This document shows, piece after piece, positions 1-64,000 of a DNA stretch of 64,000 nt (positions are counted from its first letter, which is position 1; every line of letters begins with the position of its first letter). A program made the position numbers and the translations under genes. The notes under the pieces are model-generated. The model had not been told where the DNA came from and searched no databases. It worked only from the letters and a program-made list of their open reading frames with translations. Where the stretch lies: the NCBI GenBank assembly GCA_963805085.1, contig CAWDTA010000003.1, forward strand, positions 160,001 to 224,000, read 5' to 3'. The stretch comes from an uncultured Veillonellaceae bacterium (GTDB lineage: Bacteria > Bacillota > Negativicutes > JARBTT01).

Positions 1-3000
1 GTTCAAATTATCGTTATCAATCAAGGAGAGCAACAACTTTTCGCTGGACTTTCAGGACTGCTGAAAACAGCCCAACTAGAAAATCCAAAACTCATAGGAC
101 AGTTAATTGAAATGGAACCAGGGAAAAAGATAGAAGAAATCATAGAAAAACTGAAGGAGAACAGCAGGAGCCCAATTGATAATCATATTCGTTACCAGGA
201 AAATAAACGCTGCGTTGCCAGTTGGAACAAAGTGGATGTTTCCAAAGAAGCAGTAAAGATCCCCTGGAAAGACCAGGGGGTCTATTTAATTACTGGCGGT
301 GCTGGCGGACTGGGACTTATATTTGCCAAAGAGATTGCACATAAAGTCAAAGATGCGACGCTAATCCTTACAGGTCGAACTTCACTTAAAAAAGACAAGC
401 AAGCTAAACTTAAGGAATTGGAAGAGTTGGGCGCCAAAATCGTATACAAGCAAGTAGATATGACGCAAAAAGAAGCGGTTGCTGATTTAATTGAAAGTAT
501 CAGGAAGGACTTTAAAAATCTTAACGGTATCATCCATAGTGCGGGCGTGATTAGAGACAACTTCATTATAAAAAAGACTAAGGAAGAAGTGCAAGCGGTT
601 CTAGCTCCTAAAGTCACGGGATTGGTGAATTTGGATGAAGCTAGCAAGGAGTTAAACCTCGACTTTTTTGTGTTCTTTTCCTCAACAACAGGAGCATTAG
701 GCAATCTGGGACAGGCAGACTATGCTACTGCTAATGCTTTTATGGATGTGTATGCTAGGTATAGAAGCAACTTGGTAGCATCAAAGCAGCGCCATGGCCA
801 AACTTTGTCAATCAACTGGCCGCTGTGGCAAGAAGGCGGGATGAGCGTCGATGAAGAAACTGAAAAAACAATGAGGCAAAATACAGGTATGATTGCCATG
901 GAAAAATCAATTGGCATTTGGGCATTTTATCAAGGAGTAGCTTTAGGCAAGGCGCAATTAATGGTACTTGAAGGCGATCTGTCACAAATGCAGGCATATC
1001 TATTAGATATTTCACCAAAAGTTCATAAATATACAGAGGAGGCATCTACTCTCCATGTGGAGCAATGGCAATTGCGAGAAAAAACCTTATATCAACTCAA
1101 GGTTCTATTTGGAGAAGTCACTAAAGTAAGTGTTAACAAACTTGATCCTGAAGAGCCTTTGGAAAGCTACGGGATAAATTCAATTATGATTATCCAGCTT
1201 AATCAAAAACTTGACGGTATTTTTGGAGAATTGTCAAAAACTTTATTCTATGAATACCAAACATTGAACGCGCTGGCAGAATATTTTACGGCAGAATATC
1301 CACAGAAATGTCTGCAGTGGACCGGACTTGGAGAGCAGGTTCAGCCAATACAGGATAAGTCAACAATATCAATGTCCGTTGGTGAATTTCCTGTACTGAC
1401 ATCATTGAAAAAAGATAAAACGCTAACTCGTGATTTTATGGAGCTAACTCCCAATAATAGCGTCTATGAACCGATTGCCATCATTGGCATGAGTGGGCGC
1501 TATCCAAAAGCAAAAACATTAAAAGAGTATTGGGATATTTTAAAAACAGGCCAAGATTGTATTAGCGAAATTCCTCAAGAGCGTTGGTCAATGGAAGGAT
1601 TTTATCATTCGGATTTCCAAGAAGCTGTGGCACAAGGAAAAAGCTATAGCAAATGGGGTGGTTTTGTAGAAGAATTTGCCGATTTTGATCCGCTATTCTT
1701 TAATATTTCCCCTCTAGAAGCGATCAGTATGGATCCTCAAGAACGATTGTTCATTGAAGCTTGTTGGGCAGTGCTAGAGGATGCAGGATACACCAAAGAG
1801 CAACTTGGAGAACAATATGATAGGCGAGTTGGTGTTTTTGCAGGGATTACCAAAACAGGTTTTGAGTTATATGGCCCCGATTTGTGGAAACAAGGCGAAC
1901 AAGTTTATCCTTCTACTTCATTTGGATCGGTTGCGAATAGAATTTCCTATCTGCTTAATTTGCAAGGTCCTAGTATGCCGATTGATACGATGTGTTCGTC
2001 CTCGTTAACAGCCATTCATGAGGCATGTGAACATCTTTACCGTGGAGAATGTGAAATGGCGATTGCGGGTGGAGTGAATTTGTACCTGCATCCTTCAAGC
2101 TATATCAGACTTTGCAATAATCATATGTTATCTGTAGATGGAAAATGCAAAAGCTTTGGTCAAGGAGGTAACGGATTTGTACCTGGAGAAGGAGTGGGCA
2201 CTGTTTTACTGAAACGGTTATCGCAGGCGATTGCAGATGGTGATCATATTTATGCTGTAATTCGAGGGACAAGTATTAACCACGGCGGAAAAACGAATGG
2301 ATATACAGTACCTAATCCAATCGCCCAAGGCGATCTCATTCGAACGGCGTTGGATAAAGCCGGAATTGATGCTCGGGCCGTCAGTTATATAGAAGCACAT
2401 GGAACAGGGACAGCACTTGGCGATCCGATTGAAATCACAGGATTAAGCCAAGCATTCCAAAAGGATACCCAGGAAACAGGATTTTGTGCAATTGGTTCCG
2501 CAAAATCAAATATTGGACATTTGGAAGCAGCAGCAGGAATTGCAGGAGTTACCAAAATCGTGCTGCAAATGAAAAATCAAGAGATTGTTCCCAGCCTGCA
2601 TGCTACGGAATTGAATCCCAATATTAATTTTGGAAAAACTCCTTTTGTAGTTCAGAGGGAACTGGCAGAATGGAAACGACCGGTGGTTGAGATTAACGGA
2701 GAAAGCAAGGAATATCCAAGAATTGCTGGTATTTCATCTTTTGGTGCTGGTGGATCAAACGCGCACATCGTATTAGAAGAATACATTCCAAAGAATCAAG
2801 AACGTCGTTTAACTGCAATCACACCACAAGACCCAGCTATTATCGTACTGTCGGCAAAGAATGAAGAACGGCTCCAAGTGCAGGTACAGCAATTGTTGTC
2901 CGTGATTCAGGAACAGAAATTTGGGGATAGTGAATTGATCGATATGGCCTACACGCTGCAAGTAGGACGTGAAGCCATGGAAGAACGTTTGGCCATGATC

Positions 3001-6000
3001 GTAGGATCGGTCAAAGAACTGGCAGAAAAACTGCAGGGCTTTGTAGAAGGAAAGGATGATATTAAAGATTTGTACCGGGGCCAGGTTAAACGTGATAAAG
3101 AGGACTTTATTATTACTATGGCTATGGATGAAGAAATGCAGGAAACAATTCAAAAGTGGATTCAACAAAAAAAATATGCAAAACTTCTGGAACTTTGGGT
3201 CAAGGGTTTCAAGTTTAATTGGAACGAGCTCTATGCTGATACAAAACCTCACCGTGTTAGCCTGCCTACGTATCCTTTTGCCAGGGAACGTTATTGGTTG
3301 CCTGAAATTTATCTTGCCAAACCTGCTGGTAGCTTGACAACAAACTCAATAATGCACCCACTATTGCATCAAAATACATCCGACCTTTCTGAACAGCGGT
3401 TTACCTCCACTTTTACTGGTCAGGAGTTTTTCTTGGCTGACCATATCGTGAAAGGACAGCGGATCTTGCCCGGAGTGGCCTATCTAGAAATGGCTCGAGT
3501 CGCCGTACAGCAGGCATCTGCAGTCTTTCAAGAAGAAAAGGCTCAGATAAAGCTCCAGAATATCGTCTGGACACGTCCTATTACCGTAGGGGAAAAACCA
3601 GTCCAGGTACACATCGGACTCTATCCTGAGGAGACTGGCCAGATCGCCTATGAGATTTATAGCCAACCAGATGAGGCCAGCGCTGAATCAATAGTGCACA
3701 GCCAAGGCATTGCCGTATTGGGCACTGTCCTAGATACTCCCACTCTGGATTTATCTGCCTTGCAGGCCGAGTGTAGCAAAATTGCTCCTGCTGCGAATCA
3801 GCTTTACGAGGCCTTTAAGACGATGGGGATTGACTACGGTCCCGCCCACCAGGGTATCGAACAGTTGTACATAGGGCAAAATCAGGTTTTGGCTAGAATC
3901 ACCCTGCCGTCATCTGTCGCCAATACCAAGAATCAGTTCGTCCTGCACCCTAGTCTGATGGATGCCGCCCTTCAGTCTTCCAGCTGCTTGATTACGGACA
4001 AAATGCCATCCGACAAAACTTCACTCAAGCCAATCTTGCCTTTTGCCTTAGACGAACTTGAAATCTTTGGCAGTTGCACTTCCTCCATGTGGGTACATAT
4101 ACGACCGAATGTCGGAAGTATAGCAGGGGACAAGCTTCAGAAGTTGGACATCGATATTTGCAACGACCAGGGGAATATTTGCGTGCGCATGAAGGCGTTC
4201 ACATTTAGAATGTTGGAAGGCGAACTGGATGCCTCAGGAACAGCAATGCCCCGAGGTTTGCTGTTGCTCCAACCCGGCTGGAGTGAACAAACAGTTGCTG
4301 ATGTAGACTTAGCCACTGATTACGCTCAACACTTGGTGATCCTCTGCGAGCAGGATGATATCTCTCCTGAAAGCATAAGTGCTCGAATGAATAAGGTGCG
4401 CTGTCTGGCTCTCCAATCTTCGCAGCTAGAAATAGAGGAGCGTTTCGCAATGTATGCTATTCAGGTATTTGGGGAAATCCAAGGCATCCTCAAGGATAAG
4501 GCCAAAGGTCAAGTTCTGATTCAGTTAGTGGTTTCCAGATCAAGCGAGCAACAATTCTGTTCTGCCCTCTGGGCTCTTTTAAAAACGGCACAGCTTGAGA
4601 ATCCAAAACTCATAGGACAGTTAATTGAAATGGAATCAGGGAAAAAGATGGAAGAAATCATAGGAAAACTGAACGAGAACAGCAGAACCCCAATTGACAA
4701 TCATATTCGCTATCAGGAAAATAAACGCTATGTTGCCAGTTGGAACAAAGTGGATGTTTCCAAAGAAACAGTAAAGATCCCATGGAAAGACCAGGGAGTC
4801 TATTTAATTACTGGCGGTGCTGGTGGACTGGGACTTATATTTGCCAAAGAGATTGTGCATAAAGTCAAAGATGCGACGCTGATCCTTACAGGTCGAACTC
4901 CACTTGATGCAGATAAACATGCTAAATTTAATAAATTGGAAGATTTGGGTGCTCGAATCATATACAAGCAAGTCGATGTGACACAAAAGGAGGCTGTCGC
5001 TAACTTAATTCAAAGCATTAAGAAGGACTTTGGAAATCTAAATGGCATCATTCACGGTGCGGGAGTGATTCGCGACAATTTCTTTATAAAAAAGACGAAG
5101 GAAGAACTGCAAGCAGTTCTGGCGCCCAAAGTCAACGGAGTGGTGAATTTGGATGAAGCCAGCAGGAAGTTGTCACTCGACTTCTTCATTATCTTTTCCT
5201 CAATAGCAGGAAGTATAGGAAACATTGGTCAGGCTGATTACGCAGCTGCTAATGCTTTTATGGACATCTATGCTAAGTACCGTAATGATCTGGTGGTGTC
5301 GAAACAACGGCAGGGACAAACCTTGTCAATCAATTGGCCGTTGTGGAAAGAGGGCGGTATGCATGTCGATGCAACCACCGAAAAGACGTTGAAGCAGAGT
5401 ACGGGGATGACTGCTATGCAGACGGCAAGCGGCATTCAGGCTTTGTATCAAAGTTTATACTCCGGCAAGGATCAGGTCATGGTAATAGAGGGAGATCTCA
5501 AGCGGTTGCAGGCAGTGTTCCTGAGACAACCAGACGGTATAGAAACTGTAAAATTATCTCTTAATATCAAAAAAAATAAAGCAATTCCATCCATTGGAGA
5601 AGACATGCTCAGGGAGAAAGCGGAACATTACTTCAAAAAGTTACTTTCTTTCGTTTTTAAGATGCCTGTTAATAGAATTGAAGCAACTGCTCCACTTGAA
5701 CAATATGGTATAGATTCAGTCATGGTTATACAACTGACCAATCAATTAGAAAAAACATTTGGTTCATTGTCAAAAACGTTGTTTTTTGAATACCAATCCA
5801 TTCAAGAGTTAACTGGATATTTTCTTGAAGCCTATCGGGATCAACTGATAGAATTATTGGGAATTGAGGGAAAAGTAGCAGCAACTAACGAGAATTTCAA
5901 AGATTCTATAACTATGGCAGAACCATTAGAGCCAACCATCAGCACTCAAAAGCGCTCGCGCTTTGTATCACTACGTAATCAAAGCCCACAAGAAAAATCA

Positions 6001-7992
6001 GGGGATTTTGACATTGCCATTATAGGTGTGTCTGGACGTTATCCGGGGGCCAAAAATATTCAGGAGTTTTGGAAGAACCTGCAGGCTGGTAAGGATTGCA
6101 TAACCGAAATACCCAATGACCGCTGGGATCACAGTCTATATTTTGATGAAGATAAGAACAAGCCGGGTAAGACTTATAGTAAGTGGGGAGGATTCCTCGA
6201 TGGTGTTGATCAATTTGATACTCTTTTCTTTAATATTTCACCGCGGGAAGCAGAAATGATGGATCCTCAGGAGCGTTTGTTCTTAGAATGTGTCTATGAA
6301 ACATTAGAGGATGCGGGATATACCCGAGAATCATTAGGTTTATGTCAAGATTTTGGCTTAGATGGGAATGTAGGGGTCTTTGTAGGCGTTATGTATGAAG
6401 AATACCAACTCTATGGGGCTCAGGCACAATCCAAAGGCAGACCGATTAGTATCCCGGGAAATCCTGCAATGATCGCCAATCGAGTGTCATATTTTTGCAA
6501 TTTCCATGGCCCTAGTATGGCTGTGGACACCATGTGCTCTTCCTCATTGACGGCAATCCATTTGGCATGTCAAAGCCTACAACGGAGCGGATGTGAGCTT
6601 GCAATTGCGGGTGGTGTCAATGTCTCCATTCATCCTAACAAATATTTAGTGCTCGGGCAGGGTAGATTTGTGTCCAGTAAGGGGCGGTGTGAAAGTTTTG
6701 GGCAAGGTGGTGACGGATATGTACCGGGAGAAGGCGTAGGAGCGGTATTATTAAAACCGTTGTCTAAAGCCATTACTGATGGGGATCACATATATGGGAT
6801 TATCAAAGCAACCGCACTTAATCATGGCGGAAAAACCAACGGGTATACAGTACCAAATCCTAACGCGCAGGCTAGTGTTATCGGCCGGGCTTTAAAGGAT
6901 GCTCGTATCAATCCAAGGATGATCAGTTACATTGAGGCCCATGGCACTGGGACTTCATTAGGAGATCCAATTGAAATCGCAGGTTTAATGAAAACCTTTC
7001 AGGAATATACCAAGGAAAAACAGTTTTGTGCCATTGGTTCGGCGAAATCGAATATTGGGCATTGTGAGAGTGCGGCAGGCATTGCTGGATTAACAAAAAT
7101 ACTATTGCAGCTCAAATATCGTCAATTAGTACCGTCGCTCCATTCCGAGGTTCTCAATTCCAATATTGACTTCACTAATAGTCCTTTTGTTGTTCAGCAA
7201 GAACTTGCAGAATGGAAAAGGCCGATGATTGAGGTTAATGGAATAACTAAGGAATGTTCAAGAATCGCTGGTATTTCGTCCTTTGGTGCTGGAGGATCCA
7301 ATGCCCATGTAGTGATTGAAGAATATATTTCTCAAGCCTTTGAAAAAGCTCAAATTACGACTACGTCTCAAAATTCTGCAGTTATTGTATTGTCGGCCAA
7401 GAGTGAAGCTCAACTCCAGGAACAAGCAAAGAGATTATTGGTTGCTATCAAAGATCAGCAATTCTCAGAAGGGAGTTTAGCTGACATAGCTTATACACTT
7501 CAAGTAGGGCGTGAAGCGATGGACGAACGATTGGGATTAATTGTAGGATCAATTAAAGATCTTGAAGAAAAACTAAAGAGCTTTATAGAAGCCCAAGATG
7601 GTGTTATGGATCTGTACCAAGGGCAGGTTAAACGTAATAGAGAGGCATTAGCTATTTTTGCTGCGGATGATGAAATGACAAAAATAGTCGAAGCTTGGAT
7701 GAACAAAAGAAATTATGGGAAAGTTTTGGATCTTTGGGTTAAAGGTTTGACTGTTGATTGGAACAAACTCTATGGTGACCAAAAACCTCTTCGCATAAGC
7801 TTACCTACATATCCCTTTGCCAAAGAACGCTATTGGATTCCAGAATATAAAGAACCAATAGAGACCAAGCCTTTGTTTGTCCAAAGCAATATTCAATTTA
7901 ATGATGCTTTTTATGATCAAATTTTGGATGAAATAATGAATGATACTATTAGTGTTGATGTTGCTGTTCAGAAAACAAAAAAACATAGATAG
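1..7992 (+). CDS. trans-AT PKS, 5'-partial: ..KR-ACP-KS-DH-KR-ACP-KS
   Basis: Frame +1 is open from base 1 (VQIIVINQGE...), so the Met at 112 is not the true start. Motifs: KR ITGGAGGLG and GQADYATANAF; ACPs YGINSI and YGIDSV; two KS with DTMCSSS, HGTGT and GHxExAAG; DH DHIVKGQRILPG and DAALQ. No AT (GHSxG) domain. Ends in a short docking-type helix. Confidence 0.96.
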   Translation, partial: VQIIVINQGEQQLFAGLSGLLKTAQLENPKLIGQLIEMEPGKKIEEIIEKLKENSRSPIDNHIRYQENKRCVASWNKVDVSKEAVKIPWKDQGVYLITGGAGGLGLIFAKEIAHKVKDATLILTGRTSLKKDKQAKLKELEELGAKIVYKQVDMTQKEAVADLIESIRKDFKNLNGIIHSAGVIRDNFIIKKTKEEVQAVLAPKVTGLVNLDEASKELNLDFFVFFSSTTGALGNLGQADYATANAFMDVYARYRSNLVASKQRHGQTLSINWPLWQEGGMSVDEETEKTMRQNTGMIAMEKSIGIWAFYQGVALGKAQLMVLEGDLSQMQAYLLDISPKVHKYTEEASTLHVEQWQLREKTLYQLKVLFGEVTKVSVNKLDPEEPLESYGINSIMIIQLNQKLDGIFGELSKTLFYEYQTLNALAEYFTAEYPQKCLQWTGLGEQVQPIQDKSTISMSVGEFPVLTSLKKDKTLTRDFMELTPNNSVYEPIAIIGMSGRYPKAKTLKEYWDILKTGQDCISEIPQERWSMEGFYHSDFQEAVAQGKSYSKWGGFVEEFADFDPLFFNISPLEAISMDPQERLFIEACWAVLEDAGYTKEQLGEQYDRRVGVFAGITKTGFELYGPDLWKQGEQVYPSTSFGSVANRISYLLNLQGPSMPIDTMCSSSLTAIHEACEHLYRGECEMAIAGGVNLYLHPSSYIRLCNNHMLSVDGKCKSFGQGGNGFVPGEGVGTVLLKRLSQAIADGDHIYAVIRGTSINHGGKTNGYTVPNPIAQGDLIRTALDKAGIDARAVSYIEAHGTGTALGDPIEITGLSQAFQKDTQETGFCAIGSAKSNIGHLEAAAGIAGVTKIVLQMKNQEIVPSLHATELNPNINFGKTPFVVQRELAEWKRPVVEINGESKEYPRIAGISSFGAGGSNAHIVLEEYIPKNQERRLTAITPQDPAIIVLSAKNEERLQVQVQQLLSVIQEQKFGDSELIDMAYTLQVGREAMEERLAMIVGSVKELAEKLQGFVEGKDDIKDLYRGQVKRDKEDFIITMAMDEEMQETIQKWIQQKKYAKLLELWVKGFKFNWNELYADTKPHRVSLPTYPFARERYWLPEIYLAKPAGSLTTNSIMHPLLHQNTSDLSEQRFTSTFTGQEFFLADHIVKGQRILPGVAYLEMARVAVQQASAVFQEEKAQIKLQNIVWTRPITVGEKPVQVHIGLYPEETGQIAYEIYSQPDEASAESIVHSQGIAVLGTVLDTPTLDLSALQAECSKIAPAANQLYEAFKTMGIDYGPAHQGIEQLYIGQNQVLARITLPSSVANTKNQFVLHPSLMDAALQSSSCLITDKMPSDKTSLKPILPFALDELEIFGSCTSSMWVHIRPNVGSIAGDKLQKLDIDICNDQGNICVRMKAFTFRMLEGELDASGTAMPRGLLLLQPGWSEQTVADVDLATDYAQHLVILCEQDDISPESISARMNKVRCLALQSSQLEIEERFAMYAIQVFGEIQGILKDKAKGQVLIQLVVSRSSEQQFCSALWALLKTAQLENPKLIGQLIEMESGKKMEEIIGKLNENSRTPIDNHIRYQENKRYVASWNKVDVSKETVKIPWKDQGVYLITGGAGGLGLIFAKEIVHKVKDATLILTGRTPLDADKHAKFNKLEDLGARIIYKQVDVTQKEAVANLIQSIKKDFGNLNGIIHGAGVIRDNFFIKKTKEELQAVLAPKVNGVVNLDEASRKLSLDFFIIFSSIAGSIGNIGQADYAAANAFMDIYAKYRNDLVVSKQRQGQTLSINWPLWKEGGMHVDATTEKTLKQSTGMTAMQTASGIQALYQSLYSGKDQVMVIEGDLKRLQAVFLRQPDGIETVKLSLNIKKNKAIPSIGEDMLREKAEHYFKKLLSFVFKMPVNRIEATAPLEQYGIDSVMVIQLTNQLEKTFGSLSKTLFFEYQSIQELTGYFLEAYRDQLIELLGIEGKVAATNENFKDSITMAEPLEPTISTQKRSRFVSLRNQSPQEKSGDFDIAIIGVSGRYPGAKNIQEFWKNLQAGKDCITEIPNDRWDHSLYFDEDKNKPGKTYSKWGGFLDGVDQFDTLFFNISPREAEMMDPQERLFLECVYETLEDAGYTRESLGLCQDFGLDGNVGVFVGVMYEEYQLYGAQAQSKGRPISIPGNPAMIANRVSYFCNFHGPSMAVDTMCSSSLTAIHLACQSLQRSGCELAIAGGVNVSIHPNKYLVLGQGRFVSSKGRCESFGQGGDGYVPGEGVGAVLLKPLSKAITDGDHIYGIIKATALNHGGKTNGYTVPNPNAQASVIGRALKDARINPRMISYIEAHGTGTSLGDPIEIAGLMKTFQEYTKEKQFCAIGSAKSNIGHCESAAGIAGLTKILLQLKYRQLVPSLHSEVLNSNIDFTNSPFVVQQELAEWKRPMIEVNGITKECSRIAGISSFGAGGSNAHVVIEEYISQAFEKAQITTTSQNSAVIVLSAKSEAQLQEQAKRLLVAIKDQQFSEGSLADIAYTLQVGREAMDERLGLIVGSIKDLEEKLKSFIEAQDGVMDLYQGQVKRNREALAIFAADDEMTKIVEAWMNKRNYGKVLDLWVKGLTVDWNKLYGDQKPLRISLPTYPFAKERYWIPEYKEPIETKPLFVQSNIQFNDAFYDQILDEIMNDTISVDVAVQKTKKHR

Positions 7993-8005
7993 GAGAGGAG
8001 AAAAT

Positions 8006-11000
8006 ATGAAGGATTTTCTAGAATATATTTTTTGTGAGGTAAAAAACAAGCGATTAGCAAAAACGGACGCAAAAGATCTTATACGTCAATTTCAAACTAA
8101 TAGTAAATCTTGCTTTCTTCATCCAATGCTACAGCAAAACACTTCCGATTTCTCTGAACAACGATTTAGTTCTATTTTTACGGGTGAAGAATTTTTTCTA
8201 ACCGACCATGTTGTAAAGGGGCAGCGTATCTTACCGGGAGTGGCCTATCTAGAGATGGCCAGAGCAGCAGTGGAGCAGGCGGCGGGGGTAGGAGAAGAAA
8301 GGCGTGTCGGAATTCGATTTAAAAATCTGGTTTGGACAAAGCCTATTGCCATAGGGAAGCAGCCAATGCAAATCCATATTGGAATTCACCCCGATGATAA
8401 TGGAGAAATAGCCTACGAAATATATAGTGAACCACAAAAAGAAAATACAGAGCCTATAATACACAGTCAAGGCAGTGCGGCATTATGTGCTGTTACAGAA
8501 GGTTTAACCTTGGATTTGCTTTCCTTGCGGACTCAGTGCAACCAAGGCATTTTTTCATCCAGTCAATGTTATGAAGTTTTTAGAGCGGTGGGGCTTGACT
8601 ATGGTCCTAGTCACCAGGGGATTGAACAGATATATGTAGGACAGGAACAGGTACTGGCTAAGCTGACTTTACCTGCGACTGTCTCCGATACGAAAGACCA
8701 ATTTATTCTGCATCCAAGTCTAATGGATGCGGCCTTACAAGCATCTTTAATGATAAGTGCCAGTGACGTTAAACTAGCTCTGCCATTTGCATTGCAAGAA
8801 CTTAAAATATTCGAAAAATGTACTTCCACCATGTGGGCGCTGATTCGCTACAGTGAAGGCAGTAAAGCTAAAGACAAGATGAAGAAAATTGATATTGATC
8901 TATGTGACGAGCAAGGGCGCGTTTGTGTACGGATGAAAGGTCTTTCCTCCAGAGTGTTGGAAGGAAAAGTGGATTCAGTAACAGATACAGAAGCGATTGG
9001 AACGCTGATGCTTCAACCTAGTTGGCAAGAAAAAATTGTTGATTCGGAAGCAACAATGCCAGAGTATGACCGACATCTAGTGATGTTATGTGAGTCACAT
9101 GACATTTCTCAAGAAGACATTGAAAATCAAATAAATGGAGTACGCTGTCTCACCTTACATGCAGAACAGGAAGGCATAGAATCACGATTTAACAACTATG
9201 CCGTTCAAGCCTTTGAGCAAATCAAAAATATTCTTAAAGATAAGCATATGGGCAAAGTGTTGGTTCAAATTATCGTTATCAATCAAGGAGAGCAACAACT
9301 TTTCGCTGGACTTTCAGGACTGCTGAAAACAGCCCAACTAGAAAATCCAAAACTCATAGGACAGTTAATTGAAATGGAACCAGGGAAAAAGATAGAAGAA
9401 ATCATAGAAAAACTGAAGGAGAACAGCAGGAGCCCAATTGATAATCATATTCGTTACCAGGAAAATAAACGCTGCGTTGCCAGTTGGAACAAAGTGGATG
9501 TTTCCAAAGAAGCAGTAAAGATCCCCTGGAAAGACCAGGGGGTCTATTTAATTACTGGCGGCGCTGGCGGACTGGGACTTATATTTGCCAAAGAGATTGC
9601 ACATAAAGTCAAAGATGCGACGCTAATCCTTACAGGTCGAACTTCACTTAAAAAAGACAAGCAAGCTAAACTTAAGGAATTGGAAGAGTTGGGCGCCAAA
9701 ATCGTATACAAGCAAGTAGATATGACGCAAAAAGAAGCGGTTGTTGATTTAATTGAAAGTATAAGGAAGGACTTTAAAAATCTTAATGGCATCATCCATA
9801 GTGCAGGAGTGATTAAAGACAACTTTATTCTTAAAAAGACTAAGGAAGAACTGCAAGCAGTTTTGGCTCCTAAAGTCACTGGATTGGTGAATCTGGATCA
9901 GGCGAGCCGGGAGTTAAACCTTGATTTTTTTGTTCTCTTCTCTTCAACAACAGGAGCTATGGGGAATCCAGGTCAGGTCGACTATGCAACAGCCAATGCT
10001 TTCATGGACGTCTATGCCAAATTCCGTCATGATCTGGTCAACTCAGGCCAGCGTTATGGACAAACACTATCAATTAATTGGCCGCTTTGGCAAGAAGGCA
10101 GTATGAGAGTTGACACAAAGACTGAAAAAATGATGAAGGAAAACACTGGCATGATTCCTATGAGGACTGATGTTGGTATTCAGGCACTCTATCAAGGCTT
10201 AGCTTCCGGTAAGTCCCAGGTACTGGTAGCAGAAGGTAATCTTAAACAACTTGAGGTAACTTTATTAGAAGCACAACAATTCAATAAAGAAACACCTTCT
10301 CACAGTGAAAAAAATAAAGCAGTACCAGAAATTGATCAAGATTGGTTAAAAGAGAAAGCGGAAAACTACTTTAAAAAGCTGCTTTCAACTATCATCAAGC
10401 TTCCGGCTGAGCGTATTGAGATAGATGCTCCAATGGAAAATTACGGAATAGACTCAGTCATGATCATGCAACTCATCAATCAATTAGAAAAAGTATTTGG
10501 CTCCTTGTCCAAGACGCTGTTCTTTGAATACCAAAATATCAAGGAACTAACTGGATACTTCCTTGAATCTCATCGTGATCGGTTGACAGAATTATTGGGA
10601 ATAGAGGGGAAGGAAGTGGCGAATGCAGTTTCCAGCGAGTTTATTACTGAGGTAGAGGATGAAAAGCCAGCTATCAGTAGAAGGAAACATTCTCGTTTTG
10701 CATCTATGCACATAGATGCCCAGCTGGAAAAAGAAAAAGAAGCCAAGGATATCGCTATTATTGGCTTGTCTGGACGCTACCCTGGTGCGAGAACTGTTCA
10801 AGAGTTTTGGCAAAACCTCAAAAACGGCAAGGATTGTATCACCGAGATTCCCAAAGATCGCTGGGATTACACCTTATATTTTGATGAAAATAAGGATATA
10901 CCTGGGAAAATATATAGTAAATGGGGAGGATTCTTGGAAGGAGTGGATCAGTTCGATCCTCTATTTTTCAACATTTCGCCTCGTGAGGCAGAATTTATGG

Positions 11001-14000
11001 ATCCTCAAGAACGATTGTTTCTGCAATGTGTCTATGAAACTTTAGAAGATGCTGGCTATACTAGGGAAGTCCTTGGATCGTATCGAAACTTCGGACTAGA
11101 AGGAAACGTTGGGGTATATGTGGGAGTAATGTACGAGGAGTACCAACTCTACGGTGCGCAGGAACAAAGTCAGGGACGGCCGACCGCTCTTAGCGGCAGC
11201 CCATCCTCAATTGCCAACCGTATCTCTTATTTCTGCAATTTCCATGGTCCTAGTATGGCTCTAGACACCATGTGTTCCTCCTCTTTAACTGCAATCCATT
11301 TAGCCTGTCAGAGTCTGCAAAAGGGTGGATGTGAACTGGCAATCGCTGGTGGTGTTAACGTATCCGTCCATCCAAATAAATATCTATTGCTCAGCCAAAA
11401 TAAGTTTGTATCCAGTAAAGGGCGTTGCGAAAGCTTTGGTCAAGGAGGTGACGGTTATGTGCCAGGAGAAGGCGTGGGGGCAGTACTTTTAAAGCCATTA
11501 TCAAAAGCCGTTGCCGATGGGGATCATATCTACGGCATCATTAAAGCGACTGCTATCAATCACGGTGGAAAGACCAACGGTTATACGGTTCCTAACCCCA
11601 ATGCCCAAGCAAGCGTCATTGATGCAGCGTTGAAAGAAGCTGGACTAAACCCTCGACTGATCAGCTATGTAGAAGCGCATGGCACTGGAACCTCTCTGGG
11701 AGACCCGATTGAGATAACCGGTTTGACGAAAGCTTTCCAGGAATATACGAAAGACAAGCAGTATTGTGCCATTGGATCAGCCAAATCGAACATCGGACAC
11801 TGCGAAAGCGCTGCCGGTATTGCTGCGTTAACTAAAGTATTATTACAGATCAAGCATTGTCAGCTGGTACCATCTTTGCATTCCAAGACGATAAACACAA
11901 ACATTGATTTTTCCAGCACTCCGTTTATAGTTCAGCAGGAACTCGAGGAGTGGAAACGGCCACTGATTGAGATAAACGGACAGAGCCAGGAATATCCTAG
12001 GATTGCTGGTATTTCCTCCTTTGGCGCCGGAGGTGCTAATGCTCACGTGGTGATCGAAGAGTATATTCCAGATCAAGCAAGAACCTTGATTACGGTTACT
12101 CAAGAAAAACCGGCGATGATTGTGCTGTCCGCTAAGAGCGAAGAATGTTTGAAGGAAAGATCACAGCAGTTATTGAGTGCTATTCAAACCCAACAGTTCT
12201 CTGATACTGATTTAGTTGACATTGCCTACACTCTCCAAGTTGGAAGGGAAGTTATGGATGAACGTCTGGCGATAACTGCAGTGTCCATTCGGGAACTTGA
12301 GGAGAAACTGCAAGGCTATCTAGATGGCAAGGAAAATATAGATGACTTCTATCGAGGACAGGTTAAGCGTAATAAGGAGACGTTGGCTGTATTTACAGCG
12401 GATGAAGAATTGCAGCAAGCGATTGGTAAATGGATACAACGTGGGAAGTATGCCAAACTCCTTAATTTATGGGTTAAAGGGTTGTTCTTTGATTGGAATG
12501 AGCTTTATTCTGGCACTAAGCCACAACGTATTTCTTTGCCTACGTATCCTTTTACTAAAGAACGTTATTGGGTACCTGAAATTGAGACGAAGAGAAGCTC
12601 AATTTCAGCAATAACAGCCTTCGGTCATCCACTTTTGCATCAGAACACCTCTGATCTTGCTGAACAGAGATTTACCTCAATATTTACCGGACAGGAGTTC
12701 TTCCTAGCCGATCATCTGGTGAAAGGCCACAATGTCCTGCCCGGAGTGACTCATCTGGAGATGGCTAGGGCTGCCGTACAGCAAGCGGCTGGAGACCTGC
12801 AAGAGGAAAAGATCCAGATCCAGCTTCAGAACATCGTCTGGATACGTCCCGTTATCGTAGAGGAAAAACCAGTCAAGATACACATCGGACTCTACCCTGA
12901 GGAGAGAGGCCAGATTGCTTATGAAATCTACAGTCAGCCAGATCAGGTCAACGTCGACCCAATAGTGTATAGCCAGGGTATTGCCCTGTTGAACACTGCC
13001 CAAGATGCCCCAGTTCTAGAATTAAGAGACTTACAGGCGGATTGTAACCAGAGCGTTCTCTCTGTTTCTAAGCTCTATGAGACCTTCAAGGAGATGGGAA
13101 TTGATTATGGGCCTGCTCAACAAGGAATCGAGCAGTTGTACACAGGCCAAAATCAAGTTTTGGCTAGACTTAAGCTGCCAACATCAATTACAGCCACACA
13201 GGGGCAGTTCGTACTGCACCCCAGTATGATGGACGCGGCTCTCCAGGCCTCCATCGGTTTGCTGATGGATACAACACTGCCTAACAAGCCAATTCTGCCA
13301 TTTGCATTGCAAGAACTTAAAATATTCGAAAAATGTACTTCCACCATGTGGGCGCTGATTCGTTACAGTGAAGGCAGTAAAGCTAAAGACAAGATGAAGA
13401 AAATTGATATTGATCTATGTGACGAGCAAGGGCGCGTTTGTGTACGGATGAAAGGTCTTTCCTCCAGAGTGTTGGAAGGAAAAGTGGATTCAGTAACAGA
13501 TACAGAAGCGATTGGAACGCTGATGCTTCAACCTAGTTGGCAAGAAAAAATTGTTGATTCGGAAGCAACAATGCCAGAGTATGACCGACATCTAGTGATG
13601 TTATGTGAGTCACATGACATTTCTCAAGAAGACATTGAAAATCAAATAAATGGAGTACGCTGTCTCACCTTACATGCAGAACAGGAAGGCATAGAATCAC
13701 GATTTAACAACTATGCCGTTCAAGCCTTTGAGCAAATCAAAAATATTCTTAAAGATAAGCATATGGGCAAAGTGTTGGTTCAAATTATCGTTATCAATCA
13801 AGGAGAGCAACAACTTTTCGCTGGACTTTCAGGACTGCTGAAAACAGCCCAACTAGAAAATCCAAAACTCATAGGACAGTTAATTGAAATGGAACCAGGG
13901 AAAAAGATAGAAGAAATCATAGAAAAACTGAAGGAGAACAGCAGGAGCCCAATTGATAATCATATTCGTTACCAGGAAAATAAACGCTGCGTTGCCAGTT

Positions 14001-17000
14001 GGAACAAAGTGGATGTTTCCAAAGAAGCAGTAAAGATCCCCTGGAAAGACCAGGGGGTCTATTTAATTACTGGCGGCGCTGGCGGACTGGGACTTATATT
14101 TGCCAAAGAGATTGCACATAAAGTCAAAGATGCGACGCTAATCCTTACAGGTCGAACTTCACTTAAAAAAGACAAGCAAGCTAAACTTAAGGAATTGGAA
14201 GAGTTGGGCGCCAAAATCGTATACAAGCAAGTAGATATGACGCAAAAAGAAGCGGTTGTTGATTTAATTGAAAGTATAAGGAAGGACTTTAAAAATCTTA
14301 ATGGCATCATCCATAGTGCAGGAGTGATTAAAGACAACTTTATTCTTAAAAAGACTAAGGAAGAACTGCAAGCAGTTTTGGCTCCTAAAGTCACTGGATT
14401 GGTGAATCTGGATCAGGCGAGCCGGGAGTTAAACCTTGATTTTTTTGTTCTCTTCTCTTCAACAACAGGAGCTATGGGGAATCCAGGTCAGGTCGACTAT
14501 GCAACAGCCAATGCTTTCATGGACGTCTATGCCAAATTCCGTCATGATCTGGTCAACTCAGGCCAGCGTTATGGACAAACACTATCAATTAATTGGCCGC
14601 TTTGGCAAGAAGGCAGTATGAGAGTTGACACAAAGACTGAAAAAATGATGAAGGAAAACACTGGCATGATTCCTATGAGGACTGATGTTGGTATTCAGGC
14701 ACTCTATCAAGGCTTAGCTTCCGGTAAGTCCCAGGTACTGGTAGCAGAAGGTAATCTTAAACAACTTGAGGTAACTTTATTAGAAGCACAACAATTCAAT
14801 AAAGAAACACCTTCTCACAGTGAAAAAAATAAAGCAGTACCAGAAATTGATCAAGATTGGTTAAAAGAGAAAGCGGAAAACTACTTTAAAAAGCTGCTTT
14901 CAACTATCATCAAGCTTCCGGCTGAGCGTATTGAGATAGATGCTCCAATGGAAAATTACGGAATAGACTCAGTCATGATCATGCAACTCATCAATCAATT
15001 AGAAAAAGTATTTGGCTCCTTGTCCAAGACGCTGTTCTTTGAATACCAAAATATCAAGGAACTAACTGGATACTTCCTTGAATCTCATCGTGATCGGTTG
15101 ACAGAATTATTGGGAATAGAGGGGAAGGAAGTGGCGAATGCAGTTTCCAGCGAGTTTATTACTGAGGTAGAGGATGAAAAGCCAGCTATCAGTAGAAGGA
15201 AACATTCTCGTTTTGCATCTATGCACATAGATGCCCAGCTGGAAAAAGAAAAAGAAGCCAAGGATATCGCTATTATTGGCTTGTCTGGACGCTACCCTGG
15301 TGCGAGAACTGTTCAAGAGTTTTGGCAAAACCTCAAAAACGGCAAGGATTGTATCACCGAGATTCCCAAAGATCGCTGGGATTACACCTTATATTTTGAT
15401 GAAAATAAGGATATACCTGGGAAAATATATAGTAAATGGGGAGGATTCTTGGAAGGAGTGGATCAGTTCGATCCTCTATTTTTCAACATTTCGCCTCGTG
15501 AGGCAGAATTTATGGATCCTCAAGAACGATTGTTTCTGCAATGTGTCTATGAAACTTTAGAAGATGCTGGCTATACTAGGGAAGTCCTTGGATCGTATCG
15601 AAACTTCGGACTAGAAGGAAACGTTGGGGTATATGTGGGAGTAATGTACGAGGAGTACCAACTCTACGGTGCGCAGGAACAAAGTCAGGGACGGCCGACC
15701 GCTCTTAGCGGCAGCCCATCCTCAATTGCCAACCGTATCTCTTATTTCTGCAATTTCCATGGTCCTAGTATGGCTCTAGACACCATGTGTTCCTCCTCTT
15801 TAACTGCAATCCATTTAGCCTGTCAGAGTCTGCAAAAGGGTGGATGTGAACTGGCAATCGCTGGTGGTGTTAACGTATCCGTCCATCCAAATAAATATCT
15901 ATTGCTCAGCCAAAATAAGTTTGTATCCAGTAAAGGGCGTTGCGAAAGCTTTGGTCAAGGAGGTGACGGTTATGTGCCAGGAGAAGGCGTGGGGGCAGTA
16001 CTTTTAAAGCCATTATCAAAAGCCGTTGCCGATGGGGATCATATCTACGGCATCATTAAAGCGACTGCTATCAATCACGGTGGAAAGACCAACGGTTATA
16101 CGGTTCCTAACCCCAATGCCCAAGCAAGCGTCATTGATGCAGCGTTGAAAGAAGCTGGACTAAACCCTCGACTGATCAGCTATGTAGAAGCGCATGGCAC
16201 TGGAACCTCTCTGGGAGACCCGATTGAGATAACCGGTTTGACGAAAGCTTTCCAGGAATATACGAAAGACAAGCAGTATTGTGCCATTGGATCAGCCAAA
16301 TCGAACATCGGACACTGCGAAAGCGCTGCCGGTATTGCTGCGTTAACTAAAGTATTATTACAGATCAAGCATTGTCAGCTGGTACCATCTTTGCATTCCA
16401 AGACGATAAACACAAACATTGATTTTTCCAGCACTCCGTTTATAGTTCAGCAGGAACTCGAGGAGTGGAAACGGCCACTGATTGAGATAAACGGACAGAG
16501 CCAGGAATATCCTAGGATTGCTGGTATTTCCTCCTTTGGCGCCGGAGGTGCTAATGCTCACGTGGTGATCGAAGAGTATATTCCAGATCAAGCAAGAACC
16601 TTGATTACGGTTACTCAAGAAAAACCGGCGATGATTGTGCTGTCCGCTAAGAGCGAAGAATGTTTGAAGGAAAGATCACAGCAGTTATTGAGTGCTATTC
16701 AAACCCAACAGTTCTCTGATACTGATTTAGTTGACATTGCCTACACTCTCCAAGTTGGAAGGGAAGTTATGGATGAACGTCTGGCGATAACTGCAGTGTC
16801 CATTCGGGAACTTGAGGAGAAACTGCAAGGCTATCTAGATGGCAAGGAAAATATAGATGACTTCTATCGAGGACAGGTTAAGCGTAATAAGGAGACGTTG
16901 GCTGTATTTACAGCGGATGAAGAATTGCAGCAAGCGATTGGTAAATGGATACAACGTGGGAAGTATGCCAAACTCCTTAATTTATGGGTTAAAGGGTTGT

Positions 17001-20000
17001 CCTTTGATTGGAATGAGCTTTATTCTGGCACTAAGCCACAACGTATTTCTTTGCCTACGTATCCTTTTACTAAAGAACGTTATTGGGTACCTGAAATAAA
17101 AGATGCTAGTAATAGAAATTTAGCCCAAATTGAAAGCAGCCATTCTGAAAAAACTGAAAAATTTATACTTACCAAAGAATGGTGTGAAAAAAACATAGAT
17201 GCTAAAGAGGATGTACATGCAGGATTAATAGTTGTTTTGGGAACATCGGCAACGACAGACCTTGCTCAGGTATTGTTTGAAGCTACAGAAACAACACAAG
17301 TGGTTTCTGTTATTCATGGTGAAACCCATTCGCCTGAAGAAATATCTACCGATTTTTATTCCTCCTCAGCAGGTGAATCACTATATCAACAGATTAAGGA
17401 CATACAAAATGGTAATAAATTACTCGGGGTCATCGATATCACAGCTTATGATGGTGCATACGAACAGTCTACAACTGTAGAATCTGGGAAAATAACTTTC
17501 TTGCAAAAAATGATTGAGAATGATAGGAGTGAGGGCTACCGACTTTTACAGGTGACGCATAAGCTACATGCCTTCCAATTAGCAAAAACAACACTGCAAG
17601 GAGCTCGCATGGCAGGTTTGTATCGTATGTTAGGCGCTGAGTATAAGCAAATTCAGACCATAACCATGGATAGTGATTGTTTAATTCAAGATCATGAAAC
17701 ACTGGTAAAACAAATTCAAGCCGAGTTTTTGTATACAGATAAAGAGAATTTTACCGAATTTTGTTATCGGAACAATCAACGTTATCAACCATACTTGAAT
17801 CTAGCACAGACGAATGACGAGATTCAAGAGAAGCTTCAAATGCCAGCGAGCTACGGTGAGAATGACGTTATTTTAATTACTGGCGGAGCGCAGGGGATTG
17901 GTGCCTCAATTGCGAAGCATCTTGTTTCTCATGGAGCTAAAAATCTTGTTATCATGGGAAGAGAAGCTCTGCCAGAACCCTCTGAATGGAGCAACATTCT
18001 CATCAATAAAGAAAAAACTGGGATGGAAGAAAAAATCAAACGCTTACAATTCCTAATTGATCGCGGAGCAAAAGTTCGTTATTACAGTATTCCCTTAACC
18101 GATGAGAAGGGAATCAAAGCTATAGCGCAAAATATTCGCCATGATCTTGGACCTATCACCGGAGTGTTCCACTGTGCCGGATTAGTAAGTAAGAACCCGG
18201 CCTTCTTTAAAAAGCAATTACAAGATTTCGTAGCAGTCTGTGAGCCGAAGATGAAAGGGTTGGTAGCCCTGCATAGGGCACTTGTCGAAGAACCCTTGAA
18301 ATTTTTTATTTTGTTTTCATCGATATCAAGTATCGTGCCAACGTTAGCAACTGGGCAAAGTGATTATGCCGCGGCCAATGCTTACATGGATTATTATGCG
18401 CTGAATCAAGCTGGAGAGGGAAAGCATTATTTTAAATCCATTCAATGGCCGGCTTGGGGTGAAACAGGAATGGCAACGAGAGGAATGCGTACCCCCGCTT
18501 ATGTAGAGACAGGTCTCGTATCCCTGACTACAAATGATGGATTGGCGTTCTTGGAGATCATCATGAAGACTACGCCGTATATTGTTAGCCTGCCTTGCGT
18601 GGTGGTTCCGAGTGAGTTTACATCTAAATACTTATTGAAAAGCCTACAGGGTGAAAAAGAATCCAGACAGGCATCAAGACGAAAAATCGAGATGATGCCG
18701 GAAGCATCGGTGGATTTACGAATGTTGATTATACAGTGGTTAAAACAAGTTTTTAGTACAGAATTAAAATTAAAACTTGCGCAATTGGATAATGATAAAC
18801 CATTTTATGAATATGGGGTTGAATCTATTATGTTGGTGCAATTGACGCAAATATTGAGTGAAGGAGTTGGACAAACGCTGGATCCTGCATTGCTCTTGCA
18901 ACATAGTACGATAAGCGCACTGGCGGATTATTTCATGGCCAATAATGCGGAAAACTTACAAAAAACTTTTAAACTTGAAACAATTATGGCTACTGAATTT
19001 TCTCCTACAGATGGTAGTTGTTCAATAAACAATACGTTATCCCCATCACTAAACGCAGCATCTCAGTCTAGCAGTAAATCTATATCTATAAGGCAACCGA
19101 TAGGTACTAACCAGCTGGAAAAATTGGTAGAAGACATTGCTGTAGTGGGGCTATCGTGTCGGTTTCCAGATTCACCGACCAAAGAGAAATATTGGGATTT
19201 ATTGACAAAAGGAGTGACTGCAATCCGGTCGGTACCAAAACAGCGTTGGATTCCTAGAGAGAATCGTCAGGATTATGGCGGATGGATAGAGGATGTTGAG
19301 CTGTTTGATCCAAATTTCTTTAATATCAATGAGCAAGATGCAGCAATTATGGATCCGCAAGCACGAATAATTCTGGAAGAAAGCCTTCGGGCAATTTATG
19401 ATGCAGGCTATGAACACAAACAATTGTCGGGGCAAAAGATCGGAGTTTATATTGGCGGGCGTTCACAGCCCAATATGAATTTAAATGCCGTTTTAAAGGC
19501 CCCCAACCCTATTTTAGGAATGGGGCAAAACTATTTGGCAACAAATATTTCTCGATGTTTTAATTTTAAGGGGCCAAGCCTCGTAGTTGATACTGCTTGC
19601 TCATCAGGAATAACTGGCATGATGTTTGCTTGCGATTCCCTGAGAGAAGGAAGGATTGATATGGGATTGGTTGGTGCGGTAAATGTATTGGTGAGTCCTT
19701 ATGCCCACGACCTATTTGCTGCTCGCAATATTTTAAGTAAGAGCGGTGAATTTCATATCTTCGACCAGCGATCTGATGGAGAAGTGCTGGGTGAAGGCGC
19801 CGGAGTTGTATTACTAAAACGGCTTCGCGACGCCGTCAAAGACGGGAATCATATATACGGTGTTATCAAGGCTATTGCAGAAAACAATGACGGGCAAACG
19901 CTTGGCCCTGGATCACCAAATATGAATGCTCAGAAACAAGTAATGCAAGATGCACTGACCTTAAGCGGAAAACAACCGACCGATATCGGGTACATTGAGA

Positions 20001-20563
20001 TAAATGGGGGAGGATCTCCTGTGGTTGATTCCATTGAAATCAAAGCCTTGTCCGATGTTTATAATCTTGGCAATCAAGCATTATCATCATGCGTTATTGG
20101 GTCTGTCAAGCCTAATATCGGACATCTGTTATTGACGTCAGGCTTGGCGGGATTCATCCGTTGTGTGCTAAGCGTGTATCATAAACAGATTCCACCATTT
20201 TTATCTGCTTTAGATCCATTTAATTATTATGATTTTTCCTCATCACGAATTGAATTTAACAGAAAAACAATCGATTGGAGGGTAGATCCGGGAAAGAAGC
20301 GTTTGGCAGCGCAGAACTCTTTCCCAGACGGAGGTACCAATTGTCATCTTTTAATCGAAGAGTTTGTGCCTGATGGGATCTATCAGCAACAGTATTTTTC
20401 GAGGAAAATTCCAAAGATGACGAAAAAACGCTTTCCTTTACCTCAATCATCGTTGATGGAACCTTCTTTAATTATTGCAGAATCAAGTGAAAAACAAACA
20501 GATAAGAAGAGAAAACAACATAATTGTGGGGCAATACCAAGCTTATGGGGGGAAATATCGTGA
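8006..20563 (+). CDS. trans-AT PKS: DH-KR-ACP-KS-DH-KR-ACP-KS-KR-ACP-KS0
   Basis: ORF 7940..20563; start reassigned to ATG 8006 behind RBS AGGAGAGGAG. Two DH-KR-ACP-KS units, then a divergent KR lacking the LDD-type Asp (HCAGLVSKNP), ACP (YGVESI) and a terminal KS with EINGGGS in place of EAHGTGT (non-elongating). Confidence 0.96.
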   Translation: MKDFLEYIFCEVKNKRLAKTDAKDLIRQFQTNSKSCFLHPMLQQNTSDFSEQRFSSIFTGEEFFLTDHVVKGQRILPGVAYLEMARAAVEQAAGVGEERRVGIRFKNLVWTKPIAIGKQPMQIHIGIHPDDNGEIAYEIYSEPQKENTEPIIHSQGSAALCAVTEGLTLDLLSLRTQCNQGIFSSSQCYEVFRAVGLDYGPSHQGIEQIYVGQEQVLAKLTLPATVSDTKDQFILHPSLMDAALQASLMISASDVKLALPFALQELKIFEKCTSTMWALIRYSEGSKAKDKMKKIDIDLCDEQGRVCVRMKGLSSRVLEGKVDSVTDTEAIGTLMLQPSWQEKIVDSEATMPEYDRHLVMLCESHDISQEDIENQINGVRCLTLHAEQEGIESRFNNYAVQAFEQIKNILKDKHMGKVLVQIIVINQGEQQLFAGLSGLLKTAQLENPKLIGQLIEMEPGKKIEEIIEKLKENSRSPIDNHIRYQENKRCVASWNKVDVSKEAVKIPWKDQGVYLITGGAGGLGLIFAKEIAHKVKDATLILTGRTSLKKDKQAKLKELEELGAKIVYKQVDMTQKEAVVDLIESIRKDFKNLNGIIHSAGVIKDNFILKKTKEELQAVLAPKVTGLVNLDQASRELNLDFFVLFSSTTGAMGNPGQVDYATANAFMDVYAKFRHDLVNSGQRYGQTLSINWPLWQEGSMRVDTKTEKMMKENTGMIPMRTDVGIQALYQGLASGKSQVLVAEGNLKQLEVTLLEAQQFNKETPSHSEKNKAVPEIDQDWLKEKAENYFKKLLSTIIKLPAERIEIDAPMENYGIDSVMIMQLINQLEKVFGSLSKTLFFEYQNIKELTGYFLESHRDRLTELLGIEGKEVANAVSSEFITEVEDEKPAISRRKHSRFASMHIDAQLEKEKEAKDIAIIGLSGRYPGARTVQEFWQNLKNGKDCITEIPKDRWDYTLYFDENKDIPGKIYSKWGGFLEGVDQFDPLFFNISPREAEFMDPQERLFLQCVYETLEDAGYTREVLGSYRNFGLEGNVGVYVGVMYEEYQLYGAQEQSQGRPTALSGSPSSIANRISYFCNFHGPSMALDTMCSSSLTAIHLACQSLQKGGCELAIAGGVNVSVHPNKYLLLSQNKFVSSKGRCESFGQGGDGYVPGEGVGAVLLKPLSKAVADGDHIYGIIKATAINHGGKTNGYTVPNPNAQASVIDAALKEAGLNPRLISYVEAHGTGTSLGDPIEITGLTKAFQEYTKDKQYCAIGSAKSNIGHCESAAGIAALTKVLLQIKHCQLVPSLHSKTINTNIDFSSTPFIVQQELEEWKRPLIEINGQSQEYPRIAGISSFGAGGANAHVVIEEYIPDQARTLITVTQEKPAMIVLSAKSEECLKERSQQLLSAIQTQQFSDTDLVDIAYTLQVGREVMDERLAITAVSIRELEEKLQGYLDGKENIDDFYRGQVKRNKETLAVFTADEELQQAIGKWIQRGKYAKLLNLWVKGLFFDWNELYSGTKPQRISLPTYPFTKERYWVPEIETKRSSISAITAFGHPLLHQNTSDLAEQRFTSIFTGQEFFLADHLVKGHNVLPGVTHLEMARAAVQQAAGDLQEEKIQIQLQNIVWIRPVIVEEKPVKIHIGLYPEERGQIAYEIYSQPDQVNVDPIVYSQGIALLNTAQDAPVLELRDLQADCNQSVLSVSKLYETFKEMGIDYGPAQQGIEQLYTGQNQVLARLKLPTSITATQGQFVLHPSMMDAALQASIGLLMDTTLPNKPILPFALQELKIFEKCTSTMWALIRYSEGSKAKDKMKKIDIDLCDEQGRVCVRMKGLSSRVLEGKVDSVTDTEAIGTLMLQPSWQEKIVDSEATMPEYDRHLVMLCESHDISQEDIENQINGVRCLTLHAEQEGIESRFNNYAVQAFEQIKNILKDKHMGKVLVQIIVINQGEQQLFAGLSGLLKTAQLENPKLIGQLIEMEPGKKIEEIIEKLKENSRSPIDNHIRYQENKRCVASWNKVDVSKEAVKIPWKDQGVYLITGGAGGLGLIFAKEIAHKVKDATLILTGRTSLKKDKQAKLKELEELGAKIVYKQVDMTQKEAVVDLIESIRKDFKNLNGIIHSAGVIKDNFILKKTKEELQAVLAPKVTGLVNLDQASRELNLDFFVLFSSTTGAMGNPGQVDYATANAFMDVYAKFRHDLVNSGQRYGQTLSINWPLWQEGSMRVDTKTEKMMKENTGMIPMRTDVGIQALYQGLASGKSQVLVAEGNLKQLEVTLLEAQQFNKETPSHSEKNKAVPEIDQDWLKEKAENYFKKLLSTIIKLPAERIEIDAPMENYGIDSVMIMQLINQLEKVFGSLSKTLFFEYQNIKELTGYFLESHRDRLTELLGIEGKEVANAVSSEFITEVEDEKPAISRRKHSRFASMHIDAQLEKEKEAKDIAIIGLSGRYPGARTVQEFWQNLKNGKDCITEIPKDRWDYTLYFDENKDIPGKIYSKWGGFLEGVDQFDPLFFNISPREAEFMDPQERLFLQCVYETLEDAGYTREVLGSYRNFGLEGNVGVYVGVMYEEYQLYGAQEQSQGRPTALSGSPSSIANRISYFCNFHGPSMALDTMCSSSLTAIHLACQSLQKGGCELAIAGGVNVSVHPNKYLLLSQNKFVSSKGRCESFGQGGDGYVPGEGVGAVLLKPLSKAVADGDHIYGIIKATAINHGGKTNGYTVPNPNAQASVIDAALKEAGLNPRLISYVEAHGTGTSLGDPIEITGLTKAFQEYTKDKQYCAIGSAKSNIGHCESAAGIAALTKVLLQIKHCQLVPSLHSKTINTNIDFSSTPFIVQQELEEWKRPLIEINGQSQEYPRIAGISSFGAGGANAHVVIEEYIPDQARTLITVTQEKPAMIVLSAKSEECLKERSQQLLSAIQTQQFSDTDLVDIAYTLQVGREVMDERLAITAVSIRELEEKLQGYLDGKENIDDFYRGQVKRNKETLAVFTADEELQQAIGKWIQRGKYAKLLNLWVKGLSFDWNELYSGTKPQRISLPTYPFTKERYWVPEIKDASNRNLAQIESSHSEKTEKFILTKEWCEKNIDAKEDVHAGLIVVLGTSATTDLAQVLFEATETTQVVSVIHGETHSPEEISTDFYSSSAGESLYQQIKDIQNGNKLLGVIDITAYDGAYEQSTTVESGKITFLQKMIENDRSEGYRLLQVTHKLHAFQLAKTTLQGARMAGLYRMLGAEYKQIQTITMDSDCLIQDHETLVKQIQAEFLYTDKENFTEFCYRNNQRYQPYLNLAQTNDEIQEKLQMPASYGENDVILITGGAQGIGASIAKHLVSHGAKNLVIMGREALPEPSEWSNILINKEKTGMEEKIKRLQFLIDRGAKVRYYSIPLTDEKGIKAIAQNIRHDLGPITGVFHCAGLVSKNPAFFKKQLQDFVAVCEPKMKGLVALHRALVEEPLKFFILFSSISSIVPTLATGQSDYAAANAYMDYYALNQAGEGKHYFKSIQWPAWGETGMATRGMRTPAYVETGLVSLTTNDGLAFLEIIMKTTPYIVSLPCVVVPSEFTSKYLLKSLQGEKESRQASRRKIEMMPEASVDLRMLIIQWLKQVFSTELKLKLAQLDNDKPFYEYGVESIMLVQLTQILSEGVGQTLDPALLLQHSTISALADYFMANNAENLQKTFKLETIMATEFSPTDGSCSINNTLSPSLNAASQSSSKSISIRQPIGTNQLEKLVEDIAVVGLSCRFPDSPTKEKYWDLLTKGVTAIRSVPKQRWIPRENRQDYGGWIEDVELFDPNFFNINEQDAAIMDPQARIILEESLRAIYDAGYEHKQLSGQKIGVYIGGRSQPNMNLNAVLKAPNPILGMGQNYLATNISRCFNFKGPSLVVDTACSSGITGMMFACDSLREGRIDMGLVGAVNVLVSPYAHDLFAARNILSKSGEFHIFDQRSDGEVLGEGAGVVLLKRLRDAVKDGNHIYGVIKAIAENNDGQTLGPGSPNMNAQKQVMQDALTLSGKQPTDIGYIEINGGGSPVVDSIEIKALSDVYNLGNQALSSCVIGSVKPNIGHLLLTSGLAGFIRCVLSVYHKQIPPFLSALDPFNYYDFSSSRIEFNRKTIDWRVDPGKKRLAAQNSFPDGGTNCHLLIEEFVPDGIYQQQYFSRKIPKMTKKRFPLPQSSLMEPSLIIAESSEKQTDKKRKQHNCGAIPSLWGEIS
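8779..12582 (+). repeat. copy 1 of a ~3.8-kb near-identical direct repeat (DH C-half-KR-ACP-KS)
   Basis: Matches 13294-17097 at offset 4515; shadow ORFs in the track recur at exactly this offset (e.g. 9544/14059, 10716/15231). Confidence 0.95.
13294..17097 (+). repeat. copy 2 of the ~3.8-kb direct repeat
   Basis: Same as 8779-12582 apart from the two substitutions I could spot by eye (synonymous cgc/cgt near the start; GLFFDW vs GLSFDW near the end). Confidence 0.95.
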
Positions 20564-23500
20564 AATATAGTTTAACAATAACCACAGAGCATCCGATAGT
20601 CAAAGGTCACATGGTTTATGAGGAAAATTTGCTGCCGGGATTGGCCTATATTGATATGCTGTATCATTTGGCGCAAGATAGCGTGGGACTAGATTATAGG
20701 AAGCATTGCTTGAAGCGTTTGACTATTTACACTCCCTTAATCGTGAGAGAAAATCGTCCAGTAAAGCTCGAAATTCTGTTTGATAGGGTATCAGATTATT
20801 GGAAAATTGCAGTTGAGGGGACGGAAACAGACGAGCATGGCGGTCCATTACCGAAAAAATTGTACATCACGGCTGAATTACATGAAGAAACAATACGATT
20901 TGAAGAACAAATAGATATTGAAGCCATAAAACATGCAGCTATGCAGTGCGTGGATATGGAAACGGTGTATGCAAAAGCCAGAAAACTAGGATTGGTTCAC
21001 CAGGGGATGATTAAGGCCAGAGGAAATATCTTTCTGACAGACTTCGGGTGTTTAATTGAAGTTAAAGTGGATGAGGCTTATCACGATGAAGAACCAAAAG
21101 TGCTTTTTCATCCCACCCTCATTGATGGTGCTGCAATGGCAACGGGGATTTTAGAAGGTAAAGACGATAAAGGAAACAATGAAGACCTATACATTCCATT
21201 GTTTTATGAATCATTTATCTCAATAGAACCCCTGCATACCCATTGTTATGCCAGGGTAAAGTCGTCTTCGTTCCGTAGGGTTAATGATGTTTGTACAACA
21301 GATATTGCGTTTTTTAACAAAGCGGGAAAACAGGTTGCGCAGCTAAATGGAATAACTGCAAAACGGATACGTTTTAAGGAACAGATTAACCCGGATTTGA
21401 AAAAAGAAACTGTTTTATCTGCTGTTCAAGGACATTCTGTTTCTGATGAGCCTTATCAATATCAAATCGAGACAACCTCAACGTACATCGAAAGTCTCTT
21501 ACGGAAGATATTTTCTAGGCACCTCAATCAGCCGGCATCTAAGATTGACATAAATTCAGGTTTCTATGAATTTGGTCTAGAATCATCCCAATTAATGGCT
21601 ATAGTGAATGATATTGAAAAATCCTTTAGCTTATCTTTAAGTCCAACTTTGTTGTTTGAAAATAGTAATATTAGAGAATTAGTAGATTGCTTAAAAGTAA
21701 AAAAGAGAGAAAGTGGCTATGGTGCGCATGTTGAATTTGAACCTGTTGAAAAAATGGACGGCGAGTTTGGTTCGTTCGAAGAAAGTAGGAGAGTAACAGA
21801 AAAGGGAAAAGCTGTTCAAGACATTGCCATCATCGGCCTTTCAGGGCGCTACCCTGGGGCGAACAATGTTCAGGAATTTTGGCAAAATCTAAAAGACGGC
21901 AGAGATTCTATTACTGAGATTCCCAAAGATCGCTGGGATCACAGCCTGTACTTCGACGAGGATAAAAGCAAGCAAGGAAAAACATATTGTAAGTGGGGAG
22001 GATTTTTAGAAGGTGTGGATCAATTTGATCCTCTATTCTTCAATATTTCACCGCGAGATGCAGAGATGATGGATCCTATGAACCGTCTTTTTCTGGAAAC
22101 TGTTTGGAATCTACTTGAAAACACAGGATATACACAAGAAATCCTGGAACGCCAATATCAGTCCAGTGTTGGGGTTTACGTCGGCGCAATGTATCAACAA
22201 TATCATTATTTTAATTCAGATCGTATTACAGAATCGGCGATTTCTGTATCTTCCTATAGTTCTATTGCTAATCGTATTTCTTACTTTTTTAACCTACATG
22301 GCCCTAGTGTGGCTGTCGATACTGCGTGTTCTTCTTCGGCCGTTGCTATTCACATGGCCTGCGAAAGTTTGATAAATGGAGAGTGTCAGGTAGCCATTGC
22401 TGGGGGCGTAAATCTTTCCATTCATCCTAATAAATACATAGGCTTAAGCCGGATGCAATTACTTGGTAGCCATCCAAATAGTAGAAGCTTCGGAAATGGG
22501 GATGGATTTCTTCCCGCTGAAGGCGTGGGCGCGGTATTGTTAAAGCCACTCGCTAAAGCAATCAGGGATGGGGATTCCATCTTAGCCGTAATTAAATCGA
22601 CAGCGATCAATCACGGAGGGCGTACTAATGCATTTTGCGTGCCTAATCCTAATGCGCAAGCGCAACTATTCGAAGACAATTTTAAAAAATCCGGGATTGA
22701 TCCCCGGACGATCAGTTATGTTGAAGCCGCTGCCAGTGGAACGGTTTTAGGAGATCCAGTCGAAATCACTGCATTGAATAAAACTTTTAAGAAATTTACA
22801 AACGACCAGCAGTTTTGTGCAATTGGATCGGTCAAATCCAATATTGGGCACGCTGAAGCAGCTTCGGGAATCTCCCAACTTACGAAAGTGATTTTACAGT
22901 TACAACATCGACAAATGGTTCCGACGATCAAAGCGGAACCCCTGAATTCCAATATAAGTTTTGATAACACCCCGTTTTATTTGCAGCGAGAACTTCAGGA
23001 TTGGAAACGCCCTGTGGTAAAAATTGATGGATATGAACAAGAGTTTCCACGACGTGCCACGGTAAGTTCCTTTGGGGCAGGGGGATCAAATGCGCATTTA
23101 ATTATCGAAGAATATGTCCCATTACAAGAAGAATCGCATTATACCCCTTGTTCTTCAAGTACACCTCAGATTGTGGTATTTTCGGCTAAAAACCAGGACC
23201 AATTAGTAGCAGTTGTTGAGCAAATGCTTGATTTTATTGAACTTCAAAAGGATTTTTCCTTACCCGAGCTTGCTTATACGCTTCAAATAGGGCGAGAAGC
23301 GATGGAATCTCGATTAGCAATGATTGTCTGTAATCAAGAAGAGCTAATCCGGGGTATGAAGGAGTATCTCAGCAATAAGGCTGAAGTTTGCATACCTACT
23401 TTTATAGGAGATCAGGAAGGTAATCATTCGAAGTTTATAAGCCTTATAAATCTGCTTTCAGGGAAGGCAGAGCAAGCTGTTTTGCAAGTGTTTTTGGCAG

Positions 23501-24132
23501 AACAGGATTTTGAGAAAATTGCTCTTTATTGGACACAAGGCGGTAAAATTCCTTGGAAATTGTTACATGAAGATCAAAAAGTCCGCAAGATACTTTTGCC
23601 TACCTATCCTTTTGCTCGAGAACACTATTGGATCTCAGAGCAAGGAGAGGAAGATTATCAATCAACTGCTATTCAACCCGCTGTAGGCGGCGAACAGAAG
23701 ATAACCGTTGATCTTAGTAATCCAACACAGAAAAATATTCAGGATTATATTGTGCATTTTTTATCGCAGCAACTGCATCTTGCGCAGGAACAAATCAATG
23801 TAAATAAAAATCTCCAAGACTATGGTGTGGATTCAATTATTGTAATGAAAATTATGCGTGAGTTTGAAGTACGCTTTAAACTCAAAATTACAGGACGAGA
23901 AATGCTGGAACATCAAACAATTAATGCTATGTCGTCTCATCTCACTTTAAAATTAGAAGCGTTGAGTAACCAAGATATTGCTGCAATCAATGTTTTACAC
24001 ACGGAATTTCAGCCGATGGAGTTACTAGCATCACCCGTTGATGAACCAGAAATCGAAGCTTTGGAAAAATTTAAACAAGGGACACTAACTCTTGAGGAAA
24101 TAGAGAGCTTATTAGATAAAGGAGTGATATAG
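20560..24132 (+). CDS. trans-AT PKS: DH-ACP-KS0-ACP
   Basis: ORF 20524..24132; likely GTG start at 20560 overlapping the upstream TGA (GTGA) after GGGGGGA. DH GHMVYEENLLPG; ACP FGLESS; KS with DTACSSS but EAAASGT replacing HGTGT; ACP YGVDSI; C-terminal docking helix (ALEKFKQGTLTLEEIESLL). Confidence 0.94.
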   Translation: MKYSLTITTEHPIVKGHMVYEENLLPGLAYIDMLYHLAQDSVGLDYRKHCLKRLTIYTPLIVRENRPVKLEILFDRVSDYWKIAVEGTETDEHGGPLPKKLYITAELHEETIRFEEQIDIEAIKHAAMQCVDMETVYAKARKLGLVHQGMIKARGNIFLTDFGCLIEVKVDEAYHDEEPKVLFHPTLIDGAAMATGILEGKDDKGNNEDLYIPLFYESFISIEPLHTHCYARVKSSSFRRVNDVCTTDIAFFNKAGKQVAQLNGITAKRIRFKEQINPDLKKETVLSAVQGHSVSDEPYQYQIETTSTYIESLLRKIFSRHLNQPASKIDINSGFYEFGLESSQLMAIVNDIEKSFSLSLSPTLLFENSNIRELVDCLKVKKRESGYGAHVEFEPVEKMDGEFGSFEESRRVTEKGKAVQDIAIIGLSGRYPGANNVQEFWQNLKDGRDSITEIPKDRWDHSLYFDEDKSKQGKTYCKWGGFLEGVDQFDPLFFNISPRDAEMMDPMNRLFLETVWNLLENTGYTQEILERQYQSSVGVYVGAMYQQYHYFNSDRITESAISVSSYSSIANRISYFFNLHGPSVAVDTACSSSAVAIHMACESLINGECQVAIAGGVNLSIHPNKYIGLSRMQLLGSHPNSRSFGNGDGFLPAEGVGAVLLKPLAKAIRDGDSILAVIKSTAINHGGRTNAFCVPNPNAQAQLFEDNFKKSGIDPRTISYVEAAASGTVLGDPVEITALNKTFKKFTNDQQFCAIGSVKSNIGHAEAASGISQLTKVILQLQHRQMVPTIKAEPLNSNISFDNTPFYLQRELQDWKRPVVKIDGYEQEFPRRATVSSFGAGGSNAHLIIEEYVPLQEESHYTPCSSSTPQIVVFSAKNQDQLVAVVEQMLDFIELQKDFSLPELAYTLQIGREAMESRLAMIVCNQEELIRGMKEYLSNKAEVCIPTFIGDQEGNHSKFISLINLLSGKAEQAVLQVFLAEQDFEKIALYWTQGGKIPWKLLHEDQKVRKILLPTYPFAREHYWISEQGEEDYQSTAIQPAVGGEQKITVDLSNPTQKNIQDYIVHFLSQQLHLAQEQINVNKNLQDYGVDSIIVMKIMREFEVRFKLKITGREMLEHQTINAMSSHLTLKLEALSNQDIAAINVLHTEFQPMELLASPVDEPEIEALEKFKQGTLTLEEIESLLDKGVI

Positions 24133-24133
24133 T

Positions 24134-27100
24134 ATGACGCGAAAAGAACTTCTCATCGCATATAAAGAAGGTAAGCTATCGACAGCTGAATTACAGGAAC
24201 AACTTCATGTGCTCAAAGAGCAATCTAACAAGAATCCTCTTTCCGAAGGCCAAAAAGGCTTGTGGATGTTGCAAAAAGTTTCACCTGAAATGAGTGCTTA
24301 TAATATTCCTTTATGCTTCCGTATTGATCAGAAACTGGATATCGAGAAGTTCAAGCAAGCCTGTAGTTTTATTCTGCAGAAGTATCCCATTCTTACAAGT
24401 GTATTTGGTGAAGATGATGGGATTCCTTACCAAATGATTCAGCCATCACAGCCGCTTGGCTGGCAGCAAGAAGATATTTCGACGCTTGAAGCTGACAAAA
24501 TTCTCCCGTATCTCAGGGAAAAAGCCAAAGAACCATTTTCACTCGAACGCGGCTCTTTAATGCGGATTCAGCTTTTGTCACGGTCTGAACAAGAACACAT
24601 TGTACTCATTGTCATTCACCATATTGTCTTTGATGGCACTTCTTCCTTGATTTTAGTTAAATCTCTACTAGAAGCATATCGAGACCTTGGTGATGGGAAG
24701 GGGGTGGAAGCAAAACCTTTCTCGACAAGCTTCAATGACTTTGTCGAATGGGAACAAGCAATGCTATCAAGTGCGGAAGGCGAAGCGCATCGTGATTACT
24801 GGAGAAAGCAATTATCTGGAACCTTACCAATATTGGAACTTCCTACAGATCGGCCTCGTCTTTCCTCACAAGGCTCAGAAGGCAAAACCTATACAAGCTT
24901 GCTTTCGCCTGAATTGACGAAACAAATAAAAACCTTTGCGCAAACCCAGAATATGAATTTGTCTATTATTTTATTAGGCATTTATAAAGTATTGCTGTAT
25001 CGCTATACAGATCTAGAGGATATTATCGTAGGAATGCCGACATTAGGACGTCCAGAAGAAAGATTTGACTCACAGATCGGCTATTTTGTGAACATGTTGC
25101 CGGTACGAAGTCAGATAAGGGATGAGCAATGCTTTTCTAAATTTATCAAAGAATTACAGCTAAATGTGATTGACGGATTGGATCATGCAGTGTATCCATT
25201 TCCCGCTATAGTCAGGGAATTAAATGTATCCCGCGAGACGAATTCGCCTGTTTTTCAAACAGCTTTTATTTACCAGAATTTTCTCCAATCAACAAGTTTA
25301 AAAACAACCGATGGTCAGGGGCAAAATTCGCTTCACATAGAGTTTATGGAGGATATTCATCAGGAAGGAGAGTTTGAGTTTGCGTTAGAAATTTTTGATA
25401 TGGACGACCATTTTACTTTAAATATCAAATATGATCCTGCTTTATATGATCATTCGACGATTAAACGAATGCTGGGGCACTATGTTAATTTAGCCGAAGA
25501 AGTTGTGAACGATCCAAACTTGCCCCTAGGAGAATATTCTTTAATATCAAGAGAGGAGCAAGCTACGATACTTAGTGACTGGAATGCGACTCAGGCGGAT
25601 TATCCAAAGGATCATACCATCCATCAACTTTTTGAAGAACAAGTAGAGAGAGCACCGGATAATACAGCAGTGGTATTTGAAGAAAGCAGCCTTACCTACA
25701 GACAGCTAAATAATAAAGCCAACCAACTTGCGAGAGTACTGCGAGAAAAAGGTGTGACACCCAATAGTATAGTTGCCATAATGGTAGAGCGATCTTTCAC
25801 GATGGTTATCGCTATCTTGGGAATCTTAAAAGCGGGCGGGGCATATTTGCCAATCGACCCTGAATATCCGGAAGATAGAATCAAGTTTATGCTGGAAGAT
25901 AGCCAGGCAGAAATCTTATTAACTCAGAGCCATCTAAAAGAAAAGAATGAATTTGACCTAGAAGTAATCGACTTGGATAACGAAGCCGTATATACCGTCG
26001 CAGATACTAATGTGGAGATTGTCAATCAGCCAAATGACTTGGCGTATGTAATCTATACATCGGGCTCTACTGGTAAACCGAAGGGAGCCATGATTGAGCA
26101 TAAAAATGTAGTACGGTTGATGTTTAATGACAAAATGCAGTTTGATTTCAGTCAAGCCGATGTGTGGACTATGTTTCATTCCTATTGTTTTGACTTTTCC
26201 GTATGGGAAATGTATGGTGCTTTATTATACGGAGGAAAGTTAATCATTGTGTCTAAGATGATGTCTCGAGACACTAGAGAATATTTATTGCTTTTAAAGC
26301 GGGAAAAGGTAACAGTATTAAACCAAACTCCCACCGCATTTTATAACTTAATTGCTGAAGAAATAAAATGTTCGGATCGGCAACTCAACATAAGGTATGT
26401 AATATTTGGCGGTGAGGCGTTAAAGCCGGGGAAATTAAAAGATTGGAACATAAAATATCCCAAGACTGAATTAATCAACATGTATGGAATAACGGAGACA
26501 ACCGTTCATGTAACTTATAAAAAGATAACTCAGTACGAAATAAGTTTAAATATCAGTAATATCGGGAGACCCATACCAACATTAACAACCTATATCATGA
26601 GCAAAAATATGAAGTTACAACCGATAGGAGTTATAGGAGAGTTATGTGTCGGAGGAGATGGATTAGGACGGGGTTATATAAAACGCCCCGAATTGACAAC
26701 CAAAAAGTTTATTCAAAGTCCATACTGCTCCAAGGAAATAATTTATAAATCTGGAGATTTGGCTCGGTATTTACCAAATGGTGAACTTGAATATTTAGGT
26801 CGAATCGACCATCAAGTCAAGATCAGAGGGTTCAGAATTGAATTGGGAGAGATCGAAAGTCGGTTATTAAAGCACGAAACAATTAAAGAAACGATAGTGG
26901 TAGACAAAGAGGATGATTACGGAAATAAATACCTATGCGCGTATATTGTCGGCGATAGGGAGCTTAACGTGAACGAATTACGAAATTACCTGTTGCAAGA
27001 GCTGCCGGAGTATATGATTCCCTCATATTTTATCCCATTAGAAAAAATACCGCTAACATCGAATAGCAAAGTAGATAGAAAAATGTTGCCTGATCCAGAT

Positions 27101-27478
27101 GGCAGCATGATCACTGGTGAAGAATACGAAGCTCCAAGAAATGAGATAGAAAAAAGACTTGCACAAATATGGCAGGAAGTATTGGAAGTTAAAAATATCG
27201 GCATAAATGATAATTTCTTTGCCTTAGGCGGAGACTCAATAAAAGCAATTCAAGTGTTAACGAGGCTTCAGAGTTTTAAACTGAAATTGGACGCCAAAAC
27301 TTTATTGACGAAGCCTGTAATAAAAGAATTGAGTAAATATGTAATACGTATTGAGCAGTATATAACAAACGAAGAAGTACAAATTACATCAAGCGATACT
27401 ATTGCCCAAAGAATTGGCTTAGAAGAGTTTGACAAAATATTAAAGGAATATCAATCTAATTTAGATGAAAAAATTTAG
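24134..27478 (+). CDS. single-module NRPS C-A-T, predicted L-Thr-activating
   Basis: C motif HHIVFDG; A motifs YTSGSTGKPKG and YKSGDL; pocket residues read as DFWNIGMV (canonical Thr code); T motif LGGDSI. Confidence 0.95.
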   Translation: MTRKELLIAYKEGKLSTAELQEQLHVLKEQSNKNPLSEGQKGLWMLQKVSPEMSAYNIPLCFRIDQKLDIEKFKQACSFILQKYPILTSVFGEDDGIPYQMIQPSQPLGWQQEDISTLEADKILPYLREKAKEPFSLERGSLMRIQLLSRSEQEHIVLIVIHHIVFDGTSSLILVKSLLEAYRDLGDGKGVEAKPFSTSFNDFVEWEQAMLSSAEGEAHRDYWRKQLSGTLPILELPTDRPRLSSQGSEGKTYTSLLSPELTKQIKTFAQTQNMNLSIILLGIYKVLLYRYTDLEDIIVGMPTLGRPEERFDSQIGYFVNMLPVRSQIRDEQCFSKFIKELQLNVIDGLDHAVYPFPAIVRELNVSRETNSPVFQTAFIYQNFLQSTSLKTTDGQGQNSLHIEFMEDIHQEGEFEFALEIFDMDDHFTLNIKYDPALYDHSTIKRMLGHYVNLAEEVVNDPNLPLGEYSLISREEQATILSDWNATQADYPKDHTIHQLFEEQVERAPDNTAVVFEESSLTYRQLNNKANQLARVLREKGVTPNSIVAIMVERSFTMVIAILGILKAGGAYLPIDPEYPEDRIKFMLEDSQAEILLTQSHLKEKNEFDLEVIDLDNEAVYTVADTNVEIVNQPNDLAYVIYTSGSTGKPKGAMIEHKNVVRLMFNDKMQFDFSQADVWTMFHSYCFDFSVWEMYGALLYGGKLIIVSKMMSRDTREYLLLLKREKVTVLNQTPTAFYNLIAEEIKCSDRQLNIRYVIFGGEALKPGKLKDWNIKYPKTELINMYGITETTVHVTYKKITQYEISLNISNIGRPIPTLTTYIMSKNMKLQPIGVIGELCVGGDGLGRGYIKRPELTTKKFIQSPYCSKEIIYKSGDLARYLPNGELEYLGRIDHQVKIRGFRIELGEIESRLLKHETIKETIVVDKEDDYGNKYLCAYIVGDRELNVNELRNYLLQELPEYMIPSYFIPLEKIPLTSNSKVDRKMLPDPDGSMITGEEYEAPRNEIEKRLAQIWQEVLEVKNIGINDNFFALGGDSIKAIQVLTRLQSFKLKLDAKTLLTKPVIKELSKYVIRIEQYITNEEVQITSSDTIAQRIGLEEFDKILKEYQSNLDEKI

Positions 27479-27479
27479 T

Positions 27480-27545
27480 GGGAGGATGATCAAGTTGGAT
27501 AAAAATAATATTAAAGATGTCCCCTATATAGCAGGTGTATTATAG
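27480..27545 (+). pseudogene. decayed relic of the 5' end of the NRPS-PKS gene at 31036
   Basis: 27480-27518 is identical to 31030-31068 (RBS plus MIKLDKNNIKD). It is followed by an 11-nt deletion and degenerate sequence, with a stop after 19 codons. Confidence 0.85.
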
Positions 27546-27669
27546 TATTAACTCAAAATAATGAGTTTAACAGGAGTGATAAGAACGTTTAACTGATTGA
27601 CTCAATTCGATTAACTAATTACTGAGTTCAATATTTGAACTTAAATATATTTATAGGGAGTGATATAGT

Positions 27670-30600
27670 ATGACGCGAAAAGAACTTCTCATCGCATATA
27701 AAGAAGGTAAGCTATCGACAGCTGAATTACAGGAACAACTTCATGTGCTCAAAGAGCAATCTAACAAGAATCCTCTTTCCGAAGGCCAAAAAGGCTTGTG
27801 GATGTTGCAAAAAGTTTCACCTGAAATGAGTGCTTATAATATTCCTTTATGCTTCCGTATTGATCAGAAACTGGATATCGAGAAGTTCAAGCAAGCCTGT
27901 AGTTTTATTCTGCAGAAGTATCCCATTCTTACAAGTGTATTTGGTGAAGATGATGGGGTTCCTTACCAAATGATTCAGCCATCACAGCCGCTTGGCTGGC
28001 AGCAAGAAGATATTTCGACGCTTGAAGCTGACAAAATTCTCCCGTATCTCAGGGAAAAAGCCAAAGAACCATTTTCACTCGAACGCGGCTCTTTAATGCG
28101 GATTCAGCTTTTGTCACGGTCCGAGCAAGAACACATTGTACTCATTGTCATTCACCATATTGTCTTTGATGGCACTTCCTCCTTGATTTTAGTTAAATCT
28201 CTACTAGAAGCATATCGAGACCTTGGTGATGGGAAGGGGGTGGAAGCAAAACCTTTCTCGACAAGCTTCAATGACTTTGTCGAATGGGAACAAGCAATGC
28301 TATCAAGTGCGGAAGGCGAAGCGCATCGTGATTACTGGAGAAAGCAATTATCTGGAACCTTACCAATATTGGAACTTCCTACAGATCGGCCTCGTCTTTC
28401 CTCACAAGGCTCAGAAGGCAAAACCTATACAAGCTTGCTTTCGCCTGAATTGACGAAACAAATAAAAACCTTTGCACAAACCCAGAATATGAATTTGTCT
28501 ATTATTTTATTAGGCATTTATAAAGTATTGCTGTATCGCTATACAGATCTAGAGGATGTTATCGTAGGAATGCCGACATTAGGACGTCCAGAAGAAAGAT
28601 TTGACTCACAGATCGGCTATTTTGTGAACATGTTGCCGGTACGAAGTCAGATAAGGGATGAGCAATGCTTTTCTAAATTTATCAAAGAATTACAGCTAAA
28701 TGTGATTGACGGATTGGATCATGCAGTGTATCCATTTCCCGTTATAGTCCGGGAATTAAATGTATCCCGCGAGACGAATTCACCTGTTTTTCAAACAGCT
28801 TTTATTTACCAAAATTTTCTCCAATCAACAAGTTTAAAAACAACCGATGGTCAGGGGCAAAATTCGCTTCACATAGAGTTTATGGAGGATATTCATCAGG
28901 AAGGAGAGTTTGAGTTTGCGTTAGAAATTTTTGATATGGACGACCATTTTACTTTAAATATCAAATATGATCCTGCTTTATATGATCATTCGACGATTAA
29001 ACGAATGCTGGGGCACTATGTTAATTTAGCCGAAGAAGTTGTGAACGATCCAAACTTGCCCCTAGGAGAATATTCTTTAATATCAAGAGAGGAGCAAACT
29101 ACGATACTTAGTGACTGGAATGCGACTCAGGCGGATTATCCAAAGGATCATACCATCCATCAACTTTTTGAAGAACAAGTAGAGAGAGCACCGGATAATA
29201 CAGCAGTGGTATTTGAAGAAAGCAGCCTTACCTACAGACAGCTAAATAATAAAGCCAACCAACTTGCGAGAGTACTGCGAGAAAAAGGTGTGACACCCAA
29301 TAGTATAGTCGCCATAATGGTAGAGCGATCTTTAGAAATGATCATAGGGATTATGGGCATTGTCAAGGCAGGGGGCGCATATTTGCCGATAAGTCCTGAC
29401 AATCCGGAAGAGCGAATAACATATATGTTGAAAGATAGCGAAGCAAAAATTGTGCTCACGCAAAATCGTTTTATTCATAAAGCTCATTTTGATGGTTTAA
29501 CGATAGATTTAGAAGGAAACGGCCTATATGTAGGAAAGAAAGGAAACCTGAAAAAAGTAAATTCACCTAGAGATATCGCATATGTAATATATACATCTGG
29601 TTCAACTGGCAAACCAAAGGGAGTGTTGATAGAACATCGTTCACTAATAAATAGACTAAATTGGATGCAGAAAAGTTATTCCATCGGAGAAAGCGATACG
29701 ATATTGCAAAAGACACCATATACCTTTGATGTATCGGTGTGGGAACTATTCTGGTGGTCTTTACAGGGGTCAAGGGTATGCTTTTTAAAACCGGGGGATG
29801 AAAAGGATCCTAGTAAAATTGTGGATGAAATAGAGAAAAACAATATAACAACTATGCATTTTGTACCTTCCATGCTAAATGCATTTTTGGAATATATGGA
29901 AGCATGCATAGACGTAAAAAGGCTTTCAAGTTTGAGACAGGTATTTGCAAGTGGAGAAGCCCTTTCCTTGCAACAAGTAAAACGCTTTAACAAATTACTT
30001 AAAGAAAGGAACAATACCAAGCTGTTCAATTTATATGGACCAACGGAAGCGACGATTGATGTATCCTATTTCGACTGTTCATCAGGAGAAGCGTTACATA
30101 TTATACCTATTGGCAAGGCAATAGACAATACTAGGCTTTATGTGCTGGATAAGAACAGAAGGCTGCAACCTGTGGGAATAACAGGAGAATTATATATAGC
30201 TGGGGATGGACTGGCAAGAGGATATCTAAACAGACCGGAGCTAACGACAGAAAAGTTTGTGCCTGATCCCTTTGTACCTGGAGAGAGAATGTATTTAACG
30301 GGCGACCTTGCAAGATGGCTGCCTGATGGGAATATAGAATATTTGGGAAGAATAGACCATCAGGTAAAAATTAGAGGTTTGAGAATCGAGTTGGGTGAAA
30401 TTGAAAACCGGCTCCAAAGCCATGCAGCAATAAAAGAAGCGGTAGTAGTAATAAAAGAAGGAAAAGAAGGAAGTAAATATCTTTGCGGATATATTACTGC
30501 CCAAGAAAAGCTTGACATCGGTGAGATAAAAAATTATCTGTCTAAGGAATTGCCAGAGTATATGGTCCCTAACTATATTATCCAGCTAAAAAGAATACCA

Positions 30601-31017
30601 CTTATATCTAGCGGTAAAGTAGATAGAAAAATGCTACCAGAGCCGGATGGCAGCATAATAGCAGATACGAAATATGAAGCACCCAGAAATGATGTAGAAA
30701 AAATACTTATTGAAATATGGCAAGAAGTGTTAGAAATTAAAAATATAGGCATAAATAATGATTTCTTTGCTTTAGGAGGAGATTCTATAAAAGCGATACA
30801 AGTGTTAGCGAGGCTCCAGAGATTTAAGTTGAAATTGGACGCCAAAACTTTATTGACGAATCCTGTAATAAAGGAATTGAGTAAATATGTAATACATGTC
30901 GAGCCTTGCATAAGAAAAGAAAAAGTACAAATTGCAATAAGCGATACTATTGCCAAAAGAATTGACCAAGATGAGTTCGACAAAATATTAAAGGAATATC
31001 AAGATAATTTAGCATGA
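27670..31017 (+). CDS. single-module NRPS C-A-T, predicted L-Ser-activating (paralog of 24134..27478)
   Basis: First ~1660 bp near-identical to the preceding gene; the A core differs, with pocket DVWHFSLI (canonical Ser code); T motif LGGDSI. Confidence 0.95.
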   Translation: MTRKELLIAYKEGKLSTAELQEQLHVLKEQSNKNPLSEGQKGLWMLQKVSPEMSAYNIPLCFRIDQKLDIEKFKQACSFILQKYPILTSVFGEDDGVPYQMIQPSQPLGWQQEDISTLEADKILPYLREKAKEPFSLERGSLMRIQLLSRSEQEHIVLIVIHHIVFDGTSSLILVKSLLEAYRDLGDGKGVEAKPFSTSFNDFVEWEQAMLSSAEGEAHRDYWRKQLSGTLPILELPTDRPRLSSQGSEGKTYTSLLSPELTKQIKTFAQTQNMNLSIILLGIYKVLLYRYTDLEDVIVGMPTLGRPEERFDSQIGYFVNMLPVRSQIRDEQCFSKFIKELQLNVIDGLDHAVYPFPVIVRELNVSRETNSPVFQTAFIYQNFLQSTSLKTTDGQGQNSLHIEFMEDIHQEGEFEFALEIFDMDDHFTLNIKYDPALYDHSTIKRMLGHYVNLAEEVVNDPNLPLGEYSLISREEQTTILSDWNATQADYPKDHTIHQLFEEQVERAPDNTAVVFEESSLTYRQLNNKANQLARVLREKGVTPNSIVAIMVERSLEMIIGIMGIVKAGGAYLPISPDNPEERITYMLKDSEAKIVLTQNRFIHKAHFDGLTIDLEGNGLYVGKKGNLKKVNSPRDIAYVIYTSGSTGKPKGVLIEHRSLINRLNWMQKSYSIGESDTILQKTPYTFDVSVWELFWWSLQGSRVCFLKPGDEKDPSKIVDEIEKNNITTMHFVPSMLNAFLEYMEACIDVKRLSSLRQVFASGEALSLQQVKRFNKLLKERNNTKLFNLYGPTEATIDVSYFDCSSGEALHIIPIGKAIDNTRLYVLDKNRRLQPVGITGELYIAGDGLARGYLNRPELTTEKFVPDPFVPGERMYLTGDLARWLPDGNIEYLGRIDHQVKIRGLRIELGEIENRLQSHAAIKEAVVVIKEGKEGSKYLCGYITAQEKLDIGEIKNYLSKELPEYMVPNYIIQLKRIPLISSGKVDRKMLPEPDGSIIADTKYEAPRNDVEKILIEIWQEVLEIKNIGINNDFFALGGDSIKAIQVLARLQRFKLKLDAKTLLTNPVIKELSKYVIHVEPCIRKEKVQIAISDTIAKRIDQDEFDKILKEYQDNLA

Positions 31018-31035
31018 AAAAAAATAAAAGGGAGG

Positions 31036-34000
31036 ATGATCAAGTTGGATAAAAATAATATTAAAGATATTTATCCTTTGTCCCCTATGCAGCAGGGTAT
31101 GTTGTTCCATGCTATAGTAGATGAAAACTCAAGGTCATATTTTCAACAAATAACCGTTACATTGGATGGAGATATAGACATAGGGGTATTTGAAGAAAGC
31201 TTTAATAATGTTATTAAAAAATATGATATTTTAAAAACCATGTTTATTTATAAAAGCGTTAAGGAGCCGGTACAGCTGGTTTTGAAGGATAGAAAAGCAA
31301 AAATTCATTTTGAAGATATATCAAAAATAGACGACAACGAGAAAATAGAATATATAGCGACATTTATGCAGAAAGATAAAGAAAGAGGTTTTAACTTATC
31401 AAAAGATATTCTTATTAGAATGGCAATATTTAAGAATGATGAAAAAATCCATAAATTAATATTAAGCTCTCAGCACATCATTATGGATGGTTGGTCTCTA
31501 GGGTTAGTATTAAATGCGATTTTTGAAAACTACATTAAGTTACAAAACAAACAACCTTTAAACATGCACGAAATAGCGCATTATAGTGACTTTATTAAAT
31601 GGCTTGAGCAACAAGATAAAGATGCAGGATTGCTGTATTGGCATAATTATTTGGCAGGATATGAACAAAAGGCAGAGATTCCATGTTGTACTGACAGAAT
31701 TAATGAAGGCAAAAGGTATATCCTGGGGCAAACAATATTCTCCATAAATAAATCCTTAACGAATAAACTTAACAGGCTGGCAAAAAAGAAGGGAATAACA
31801 TTAAATACAATATTCCAGATAGCATGGGGAATACTGCTCCAGAAATATAATTATACAGAAGATGTAGTTTTTGGTACGGTAGTGTCAGGAAGACCGCCGG
31901 AAATTGAAGGAATAGAAAGTATGGTGGGAATGCTTATGAACACCATACCAGTAAGGATGAATTTCGAACATAGTCGTACCTTCAATGAAATAATAAAACC
32001 GATACAAGATAGAGCCTTTGAATCTGCAAAATATGATTATTTACCTCTTGCGAAAATACAAGCAGGTACTGAATTAAAGAGAGATTTAATAAATCATGTA
32101 TTGATATATGAAAATATTCCTTTTGAAATAAAAAATAATGAAACAGAAAAAGGGACACAGTTTGATATTAAAGCATTCGAAATATCAGAGCAGACAAACT
32201 ATAATTTTAATGTTTATGTGATGAGTATCGCAGGCATAGAGATGACTATCAAATTTACCTATAACAACAATATATACGACGAATATCAAGTAAAAAAGAT
32301 AGAAGAACATTTCAAGAAGATACTGCAGCAAATAGCCGATAAGCCAGAAGAAAAAATATCATCAATCGAAATACTGTCTGATAGAGAAAAGGAACAAATA
32401 CTTGATGAATTTAATAATACAAGAGAATATTATCCGAAAGATAAAACAGTCTATCAACTTTTCGAGGATCAAGTAAAGAAAACGCCGGATAATGTAGCAG
32501 TAGTGTTTGAAGAAGATATACTTTCCTACAGACAATTAAATAATAGAGCCAACCAGCTTGCGAGGGTACTGCGAAAAAAAGGTGTGAAGTCAAATAGTAT
32601 AGTTGGCATTATGGTAGAAAGATCTCTGGAAATGATCGTAGGTATCATGGGTATATTAAAAGCAGGAGGCACATATTTACCTATAAGTCCTGACTATCCG
32701 GAAGAAAGAATATTGTATATGCTAGAGGATAGTAAAACTGACATCATCCTTACAGAGTCGAGCACGGCGCGTAGAATAGATTTTAAAGGCAAAAAATTTA
32801 ATTTAGACAATGAGGCGCTGAATAAAGAAAAAACTGAAGATTTAGAAATGGCAGATAGCACATCTGATTTAGCTTATATAATGTATACATCAGGAACAAC
32901 AGGAAAGCCAAAAGGAGTAATGATCCCTCATCAAGCATTGACGAATTTCCTCATTACCATGGGCAATAGACCTGGAATAAGTTCAAAAGATAAAATGCTA
33001 GCTGTAACAACATACTGTTTTGATATTGCTGGACTGGAATTATTCTTGCCTCTGATTAATGGTGCTCAATGCTGTATCTGTAGTACAGAAAAGACAAAAG
33101 ATGTGGAGAAGCTAAAACAAGAAATAAAAAGGGTAAAACCAACAATTATGCAAGCTACGCCGGTTACCTGGACAATGCTCTATCAGGCTGGATGGGAGAA
33201 TGAAGAAAAAACGAAAATCCTTTGTGGGGGCGAAGCACTTCCAGATAGATTAAAAAAATATTTTATTGATACCGGTAGTGATGTTTGGAATATGTTTGGT
33301 CCGACGGAGACAACTATTTGGTCGACTACTCAACAGATCAAAGAGAAAGAACCGATAAGTATTGGAAAGCCTATAGCAAATACGCAAATATATATACTGG
33401 ATAAGGATCTAAAACCTGCGCCGGTCGGTATTATGGGAGAATTATATATAGCAGGCGATGGGGTGGCTAGAGGGTATTTAAATAAACCAGAACTTACAGC
33501 AGAAAGATTCATTCAGAATCCTTTTAATGAAGAAACAAAACTCTATAAAACAGGCGATGTAGCCCGTTGGCTTTCCAATGGCAATATTGAGTTTATAGGA
33601 CGCATTGATCATCAAGTAAAGATACGAGGGTTCCGTATTGAATTGGGTGAAATTGAAAGCCAACTTAACAAGCATCAAGAGATAAAAGATAGTGTTGTAG
33701 TTGTGAAGGAACATGCAGGAATTAAACAGCTTGTAGCCTATTTTGTTCGAACCTATAATGATTGTAAGAACGAAGGCGAGGATAGGGCATTACTAGATGC
33801 ACAAATATTGCGTGACTATTTGCAAATGACTCTGCCTAACTATATGATTCCTGGAATGTTCGTGGAACTTGAAGCTATTCCCTTAACTTCCAATGAAAAG
33901 ATAGACAGAAAAGAATTAATGAGTCGAAAAATTGTGTTTACCGGGACTAAAAAAGAATCCCTTCCAAAATCAGCAATTGAAGAAAAAGTTTTAGAAATTT

Positions 34001-37000
34001 GGAAGGAAGTTCTTAATAGCGACGACATCAGTACAGAAGATGGGTTTTTTGAAGTGGGAGGAGACTCTTTTTCAGCAGTAAGTGTATCGGAAAAGATCAA
34101 GAATAATCTTAATTGCGATTTTAATGTAACGACATTATTTAAGTACTCCAATATTAAAGAAATCAGTAGATATATTACAGAAGTTAAAGAAAAAATTGCT
34201 GAATCTGCTGTAGAATCGAATGCGGGAACTGTCTTTGATGATTCCCATAAGGAGTCAATGTCTTTGAAAAAGGATGTAGAAGCACAAGTAATCCCTGATT
34301 ATTATGAAGAAAGTTTAGCCATTGTCGGCATTTCCTGTCAAGTCCCGGGAGCAAAAAACCATTATGAATTTTGGGGAAATTTAAGACAAGGTAAAGAAAG
34401 CACTAAATTTTTCACGAAAGAAGAACTTTACGCTTTTAGCCTGCCAGAAGAAATTGTTGAGAACCCTGACTATATTCCTGTGCAATCAGCAATAGAAGGA
34501 AAAGATCTGTTTGATCCGGGCTTCTTCAATATATCTCCCCGGGAAGTGGTATTAATGGATCCTCAAATGAGGAGCTTGCTGATTCATTCATGGAAAGCTC
34601 TGGAGGATGCGGGGTATGTTCCCGGACAGATTCCTGATACAAGTGTGTTTATGTCTGCAAGCAATAATTTTTATCAAGCATCAGCAATGACTCCTGCAAC
34701 ATTTCAAGTAACAAGAAATGTAAATGAATACATGGCTTGGATTTTGGGACAAGGCGGTACCATTCCCACCATGATTTCTTATAAACTAGGTTTAAAAGGA
34801 CCTAGTTTCTTTGTACATTCCAATTGTTCCTCAGCTTTAGCCGGATTATACTCAGCTTACCATAGTCTAATGTCGGGGGAAGTAAAGCATGCGCTGGTTG
34901 GAGCAGCCACCATATCGGCTGCGTCCAGCTTGGGGTATGTGCATCAACACGGATTGAATTTTTCCAGTGATGGACACATAAAAACCTTTGATGCTTCCGC
35001 CGATGGGATGATAGGAGGTGAAGGGGTTGCCGTTCTTCTACTTAAAAGAGCAGATGATGCAGTTAAAGATGGAGACCATATTTATGCTATTCTCAGAGGA
35101 ATTGGTATAAACAATGACGGGGCAGATAAAGTAGGCTTTTATGCTCCTAGTGTTAAAGGCCAGGTTGAGGTAATTGAAAAGGTATTGGATTCCAAAAAAA
35201 TTAATCCCGAATCAATTGGCTATGTTGAGGCTCATGGTACTGGAACAACAATAGGAGACTCTATAGAATTCGCTGCATTGAATGAAGTTTATCGAAAATA
35301 TACAACCCAAAAGCAATTTTGTGGACTGGGATCTGTTAAACCAAATATAGGACATTTAGACACTGCTTCAGGTTTGGCTGGATGTATCAAAGTTGCAATG
35401 ATTTTACAAAATAATGAAATTCCGCCATCAATAAATTATAGAGAACCAAATCCTATTTTTGAGTTAGATAAGTCACCATTTTATATTGTTAATAGACTTA
35501 AAAAATGGGAACAAAATACAGTTCCACATAGAGCAGCACTCAGCTCATTTGGCGTTGGTGGAACCAATACCCATGTAATCTTTGAACAATATCCGGTTGC
35601 TAAAGCATCGCCAAATATTGACCTAGGATATGAACCCAATAGTGTAGCTATTATTCCCCTATCTGCAAAAAATAATGATCGCCTTAAAGCCTACGCCAAA
35701 AAACTATTAGATTTTCTAAACAGGAATCCGAAAAATAAATCTGATGTCAATTTAATTGACTTGGCCTATACCTTTCAGGTAGGTAGAGAAGCAATGGATA
35801 GCAGAGTAATCTTTATTGTCAATAACATTGAAAAATTAACGGAAAATTTAAAAAGCTTCATCGATGGGAAAGAAGAAATCGAGGGGTGTTTCAGCGGCGA
35901 AAGAAAAGACGTACAAGATACTGCTAAATTATTGAAATTTGATGAAGATCCCAAAGAATTAATTGACAATTGGTTTGCAAAAGGAAATGTAGAAAAACTA
36001 GGTGAGCTTTGGGTTAATGGTCTGAATTTTGATTGGAATAAGCTATATGGCGATAATAAACCCCGCCGAATCAGCTTACCTACATATCCATTTACCGGTA
36101 GGCGCTACTGGATAACGGCAATAAATGCAGATGTTAACAATAAAATCAGAACTAAATCAATCGTTTCTACGATATCTGACAAACCAAACAGTATTTCTTT
36201 ACAATCTTTATCAAGTGATAAAATAAGTAAATCAGCTGAGCAAGTTGAGCCATCAGTTGCACTAGCGTCGACAAGTACTTTACGAGTACAACCAGAAAAC
36301 AGTTCCAAACCGGTGAGTTATAATCAAACAGCTAATATGGCGGAATCATTGCTAGAAACGCAATATGTAACGCAAAGTTCTGTTGAGCCAGCCGCCACTC
36401 CAGCACAGGTAAAGCAATCGCAGAGTTATATCTCAACAGAAACATTGCAGGAAGAGCTGACAACAAGTTTGGCAGAAGTTTTGTATATGGAACGGAATGA
36501 GGTCGATATTGACAAAAAATTCATTGATTTAGGTTTAGATTCGATTATCGGCGTAGAGTGGGTTAAGGTAATCAACAAACAATATGGCACAGCGATTCCG
36601 GCGACAAAAGTTTATGATTATCCTAGTATTCGCGAATTCACTGAATTCGTAGAATCAGAATTGAACAAACCAGGGGAGCAGTTGCTTAGCGATTCTTTGA
36701 CGACAGAGCAAGCAACGGAAAAAATCCAGATTCAAACCATTGAATTGCCGGCGACAGAAACAACAACTAGCAAGATGTCCACAGCTGAGCGAGTTGCCAC
36801 TCCAGCACAGGCAAAGCAATCGCAGAGTTATATCTCAACAGAAACATTGCAGGAAGAGCTGACAACGAGTTTGGCAGAAGTTTTGTATATGGAACGGAAT
36901 GAGGTCGATATTGACAAAAAATTCATTGATTTAGGTTTAGATTCGATTATCGGCGTAGAGTGGGTTAAGGTAATCAACAAACAATATGGCACAGCGATTC

Positions 37001-37578
37001 CGGCGACAAAAGTTTATGATTATCCTAGTATTCGAGAATTCACTGAATTCGTAGAAACAGAATTGAGCAAACCAGGGGAGCAGTTGCTTAGCGATTCTTT
37101 GACGCCAGATCAAGCAACGGAAAGAATCCAGATTCAAACCATTGAATTGCCGGCGACAGAAACAACAACTAGCAAGATGTCCACAGCTGAGCGAGTTGCC
37201 ACTCCAGCACAGGTAAAGCAATCGCAGAGTTATATCTCAACAGAAACATTGCAGGAAGAGCTGACAACAAGTTTGGCAGAAGTTTTGTATATGGAGCGGA
37301 ATGAGGTCGATATTAACAAAAAATTCATTGATTTAGGTTTAGATTCGATTATCGGCGTAGAGTGGGTTAAGGTAATCAACAAGCAATATGGCACAGCGAT
37401 TCCGGCGACAAAAGTTTATGATTATCCTAGTATTCGCGAATTCACTGAATTCGTAGAAACAGAATTGCATATTTCCACTCCAGCCATTTCCTTCGATGAA
37501 ATACTAAATCAAGTATATCAAGGAACTTTAGATGCTAAACTTGCTACTACCATCCTTCAACAGTTGAAGGAGAAATAA
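31036..37578 (+). CDS. hybrid NRPS-PKS: C-A(Gly)-T-KS-ACP-ACP-ACP (beta-branching ACPs)
   Basis: RBS GGGAGG; C begins DIYPLSPMQQGMLFH with motif QHIIMDG; A pocket DILQLGMI (Gly); T GGDSF; KS HSNCSS/HGTGT/GHLD typical of KS following an NRPS module; three ACPs GLDSIIGVEW carrying the Trp flag. Confidence 0.95.
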   Translation: MIKLDKNNIKDIYPLSPMQQGMLFHAIVDENSRSYFQQITVTLDGDIDIGVFEESFNNVIKKYDILKTMFIYKSVKEPVQLVLKDRKAKIHFEDISKIDDNEKIEYIATFMQKDKERGFNLSKDILIRMAIFKNDEKIHKLILSSQHIIMDGWSLGLVLNAIFENYIKLQNKQPLNMHEIAHYSDFIKWLEQQDKDAGLLYWHNYLAGYEQKAEIPCCTDRINEGKRYILGQTIFSINKSLTNKLNRLAKKKGITLNTIFQIAWGILLQKYNYTEDVVFGTVVSGRPPEIEGIESMVGMLMNTIPVRMNFEHSRTFNEIIKPIQDRAFESAKYDYLPLAKIQAGTELKRDLINHVLIYENIPFEIKNNETEKGTQFDIKAFEISEQTNYNFNVYVMSIAGIEMTIKFTYNNNIYDEYQVKKIEEHFKKILQQIADKPEEKISSIEILSDREKEQILDEFNNTREYYPKDKTVYQLFEDQVKKTPDNVAVVFEEDILSYRQLNNRANQLARVLRKKGVKSNSIVGIMVERSLEMIVGIMGILKAGGTYLPISPDYPEERILYMLEDSKTDIILTESSTARRIDFKGKKFNLDNEALNKEKTEDLEMADSTSDLAYIMYTSGTTGKPKGVMIPHQALTNFLITMGNRPGISSKDKMLAVTTYCFDIAGLELFLPLINGAQCCICSTEKTKDVEKLKQEIKRVKPTIMQATPVTWTMLYQAGWENEEKTKILCGGEALPDRLKKYFIDTGSDVWNMFGPTETTIWSTTQQIKEKEPISIGKPIANTQIYILDKDLKPAPVGIMGELYIAGDGVARGYLNKPELTAERFIQNPFNEETKLYKTGDVARWLSNGNIEFIGRIDHQVKIRGFRIELGEIESQLNKHQEIKDSVVVVKEHAGIKQLVAYFVRTYNDCKNEGEDRALLDAQILRDYLQMTLPNYMIPGMFVELEAIPLTSNEKIDRKELMSRKIVFTGTKKESLPKSAIEEKVLEIWKEVLNSDDISTEDGFFEVGGDSFSAVSVSEKIKNNLNCDFNVTTLFKYSNIKEISRYITEVKEKIAESAVESNAGTVFDDSHKESMSLKKDVEAQVIPDYYEESLAIVGISCQVPGAKNHYEFWGNLRQGKESTKFFTKEELYAFSLPEEIVENPDYIPVQSAIEGKDLFDPGFFNISPREVVLMDPQMRSLLIHSWKALEDAGYVPGQIPDTSVFMSASNNFYQASAMTPATFQVTRNVNEYMAWILGQGGTIPTMISYKLGLKGPSFFVHSNCSSALAGLYSAYHSLMSGEVKHALVGAATISAASSLGYVHQHGLNFSSDGHIKTFDASADGMIGGEGVAVLLLKRADDAVKDGDHIYAILRGIGINNDGADKVGFYAPSVKGQVEVIEKVLDSKKINPESIGYVEAHGTGTTIGDSIEFAALNEVYRKYTTQKQFCGLGSVKPNIGHLDTASGLAGCIKVAMILQNNEIPPSINYREPNPIFELDKSPFYIVNRLKKWEQNTVPHRAALSSFGVGGTNTHVIFEQYPVAKASPNIDLGYEPNSVAIIPLSAKNNDRLKAYAKKLLDFLNRNPKNKSDVNLIDLAYTFQVGREAMDSRVIFIVNNIEKLTENLKSFIDGKEEIEGCFSGERKDVQDTAKLLKFDEDPKELIDNWFAKGNVEKLGELWVNGLNFDWNKLYGDNKPRRISLPTYPFTGRRYWITAINADVNNKIRTKSIVSTISDKPNSISLQSLSSDKISKSAEQVEPSVALASTSTLRVQPENSSKPVSYNQTANMAESLLETQYVTQSSVEPAATPAQVKQSQSYISTETLQEELTTSLAEVLYMERNEVDIDKKFIDLGLDSIIGVEWVKVINKQYGTAIPATKVYDYPSIREFTEFVESELNKPGEQLLSDSLTTEQATEKIQIQTIELPATETTTSKMSTAERVATPAQAKQSQSYISTETLQEELTTSLAEVLYMERNEVDIDKKFIDLGLDSIIGVEWVKVINKQYGTAIPATKVYDYPSIREFTEFVETELSKPGEQLLSDSLTPDQATERIQIQTIELPATETTTSKMSTAERVATPAQVKQSQSYISTETLQEELTTSLAEVLYMERNEVDINKKFIDLGLDSIIGVEWVKVINKQYGTAIPATKVYDYPSIREFTEFVETELHISTPAISFDEILNQVYQGTLDAKLATTILQQLKEK
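36394..37466 (+). repeat. tandem repeat, 402-bp period, ~2.7 copies, encoding three ACPs
   Basis: gccactccagcacagg recurs at 36394, 36796 and 37198; the units are nearly identical in DNA. Confidence 0.95.
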
Positions 37579-37642
37579 AATATACACGGAGTATATTAGT
37601 AAAATCATCTACGTCAAGGATTTTCAAAGGAGGATTATTAAT

Positions 37643-40600
37643 ATGGATTATGAACAGATTTTACGTTCATTGCAAGCAAGGAAGATAAGTCCTGCAGATG
37701 CTAAAAAAGCATTAACATTACTAAATAAGGTACCTGAACAATCTTCAGTGATCCAGTCATCTGGAATATCTAATACACAAACTTTTTCCTTACAAGCGCC
37801 AAGTCAGAAAAAATTGCAATCAGTAACAAATAAAGATACAGCAAAAGAAATAGTAAATTTGTCACCGAAAAGAATAAATGTACCTAAAACGATTACTAAT
37901 CCTATTCCTCAAATTAATTCAGAAGCATCTGATTGTAAAGAAGCCATAGCCATTGTTGGAATGTCTGGCAGATATCCTGACGCAAATAATGTGAGTCAAT
38001 ATTGGGATAATTTACTTAATGCCAGAAATTCGATCAAAGAAATACCTAAATCTCGATGGGATGTAAGTCAGTATTATGACTCTCGACAATATCAGAAGGG
38101 GAAGGTATATTGCAAATGGCTTGGAATGTTAGATGATATAGAGTGTTTCGATCCATTGTTTTTTAATATTTCCCCGGCAGAAGCCGAAAGTATGGATCCG
38201 CAACATCGTCTTTTTTTGCAAGAAGGATATAGGGCATTTGAAGATGCTGGGTTTAATTGTCAGTCATTAAGTAAGAAAAATTGTGGTGTATATCTTGGGA
38301 TTATGAGTTGTGAATATAGCGCTGTGTTTGCGAAAAGTCAAGGGGGAGAAAATGTTGGCTCAACTGATCAAAGCTATTCTATAGCGGCGGCGCGTATTCC
38401 TTATTTTCTTAATCTTAAAGGGCCTGCAATACCGATTGATACAGCATGCTCCTCCTCTTTAGTGGCGACTCATTTAGCTTGCCAGGCATTATCAACCCAC
38501 GACATTGACATGGCATTAGTTGGCGGTGTAACTCTATACCTAATACCAGAGTCATATATCAGTATGTGTGCAGCTGGTATGCTGTCACCAGAGGGACAAT
38601 GTAAAGCCTTTGATAATGGCGCTAATGGCTTTGTTCCAGGCGAAGGTGTTGGCACATTGGTGTTAAAGAGATTAAAAGACGCTGAGGCCGATGGTGATCA
38701 TATTTATGGTGTTATCATTGGTTCAGGAATCAACCAGGATGGTAAAACAAATGGGATTACCGCTCCTAGTGCCAAGAGTCAAATGGAGTTGGTACGGAGT
38801 ATATACGATAAACACAAAATAAATCCTGAAAGCATCAGTTATGTAGAAATGCATGGAACGGGAACTAAATTAGGCGATCCTATTGAACTAGATGCATTGT
38901 CAACGGTTTTTAAAGAAAAAACAAATAAAAAGAATTTTTGTGCAATCGGTTCTGTTAAAAGCAATATTGGGCATACCTCTGCAGCAGCTGGTGTGGCAGG
39001 TATTCAAAAAGTATTAGCTTGTCTACAGCACAAAAAACTAGTGCCAACATTAAACTTTAAAGTGCCGAATGAACATTTTAATTTTAAAGAATCTCCGTTT
39101 TATGTCAATACTGAATCACGGGTCTGGGAGGCAGTAACAGGGATTCCGCGGCGTGCTTGTGTAAGTGCTTTTGGTTTTAGCGGGACGAACGCACATGTTG
39201 TCATTGAAGAATATCTTCCTCAAAATGCTGTTGCCAGCACACCGATTCCGATCAATACAAACAACCCGATATTATTTGTATTGTCTGCAAAAAGTAAAGA
39301 GCAATTAAAAGTCTATGCAAAGTGCATGAAGAACTGGATTGCATCACAGAAAGACCTAAACCTGACGGATATGGCTTATACCCTTCAAGCAGGCCGGGAA
39401 CCGATGGACTATCGCCTAGCGTTTTTGGCAGATTCGCAAGAGGCTTTGCTCAAAGCATTAACAGGCTTTATTGATAACAAGTCATTGGCAGGCGTTCTAA
39501 CTGATCAGATAAAAAGAGGTAAGGATGAAGTAACTGTCTTTGAAACGGATGAAGACGCCGTATCATTGCTGCAGACTTGGTTCCAAAAAAGAAGGTTTAA
39601 AAAAATAGCGCAGTTATGGGTAAAGGGATTGAACATAGATTGGAACCAACTCTACGGCGATATCAAGCCTCAACGTATCAGTATGCCTACGTATCCCTTT
39701 GCTAAGGAACGGTATTGGGTGACTGAGGGCAGCAGCCAGCCTGCAGGCAACACAGTAATAACCGCGAGACACGCGCCCTTCATTCATCCTCTGCTGCAAC
39801 AAAACACATCGGATTTTAATGAGCAGAGGTTTAGTTCGACCTTCACGGGGCAGGAGTTTTTTCTGACTGATCATGTGGTGCAGGGCCAGCGGGTGTTGCC
39901 CGGGGTTGCCTATCTTGAAATGGTTAGGGCGGCGGTGAAACAGGCAACAGGAGCCTCCTTAGAACAAGGACATACCAGAATTGAACTTAAAAATATAGTA
40001 TGGATCAGGCCTATTGTGGTAGGCAGTGAGCCGGTTAAAATTCACATTGGACTTTTTATAGAAGATAATGGAAAAATTGCCTATGAAATCTATAGTGAGT
40101 CTGTAGCTGACGACGCCGAGGTAGTACTACACAGCCAAGGCAGTGCGCTGCTATGTTCGACGGAAGAAGCTCCTTCCTTGGATCTTAAGGCATTAAAGAC
40201 CAAGTGCGGTCAAAGTAGTCTTTCGTCCGCTAAGTGCTACGAGATCTTTAAGGCGATAGGCATTGATTATGGTCCGGGGCACCAGGGAATTGAGATGGTA
40301 TATGCGGGCTCGGGTCAAGTATTGGCAAAACTTACTTTGCCTGCTTCATTAGCCGACACGCAGGAACAATTTATCCTGCATCCCAGTTTGCTAGATTCAG
40401 CCTTGCAGGCGTCCATCGGCTTTATGATGCTTGATAAAGATGCCAGCAGTGCAAGTTCTTTCAAGCCTGCTGTGCCCTTTGCACTTGATAGCCTTATAAT
40501 ATTTAGCAAATGCACTTCCGTCATGTGGGCTCTGATTAAGTATGGTGATAACAGCGCAAATGGAGACAAGGTGCAAAAATTTAATATCGATTTATGTGAC

Positions 40601-43600
40601 GAACAAGGGAAGGTTTGTGTGCAGTTAAACGGGCTTTCAACAAGAGTATTAGAAAGTGAAACGGGTTCGTTAGCAAACCAGAAAAGTCTCGGGACTTTGA
40701 TGATGGAGTCTGTCTGGCAAGAAAAAGCTGTTGCCCAGGAAGATATAGCTCCCGCCTATATCCAGCATCTGGTGATTCTTTGTGAACAAGGTGGAATTTC
40801 CCCGGATAGTATCGAAAATAGCATGAATGGAGTACACTGCTCTATCTTAGCGACTGAACAACAAGACATAGAGGAACGTTTTTCAGCCTATGCCGTTCAA
40901 GTATTTGAGAAAATTAAAAATATTCTTAAAGAAAAAAACAAGGGAAAAGTATTGATACAGATTGTAGTTTCTACTCAGAAGGAAGTGCAACTCTGCTGTG
41001 CCCTTGCCGGACTGTTGAAAACCGCCCAGCTGGAAAATCCTCAAATAATAGGCCAGATGATTGAAGTAGGGGCTGGGGAAGATGCAGAAAGTATCATAGA
41101 AAAATTGCAAGAGAACAGTTGCTCTCCCTCTGCTAATCAGATTCGCTATCAGGATGGTAGACGTTTGGTTAACGTTTGGAATGAAGTGGAGGAAGCTTCA
41201 ACGGAAGCAGTAAAGATCCCCTGGAAAGATCAGGGGGTCTATTTAATTTCCGGTGGTGCCGGTGGACTAGGGCTTATTTTTGCCCAAGAAATTGTACGTA
41301 AAGTCAAGGATGCAACCTTGATTCTTATGGGACGGTCTCAACTTGATGAAGAGAAGCAAACCAAGCTTAAGGAGTTGGAGTCCCTGGGGGGGCGCATCGT
41401 CTACAGGCAAGTGGATGTTACCAAAAAGAAAGCTGTCGACAACTTAATCCAAAGCATACGGGCTGACTTTGGTGGCATCAATGGCATCATCCATAGCTCT
41501 GGTGTAATTAAAGACAACTTTATCATCAAAAAGACGAAGGAGGAGTTCTTAGAAGTGTTGGCTCCCAAGGTGACCGGATTGGTGTATCTTGATCAGGCAA
41601 CCAAGGGGCAGCCCCTTGACTTTTTTATTATATTTTCTTCTGTGGCGGGAGTTGTTGGCAGTTTGGGACAGGCAGACTATTCAGCTGCCAATGCTTTTAT
41701 GAATGCCTATGCGAAGTATCGCAGCGATTTGACGACTTTAAACCAACGCCACGGTCAAACAATGTCAATCAGTTGGCCGCTGTGGCAAGAAGGCGGGATG
41801 CATGTTGATGTGGAAACCGAAAAGATGATGAGGCAAAACACGGGTATGATTGCCATGCAGACAGCAACCGGCATCCAGGCATTGTACCAAGGCTTGGCAT
41901 CTGGACAGGAGCAGGTCATGGTGATAGAAGGAGAACTTAAGAGGCTCCAAGAAGCAGTACTCTTCAAGCAAAAGGCCGAAACAGAAGCTCTAAAAGCACC
42001 TTATATTATAGAAGAAAACAAAGCGGTACTGTATATTGACCAAGATTCACTCCAGGAAAAAGCTGCGAATTATTTCAAAAGGTTACTATCTTCAGTCATC
42101 AAGCTGCCGGCGCATCGTATTGAAGCAGATGTTCCGATGGAACAATATGGGATAGATTCGATCATGGTCATGCAAATGACCAATCAATTGGAAAAAACAT
42201 TCGGTTCATTGTCAAAAACGTTATTTTTTGAATACCAAAACATTAAAGATTTAACCGGATATTTCTTGGAAGATTATCGCGAACAGCTAATAGAATTATT
42301 AGGATTTGAAGAGAAAACAGCCACGCCCGCCGATCTTCCTCAGGATTTTCCTGTTGTGACAGAGTCAGAAAAACTGGTTGCCAGCAGTCGTCGGCACCGC
42401 TCGCGTTTTGCATCTGTTCGTATGGAAACTCGGGAAGAAAAATCAAGGCGCTTGGATATTGCTATCATTGGTGTTTCCGGACGTTATCCCGGAGCAGAAA
42501 ATATTCGGGAGTTTTGGAAAAATTTACGGGACGGCAAGGATTGTATTACCGAAATTCCTAAAGACCGCTGGGATCACAGTCTGTACTTTGATGAAGATAA
42601 AAATAAACCGTGGAAAAACCTACAGCAAATGGGGTGGATTTCTTGAAGCGGAGTGGATCAATTCGATCCGTTATTTTTCAATATTTCACCCCGGGAAGCG
42701 GAAATCATGGATCCCCAGGAGCGTTTATTCTTGGAGTGTGTCTATGAAACCATGGAGGATGCGGGATATACCCGGGAAGCCCTTGGCTTGCATCAAGGAT
42801 TTGGTCTGGGAGGCAATGTTGGGGTCTATGTAGGGGTGATGTACGAAGAGTACCAACTCTATGGCGCCCAGGAACAGATTCAGGGCAAACCGGTTGCTCT
42901 TGCCGGAAATCCGGCATCGATAGCCAACCGGGTGTCATATTTTTGCAATTTCCATGGCCCCAGCATGGCGGTGGATACCATGTGTTCTTCCTCGTTGACG
43001 GCGATTCATCTGGCTTGTCAAAGCTTGCAACGAGGCGAATGTGAGCTGGCGATTGCGGGCGGTGTCAATGTCTCGATTCATCCCAACAAATATCTTACTG
43101 CTCGGCCAGGGCAAGTTTGTATCAAGCAAGGGGCGGTGTGAAAGCTTCGGGGAAGGAGGTGATGGCTATGTGCCGGGAGAAGGCGTGGGGGCGGTATTCT
43201 TAAACCATTGTCAAAAGCCATTGCCGATGGGGATCACATTTATGGCGTCATCAAAGGGACTGCCATCAATCATGGTGGGAAAACCAATGGATACACAGTT
43301 CCCAACCCCAATGCCCAAGCCGAAGTGATCGGGCAGGCCTTTAAGGAAGCAGGGATCGACTCCACGGGCAATCAGTTATATTGAAGCCCACGGCACCGGA
43401 ACATCTTTGGGAGATCCAATTGAAATCACGGGCTTGACCAAAGCCTTCCAGAAGAATACCCAAGATAAACAGTTCTGCGCCATCGGTTCGGCCAAGTCGA
43501 ACATCGGGCATTGTGAGAGCGCGGCGGGGATTGCCGGGGTTACAAAAGTATTATTGCAGCTTAAATATCGCCAATTGGTGCCTTCATTGCATTCCAAGAT

Positions 43601-45275
43601 ATTGAATCCCAATATTGATTTCGCCAATACCCCTTTTGTGGTTCAGCAAGAACTTACGGAATGGAAACGACCAGTGATTGAGCATGGTGGAGAAAAGAAA
43701 GAATATCCGCGAATTGCGGGCATATCGGCTTTTGGGGCGGGAGGAGCAAACGCCCATGTAGTGATTGAAGAATATATTCCCCAAGCAACGGAGCGACTTC
43801 AAATTGCAATTACCCCTCAGAATCCGGCAGTTATTGTTTTATCTGCCAAGCATGAAGATCGACTTCAAGAACAGGCACAACAATTATTAGAAGCAATCCG
43901 TGAACAGCAATTTTTAAACTTGGCTGATATGGCTTATACACTCCAGATTGGCCGTGAAGCAAAGGAAGAGCGTCTGGCCGTGGTTGTGGAATCAATCAAA
44001 CAACTTGAAGAAAAATTGGACAATTTCGTGAAAGGTCAGGATGATATTGAAGATCTTTATCGGGGGCAGGTCAAGCAAGATAAAGAAATGACAGCTTTAT
44101 TTACTGAAGATGAAGATATGACAAAAACGATCGACGCATGGATTGCTAAAGGAAAGTATGCGAAGCTTCTCGACCTATGGGTCAAAGGATTGTCATTTGA
44201 TTGGAACAAGCTGTATGGTGATACAAAACCTCATCGCATCAGTTTACCTACTTATCCATTTCTCAGGGACAGCTATTGGTTTCCAGAGTTTGAGATGAAA
44301 TTTGTTAGTGGAACGGAAGGGGCAGCCTTAGTAGGGAATACTCAACCAATTCCATCATCAGTCTCGCAAGAATCTTTGAAAATCAGCACCGTACAGCAAG
44401 GAATGACTATATCTAATATGTCTGATAAACCCCATGGTATCTCTTTACGATCTTTGTCAGACAACTCAAGATTAACAACTAACCCAGCGGGGCAAAACTT
44501 GCAATCGGTTCAATTAATGCCAACAGATATCCCTTCAGTTTCAGTGAGTAATATTTCACAGCCAATCAATGAGGCTGAACCTATGATAAATGTTCAAACA
44601 GCTGGTTCGGTGGAAATTTTACGGGAAGAATTGGCAACAAGCTTAGCGGAAGCCTTGTATATGAAGCCGAACGACATAGATCTTGATACAAAATTTATTG
44701 ATTTGGGGATGGATTCAATTATCGGCGTGGAATGGATTCAGACAATTAATAGTCGCTATGGAACTTCGATTGCAGCAACAAAAGTTTATGATTATCCGAC
44801 TATTAATGAATTCGCTAGTCATTTGGAAGCAAAACTTGCTAAACAAGGGAACAAAATCGTAAGTAATACAATGGTTTCGCTACCAAGTCTTCAGACATCT
44901 GAGCCAAGTGTCATCAAACCGCAGGTAAAACCAAAGCAATCAGTGGAAGCTTTACAGGAGGAACTGGCAACAAGCTTAGCGGAAGCTTTGTATATGAAGC
45001 CGAGCGACCTAGACATTGATACAAAATTTATTGATCTGGGGATGGATTCGATTATCGGCGTGGAATGGATTCAGACGATTAATAGTCGCTATGGAACTTC
45101 GATTGCAGCAACAAAAGTTTATGATTATCCGACTATTAATGAATTTGCTAAATTTATGGAAAAAGAATTGAGTAAATCAATTCCATCTCTTTCCTTGCAG
45201 GAAGTGCTGCAACAATTACAAAAAGGGACATTAGATAGGGATCAGGCGGATAAACTATTAAACCAAATTATGTAA
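37643..45275 (+). CDS. trans-AT PKS: KS-DH-KR-ACP-KS-ACP-ACP, interrupted by clustered frameshifts at 42611-43361
   Basis: ORF pieces 37643..42646, 42653..43141, 43041..43328 and 43407..45275 join into one continuous KS when compared with paralogous KS in the window. RBS AGGAGG. Terminal ACP pair GMDSIIGVEW (333-bp offset). Intact gene versus pseudogene cannot be decided from this sequence. Confidence 0.88.
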
Positions 45276-45328
45276 GAGAAAAATAAACAAAGAGAGAATA
45301 TAAAACTAATGTTAAAGGAGAAAAAAAT

Positions 45329-46585
45329 ATGATTAATGTTGGAATTGAAGCAATGAATGCTTTTGGCGGAACAGCTTATCTAGATGTGATGGAATTAGCT
45401 AGACATCGTCAATTGGATACCACAAGATTTGAAAATTTACTAATGAAAGAGAAGGCCGTAGCTTTGCCTTACGAAGATCCGGTTACCTATGCGGTCAATG
45501 CAGCTAAACCAATCATAGATGCACTCTCAGAGGCAGAGAAAAATCGGATTGAAATGTTGGTAACTTGCACAGAATCGGGGATTGATTTTGGAAAATCTAT
45601 GAGTACCTATATTCATCATTATTTAGGATTGAATCGAAATTGTCGCTTGTTTGAACTTAAAAATGCGTGTTATTCGGGAGTTGCAGGATTTCAGACTGCC
45701 GTGAATTTTATTCTATCTCAGGCTTCTCCTGGGGCCAAAGCTCTAGTGATTGCAACTGATATTTCCCGGTTTATTGCTGAAGAAGGCGGGGAAATGACTG
45801 CGGACTGGTCTTATGCAGAACCGAGTGCGGGCGCGGGAGCTGTGGCGGCTTTAGTTAGTGAAATGCCCCATGTATTTCAAGTGGATGTAGGAGCTAATGG
45901 ATACTATGGATATGAGGTGATGGATACTTGCCGCCCTACTCCTGATAGCGAAGCTGGGGATGCAGATTTATCTCTATTGTCCTATTTGGATTGTTGTGAA
46001 AACGCTTTTTTGGAATATAAAAAACGGGTTCCTGGCGTAGATTATCAAAAAACATTCCAGTATCTCGCTTTTCATACTCCTTTTGGTGGGATGGTGAAGG
46101 GAGCCCACCGTACGATGATGCGGAAAATGACCAAGGCAAAGCCTCCTGTGATAGAGGACGATTTCAAACAACGGGTGACGCCGGGAATGACTTATTGCCA
46201 ACGTGTCGGAAATATCATGGGTGCCACCATGTTGCTGTCACTGCTGAGTACTATAAATAACGGTCAGTTTGATTCTCCAAAGCGAATAGGCTGTTTTTCT
46301 TATGGTTCTGGTTGCTGTTCTGAGTTTTTCAGTGGAGTAACTACGGCGCAAGGGCAAGAAAGCCTGCATCGGTTTGGGTTTGAGCGTCAGCTTAATGAAC
46401 GTTATCGATTATCTATGGATGAATATACTGATACGTTGTATGGGAGTGGGATGGTGAGATTCGGCACTAGAAATACTAAGTTAGATTTAGATTTTATTCC
46501 AGGTGTAACGGCCTCGTGCCAAGGGAAAGGCCGATTGTTCCTAGATGAAATTAAAGAATTTCATCGTGAATATAGGTGGATCTAA
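45329..46585 (+). CDS. pksG: HMG-CoA synthase-like beta-branching enzyme (PksG family)
   Basis: ESGIDFGKS, ELKNACYSG (catalytic Cys), FHTPFGGMVKGAHR and FSYGSGC; 418 aa; RBS AAGGAG. Confidence 0.96.
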   Translation: MINVGIEAMNAFGGTAYLDVMELARHRQLDTTRFENLLMKEKAVALPYEDPVTYAVNAAKPIIDALSEAEKNRIEMLVTCTESGIDFGKSMSTYIHHYLGLNRNCRLFELKNACYSGVAGFQTAVNFILSQASPGAKALVIATDISRFIAEEGGEMTADWSYAEPSAGAGAVAALVSEMPHVFQVDVGANGYYGYEVMDTCRPTPDSEAGDADLSLLSYLDCCENAFLEYKKRVPGVDYQKTFQYLAFHTPFGGMVKGAHRTMMRKMTKAKPPVIEDDFKQRVTPGMTYCQRVGNIMGATMLLSLLSTINNGQFDSPKRIGCFSYGSGCCSEFFSGVTTAQGQESLHRFGFERQLNERYRLSMDEYTDTLYGSGMVRFGTRNTKLDLDFIPGVTASCQGKGRLFLDEIKEFHREYRWI

Positions 46586-47361
46586 TGAATTATCAGACGA
46601 TTAAGGTTCGTTTTCAAGAGTCAATATGTTTCTTGCAGTTTAACCGGCCTGAAGCCAATAATACGATCAATGATCTCTTGATTGAAGAATGTCATCATGT
46701 ATTGGCACTGTGTGAGGAATCGGCTACTATTTTGGTGTTGGAAGGCTCCCCGGAAGTCTTTTGTTTTGGGGCTGATTTCCAAGGAATACACCAAGGAATG
46801 CAGGAGAAAATTGGTGAACAACAACCAAGCACACGAACTCCGGAGCCTATGTATGATCTGTGGTTGAAATTGGCTACCGGATCGTTCATAACAATTTCCC
46901 ATGTCCGGGGAAAGGCCAATGCAGGAGGAGTAGGATTTGTTGCTGCTAGTGATATCGTGCTTGCCAATGAGACCGCACAGTTTAGTCTGTCCGAATTGTT
47001 ATTTGGACTTTTTCCTGCTTGTGTTATGCCATTTTTGATTCGTCGAATCGGATTTCAAAAAGCTCATTATTTGACATTGATGACTCAGCCGGTTTCGATT
47101 CAGCAGGCACATGCATGGGGCTTGGTTGATGCCTATGAAGTACAGAGCGAATCCTTGCTTCGCAAGCATTTACTTCGCCTCAGACGTTTATCCAAACCAG
47201 CCATATCGAGGTATAAACACTACATGAGTGAGCTTAATAATTCGCTGCTTCAATCCAAAGCAATGGCTTTAGCTGCTAACCAGGAGGTATTTTCTGACCC
47301 TCGTAATCTTGAGGGAATTTACTGGTATGTTGAAAAGGGAAAATTTCCGTGGGAGAGATGA
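46585..47361 (+). CDS. pksH: enoyl-CoA hydratase-like dehydratase ECH1 (PksH family)
   Basis: FCFGADF, GKANAGGVGFVAASDIV and FSLSELLFGLFPACV; translationally coupled by TAATG overlap with the synthase gene (alternative GTG at 46576). Confidence 0.94.
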   Translation: MNYQTIKVRFQESICFLQFNRPEANNTINDLLIEECHHVLALCEESATILVLEGSPEVFCFGADFQGIHQGMQEKIGEQQPSTRTPEPMYDLWLKLATGSFITISHVRGKANAGGVGFVAASDIVLANETAQFSLSELLFGLFPACVMPFLIRRIGFQKAHYLTLMTQPVSIQQAHAWGLVDAYEVQSESLLRKHLLRLRRLSKPAISRYKHYMSELNNSLLQSKAMALAANQEVFSDPRNLEGIYWYVEKGKFPWER

Positions 47362-47365
47362 TATT

Positions 47366-50300
47366 ATGGGAATAAAGAGCAACAAAATGATAATAAAAAA
47401 AGAAGAAATTTTACGTGCAGTACAAGCAGGGGAAATAAGCCCTGAACAAGGATCAAAGGAACTAAGAGAAATGGCGGAAGAAACAGTAGTCAAACAGTTA
47501 AAACATAATTCATTGGATTCGTCTACAGAACAACATTCTACTAATAATTCAGTGCAACAAGCTGGCGTTGATTTCTATGAAGTAGAACCGGGTATTGTTC
47601 AATTGACAATGCAAGACCGAGTTAATAAAAATACGTTTTCCTATGAATTGATCTCTGGACTGATGAAATCGTTTGAAGTAATAAAGGACAATCCAAAATA
47701 CAAGGTTGTTATTCTAACTGGCTATGACAGTTATTTTGCCTCTGGTGGAACTAAAGAGGGTTTATTAGCCATATACGAAGGTAAGGCGAAATTTACCGAT
47801 ACTACCATTTATAGCCTTGCATTAGATTGTAAGATTCCGGTAATTGCTGCCATGCAAGGTCATGCGATTGGTGCTGGCTGGTCTATGGGGATGTTTTGTG
47901 ATTTTATTATTATGAGTCGAGAAAGTATTTATACCAGCAACTATATTAAATATGGTTTTACTCCGGGTGCTGGTGCAACATTAATTTTTCCAGAGAAACT
48001 GGGGGTTGGTTTAACTCAAGAAATTTTATTTACCGGAAAGAGATTTCACGGATCTGAATTGGAATCAAAAGGGATTCCTTTTCCGGTTTTGCCAAGAAAA
48101 GAAGTTCTCCCATACGCGATACAACTAGCAAAAACGTTATCAGATTCGCCTAGAGAAGCATTGATCGCATTAAAAGATCTTATGACTGAATCCATTAGAG
48201 AAAGGCTATCTTCTACCTATGAAAAAGAATTAAAAATGCATGAAAAAACTTTCGTAAATCAACCAGAAGTAAAAGAGAGGATTCAAATACAATATGGGCA
48301 GTCACCAGAAAATGATGATGACAAGAAATCTTTAGGATTAACTATGCACAAAGAAAAAAATATTCAAAGTGATACGAATCCTTCAATTGATTCTGTAGAT
48401 TCAAAAAAGGAAGGAGTATTTAAAGGGAATATAGAGATTCCTTCACAAGATTCAATTGCTATCATTGGCATGTCAGGACAATTTCCAAAGTCGAAAAACT
48501 TAGCTGAATTTTGGAATAATATCGCTCGGAGTAAAGATTGTATTTCTGAAATTCCCCAAACACGCTGGTCTATAGATAAGTTTTATGATCCTGACTCAAG
48601 AGTTCCAGGAAAAACCTATTGCAAATGCATGGGGGTTTTAGAGGACATTGATAAGTTTGATCCATTGTTTTTTGGTATTTCACCCGCAGAAGCAGAATTT
48701 ATGGATCCTCAGCAACGTCTATTTTTGGAAAACTGCTGGGGTTGTATTGAAGATGCTGGATTAAATCCTTCTTTATTATCTGGAAGCCGTTTTGGTGTTT
48801 TTGCGGGTTGCGCGCCTAGTGATTATGGGCAAGGACCAGGATTAAATGCTCAGGCATTTACGGGAGGAGCAAGTTCGATTCTAGCGGCAAGGATTTCGTA
48901 CTTGTTAAACTTGAAAGGCCCATGTTTAGCAATTGATACTGCGTGCTCCTCCTCTTTGGTGGCAATAGCCGAAGCTTGTAACAGTCTGATACTGCAAAAT
49001 ACTGATCTTGCATTAGCGGGTGGAGTATATGTTATGCCAGGCCCATCAATGCATATTCAGAGTAGTAAAACTGGAATGTTATCCCGAGATGGACGATGCT
49101 TTACCTTTGACAACAGGGCTAATGGTTTTGTTCCAGGAGAAGGAGTAGGAGTTGTTTTATTGAAACGACTCTCCGACGCAGTTCGGGATAATGATCCAAT
49201 TTATGGAGTGATTCGTGGTTGGGGAATTAATCAAGATGGAAAAACTAATGGGATTACTGCTCCGAGTGTAAATTCACAAATTCTCTTAGAAAAAGAAGTA
49301 TATCAACGTTTTGGAATTAATCCAGAAACAATATCTTTAGTAGAGGCTCATGGAACAGGGACAAAACTCGGTGATCCCATTGAAGTGGAAGCGCTTACTG
49401 AATCATTCCAGGCTTTTACACAGAAGAAGAACTATTGTGCGTTAGGATCAGTGAAAAGCAATATCGGTCACCTTTTATTAGCGTCAGGAGTAACTAGTGT
49501 AATTAAAGTATTACTTGCCTTGCAACACCGAATGTTGCCACCTACGATTAATTTTGAAACGTTAAATGAGCATATTTGTTTAGACAATACTCCGTTTTAT
49601 ATCAATACCAAATTACAACCTTGGGAAGTTACTTCAGGAACCCCTCGACGTGCTTGTGTAAGTGCTTTCGGGTTTAGCGGGACGAATGCCCATGTTGTTA
49701 TTGAAGAATATCCTTCCAACACAGCTAGAACACCAATCCTCACGAATACAAACAATCCGCTAATATTTGTATTGTCTGCAAAAAGTGAGGAACAATTAAA
49801 AGCCTATGCAGAATCCATGAAGAACTTCGCTGAATCACATGATGACTTCAATCTAGCAGATATGGCCTATACTTTACAGGTAGGGCGAGGCGCAATGGAT
49901 CATCGCTTGGCGTTTGTGGCGGATTCGAGAGATACTTTAGTGAAAGTATTAGGGGAGGTTGTAAATGATATTTCTTCGACAGAAATACTAGTAGGTCGGG
50001 TGAAAAAGAGGAAAAATGGAATGACGCAGGTAGAAGATACGAAAGCCTTGCTTCAAACTTGGATTCAGGAGAAGAAACTCAAAGAAATAGCACAATTATG
50101 GGTGAAAGGTTTTAATCTTGATTGGGACAAACTTTATATTGGTAGCAAACCTCGCCGAATAAGTCTACCCACCTATCCCTTTGCTAGGGAACACTATTGG
50201 ATACCAGAGAACAACATTGAATTGGCCGATACTACCGCTACAAATTCAGCTCAGGTATCCTCTATCCATCCTCTGTTACATCAAAACACCTCCGATTTTT

Positions 50301-53300
50301 CCGAACAACGTTTTAGTTCGACCTTGACGGGCCAAGAATTTTTTCTGGCGGATCATATTGTAAAAGGTCAACGGGTTTTGCCAGGGGTAGCCTATCTTGA
50401 AATGGCCCGGGCAGCAGTGGAGCAGGCAGTGGGAGCATTAGAAGAAGGGCAGACCGCAATACGGCTTAAAAACGTGGTTTGGGCTAGACCTATTGTCGTG
50501 GGTGACCAGCCGACCAAGGTGCACATTGGTCTGTTTCCCGAAGAAAACGGAGATATTACATATAACATTTATAGTGAATCAGATGCAGGTGACACAGAGC
50601 CAGTAGTATGCAGCCAAGGCAGCGCTGAATTAGGCTTGGTTTCAGAAGTCCCAGCATTGGATTTAAAGGCATTAAAGGCGCAGTGCTGCCAAAACACTTT
50701 TTCTTCCACCCAATGTTACGAGATATTTAGGGGCATGGAAATCAACTATGGTCCGGGACACCAGGGGATTGAGAAAGTATATGTAGGGTCTGGGCAGGTG
50801 TTGGCAAAGCTGTCATTACCTGCTTCAGTCTCCGATACTCAAAACCAATTCGTCCTGCATCCTAGTTTGGTAGATTCTGCTTTGCAGGCTTCGGTGGGTT
50901 TAATGATGGGCGATAGTAAGGATATGCCATCCGGCAGTAAAGCTCCTGTCAAGCCTTCTCTACCATTTGCTTTACGAGAACTTGAAGTCCGTAGCAGTTG
51001 TACTCCAATGATGTGGGCTTGGATTCAATACAGTGAGGGCAGCGCAGCAGAGGATAAAGTACAGAAGCTTGATGTCGATTTGTGCGACGAGCAAGGGAAT
51101 ATTTGTGTGAGGATGAAGGGATTTTCATTGCGAGTTCTAGAAGGAGAGCTTGGTTCGTTAAAGTCTTCGACAAATTTCGGAACTCTGATGTTGTACCCGG
51201 ACTGGAGAGAAAAAGATATTATTGAAGAAGCCCAAGTTCCTGACTATACTCAACATTTGGTGATGCTTTGTGAGCCGAATGAAGTTTTCCAAGAGAGCAT
51301 CGAAACTCAAATAAATGGAATACGTTGCATTACTTTGCAGTCCGAGCAGAAAGAACTCGGGGAACGATTTAATATCTATGCTGTTCAGCTGTTTAAAGAA
51401 ATCCAAAGCATCTTTAGGGAAAAACCAAAGGAGAAAGTATTGATTCAGGTTGTTGTTTTCAATCAAGAGGAACAGGAAATTTTTACCGGATTCTCTGGAA
51501 TATTGAAAACTGCTCAGCTTGAGAATCCTAAACTCATAGGGCAGCTTATTGAAGTTGAAGCGGCCGAAGATCCTATTTCAATTATAGAGAAACTGAAAGA
51601 AAATAGCCGCAGTCCAATCGATAACCATATTCGGTACCAGGATGGCAAACGTTTACTTGCTGCCCTATGTGAAGTGGAAGTTTCCCCGAAAATAGTGAAA
51701 ATTCCATGGAAAGATCAGGGGATTTATATGATTACTGGCGGTGCTGGAGGCCTAGGACTTACTTTTGCCAGAGAAATTGCTTATAAGGCCAAGGGTGTGA
51801 CCTTGATCCTAACGGGGCGATCCCCGTTGGATGAAAACAAGGAAGCCCAACTGAAAGAATTGCAGACCTTAGGTGCCAGGATCGAATACAAGCAAGTTGA
51901 TATGACTCAGAAGAAGGCTGTTGTCGACTTGATCCAAAGCATCAGGGAGGACTTCGGGAGTCTCAATGGCATCATCCATAGTGCTGGAGTCATTCGGGAC
52001 AACTTCATCCTTAAAAAGACTAAAGATGAGTTCTTAGAAGTTTTGGCTCCAAAGGTTAGCGGACTGGTCAATCTGGATCAGGCAAGCAATGATCTGCCGC
52101 TTGACTTCTTCATTCTCTTTTCCTCCATAGCAGGAAGGCTAGGCAACCCAGGTCAGGCAGACTACGCAGCCGCCAATGCCTTCATGGACGCCTATGCTAA
52201 GTATCGTAATGCTCTGGTGTTGACAAAACAACGACAAGGGCAAACGCTATCAATTGATTGGCCGCTGTGGCAAGAGGGCGGTATGCATGTTGATGAAGAA
52301 ACCGAAAAGAAGATGAGGCAGGACATAGGGATGATTGCTATGCAGACTTCAACTGGTATCAGAGCCTTGTATCAAGGATTAAGCTCCGGTAAGGATCAGG
52401 TCATGGTGATGGAAGGGGAGCTCAAACAGCTTCAGGCAACATTCTTGGGGCAGCCGTCCGGGAAAGAAGTTTTTAAGGCATCTTCCTCCATAGAAGGAAA
52501 TAAAGCAATGACAACAAATACACAAGAACTGCTTCAAGAAAAGGCTGTAAATTACTTCAAAAAGCTGCTTTCTTCAGTCATCAAGCTGCCACCGTATCGA
52601 ATCGAAGAGGATGCTCCAATGGAAAAATATGGGGTTGATTCGATCATGGGTATGCAATTAACCAATCAATTAGAAGAAACATTTGGATCGTTATCAAAAA
52701 CGTTATTTTTTGAATACCAAAACATTAAAGATTTAACCGGATATTTTCTCGAATCCTATCAAAATAAACTGATAGAATTGCTGGGGATTGAGGAGGAAGT
52801 AGCAGAAACAACCGAAAATACTACAGTTGTGCTAGAGCCTAAAAAATCCGTCCTGAGTAGTCGCAGGCGCTCTCGTTTTGCGGAATTTCGCACAGTAGCT
52901 CGGGAAGAAAAAACAACAGGAACTATGGATATCGCCATTATTGGTGTTTCCGGACGTTACCCCGGGTCGCGAAATATTCAGGAGTTCTGGACGAACCTGC
53001 AGGGTGGCAATGATTGTATTACAGAAATTCCTAAAGACCGCTGGGATCATAGCTTGTATTTCGATGAAGATAAGAACAAGCTAGGAAAAACTTACTGCAA
53101 GTGGGGAGGGTTTTTAGAAGATGTAGATCAATTTGATCCGTTGTTCTTCAATATCTCACCGCGGGATGCAGAGATTATGGATCCTATGACGCGTCTGTTC
53201 TTAGAGACCGTTTGGAATTTACTTGAAGACGCAGGATATACACGGGAGACCTTGCAGCAGATATATCAAGCAAGAGTTGGAGTTTATGTTGGTGCTATGT

Positions 53301-56023
53301 ATCAACAATATCAGTCTTTCGATTCAGATATTATTAGAGAATCGGCAATTTCTGTATCTTCTTACAGCTTTATTGCAAATAGAGTTTCTCATTATTTTAA
53401 TCTCCAAGGTCCCAGCATAGCTATTGATACTATGTGTTCATCTGCTTCCAATGCGATTCATATGGCTTGTGAAAGTCTGATAAAAGGAGAGTGTCAGATA
53501 GCCATTGCCGGAGGAGTTAATCTTTCAATTCATCCTAAAAAATACCTAGGCTTAAGCTTGTCTCAAATGCTTGGCAGCCATATTAACAGCAGAAGTTTTG
53601 GTAATGGAGACGGATATCTCCCTTCTGAAGGCGTGGGCGCCGTATTATTGAAACCGCTTGATAGGGCAATCAGGGATAAGGATTCTATTCTAGCCATTAT
53701 TAAATCGACAGCAATCAATCATGGAGGACGTTCTAATGGATTTTCTGTTCCTAATCCAAATGCACAGGCACAACTAATTGAAGAAAATTTTAACAAATCA
53801 GGAATTGATCCACGGACTATTAGTTATGTCGAAGCTGCCGCGAATGGATCTGCATTAGGGGATCCTATTGAGGTCGCCGCATTGAGTAAAGCTTTTCAGA
53901 AATTTACGACTGATCAACAATTTTGTGCGATTGGGTCTGTAAAATCCAATATTGGACACGCCGAAGCAGCTTCAGGAATTTCCCAACTTACCAAAGTTAT
54001 TTTACAATTGCAGCATCAACAATTGGTTCCATCGATTAAAGCGGAACCATTGAATCCCAATATAAACTTTAACAATACTCCGTTTTATTTACAAAAAGAA
54101 CTTCAGGAATGGAAGCGCCCAGTGGTGAGCATCGACGGGAATGAGCGCGAGATTCCGAGACGCGCAACAGTTAGTTCATTTGGGGCAGGAGGATCGAATG
54201 TCCATTTTATATTGGAAGAATATATACCTCTTAAAGAAAAAACAATTCCGATTCACATCAATCCAGTAGTTCAGCCACAAATTGTTATCTTTTCAGCTAG
54301 GAACTCCAATAGATTACAAGCAGTTGTCCAACAGATTCTTGAATTTGTAGAAGAACAAAAGGATATTTCCTTGGTTAGTCTTGCTTATACCCTTCAACTG
54401 GGGCGTGAAGCGATGGAATCTCGTGTGGCAATGGTAGCGAGTAATCGGGAACAGTTAATCCAAGGCATGAAGGAGTATTTGAAATCGGTTAAAGAAGACA
54501 GCAGAGAAAAGACCTCTATACCTATTTTTACAGGAGATCTGGAAGAGGAATATTCTGAGGTTAGAAACTTGCTTTCAGGGAAGCTGGCAGAGACTGTAGT
54601 ACAAACACTTTTAACAGAAAATAATATCGAAAAGATAGCACTCTATTGGACCCAAGGAGGAAAGATTCCATGGAATTTGTTCCATAAAGGGGAAAGATTC
54701 CACATGATATCTTTGCCTACCTATCCCTTTGAGAGAAGGCGGTGTTGGATTAAGTCAAAAAAAGAGACGGGATTGAATGTACAGTCGCATATAGATAATA
54801 TTATAGACTTTGTTGCAACGAAGGATGATACATCCATTGCCGACCGTATAGTTGATATCGTATCCGGCTTATTAGGAATGACGGCTTCTGAACTCAATAC
54901 TAATAGACCGTTGGAACAATATGGCTTTGATTCAATTCTTTTACTGTCATTACTCCAACGATTGCAGTATCAGGTAGATCCGTCTCTCACTTTGGATAGG
55001 TTGAGGAAATTTAGAACAACACAGGACATTATAAATAGTTTACGGCTACAAATAGGAGACGAATCAATATTGCAGAGTCAACAAGCTGTAAATTCTGTTC
55101 CAAAAGCTAAAAAATCAGTTCTTGAAAACTGCCCCGAATTTCCGGAACTGATTCATCTCAATTTAAGTACTAAAGGAAAACCAGTATTTTGGTTTCATGG
55201 AGGATTAGGTGGAGTAGAAGCATATCAAGGAATTGCTAAGAAGAGTCAACGCCCTTTTTATGGGATTCAAGCACGAGGCTGGATGAGTGATGAATCCCCA
55301 TTACAAGGGATTCAGGTGATGGCTGCGTATTATGTGGATATTATACGATCAGTGCAACCGGAAGGTCCTTATGATCTGGGTGGATATTCTTTAGGTGGTA
55401 GTATAGCATATGAAGTCACGCGTCAATTACAAGAGTTGGGGCAAGTGGTTGATACGATTGTCATGGTAGATTCACTAGATAGCACTCAATTGAAAAAAGC
55501 AGAAATTTTTCCAAAAACCGTGATTTTACAAACAGTTAACATGGCATTAGTATCTACAATTTTACAAGAACCAGAAAAAATAGCTCATACGCTTATCCAT
55601 CGGGATGAAGTGAACTCAAATGTAGCGGATGAAGAGTTTTTTAAGCAAGTGATAACGCTTGCAAAAAAACGCGGATTGACCAAACAGGAAAATCAATTGC
55701 ATGCTCAGATTGAGCAAAGCATAAGGGTTCAACAGGCATATGAAATAAAAAATTGTTTAGTTTTGCCGCTACTTGATCCTCAAGCGGTAACTTGTTACTA
55801 TTTTCGTAATAAAAGCGGATTGTTTTTTGGCGAATTAAAACCATATTTTACACTAGCAATTGATGAATTTGAATTAGAAAACATAAATTATTGGGAAGAG
55901 TGGGCGCGACAGCTTCCCAATTTCAACATGACGGATGTGGATTCTTCCAATCATTTAGTGTTGTTGTCTGAAACTAAGTCATTTGAAGCAATCGCTGCTT
56001 TTTGTGAAAAATTTTATTCATAA
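47366..56023 (+). CDS. terminal trans-AT PKS: ECH2-KS-DH-KR-ACP-KS0-ACP-TE
   Basis: ORF 47309..56023; likely ATG 47366 after GGGAGA. PksI-like crotonase (YFASGGTKEGLL, KFTD, GFTPGAGAT, MHEKTF); active KS; DH; KR; ACP; KS with EAAANGS (KS0); ACP YGFDSI; thioesterase GYSLG at ~55382. Confidence 0.96.
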   Translation: MGIKSNKMIIKKEEILRAVQAGEISPEQGSKELREMAEETVVKQLKHNSLDSSTEQHSTNNSVQQAGVDFYEVEPGIVQLTMQDRVNKNTFSYELISGLMKSFEVIKDNPKYKVVILTGYDSYFASGGTKEGLLAIYEGKAKFTDTTIYSLALDCKIPVIAAMQGHAIGAGWSMGMFCDFIIMSRESIYTSNYIKYGFTPGAGATLIFPEKLGVGLTQEILFTGKRFHGSELESKGIPFPVLPRKEVLPYAIQLAKTLSDSPREALIALKDLMTESIRERLSSTYEKELKMHEKTFVNQPEVKERIQIQYGQSPENDDDKKSLGLTMHKEKNIQSDTNPSIDSVDSKKEGVFKGNIEIPSQDSIAIIGMSGQFPKSKNLAEFWNNIARSKDCISEIPQTRWSIDKFYDPDSRVPGKTYCKCMGVLEDIDKFDPLFFGISPAEAEFMDPQQRLFLENCWGCIEDAGLNPSLLSGSRFGVFAGCAPSDYGQGPGLNAQAFTGGASSILAARISYLLNLKGPCLAIDTACSSSLVAIAEACNSLILQNTDLALAGGVYVMPGPSMHIQSSKTGMLSRDGRCFTFDNRANGFVPGEGVGVVLLKRLSDAVRDNDPIYGVIRGWGINQDGKTNGITAPSVNSQILLEKEVYQRFGINPETISLVEAHGTGTKLGDPIEVEALTESFQAFTQKKNYCALGSVKSNIGHLLLASGVTSVIKVLLALQHRMLPPTINFETLNEHICLDNTPFYINTKLQPWEVTSGTPRRACVSAFGFSGTNAHVVIEEYPSNTARTPILTNTNNPLIFVLSAKSEEQLKAYAESMKNFAESHDDFNLADMAYTLQVGRGAMDHRLAFVADSRDTLVKVLGEVVNDISSTEILVGRVKKRKNGMTQVEDTKALLQTWIQEKKLKEIAQLWVKGFNLDWDKLYIGSKPRRISLPTYPFAREHYWIPENNIELADTTATNSAQVSSIHPLLHQNTSDFSEQRFSSTLTGQEFFLADHIVKGQRVLPGVAYLEMARAAVEQAVGALEEGQTAIRLKNVVWARPIVVGDQPTKVHIGLFPEENGDITYNIYSESDAGDTEPVVCSQGSAELGLVSEVPALDLKALKAQCCQNTFSSTQCYEIFRGMEINYGPGHQGIEKVYVGSGQVLAKLSLPASVSDTQNQFVLHPSLVDSALQASVGLMMGDSKDMPSGSKAPVKPSLPFALRELEVRSSCTPMMWAWIQYSEGSAAEDKVQKLDVDLCDEQGNICVRMKGFSLRVLEGELGSLKSSTNFGTLMLYPDWREKDIIEEAQVPDYTQHLVMLCEPNEVFQESIETQINGIRCITLQSEQKELGERFNIYAVQLFKEIQSIFREKPKEKVLIQVVVFNQEEQEIFTGFSGILKTAQLENPKLIGQLIEVEAAEDPISIIEKLKENSRSPIDNHIRYQDGKRLLAALCEVEVSPKIVKIPWKDQGIYMITGGAGGLGLTFAREIAYKAKGVTLILTGRSPLDENKEAQLKELQTLGARIEYKQVDMTQKKAVVDLIQSIREDFGSLNGIIHSAGVIRDNFILKKTKDEFLEVLAPKVSGLVNLDQASNDLPLDFFILFSSIAGRLGNPGQADYAAANAFMDAYAKYRNALVLTKQRQGQTLSIDWPLWQEGGMHVDEETEKKMRQDIGMIAMQTSTGIRALYQGLSSGKDQVMVMEGELKQLQATFLGQPSGKEVFKASSSIEGNKAMTTNTQELLQEKAVNYFKKLLSSVIKLPPYRIEEDAPMEKYGVDSIMGMQLTNQLEETFGSLSKTLFFEYQNIKDLTGYFLESYQNKLIELLGIEEEVAETTENTTVVLEPKKSVLSSRRRSRFAEFRTVAREEKTTGTMDIAIIGVSGRYPGSRNIQEFWTNLQGGNDCITEIPKDRWDHSLYFDEDKNKLGKTYCKWGGFLEDVDQFDPLFFNISPRDAEIMDPMTRLFLETVWNLLEDAGYTRETLQQIYQARVGVYVGAMYQQYQSFDSDIIRESAISVSSYSFIANRVSHYFNLQGPSIAIDTMCSSASNAIHMACESLIKGECQIAIAGGVNLSIHPKKYLGLSLSQMLGSHINSRSFGNGDGYLPSEGVGAVLLKPLDRAIRDKDSILAIIKSTAINHGGRSNGFSVPNPNAQAQLIEENFNKSGIDPRTISYVEAAANGSALGDPIEVAALSKAFQKFTTDQQFCAIGSVKSNIGHAEAASGISQLTKVILQLQHQQLVPSIKAEPLNPNINFNNTPFYLQKELQEWKRPVVSIDGNEREIPRRATVSSFGAGGSNVHFILEEYIPLKEKTIPIHINPVVQPQIVIFSARNSNRLQAVVQQILEFVEEQKDISLVSLAYTLQLGREAMESRVAMVASNREQLIQGMKEYLKSVKEDSREKTSIPIFTGDLEEEYSEVRNLLSGKLAETVVQTLLTENNIEKIALYWTQGGKIPWNLFHKGERFHMISLPTYPFERRRCWIKSKKETGLNVQSHIDNIIDFVATKDDTSIADRIVDIVSGLLGMTASELNTNRPLEQYGFDSILLLSLLQRLQYQVDPSLTLDRLRKFRTTQDIINSLRLQIGDESILQSQQAVNSVPKAKKSVLENCPEFPELIHLNLSTKGKPVFWFHGGLGGVEAYQGIAKKSQRPFYGIQARGWMSDESPLQGIQVMAAYYVDIIRSVQPEGPYDLGGYSLGGSIAYEVTRQLQELGQVVDTIVMVDSLDSTQLKKAEIFPKTVILQTVNMALVSTILQEPEKIAHTLIHRDEVNSNVADEEFFKQVITLAKKRGLTKQENQLHAQIEQSIRVQQAYEIKNCLVLPLLDPQAVTCYYFRNKSGLFFGELKPYFTLAIDEFELENINYWEEWARQLPNFNMTDVDSSNHLVLLSETKSFEAIAAFCEKFYS

Positions 56024-56056
56024 GAATTGGCATTTTCCTATTACCCTTTAGAGATT

Positions 56057-56150
56057 GTTTCCCGAATCGACAGTGGTATGCACATATCAGCGTTCATGCC
56101 ACCGGACTATTCGGGAAAACCATCTTATTTCGAGGAATAAGATGATTTCA
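56057..56150 (+). terminator. stem-loop pair downstream of the TE gene, possible transcription terminator or stabiliser
   Basis: tttcccgaat (56058-67) pairs with attcgggaaa (56109-18), with an inner gtggtatg/catgccac stem; then catcttatt-N6-aataagatg (56121-44). Only a short T tract follows, so it is not canonical. Confidence 0.4.
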
Positions 56151-56202
56151 TGACGACCTTCGAATAGGGAAGCTAAAGTTAGATCGTTTTTTACAATGTT
56201 AT

Positions 56203-56231
56203 TTGATACCTAATACAACATTTTATATAGT
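56203..56231 (+). promoter_or_regulatory. putative sigma-A promoter
   Basis: TTGATA (56203-08), 17 bp, TATAGT (56226-31): each hexamer is 5/6 consensus with optimal spacing, ~200 bp upstream of the ATG at 56431. Confidence 0.65.
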
Positions 56232-56430
56232 GCATCATTAGTAAGACGGGTTCTGGTTTTCGTAACCGCGCAGAACCTGCCTTACTAATGATACAAAAAA
56301 GTAGACAGAATATCCTAAATAGAGCCTTAGGCATTGTTGTTGTCCAGACCCTACTTGATTTATCATCAACAAAATGGTTTGGGGAGAATCACCGAAAAAT
56401 CTTTATTATTTTTTTTTAGGGGGAAAATAT

Positions 56431-59400
56431 ATGAAACAGGAAACGGATCATACAGGTGTATTTTTACTTGCAAAATTATTTGAACTTCATGAACAATTGC
56501 CAGAAAAAAGGCTGTTTACTTTTCAACAAGAAAAGGAAGCTCCTGATTTTCTTACCGTAAAGGCTCTTGTCAATAAAACAAAAATTCTCGGCAGTATTCT
56601 TCAGCAGAAGTTGGCACCTCAAGAAAAAGTATTGCTTCTTTTCCCCCAGGGGTTGGGATACATTTACAGTCTGCTGGCATGTTGGTATGCGAATGTTATA
56701 GCCATCCCAATTCAAATTGCGGAAGTGGCCGAACAAGAGCAAGTTTTAGCAAAAATTAGTGCGATTCTTATCGATTCACAGGCGGCATGCATTATAACAG
56801 ATACTAACTTAAAAGAATTTCTTACAACGCAACAAGTGGTTAATCAAATGCCAATATTGAATATTGACGAATTACCTTCTGATGATTTAAGCAACAGGAA
56901 AGTAAGACCGCAAGCTCCGTCAGACATTGCTCTTTTACTCTATACTTCTGGTTCTATATCTCAACCCAAAGGGGTTATGCTCAGTCACAGCAACTTATTG
57001 TCGCAAGCCTTCATGGGAGCAACTCATTGGAAAGTGAACCAGGAAAGTTGTATTGTTTCCTGGATGCCGCAATTTCATAACTTTGGGCTCTTTTTTAATC
57101 TATTGAGTCCGCTCTTAACAGGCGCCTCCAGTGTAATTTTGTCACCAAGCAGCTTTATTAAAAACCCGAAAGTATGGTTAAAGACAATTGATCAGTATCA
57201 GGCTACCCATACTGCTGCCCCTAACTTTGCCTTTGATTACTGTTGTTCCTCGATTAATGCAGTGACTTTAAAAGAGTGCTCTCTTCACTCTCTTCAGGTC
57301 ATTGTCTGCGGTGGCGAGCCGGTTTGTAAAGAAACTTATGAAAACTTTACAAAAAAATTCAAAACTTTGGGACTCCGAAAAAATATTTTTTGCGCTCACT
57401 ATGGTTTATCGGAAACGGGTTCTGTTACCACTAGCAAGCCAAGTCAACCCTTACGTTTTCTTTCTTTAGATATTTCTCTCTTGGGAGAAGGGAAAATCAA
57501 ACACACAAATCAGAAGAAGAAAAGCAAATCCGTGGCTAGTTGTGGTGAGATTGACGAAACTATACAAATATTGATTGTTCGTCCGGAAACTTGTGTGCCG
57601 TGCGTTCCAGGTGAAATAGGTGAAATCTGGATACAATCACCTTCTGTCGCCATGGGTTACCTGAATCGGCCGGAAGAAACAGAAAGCACCTTTTCCAGAG
57701 TCCTCAGCACTACAAATGAAGGAGAATTCTTCCGATCCGGAGACCTGGGCTTTATTGAAAACAACCAGTTATTTGTTGTCGGGCGGGAGAAAGAGGTAAT
57801 CATTATTCATGGCAAAAATCATCATCCTGTTGATATTGAATGGACAATTAAAAAACATATCCCGAATCTTACCCTGCCGATGGCAGTCTTCTCTTGTGAA
57901 ATAAATCAGCAGGAAAAGGTGGTGGTGGTACAAGAAGTTGAAACAGCAACGCATGATACGGTGTATAAAAAACGAATCGGTGAGATATTGGCCGCCGTAT
58001 CAAAAACTCATGAAATTGAAGTATATGAAATTGTTTTTATTGAAAAAGGAATGATTCCGAAAACAGGCAGTGGTAAAGTCCAGAGAAAACTATGCCGCAA
58101 TTTATATATAAATCAAGAATTGTCGGTTCTTTACAAATATCAGCACAGAGGCGCTGGCGTACAATCCAAAGTCAAAACTTCGCCACCTCAACTAGATGGT
58201 GACATTCTGGCAATCTTAAAACAGCAGGTCTTTCTCCCCGTTCTCAGCACTGATCTTGCTGGACTGGAAGAGGTAGCGACGTTTAGTCAATTGGGGCTGG
58301 ATTCAATCCAATATATACAGATTTCCAAGAGAATTGAAACTGTTTTTGATATTGAGTTTGCTCCGGTTATACTGTTTAAATATTCCTGCTTTACGGAGCT
58401 GGTAGAATATCTTTCCTCACAAATAGAGAAACGGCAAAGTCAAGGAATTGATCCGATTAAAGCCCAAGCTGATATATGCGCAGATACTTCAAAAGTGAGA
58501 GAAACAAGTATTGCTATAATTGGCGTTCATTATAATTTCCCAGGGGGAACCAGCAATTCGGATGATTTTTGGGAAAGTCTCATGCAACAAAAAGATTGCA
58601 TTACGCCGATAGCAGAAAGCCGGCCGCAGATTGTAGCAGATTGTCAAAATTATAACGGTATGCTTGAATCTTTCCCGCCTTGGGGGGGATTTATTAAAGA
58701 TGTTGAATTATTTGATGCTCCTTTTTTTGGTATATCGCCACTTGAGGCTGAGAGTATGGATCCTCAACAACGCAAAGTGTTAGAACTTATCTGGAGTGTT
58801 ATCGAAAATAGTGGCTACAACCCTTATAAATTGGCAGGCAAAGACATCGGCCTATTCGTAGGAGCACATAACAGTGAGTATGCGGAACTGGTTGCAAGCC
58901 AACCTGAGCTCATTGATACTTATGGAGCTTATCTGGATACAGGACTCCATATGAGTATGATCGCTCATCGGATTTCCCGTTGGTTTAATTTCCGTGGTCC
59001 TAGCGAAGTTGTTAATACTGCTTGTTCCAGTTCATTGGTGGCAATTCACCATGCTGTGGAATCAATTTATCGAGGAGAAAGCAGTATGGCCATTGCCGGA
59101 GGGATTAATCTTATATTGGCATCTCGTACGTATCGAGCCAGTAATAAAGCCGGCATGTTGTCAAAGGACGGACGCTGTAAAACTTTTGATGAAGCGGCAG
59201 ATGGATTTGTGCGTGCAGAAGGATATGGTGCTGTGCTGCTCAAACCATATAGACAAGCTATTGAAGACAAGGACACTATTTATGGCGTTATAAAAGGGGT
59301 TGTCATTAATCATGACGGGCATTCCAATTCACTACGGGCTCCGAATCTCAATGCACAAAAAGAGCTAATTAAAGCAGCTTATCAAAAGTCCGGTCTACCT

Positions 59401-62400
59401 GTCGAAACCATCAGTTATATTGAAACTCATGGCACAGGTACACCGTTAGGCGACCCTATTGAAATTCAAGCGCTTCAGGAGGCATTTCGAGAAATCAATC
59501 CGGATCTTCCTCGTGCTTTCTGCGGACTGGGAACGGTCAAAACCAATATTGGGCATTGTGAATCGGCCGCAGGTATAGCCGGTTTGGTTAAAATACTACT
59601 TTCCATGAAGTATGGGACTCTTCCCGGTATTCTTCATTTTAAGAAGCTCAACCCTTACATTTCCTTGCAGAATAGTCCCTTCTTTATCGTGGAACAAACT
59701 AAGGAATGGAAGAGATTTAAGGATTCAAGGGGAAAGGATATTCCTCGCAGGGCAGGGATTAGTTCCTTTGGATTCGGCGGTGCTAATGCTCATGTAGTCC
59801 TTGAAGAACATATTTCGGACAGTACTACAGAGCAGATCCCTTTGCTGATGGATAATAATAAGATGGCAATTATTCCTATATCTGCGAAAACGCAAGCATG
59901 TTTGCGGACCTATGCGCAAGAACTCCATGCTTTTTTAAGCAAATCTACTGCCCAAGAACAAAACCTCCGTTATAAATTAGGAGATATTACTTTGTTGGAT
60001 TTGGCCTATACATTACAAGTGGGACGAGCAGCAATGGAAGAACGAATTGCCTTTTTGGTGGATGGAATTTCAGAATTAATGCGAAAGCTGGAGGCATTTA
60101 TACAAAATAAAAGCGATATAGATAATTGCTGGCAAGGTCATGTCAAACAAGGTAAAAATATGGTCGCGTTATTAGGGAACGATGAAGATTCTCAAGAACT
60201 GGTGCATAAATGGGTTGCGAAAAGTAAGCTTGACAAAGTCGTTCAATATTGGGTTCAAGGAGGCACAATCGAGTGGGACCTGTTGTATGATCAAGTAAAA
60301 CCACGTCGCATTAACTTACCGACGTATCCATTTGCCAAGATACGTTATTGGATACCCAAGCTTAATGCTTCTCAGGCTAACAGTACAGCGAGAGTGGGAC
60401 TAGTTAAAACTCCTGCGGGACATCATGGGACAATGATGCTTGAGCCTGGTTGGAAGGAACAGGCTATTACCCTAGGAAGCACAGTGCCTGACTATGAACA
60501 GCATCTGGTAATACTCTGTGAGCCAGCGGCAGTGTTAGGTGAAAGGATCGAATCTTACATAAACGGGGTGCGCTGTCTTGTTTTGACATCCGAGGAAGAT
60601 AACATAGCAGAGCGATTTCAGATCTATGCTTCCCGGATCTTTGAAGAGATTCATTGCATGTTTAATGGCAGCCATAAAGGTAAGCTGCTGATCCAGATTA
60701 TAGTTGTCAACCAGGCAGAAAAGTATCTTTTTTCCGGACTGTCTGGTATGTTGAAAACTGCTCACTTAGAGAATCCGAAATGTAACGGACAGTTGATTGA
60801 AATGGAAGCGGAAGTAAATTCTGATGAGATAATAGAACGGCTAGAAGAGAATAGCCTGAGTCCTATGGATCACCATATCCGCTATCAAGACGGCAAACGC
60901 TACATTGCTGATTGGAGGAAACAAGAATTTTCTCAGGAAGTAGCGGGGATCCCCTGGAAAAACCAGGGGGTCTATTTAATTACTGGCGGCACCGGCGGTC
61001 TGGGCCAAATTTTTGCCAGAGAAATTGTGAATAAAGTCAAAGATACGACTTTGATCCTCACGGGGAGATCTGTGCTGAGTGCGTTCAAGCAAGGCGAGTT
61101 AAAAGAATTGGAAACTTTGGGTGCTCGAATCGAATACAAACAAATCGATGTGACCCGAAAGGAAGCGGTTAATAATTTAATCCAATATATTCGGAAAAAT
61201 TATGGACATCTCCATGGCATCATCCATAGTGCAGGTGTGAGTAAAGCCAATTTCATTCGCAAGAAAACCCAAGAAGAATTGCAGGAGGTGCTGGCTCCCA
61301 AGGTTGCCGGAGTCGTGAATCTGGATCAGGCCAGCCGGGATCTGCCCCTCGACTTTTTTGTACTTTTTTCTTCCATAGCAGGAAGCTTAGGCGTTGTAGG
61401 CCAGGCCGATTATGCGGCAGCGAATGCCTTTATGGACGCCTATGCCAAGTATCGCAATACTATGGTGGCGTCGAAAGAACGCCACGGTCAAACCCTGTCA
61501 ATCAACTGGCCGCTGTGGCAAGAAGGCGGAATGCGCATTGATGCAGAAACAGCAAAGACGATGCAGCAAAACACGGGGATGATTGCTATGCAAACCACAA
61601 CTGGTATCTGGGCCTTTTATCAAGCCTTAGCCTCTGGCAAGGCGCAAGTGATGGTAACGGAAGGTGATTTATTGCACATGCAGGCACAATTGTTGGAAGT
61701 TTTGCCCGAAGTGCATTCATCATATACCGCACAGGTTCCTGCTGCCCCCGTGGAACCATGGCTGTTGCGAGAAAAAATCTTACATCGGCTCAAAGTTCTA
61801 TTTGGAGAAGTTACAAAAATCAGTGTTGCGGGGATTGATCCCGAAGAGCCACTGGAGCGCTATGGGTTAGATTCAATCTTGATTACTCAGCTCAATCAGA
61901 AACTTGACGGTATCTTTGGAGAATTGTCAAAAACTATATTCTATGAGTACCAGACGTTGAACGCGCTGGTAGAATATTTTACTGCAGAATATCCACAGAA
62001 ATGTCTGCAGTGGATCGGACTCGAAGATCAGGTTCAGCCAATACAGGAAAAGTCAACAATGTCGCCTGCCACAGACAAAATGCCTGTGCTGGCCTCATTG
62101 AAAACAGGTAAGAAACTAACTCCCAATAATAGCGTCTATGAACCGATTGCCATCATTGGTATAAGTGGGCGTTATCCAAAAGCAAAAACATTAAAAGAGT
62201 ATTGGGATATTTTAAAAACAGGCCAGGATTGTATTACCGAAATTCCCCACGAGCGTTGGTCGATAGAGGGATTCTATCATGCAGATCCTCAAGAAGCTGT
62301 GGCACAAGGAAAAAGCTATAGCAAATGGGGTGGTTTTATCGAAGGATTCGCCGATTTTGATCCTCTCTTTTTTAGTATTGCGCCCCGGGACGCGATTAAT

Positions 62401-64000
62401 ATTGATCCCCAAGAACGGTTGTTCCTAGAAGTTTGTTGGGAAGTAATAGAAGATGCAGGATACACTAGGGAGCAGCTTGGAGGTGAGTATAATCGGCGGG
62501 TTGGTGTTTTTGCCGGGATTAACAAAACAGGTTTTGAGTTATACGGCCCCGATCTATGGAAACAAGGGAAACTGGCTTATCCTCGTACGTCCTTTGGATC
62601 GGTTGCGAATAGGGTTTCCTATCTCCTCAATTTACAAGGTCCCAGTATGCCGATTGATACGATGTGCTCTTCCTCGTTAACAGCGATTCACGAAGCCTGT
62701 GAACATATTCATCGTGGAGAATGTGAAATGGCGATTGCCGGCGGAGTGAATTTGTACCTGCATTCTTCAAACTATATTGATCTCTGTCATATACACATGC
62801 TATCTGTAGATGGAAAATGCAAAAGCTTTGGCCTGGGGGGGGACGGCTTCGTACCTGGTGAAGGAGTTGGCGTTGTTTTACTGAAGCCTTTGTCACAAGC
62901 GACTGCAGATGGGGATCATATTTATGCTGTAATTCGAGGGACCAGTATTAACCATGGCGGAAAAACGAATGGATATACAGTGCCAAATCCGATCGCCCAG
63001 GGCGATCTCATTCGCTTGGCCCTAGATAAAGCAGGGGTTGATGCCCGGGCCGTCAGTTATATCGAAGCACATGGAACAGGGACAGCACTTGGCGATCCGA
63101 TTGAAATCGCAGGATTAAGCCAGGCATTCAAAAAGGATACTCAAGATACAGGATTTTGTGCCATTGGTTCCGTAAAATCAAATATTGGCCATTTGGAGGC
63201 GGCAGCAGGAATTGCAGGAATTACCAAAATCGTGCTGCAAATGAAACATCAGCAGATCGTTCCCAGCCTGTATGCTACGGAATTGAATCCGAATATTAAT
63301 TTTGCCAAAACCCCTTTTGTAGTTCAGCAGGCGTTGGTAGAATGGAAACGACCAGTGGTTGAGATAAATGGGGAAACCAAGGAATATCCAAGGATTGCTG
63401 GCATTTCGTCCTTTGGTGCAGGTGGATCAAACGCCCATGTAGTGATGGAGGAATACATTCCACAAAATCTGGAGCGGCATTGCGGAGCCATCAATCCACA
63501 AAATCCAGCCATTATCGTGCTGTCGGCTAAGAATGAAGAACGGCTCCAAGTGCAGGTACAGCAATTGTTGACCGCGATTCAGGAGCAGCAATTTATAGAT
63601 AGTAATTTAATTGATATCGCCTATACGTTACAAGTAGGACGTGAGGCTCTGGAAGAACGCTTGGCAATGCTTGTAGGATCAGTCAAAGAGCTGGTGGAAA
63701 AATTGAATAAATTTATAAAAGGGCAGGATGGCGTGATAGATCTGTATCGAGGACAGGTCCAGAATAATAAGGAAACTTTTGCTGCGCTAGCAATGGATGA
63801 AGAAATGCAGGAAACCATTAAAAAGTGGATTCAGCGCAAAAAGTATGCGAAACTTCTCGGCCTTTGGGTTAAGGGATTCTTTGTTGATTGGAATAAGCTT
63901 TATGTCGATACCAAACCTCGTCGCGTCAGTTTGCCTACGTATTCCTTTGCCAAGGAACGCTATTGGTTGCCGGAGATTTATGCCCAACCTATCTGCAGCC
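56431..64000 (+). CDS. trans-AT PKS with loading module, 3'-partial: FAAL-ACP-KS-KR-ACP-KS...
   Basis: Missing from the ORF track because no stop falls in the window. Hand translation of frame +1 from ATG 56431 (RBS AGGGGG): LYTSGSISQPKG, SWMPQFHNFGL, APNFAFDYC, GEIWIQSPSVAMGY, FFRSGDLGF, IPKTGSGKVQR (acyl-AMP ligase); ACP LGLDSI (~58290); KS NTACSSS/HGTGT; KR ITGGTGGLG; ACP YGLDSI; KS DTMCSSS/HGTGT. Confidence 0.94.
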   Translation, partial: MKQETDHTGVFLLAKLFELHEQLPEKRLFTFQQEKEAPDFLTVKALVNKTKILGSILQQKLAPQEKVLLLFPQGLGYIYSLLACWYANVIAIPIQIAEVAEQEQVLAKISAILIDSQAACIITDTNLKEFLTTQQVVNQMPILNIDELPSDDLSNRKVRPQAPSDIALLLYTSGSISQPKGVMLSHSNLLSQAFMGATHWKVNQESCIVSWMPQFHNFGLFFNLLSPLLTGASSVILSPSSFIKNPKVWLKTIDQYQATHTAAPNFAFDYCCSSINAVTLKECSLHSLQVIVCGGEPVCKETYENFTKKFKTLGLRKNIFCAHYGLSETGSVTTSKPSQPLRFLSLDISLLGEGKIKHTNQKKKSKSVASCGEIDETIQILIVRPETCVPCVPGEIGEIWIQSPSVAMGYLNRPEETESTFSRVLSTTNEGEFFRSGDLGFIENNQLFVVGREKEVIIIHGKNHHPVDIEWTIKKHIPNLTLPMAVFSCEINQQEKVVVVQEVETATHDTVYKKRIGEILAAVSKTHEIEVYEIVFIEKGMIPKTGSGKVQRKLCRNLYINQELSVLYKYQHRGAGVQSKVKTSPPQLDGDILAILKQQVFLPVLSTDLAGLEEVATFSQLGLDSIQYIQISKRIETVFDIEFAPVILFKYSCFTELVEYLSSQIEKRQSQGIDPIKAQADICADTSKVRETSIAIIGVHYNFPGGTSNSDDFWESLMQQKDCITPIAESRPQIVADCQNYNGMLESFPPWGGFIKDVELFDAPFFGISPLEAESMDPQQRKVLELIWSVIENSGYNPYKLAGKDIGLFVGAHNSEYAELVASQPELIDTYGAYLDTGLHMSMIAHRISRWFNFRGPSEVVNTACSSSLVAIHHAVESIYRGESSMAIAGGINLILASRTYRASNKAGMLSKDGRCKTFDEAADGFVRAEGYGAVLLKPYRQAIEDKDTIYGVIKGVVINHDGHSNSLRAPNLNAQKELIKAAYQKSGLPVETISYIETHGTGTPLGDPIEIQALQEAFREINPDLPRAFCGLGTVKTNIGHCESAAGIAGLVKILLSMKYGTLPGILHFKKLNPYISLQNSPFFIVEQTKEWKRFKDSRGKDIPRRAGISSFGFGGANAHVVLEEHISDSTTEQIPLLMDNNKMAIIPISAKTQACLRTYAQELHAFLSKSTAQEQNLRYKLGDITLLDLAYTLQVGRAAMEERIAFLVDGISELMRKLEAFIQNKSDIDNCWQGHVKQGKNMVALLGNDEDSQELVHKWVAKSKLDKVVQYWVQGGTIEWDLLYDQVKPRRINLPTYPFAKIRYWIPKLNASQANSTARVGLVKTPAGHHGTMMLEPGWKEQAITLGSTVPDYEQHLVILCEPAAVLGERIESYINGVRCLVLTSEEDNIAERFQIYASRIFEEIHCMFNGSHKGKLLIQIIVVNQAEKYLFSGLSGMLKTAHLENPKCNGQLIEMEAEVNSDEIIERLEENSLSPMDHHIRYQDGKRYIADWRKQEFSQEVAGIPWKNQGVYLITGGTGGLGQIFAREIVNKVKDTTLILTGRSVLSAFKQGELKELETLGARIEYKQIDVTRKEAVNNLIQYIRKNYGHLHGIIHSAGVSKANFIRKKTQEELQEVLAPKVAGVVNLDQASRDLPLDFFVLFSSIAGSLGVVGQADYAAANAFMDAYAKYRNTMVASKERHGQTLSINWPLWQEGGMRIDAETAKTMQQNTGMIAMQTTTGIWAFYQALASGKAQVMVTEGDLLHMQAQLLEVLPEVHSSYTAQVPAAPVEPWLLREKILHRLKVLFGEVTKISVAGIDPEEPLERYGLDSILITQLNQKLDGIFGELSKTIFYEYQTLNALVEYFTAEYPQKCLQWIGLEDQVQPIQEKSTMSPATDKMPVLASLKTGKKLTPNNSVYEPIAIIGISGRYPKAKTLKEYWDILKTGQDCITEIPHERWSIEGFYHADPQEAVAQGKSYSKWGGFIEGFADFDPLFFSIAPRDAINIDPQERLFLEVCWEVIEDAGYTREQLGGEYNRRVGVFAGINKTGFELYGPDLWKQGKLAYPRTSFGSVANRVSYLLNLQGPSMPIDTMCSSSLTAIHEACEHIHRGECEMAIAGGVNLYLHSSNYIDLCHIHMLSVDGKCKSFGLGGDGFVPGEGVGVVLLKPLSQATADGDHIYAVIRGTSINHGGKTNGYTVPNPIAQGDLIRLALDKAGVDARAVSYIEAHGTGTALGDPIEIAGLSQAFKKDTQDTGFCAIGSVKSNIGHLEAAAGIAGITKIVLQMKHQQIVPSLYATELNPNINFAKTPFVVQQALVEWKRPVVEINGETKEYPRIAGISSFGAGGSNAHVVMEEYIPQNLERHCGAINPQNPAIIVLSAKNEERLQVQVQQLLTAIQEQQFIDSNLIDIAYTLQVGREALEERLAMLVGSVKELVEKLNKFIKGQDGVIDLYRGQVQNNKETFAALAMDEEMQETIKKWIQRKKYAKLLGLWVKGFFVDWNKLYVDTKPRRVSLPTYSFAKERYWLPEIYAQPICS

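Follow-up and report, generated by a model that had tools for sequence, protein, structure and literature searches.

The locus analysed here raises the question of whether two adjacent and closely similar NRPS genes compete for a single position in a biosynthetic assembly line or act one after the other. The genes belong to an orphan trans-AT PKS/NRPS line of a Negativicutes bacterium and lie in a window, i.e. the whole stretch of DNA analysed, of 64,000 nucleotides. A sequence-only reading of this window had taken the twins for alternative Thr and Ser modules working in parallel between the same two partner proteins. The issue reaches beyond this cluster, since how a module can enter the middle of a line with inter-protein docking left intact is a practical question in NRPS/PKS engineering that is still open. 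The features on which the argument depends are the following.

20524–24132, plus strand: upstream PKS protein with a DH-like region, an ACP, a KS0, an ACP and a C-terminal helix-turn-helix tail (...EIEALEKFKQGTLTLEEIESLLDKGVI)
24121–25797, plus strand: homogenised tract, copy 1 (RBS, head, C domain and start of A, to just before A2), from the alignment with 27657–29333
24134–27478, plus strand: gene 1 (P0001), C-A-T, 1114 aa, with Condensation, AMP-binding and PP-binding Pfam matches; head 24134–24226, C 24227–25573, A 25631–27070, T 27155–27343, tail helix 27350–27475
27480–27545, plus strand: degenerate repeat of the RBS and initial codons of the gene at 31036, now a dead ORF of 19 codons
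27557–27651, plus strand: copy of a short repeated leader element found directly 5' of the RBS of at least four other genes in the same genome
27657–29333, plus strand: homogenised tract, copy 2, from the alignment with 24121–25797
27670–31017, plus strand: gene 2 (P0002), C-A-T, 1115 aa, with the same three Pfam matches; head 27670–27762, C 27763–29106, A 29167–30618, T 30706–30891, tail helix 30898–31014
31036–37578, plus strand: downstream hybrid with C, A (DILQLGMIWK, Gly code), T, KS and three near-identical ACPs

Both twins have the make-up of C-A-T elongation modules, with Pfam matches far over the cut-off and with HHIVFDG, SGSTGKPKG, GRIDHQVKIRG, the pocket Lys and GGDS in place; in gene 1 the A-domain core motifs and the carrier serine of GGDS were read, and in gene 2 likewise the full set of catalytic motifs. 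Their shared tract begins 13 nt 5' of the ATG, and therefore includes the RBS, and ends at residue 554, just short of the A2 region. Over this tract (24121–25797 vs 27657–29333, offset 3536) the two copies differ at 12 of 1,677 nt, i.e. they are 99.28% identical, in line with the near-identity claimed earlier, and this is far above chance because the flanks at the same offset agree at just 15–27 of 60 bases per block. Overall, the proteins share 76% identity, with 100% in the head (residues 1–31, MTRKELLIAYKEGKLSTAEL) and 99.1% in the C domain. At residue 554, before A2, identity falls from 99% to about 42% (41.9% over the A core, residues 555–890), to recover only partially and only after A8 (A subdomain 62.7%, T 83.3%, tail 64.1%), and the tails end in EEFDKILKEY and DEFDKILKEY. 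The common docking head, the like tails, the divergence over the A core and the renewed similarity at A10, T and tail that the sequence-only reading had described are thus all borne out by the two proteins.

The divergent A cores are predicted to select different amino acids. With pocket positions placed from the Stachelhaus positions relative to conserved motifs, the ten pocket residues are DFWNIGMVHK in gene 1, DVWHFSLIDK in gene 2 and, read by eye, DILQLGMIWK in the gene at 31036. The pocket of gene 2 we take to be a Ser code. EntF activates Ser, and the EntF model gives gene 2 a higher bit score than gene 1 (522.7 vs 395.4), as does the EntF chain in a PDB sequence search with the A domains (376.9 vs 257.6 bits), where matches of A domains alone do not assign a substrate; the Ser half of the Thr/Ser codes claimed earlier is a probable assignment that fits the EntF scores. 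For the Thr half and for the claimed C-A(Gly) protein downstream there is a published basis, as PMC12283262, in the part used here, places DFWNIGMVHK in its treatment of Thr/Dhb-activating domains and counts DILQLGMIWK as Gly-activating. By these codes, the core of gene 1 is of the predicted Thr type and that of gene 2 of the predicted Ser type.

The twins are enclosed by two partner proteins. The stop of the upstream protein lies 1 nt ahead of the start of gene 1, and its KS, followed by an ACP, has EAAASGT at the expected HGTGT site; since the His is absent, this KS is read as non-elongating, in line with the 'KS0-ACP' label given earlier. The downstream protein starts with MIKLDKNNIKDIYPLSPMQQ, the presumed acceptor of the tail helix. 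Its C domain and the one on a related metagenome contig (L049) share 97.8% identity, and in both the first His of HHxxxDG is Gln. In the window ORFs scanned there were 0 matches to Acyl_transf_1, as in a trans-AT PKS/NRPS hybrid. On the same contig but outside the window, PF00698 matches lie at C3:256709–257548 and, partially, at C3:156406–156609, and this off-window AT probably serves the line; an HMGS/ECH beta-branching cassette is present in the cluster. A plasmid search gave no match, and the literature titles and abstract openings searched included no paper on this cluster, on a trans-AT product from Negativicutes or on alternative NRPS cartridges at an internal position of a trans-AT line.

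Judged from orthologous loci, the slot between these partners is ancestrally that of one module. A single module occupies it, with the same neighbours on both sides, at both of the two orthologous genome loci read: one C-A-T-E gene of 1557 aa in G006, with an extra condensation-fold domain matching TIGR01720, and one C-A-T gene with a frame of 1110 aa in G060, a complete genome in which this orthologue shares 99.9% identity with a protein labelled Methylomusa anaerophila by NCBI. In a search at class level, 4 of 401 genomes gave matches at E≤1e-280 (the genome of the window, G000, being counted), and two adjacent copies were found in G000 only; the order of G000 comprises 2 genomes, the second of which has no match. 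For a wider view, a family table was drawn up of 13 proteins, i.e. P0001, P0002, P0005 (from G006) and ten matches of at least 57% identity (P0007–P0015 and P0017), leaving out P0016 (42%) and all weaker matches; P0005 and P0013, being 91% identical, are not independent. The single-module proteins of this family have Ser, Thr, Gly or an unassigned code, with Ser-type cores as the usual ones. P0007 combines a Thr core with an E-like domain, P0009 is without an E domain, and the A core of gene 2 is 94% identical to that of the single-module relative P0010. As single-module relatives have a Ser core or, in P0007, a Thr core, either twin could plausibly fill the slot.

How a second module may have arrived can be traced in the spacer of 191 nt between the twins, across which gene 2 is not translationally coupled to gene 1. 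At 27480–27545, an RBS and the first 11 codons match 31029–31067 exactly, followed by a 12-nt gap and scattered changes. A degenerate repeat of the start of the next gene, RBS included, thus follows gene 1 and marks a tandem duplication: an old event that doubled the single module joining the KS0-ACP protein to the C-A(Gly) protein, with a duplicated unit that would have run from 13 nt before the start codon to the first codons of the next gene. Of the two copies, one has an A core of the Thr type and the other an A core of the Ser type usual in this family. The scar and the identity break at residue 554 are what whole-gene duplication with recombinational replacement of the A region leaves behind by the criterion of Booth et al. 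(2022). In the spacer itself, Rfam gave no credible match, also for the repeated leader element, a consensus scan of 27300–27800 found 0 promoter or terminator sites, and the RNA fold (z = -1.07) gave no sign of structure.

That two strain variants were simply placed in tandem by the assembly is next to negligible as an explanation. The assembly is 83% complete, in 5 contigs, and has local frame errors, but both modules stand in the same order on the independent contig L049, and the junction, instead of being a clean repeat boundary, holds both a specific scar and a repeated leader element. A search for sequencing runs returned 11 DNA runs with shares of 0.05–0.13 and no RNA run among them; the reads on 23500–31600 (X1–X4) gave contigs of 151–347 nt, none of which spans the junction, the lone joint having 26 letters on its shorter side, too few to be of use.

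The near-identity of the C domains does not date the duplication. Per 150-nt bin, identity in the C region is 97–100% for the two copies of the window and 100% for those of L049; between window and L049 it is 87–95%, which matches the span seen for the orthologous A and T parts (89–97%). C domains that are 99–100% identical within each genome and 87–95% between them argue for gene conversion, not for a recent copy, and indicate that the C domains evolve in concert. For T plus tail, dS is 0.42 between paralogues vs 0.19 between orthologues, and the duplication is therefore older than the split of window and L049. Ever since, gene conversion has apparently kept RBS, head, C domain and the start of A near-identical in each genome, stopping where the A cores are too different for recombination. 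A corollary is that the identical docking head, since it lies within the conversion tract, is not evidence of selection for a shared interface.

Both modules are predicted to be functional. Against their L049 orthologues, the A cores have a dN/dS of 0.107 (gene 1, Thr) and 0.098 (gene 2, Ser), and values of about 0.1 together with intact catalytic motifs argue that both modules have been retained. It is hence very improbable that one twin is redundant, silent or decaying and that a single residue is incorporated. Gene 2 does stand uncoupled behind its spacer, and a KS elsewhere in the cluster (at about 42400–43410) shows several frame changes in reading, but both twin ORFs are intact with every catalytic motif, both A cores have remained under constraint since the L049 split, and gene 2 has a strong RBS of its own.

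If both modules work, the layout of L049 bears most directly on their order. On this contig (~92% nucleotide identity), the Thr-then-Ser pair is fused into one ORF of 2,215 aa (L049:7156–13803) with the order C-A(Thr)-T-tail, KEGTLSTAELQ..., C-A(Ser)-T-tail, flanked again by a KS0-ACP protein and a C-A protein. The first tail continues directly into the second head, of which the second half is retained. This half-head is without a Lys found in 13 of 13 family sequences, and 4 non-synonymous but 0 synonymous changes separate it from L049's own head, beside an identical C region; this suggests that the fusion is no recent deletion. In P0017 the upstream ACP is seemingly joined directly at the same half-head position; if this reading holds, docking junctions of a certainly serial step, too, collapse into linkers in this family. 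Homologue searches with the fused-junction region (best identity 40%) and with gene 1 against longer proteins (best identity 45%) were dominated by generic multi-module NRPSs and are uninformative on the frequency of the fused form.

Taken together, the twins more likely act in a row than compete for a single slot. We infer the direction of chain transfer and the product: with a probability of roughly 55%, the duplication amounts to a module insertion giving ...-Thr-Ser-Gly-..., with a main route from KS0-ACP to C-A(Thr)-T, C-A(Ser)-T and C-A(Gly)-T, and a sister lineage that would have fixed the Thr-Ser order through gene fusion. In the split form of the window, Thr-only or Ser-only shunts are physically possible, since the genes are separate, the heads identical and the tails alike.

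Several observations weigh against this serial reading. Genes 1 and 2 have one and the same head, complete in gene 2 as well, and the upstream protein, whose tail is conserved in L049, G006 and G060, should therefore bind both twins equally; gene 1, with the same tail helix EFDKILKEY as gene 2, could pass its chain straight to the Gly protein. The window has no recognisable tail-to-head docking pair, both A cores occur in single-module relatives filling the same slot, and the fused form is known from a single metagenome contig. Moreover, the split form is the older one, since the scar is present in the window and deleted in L049, and the ancestor may therefore have run in parallel before L049 turned serial.

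Docking itself speaks less clearly. By sequence pattern the tails are a single helix and the heads helix-turn-helix, a pattern also seen by eye in the tail of the upstream protein, so that tail and head form no obvious matched pair. That much of the earlier claim of no tail-to-head match between the twins stands; yet the tail core LEEFDKILKEY resembles LEEIESLLDKG, the second helix of the upstream protein's tail, and cross-docking of the gene 1 tail to the gene 2 head is therefore possible. In a COM pair, the donor is a short C-terminal helix behind an E or T domain, and its partner is the N-terminus of the C domain that follows. The tail helix presumably has a COM-like look, with a TPSD-like motif ahead of it in E-containing relatives and a next protein starting DIYPLSPMQ. 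In the 4HB docking class of trans-AT PKSs, the C- and N-terminal partners each give a two-helix hairpin, according to the part of PMC11221535 used. When head and tail were searched against PDB sequences with phmmer, no match had an E-value below 0.4 and none was a docking-domain entry, and a complex prediction of gene 2 residues 1–480 with gene 1 residues 1000–1114 (score 0.00, mark 0.32) counts neither way.

The parallel arrangement originally proposed, in which the twins compete for the same upstream tail and downstream acceptor to give Thr-Gly and Ser-Gly congeners with a minor or absent serial route, is weakened, not refuted, and we consider it a less probable but live rival. It agrees with the identical heads, the nearly identical tail helices, an ancestrally single slot that takes either core and the ancestral split form with its scar, and it has published precedents, in the sections drawn on, of duplicated NRPS genes with a common partner (WolG1/WolG2, AptA1/AptA2, vatiamides). 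Still, a close relative holds both modules covalently in series, the 100% identity of the heads, from which a shared interface had been argued, is explained by conversion and need not reflect selection, and as described in those sections the precedents branch at the start or end, none rejoining inside the line. More tentatively than the serial reading, the window might also be seen as a transitional module insertion, with an internal node that bifurcates and rejoins to give Thr-Gly, Ser-Gly and Thr-Ser-Gly backbones at once, gene conversion keeping the node promiscuous and the sister lineage having resolved it to a serial bimodule by deletion of the docking junction. If true, bifurcation would be the route for new modules into the middle of assembly lines. 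In this family one slot presents three natural states, i.e. a lone module, which may or may not have an E-like domain, a split pair whose heads are identical (the window) and a fused bimodule (L049), as well as natural recombination boundaries: just before A2 for the core swap and mid-head for fusions.

Bacillus proteins match gene 1 at 41–45% identity from residue 1, and thus including the head; JGI calls two family members 'polyketide synthase PksN', and the Bacillus matches probably are bacillaene PksN. The PksN-type junction resembles the locus studied here in being part of a trans-AT line, in handing over from KS0-ACP to C and in having an HMGS/ECH beta-branching cassette, but differs in module order, amino acids and organism class. 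In the vatiamide PKS/NRPS, which Moss et al. are said to have described in 2019, one upstream PKS module reportedly serves several NRPS partners via identical docking sequences; in this cis-AT cyanobacterial system the branches reportedly lead to different end products, with no rejoining. Vatiamides are also cited for combinatorial docking in the part of PMC10127204 used. AptA1/AptA2, the alternative anabaenopeptin starters (Rouhiainen et al. 2010, as summarized in the relevant passage of PMC8402340), are likewise two paralogous NRPS genes with differing first A-domain specificity and one downstream line, but as starters they are without an upstream partner and belong to a cyanobacterial pure NRPS. 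WolG1/WolG2 give desotamides and wollamides after whole-gene duplication and A-domain recombination from A2 (Booth et al. 2022, PMC9205934, as far as the sections drawn on go): here, too, a whole NRPS gene was duplicated, the A region of one copy was replaced from about A2, and both copies keep the N-terminal docking element for the same upstream partner. There, however, the duplicate is a terminal bimodule whose branches never rejoin and whose co-production was shown by LC-MS (PMC9205934, same sections), whereas the present twins are internal, would need a shared downstream partner as well and have a fused serial relative.

If simply serial, the twins are a module duplication of a common and well-documented kind, found here in an orphan cluster. 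Tandem modules, an A core swapped before A2 and C domains kept alike through intragenomic recombination are all found in ordinary colinear NRPS/PKS duplications, and the fused L049 form is exactly this. Unlike in such cases, the modules of the window are separate genes that retain, in full and identically, the inter-protein head and tail of their single-module ancestor.

The source genome G000 (4.2 Mb in 5 contigs, 83% complete) contributes the window as C3:160001-224000, which is filled with large PKS/NRPS genes, all on one strand, and in which the twin pair lies at the PKS-to-NRPS junction of the cluster. The window ORFs scanned contain no acyltransferase domain, PF00698 matches on the C3 contig all lying outside the window; with an HMG-CoA-synthase-like gene, an enoyl-CoA hydratase gene and a terminal thioesterase, this makes the cluster a predicted trans-AT PKS/NRPS line with beta-branching.

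Main features of the cluster (window coordinates; one strand)
20524-24132: upstream protein; DH-like region, ACP, KS without the HGTGT His, ACP
24134-27478: gene 1; C-A-T
27670-31017: gene 2; C-A-T
31036-37578: Gly protein; C-A-T-KS and three ACPs
45329-47361: HMG-CoA-synthase-like gene and enoyl-CoA hydratase gene
47309-56023: ORF with C-terminal thioesterase

The KS at the end of the ORF at 37643-42646 (window 42400-43410) shows at least five frame changes, its conserved residues alternating between two frames, and the ORF list divides it into 42653-43141 and 43407-45275; the cause may be a local mistake in the assembly or incipient decay of the line. Past the thioesterase, a new ORF (56374-63999) with an AMP-binding (acyl-ligase-like) domain, then KS, KR and ACP sets, may belong to a second line or may encode the loading end of the same line, out of gene order. 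The ACPs of the Gly protein lie within three near-identical repeats of ~130 aa, linkers included (35900-37500), of which G006, a genome with an orthologous single-module locus, has four. In the C domain of the Gly module (31036-32400; from 13822 onward in L049, a metagenome contig from a close relative), the HHxxxDG motif has Gln in place of its first His (SQHIIMDG) in both window and L049, and has His there in G006 and in G060, a second genome with such a locus. Elsewhere in G000, a separate large NRPS cluster (C2:1051000-1095000) has at least ten C-A-T-like matches to gene 1 (37-42% identity) and contains an integrated AT match (C2:1055102-1056052).

That the twins are near-identical C-A-T genes diverging in the A core was borne out by DNA comparison: at offset 3536, 24121-25797 and 27657-29333 agree at 1,665 of 1,677 positions, with only ~25-45% match in the flanks. 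The encoded proteins are identical in the N-terminal docking element or head (100%) and nearly so in C (99.1%), with 41.9% identity in the A core, 62.7% in the A subdomain, 83.3% in T and 64.1% in the C-terminal helix or tail. At the presumed pocket positions, gene 1 reads DFWNIGMVHK and gene 2 DVWHFSLIDK, in agreement with the eight-residue codes of the sequence-only reading. The latter is presumably a Ser code, which fits the higher scores of gene 2 than of gene 1 in EntF comparisons. The Gly protein pocket, read by eye, is DILQLGMIWK, and the Thr (DFWNIGMVHK) and Gly assignments are backed by an excerpt of PMC12283262.

The best matches in a large protein database constitute a family with 57-83% identity, from which ten matches with at least 57% identity were compared, together with P0005 from G006 (n=11). 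Eight are ~1,550 aa and three ~1,110-1,140 aa long; the extra part of P0005 is a condensation-fold domain carrying TIGR01720, which we take to be an epimerisation (E) domain. Four pocket codes occupy this one slot across P0005-P0017 (Ser in seven, Thr in P0007, Gly in P0012, DVTNFAIIYK in two), and the C domains of all 11 are still 67-82% identical to those of the window. The A core of gene 1 is 89.3% identical to that of P0007, and the A core of gene 2 94.0% identical to that of P0010. The slot thus reads as a series of natural A-core swaps that share a 5' breakpoint region, with the A core as the hot spot. It is also best read as ancestrally single-module: G006 has one 1,557-aa gene there and G060 (complete genome, 4.8 Mb) one 1,110-aa frame, each between a protein ending in ...ALEKFKQG.L.LEEIESLLDKGVI and a protein starting with ...DIYPLSPMQ. 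Most relatives have an E-like domain that is absent from both twins (27340-27400 and 30890-30950) and from P0009, seemingly at one junction, between KYVI. and.E.CI; G060 also lacks it, at a different junction, and the C domain after the twins still starts like those following E domains in relatives.

The gene 1 stop codon is followed at once by a second copy of the start of the Gly protein gene (RBS plus 11 codons), exact over 39 nt and decayed beyond. Such a scar is just what one expects from a tandem duplication that ended on the right within the Gly protein gene, the probable origin of the pair. The spacer (191 nt) is otherwise taken up by a copy of a short element (~50-95 nt; a GTTCAA..TTGAAC palindrome, then an AT-rich run), which directly precedes the RBS not only of gene 2 but of at least four unrelated G000 genes; their translations resemble Fe-alcohol-dehydrogenase-like, secreted, nucleotidyltransferase-like and fumarase/aspartase-like proteins. 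An Rfam search returned no family for this element, and a promoter scan no consensus promoter.

Copies of the repeated element
window 27557-27651
G000 C3:89660-89713
G000 C2:2041199-2041247
G000 C2:1965233-1965354
G000 C2:1382559-1382593

Identity between copies in window and L049 (150-nt bins)
Window copy 1 versus window copy 2: C region 97-100%; A and T parts –
L049 copy 1 versus L049 copy 2: C region 100%; A and T parts –
Window versus L049: C region 87-95%; A and T parts 89-97%

In T and tail, synonymous divergence is 0.42 between paralogues versus 0.19 between orthologues, so the duplication is older than the split of the window and L049 lineages, and gene conversion has kept the 5' 1.7 kb nearly identical, in a tract that ends where the A cores are too different for recombination. 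The upstream interface that the sequence-only reading saw as shared is real in that the heads are identical, but they lie within the conversion tract, so that no selection has to be invoked for it. Both modules are kept: in the comparison of window and L049, dN/dS amounts to 0.107 in the Thr core and 0.098 in the Ser core, and the catalytic motifs are all present in both genes.

In L049 (19.3 kb), which has the same junction at ~92% nucleotide identity, both modules form one ORF of 2,215 aa, in which C-A(Thr)-T-...EEFDKILKEYQDNL continues without a break as KEGTLSTAELQ...-C-A(Ser)-T-...EFDKILKEYQDNLA. Compared with the window, this ORF lacks the end of gene 1, the scar, the spacer and the opening ten codons of gene 2, which makes the scar-bearing split form the older of the two states and the fusion, known from this one metagenome contig, a later in-frame deletion. 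The retained half-head has lost a Lys invariant in 13 aligned family members and differs from the ORF's own N-terminal head by four non-synonymous and no synonymous changes, beside a perfectly homogenised C region, which speaks for an established fusion and against a fresh one. In P0017 (3.7-kb contig), the upstream ACP is apparently fused straight to the same half-head position, the upstream tail and first head helix being missing, although this ORF may run off the contig end; such fusions would then also occur at a certainly serial junction. This colinear bimodule, its established character and the apparent P0017 fusion lead us to favour serial use as the main route, with shunts possible, at a probability of roughly 0.55.

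Use mainly in parallel, as originally proposed, would agree with the complete head of gene 2 in G000, identical to that of gene 1, and with the tail helix retained by gene 1 and presumed to dock to the Gly protein, and just after duplication the two genes must have been interchangeable; weighed against the single serial ORF of L049, it is the less probable mode but a live rival. The supposed lack of a tail-to-head match between the twins holds insofar as the elements differ in kind (helix-turn-helix head, single-helix tail), but the tail core LEEFDKILKEY resembles LEEIESLLDKG, which is the second helix in the tail of the upstream protein, so that such a contact is possible. Inactivity and artefact jointly take up the small remainder.

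In listings and the opening parts of abstracts, no report was found for the present cluster or for any Negativicutes trans-AT product. Two-helix docking elements in trans-AT PKSs are described as the 4HB class in an excerpt of PMC11221535. Genetically encoded module swapping, put forward in the sequence-only reading, has precedents in the portions of the literature consulted and is therefore not a new concept: duplicated NRPS genes with a common partner, set apart by a recombined A domain, are known from wollamide/desotamide, with co-production shown and a recombinant region from A2 to A5/A6 (PMC9205934), and from the anabaenopeptin starters AptA1/AptA2 (PMC8402340), while PMC10127204 cites vatiamides as a case of combinatorial docking. 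A node inside the line at which the route splits and then rejoins would, if true, be a novel form of these systems; the evidence favours an ordinary module insertion.
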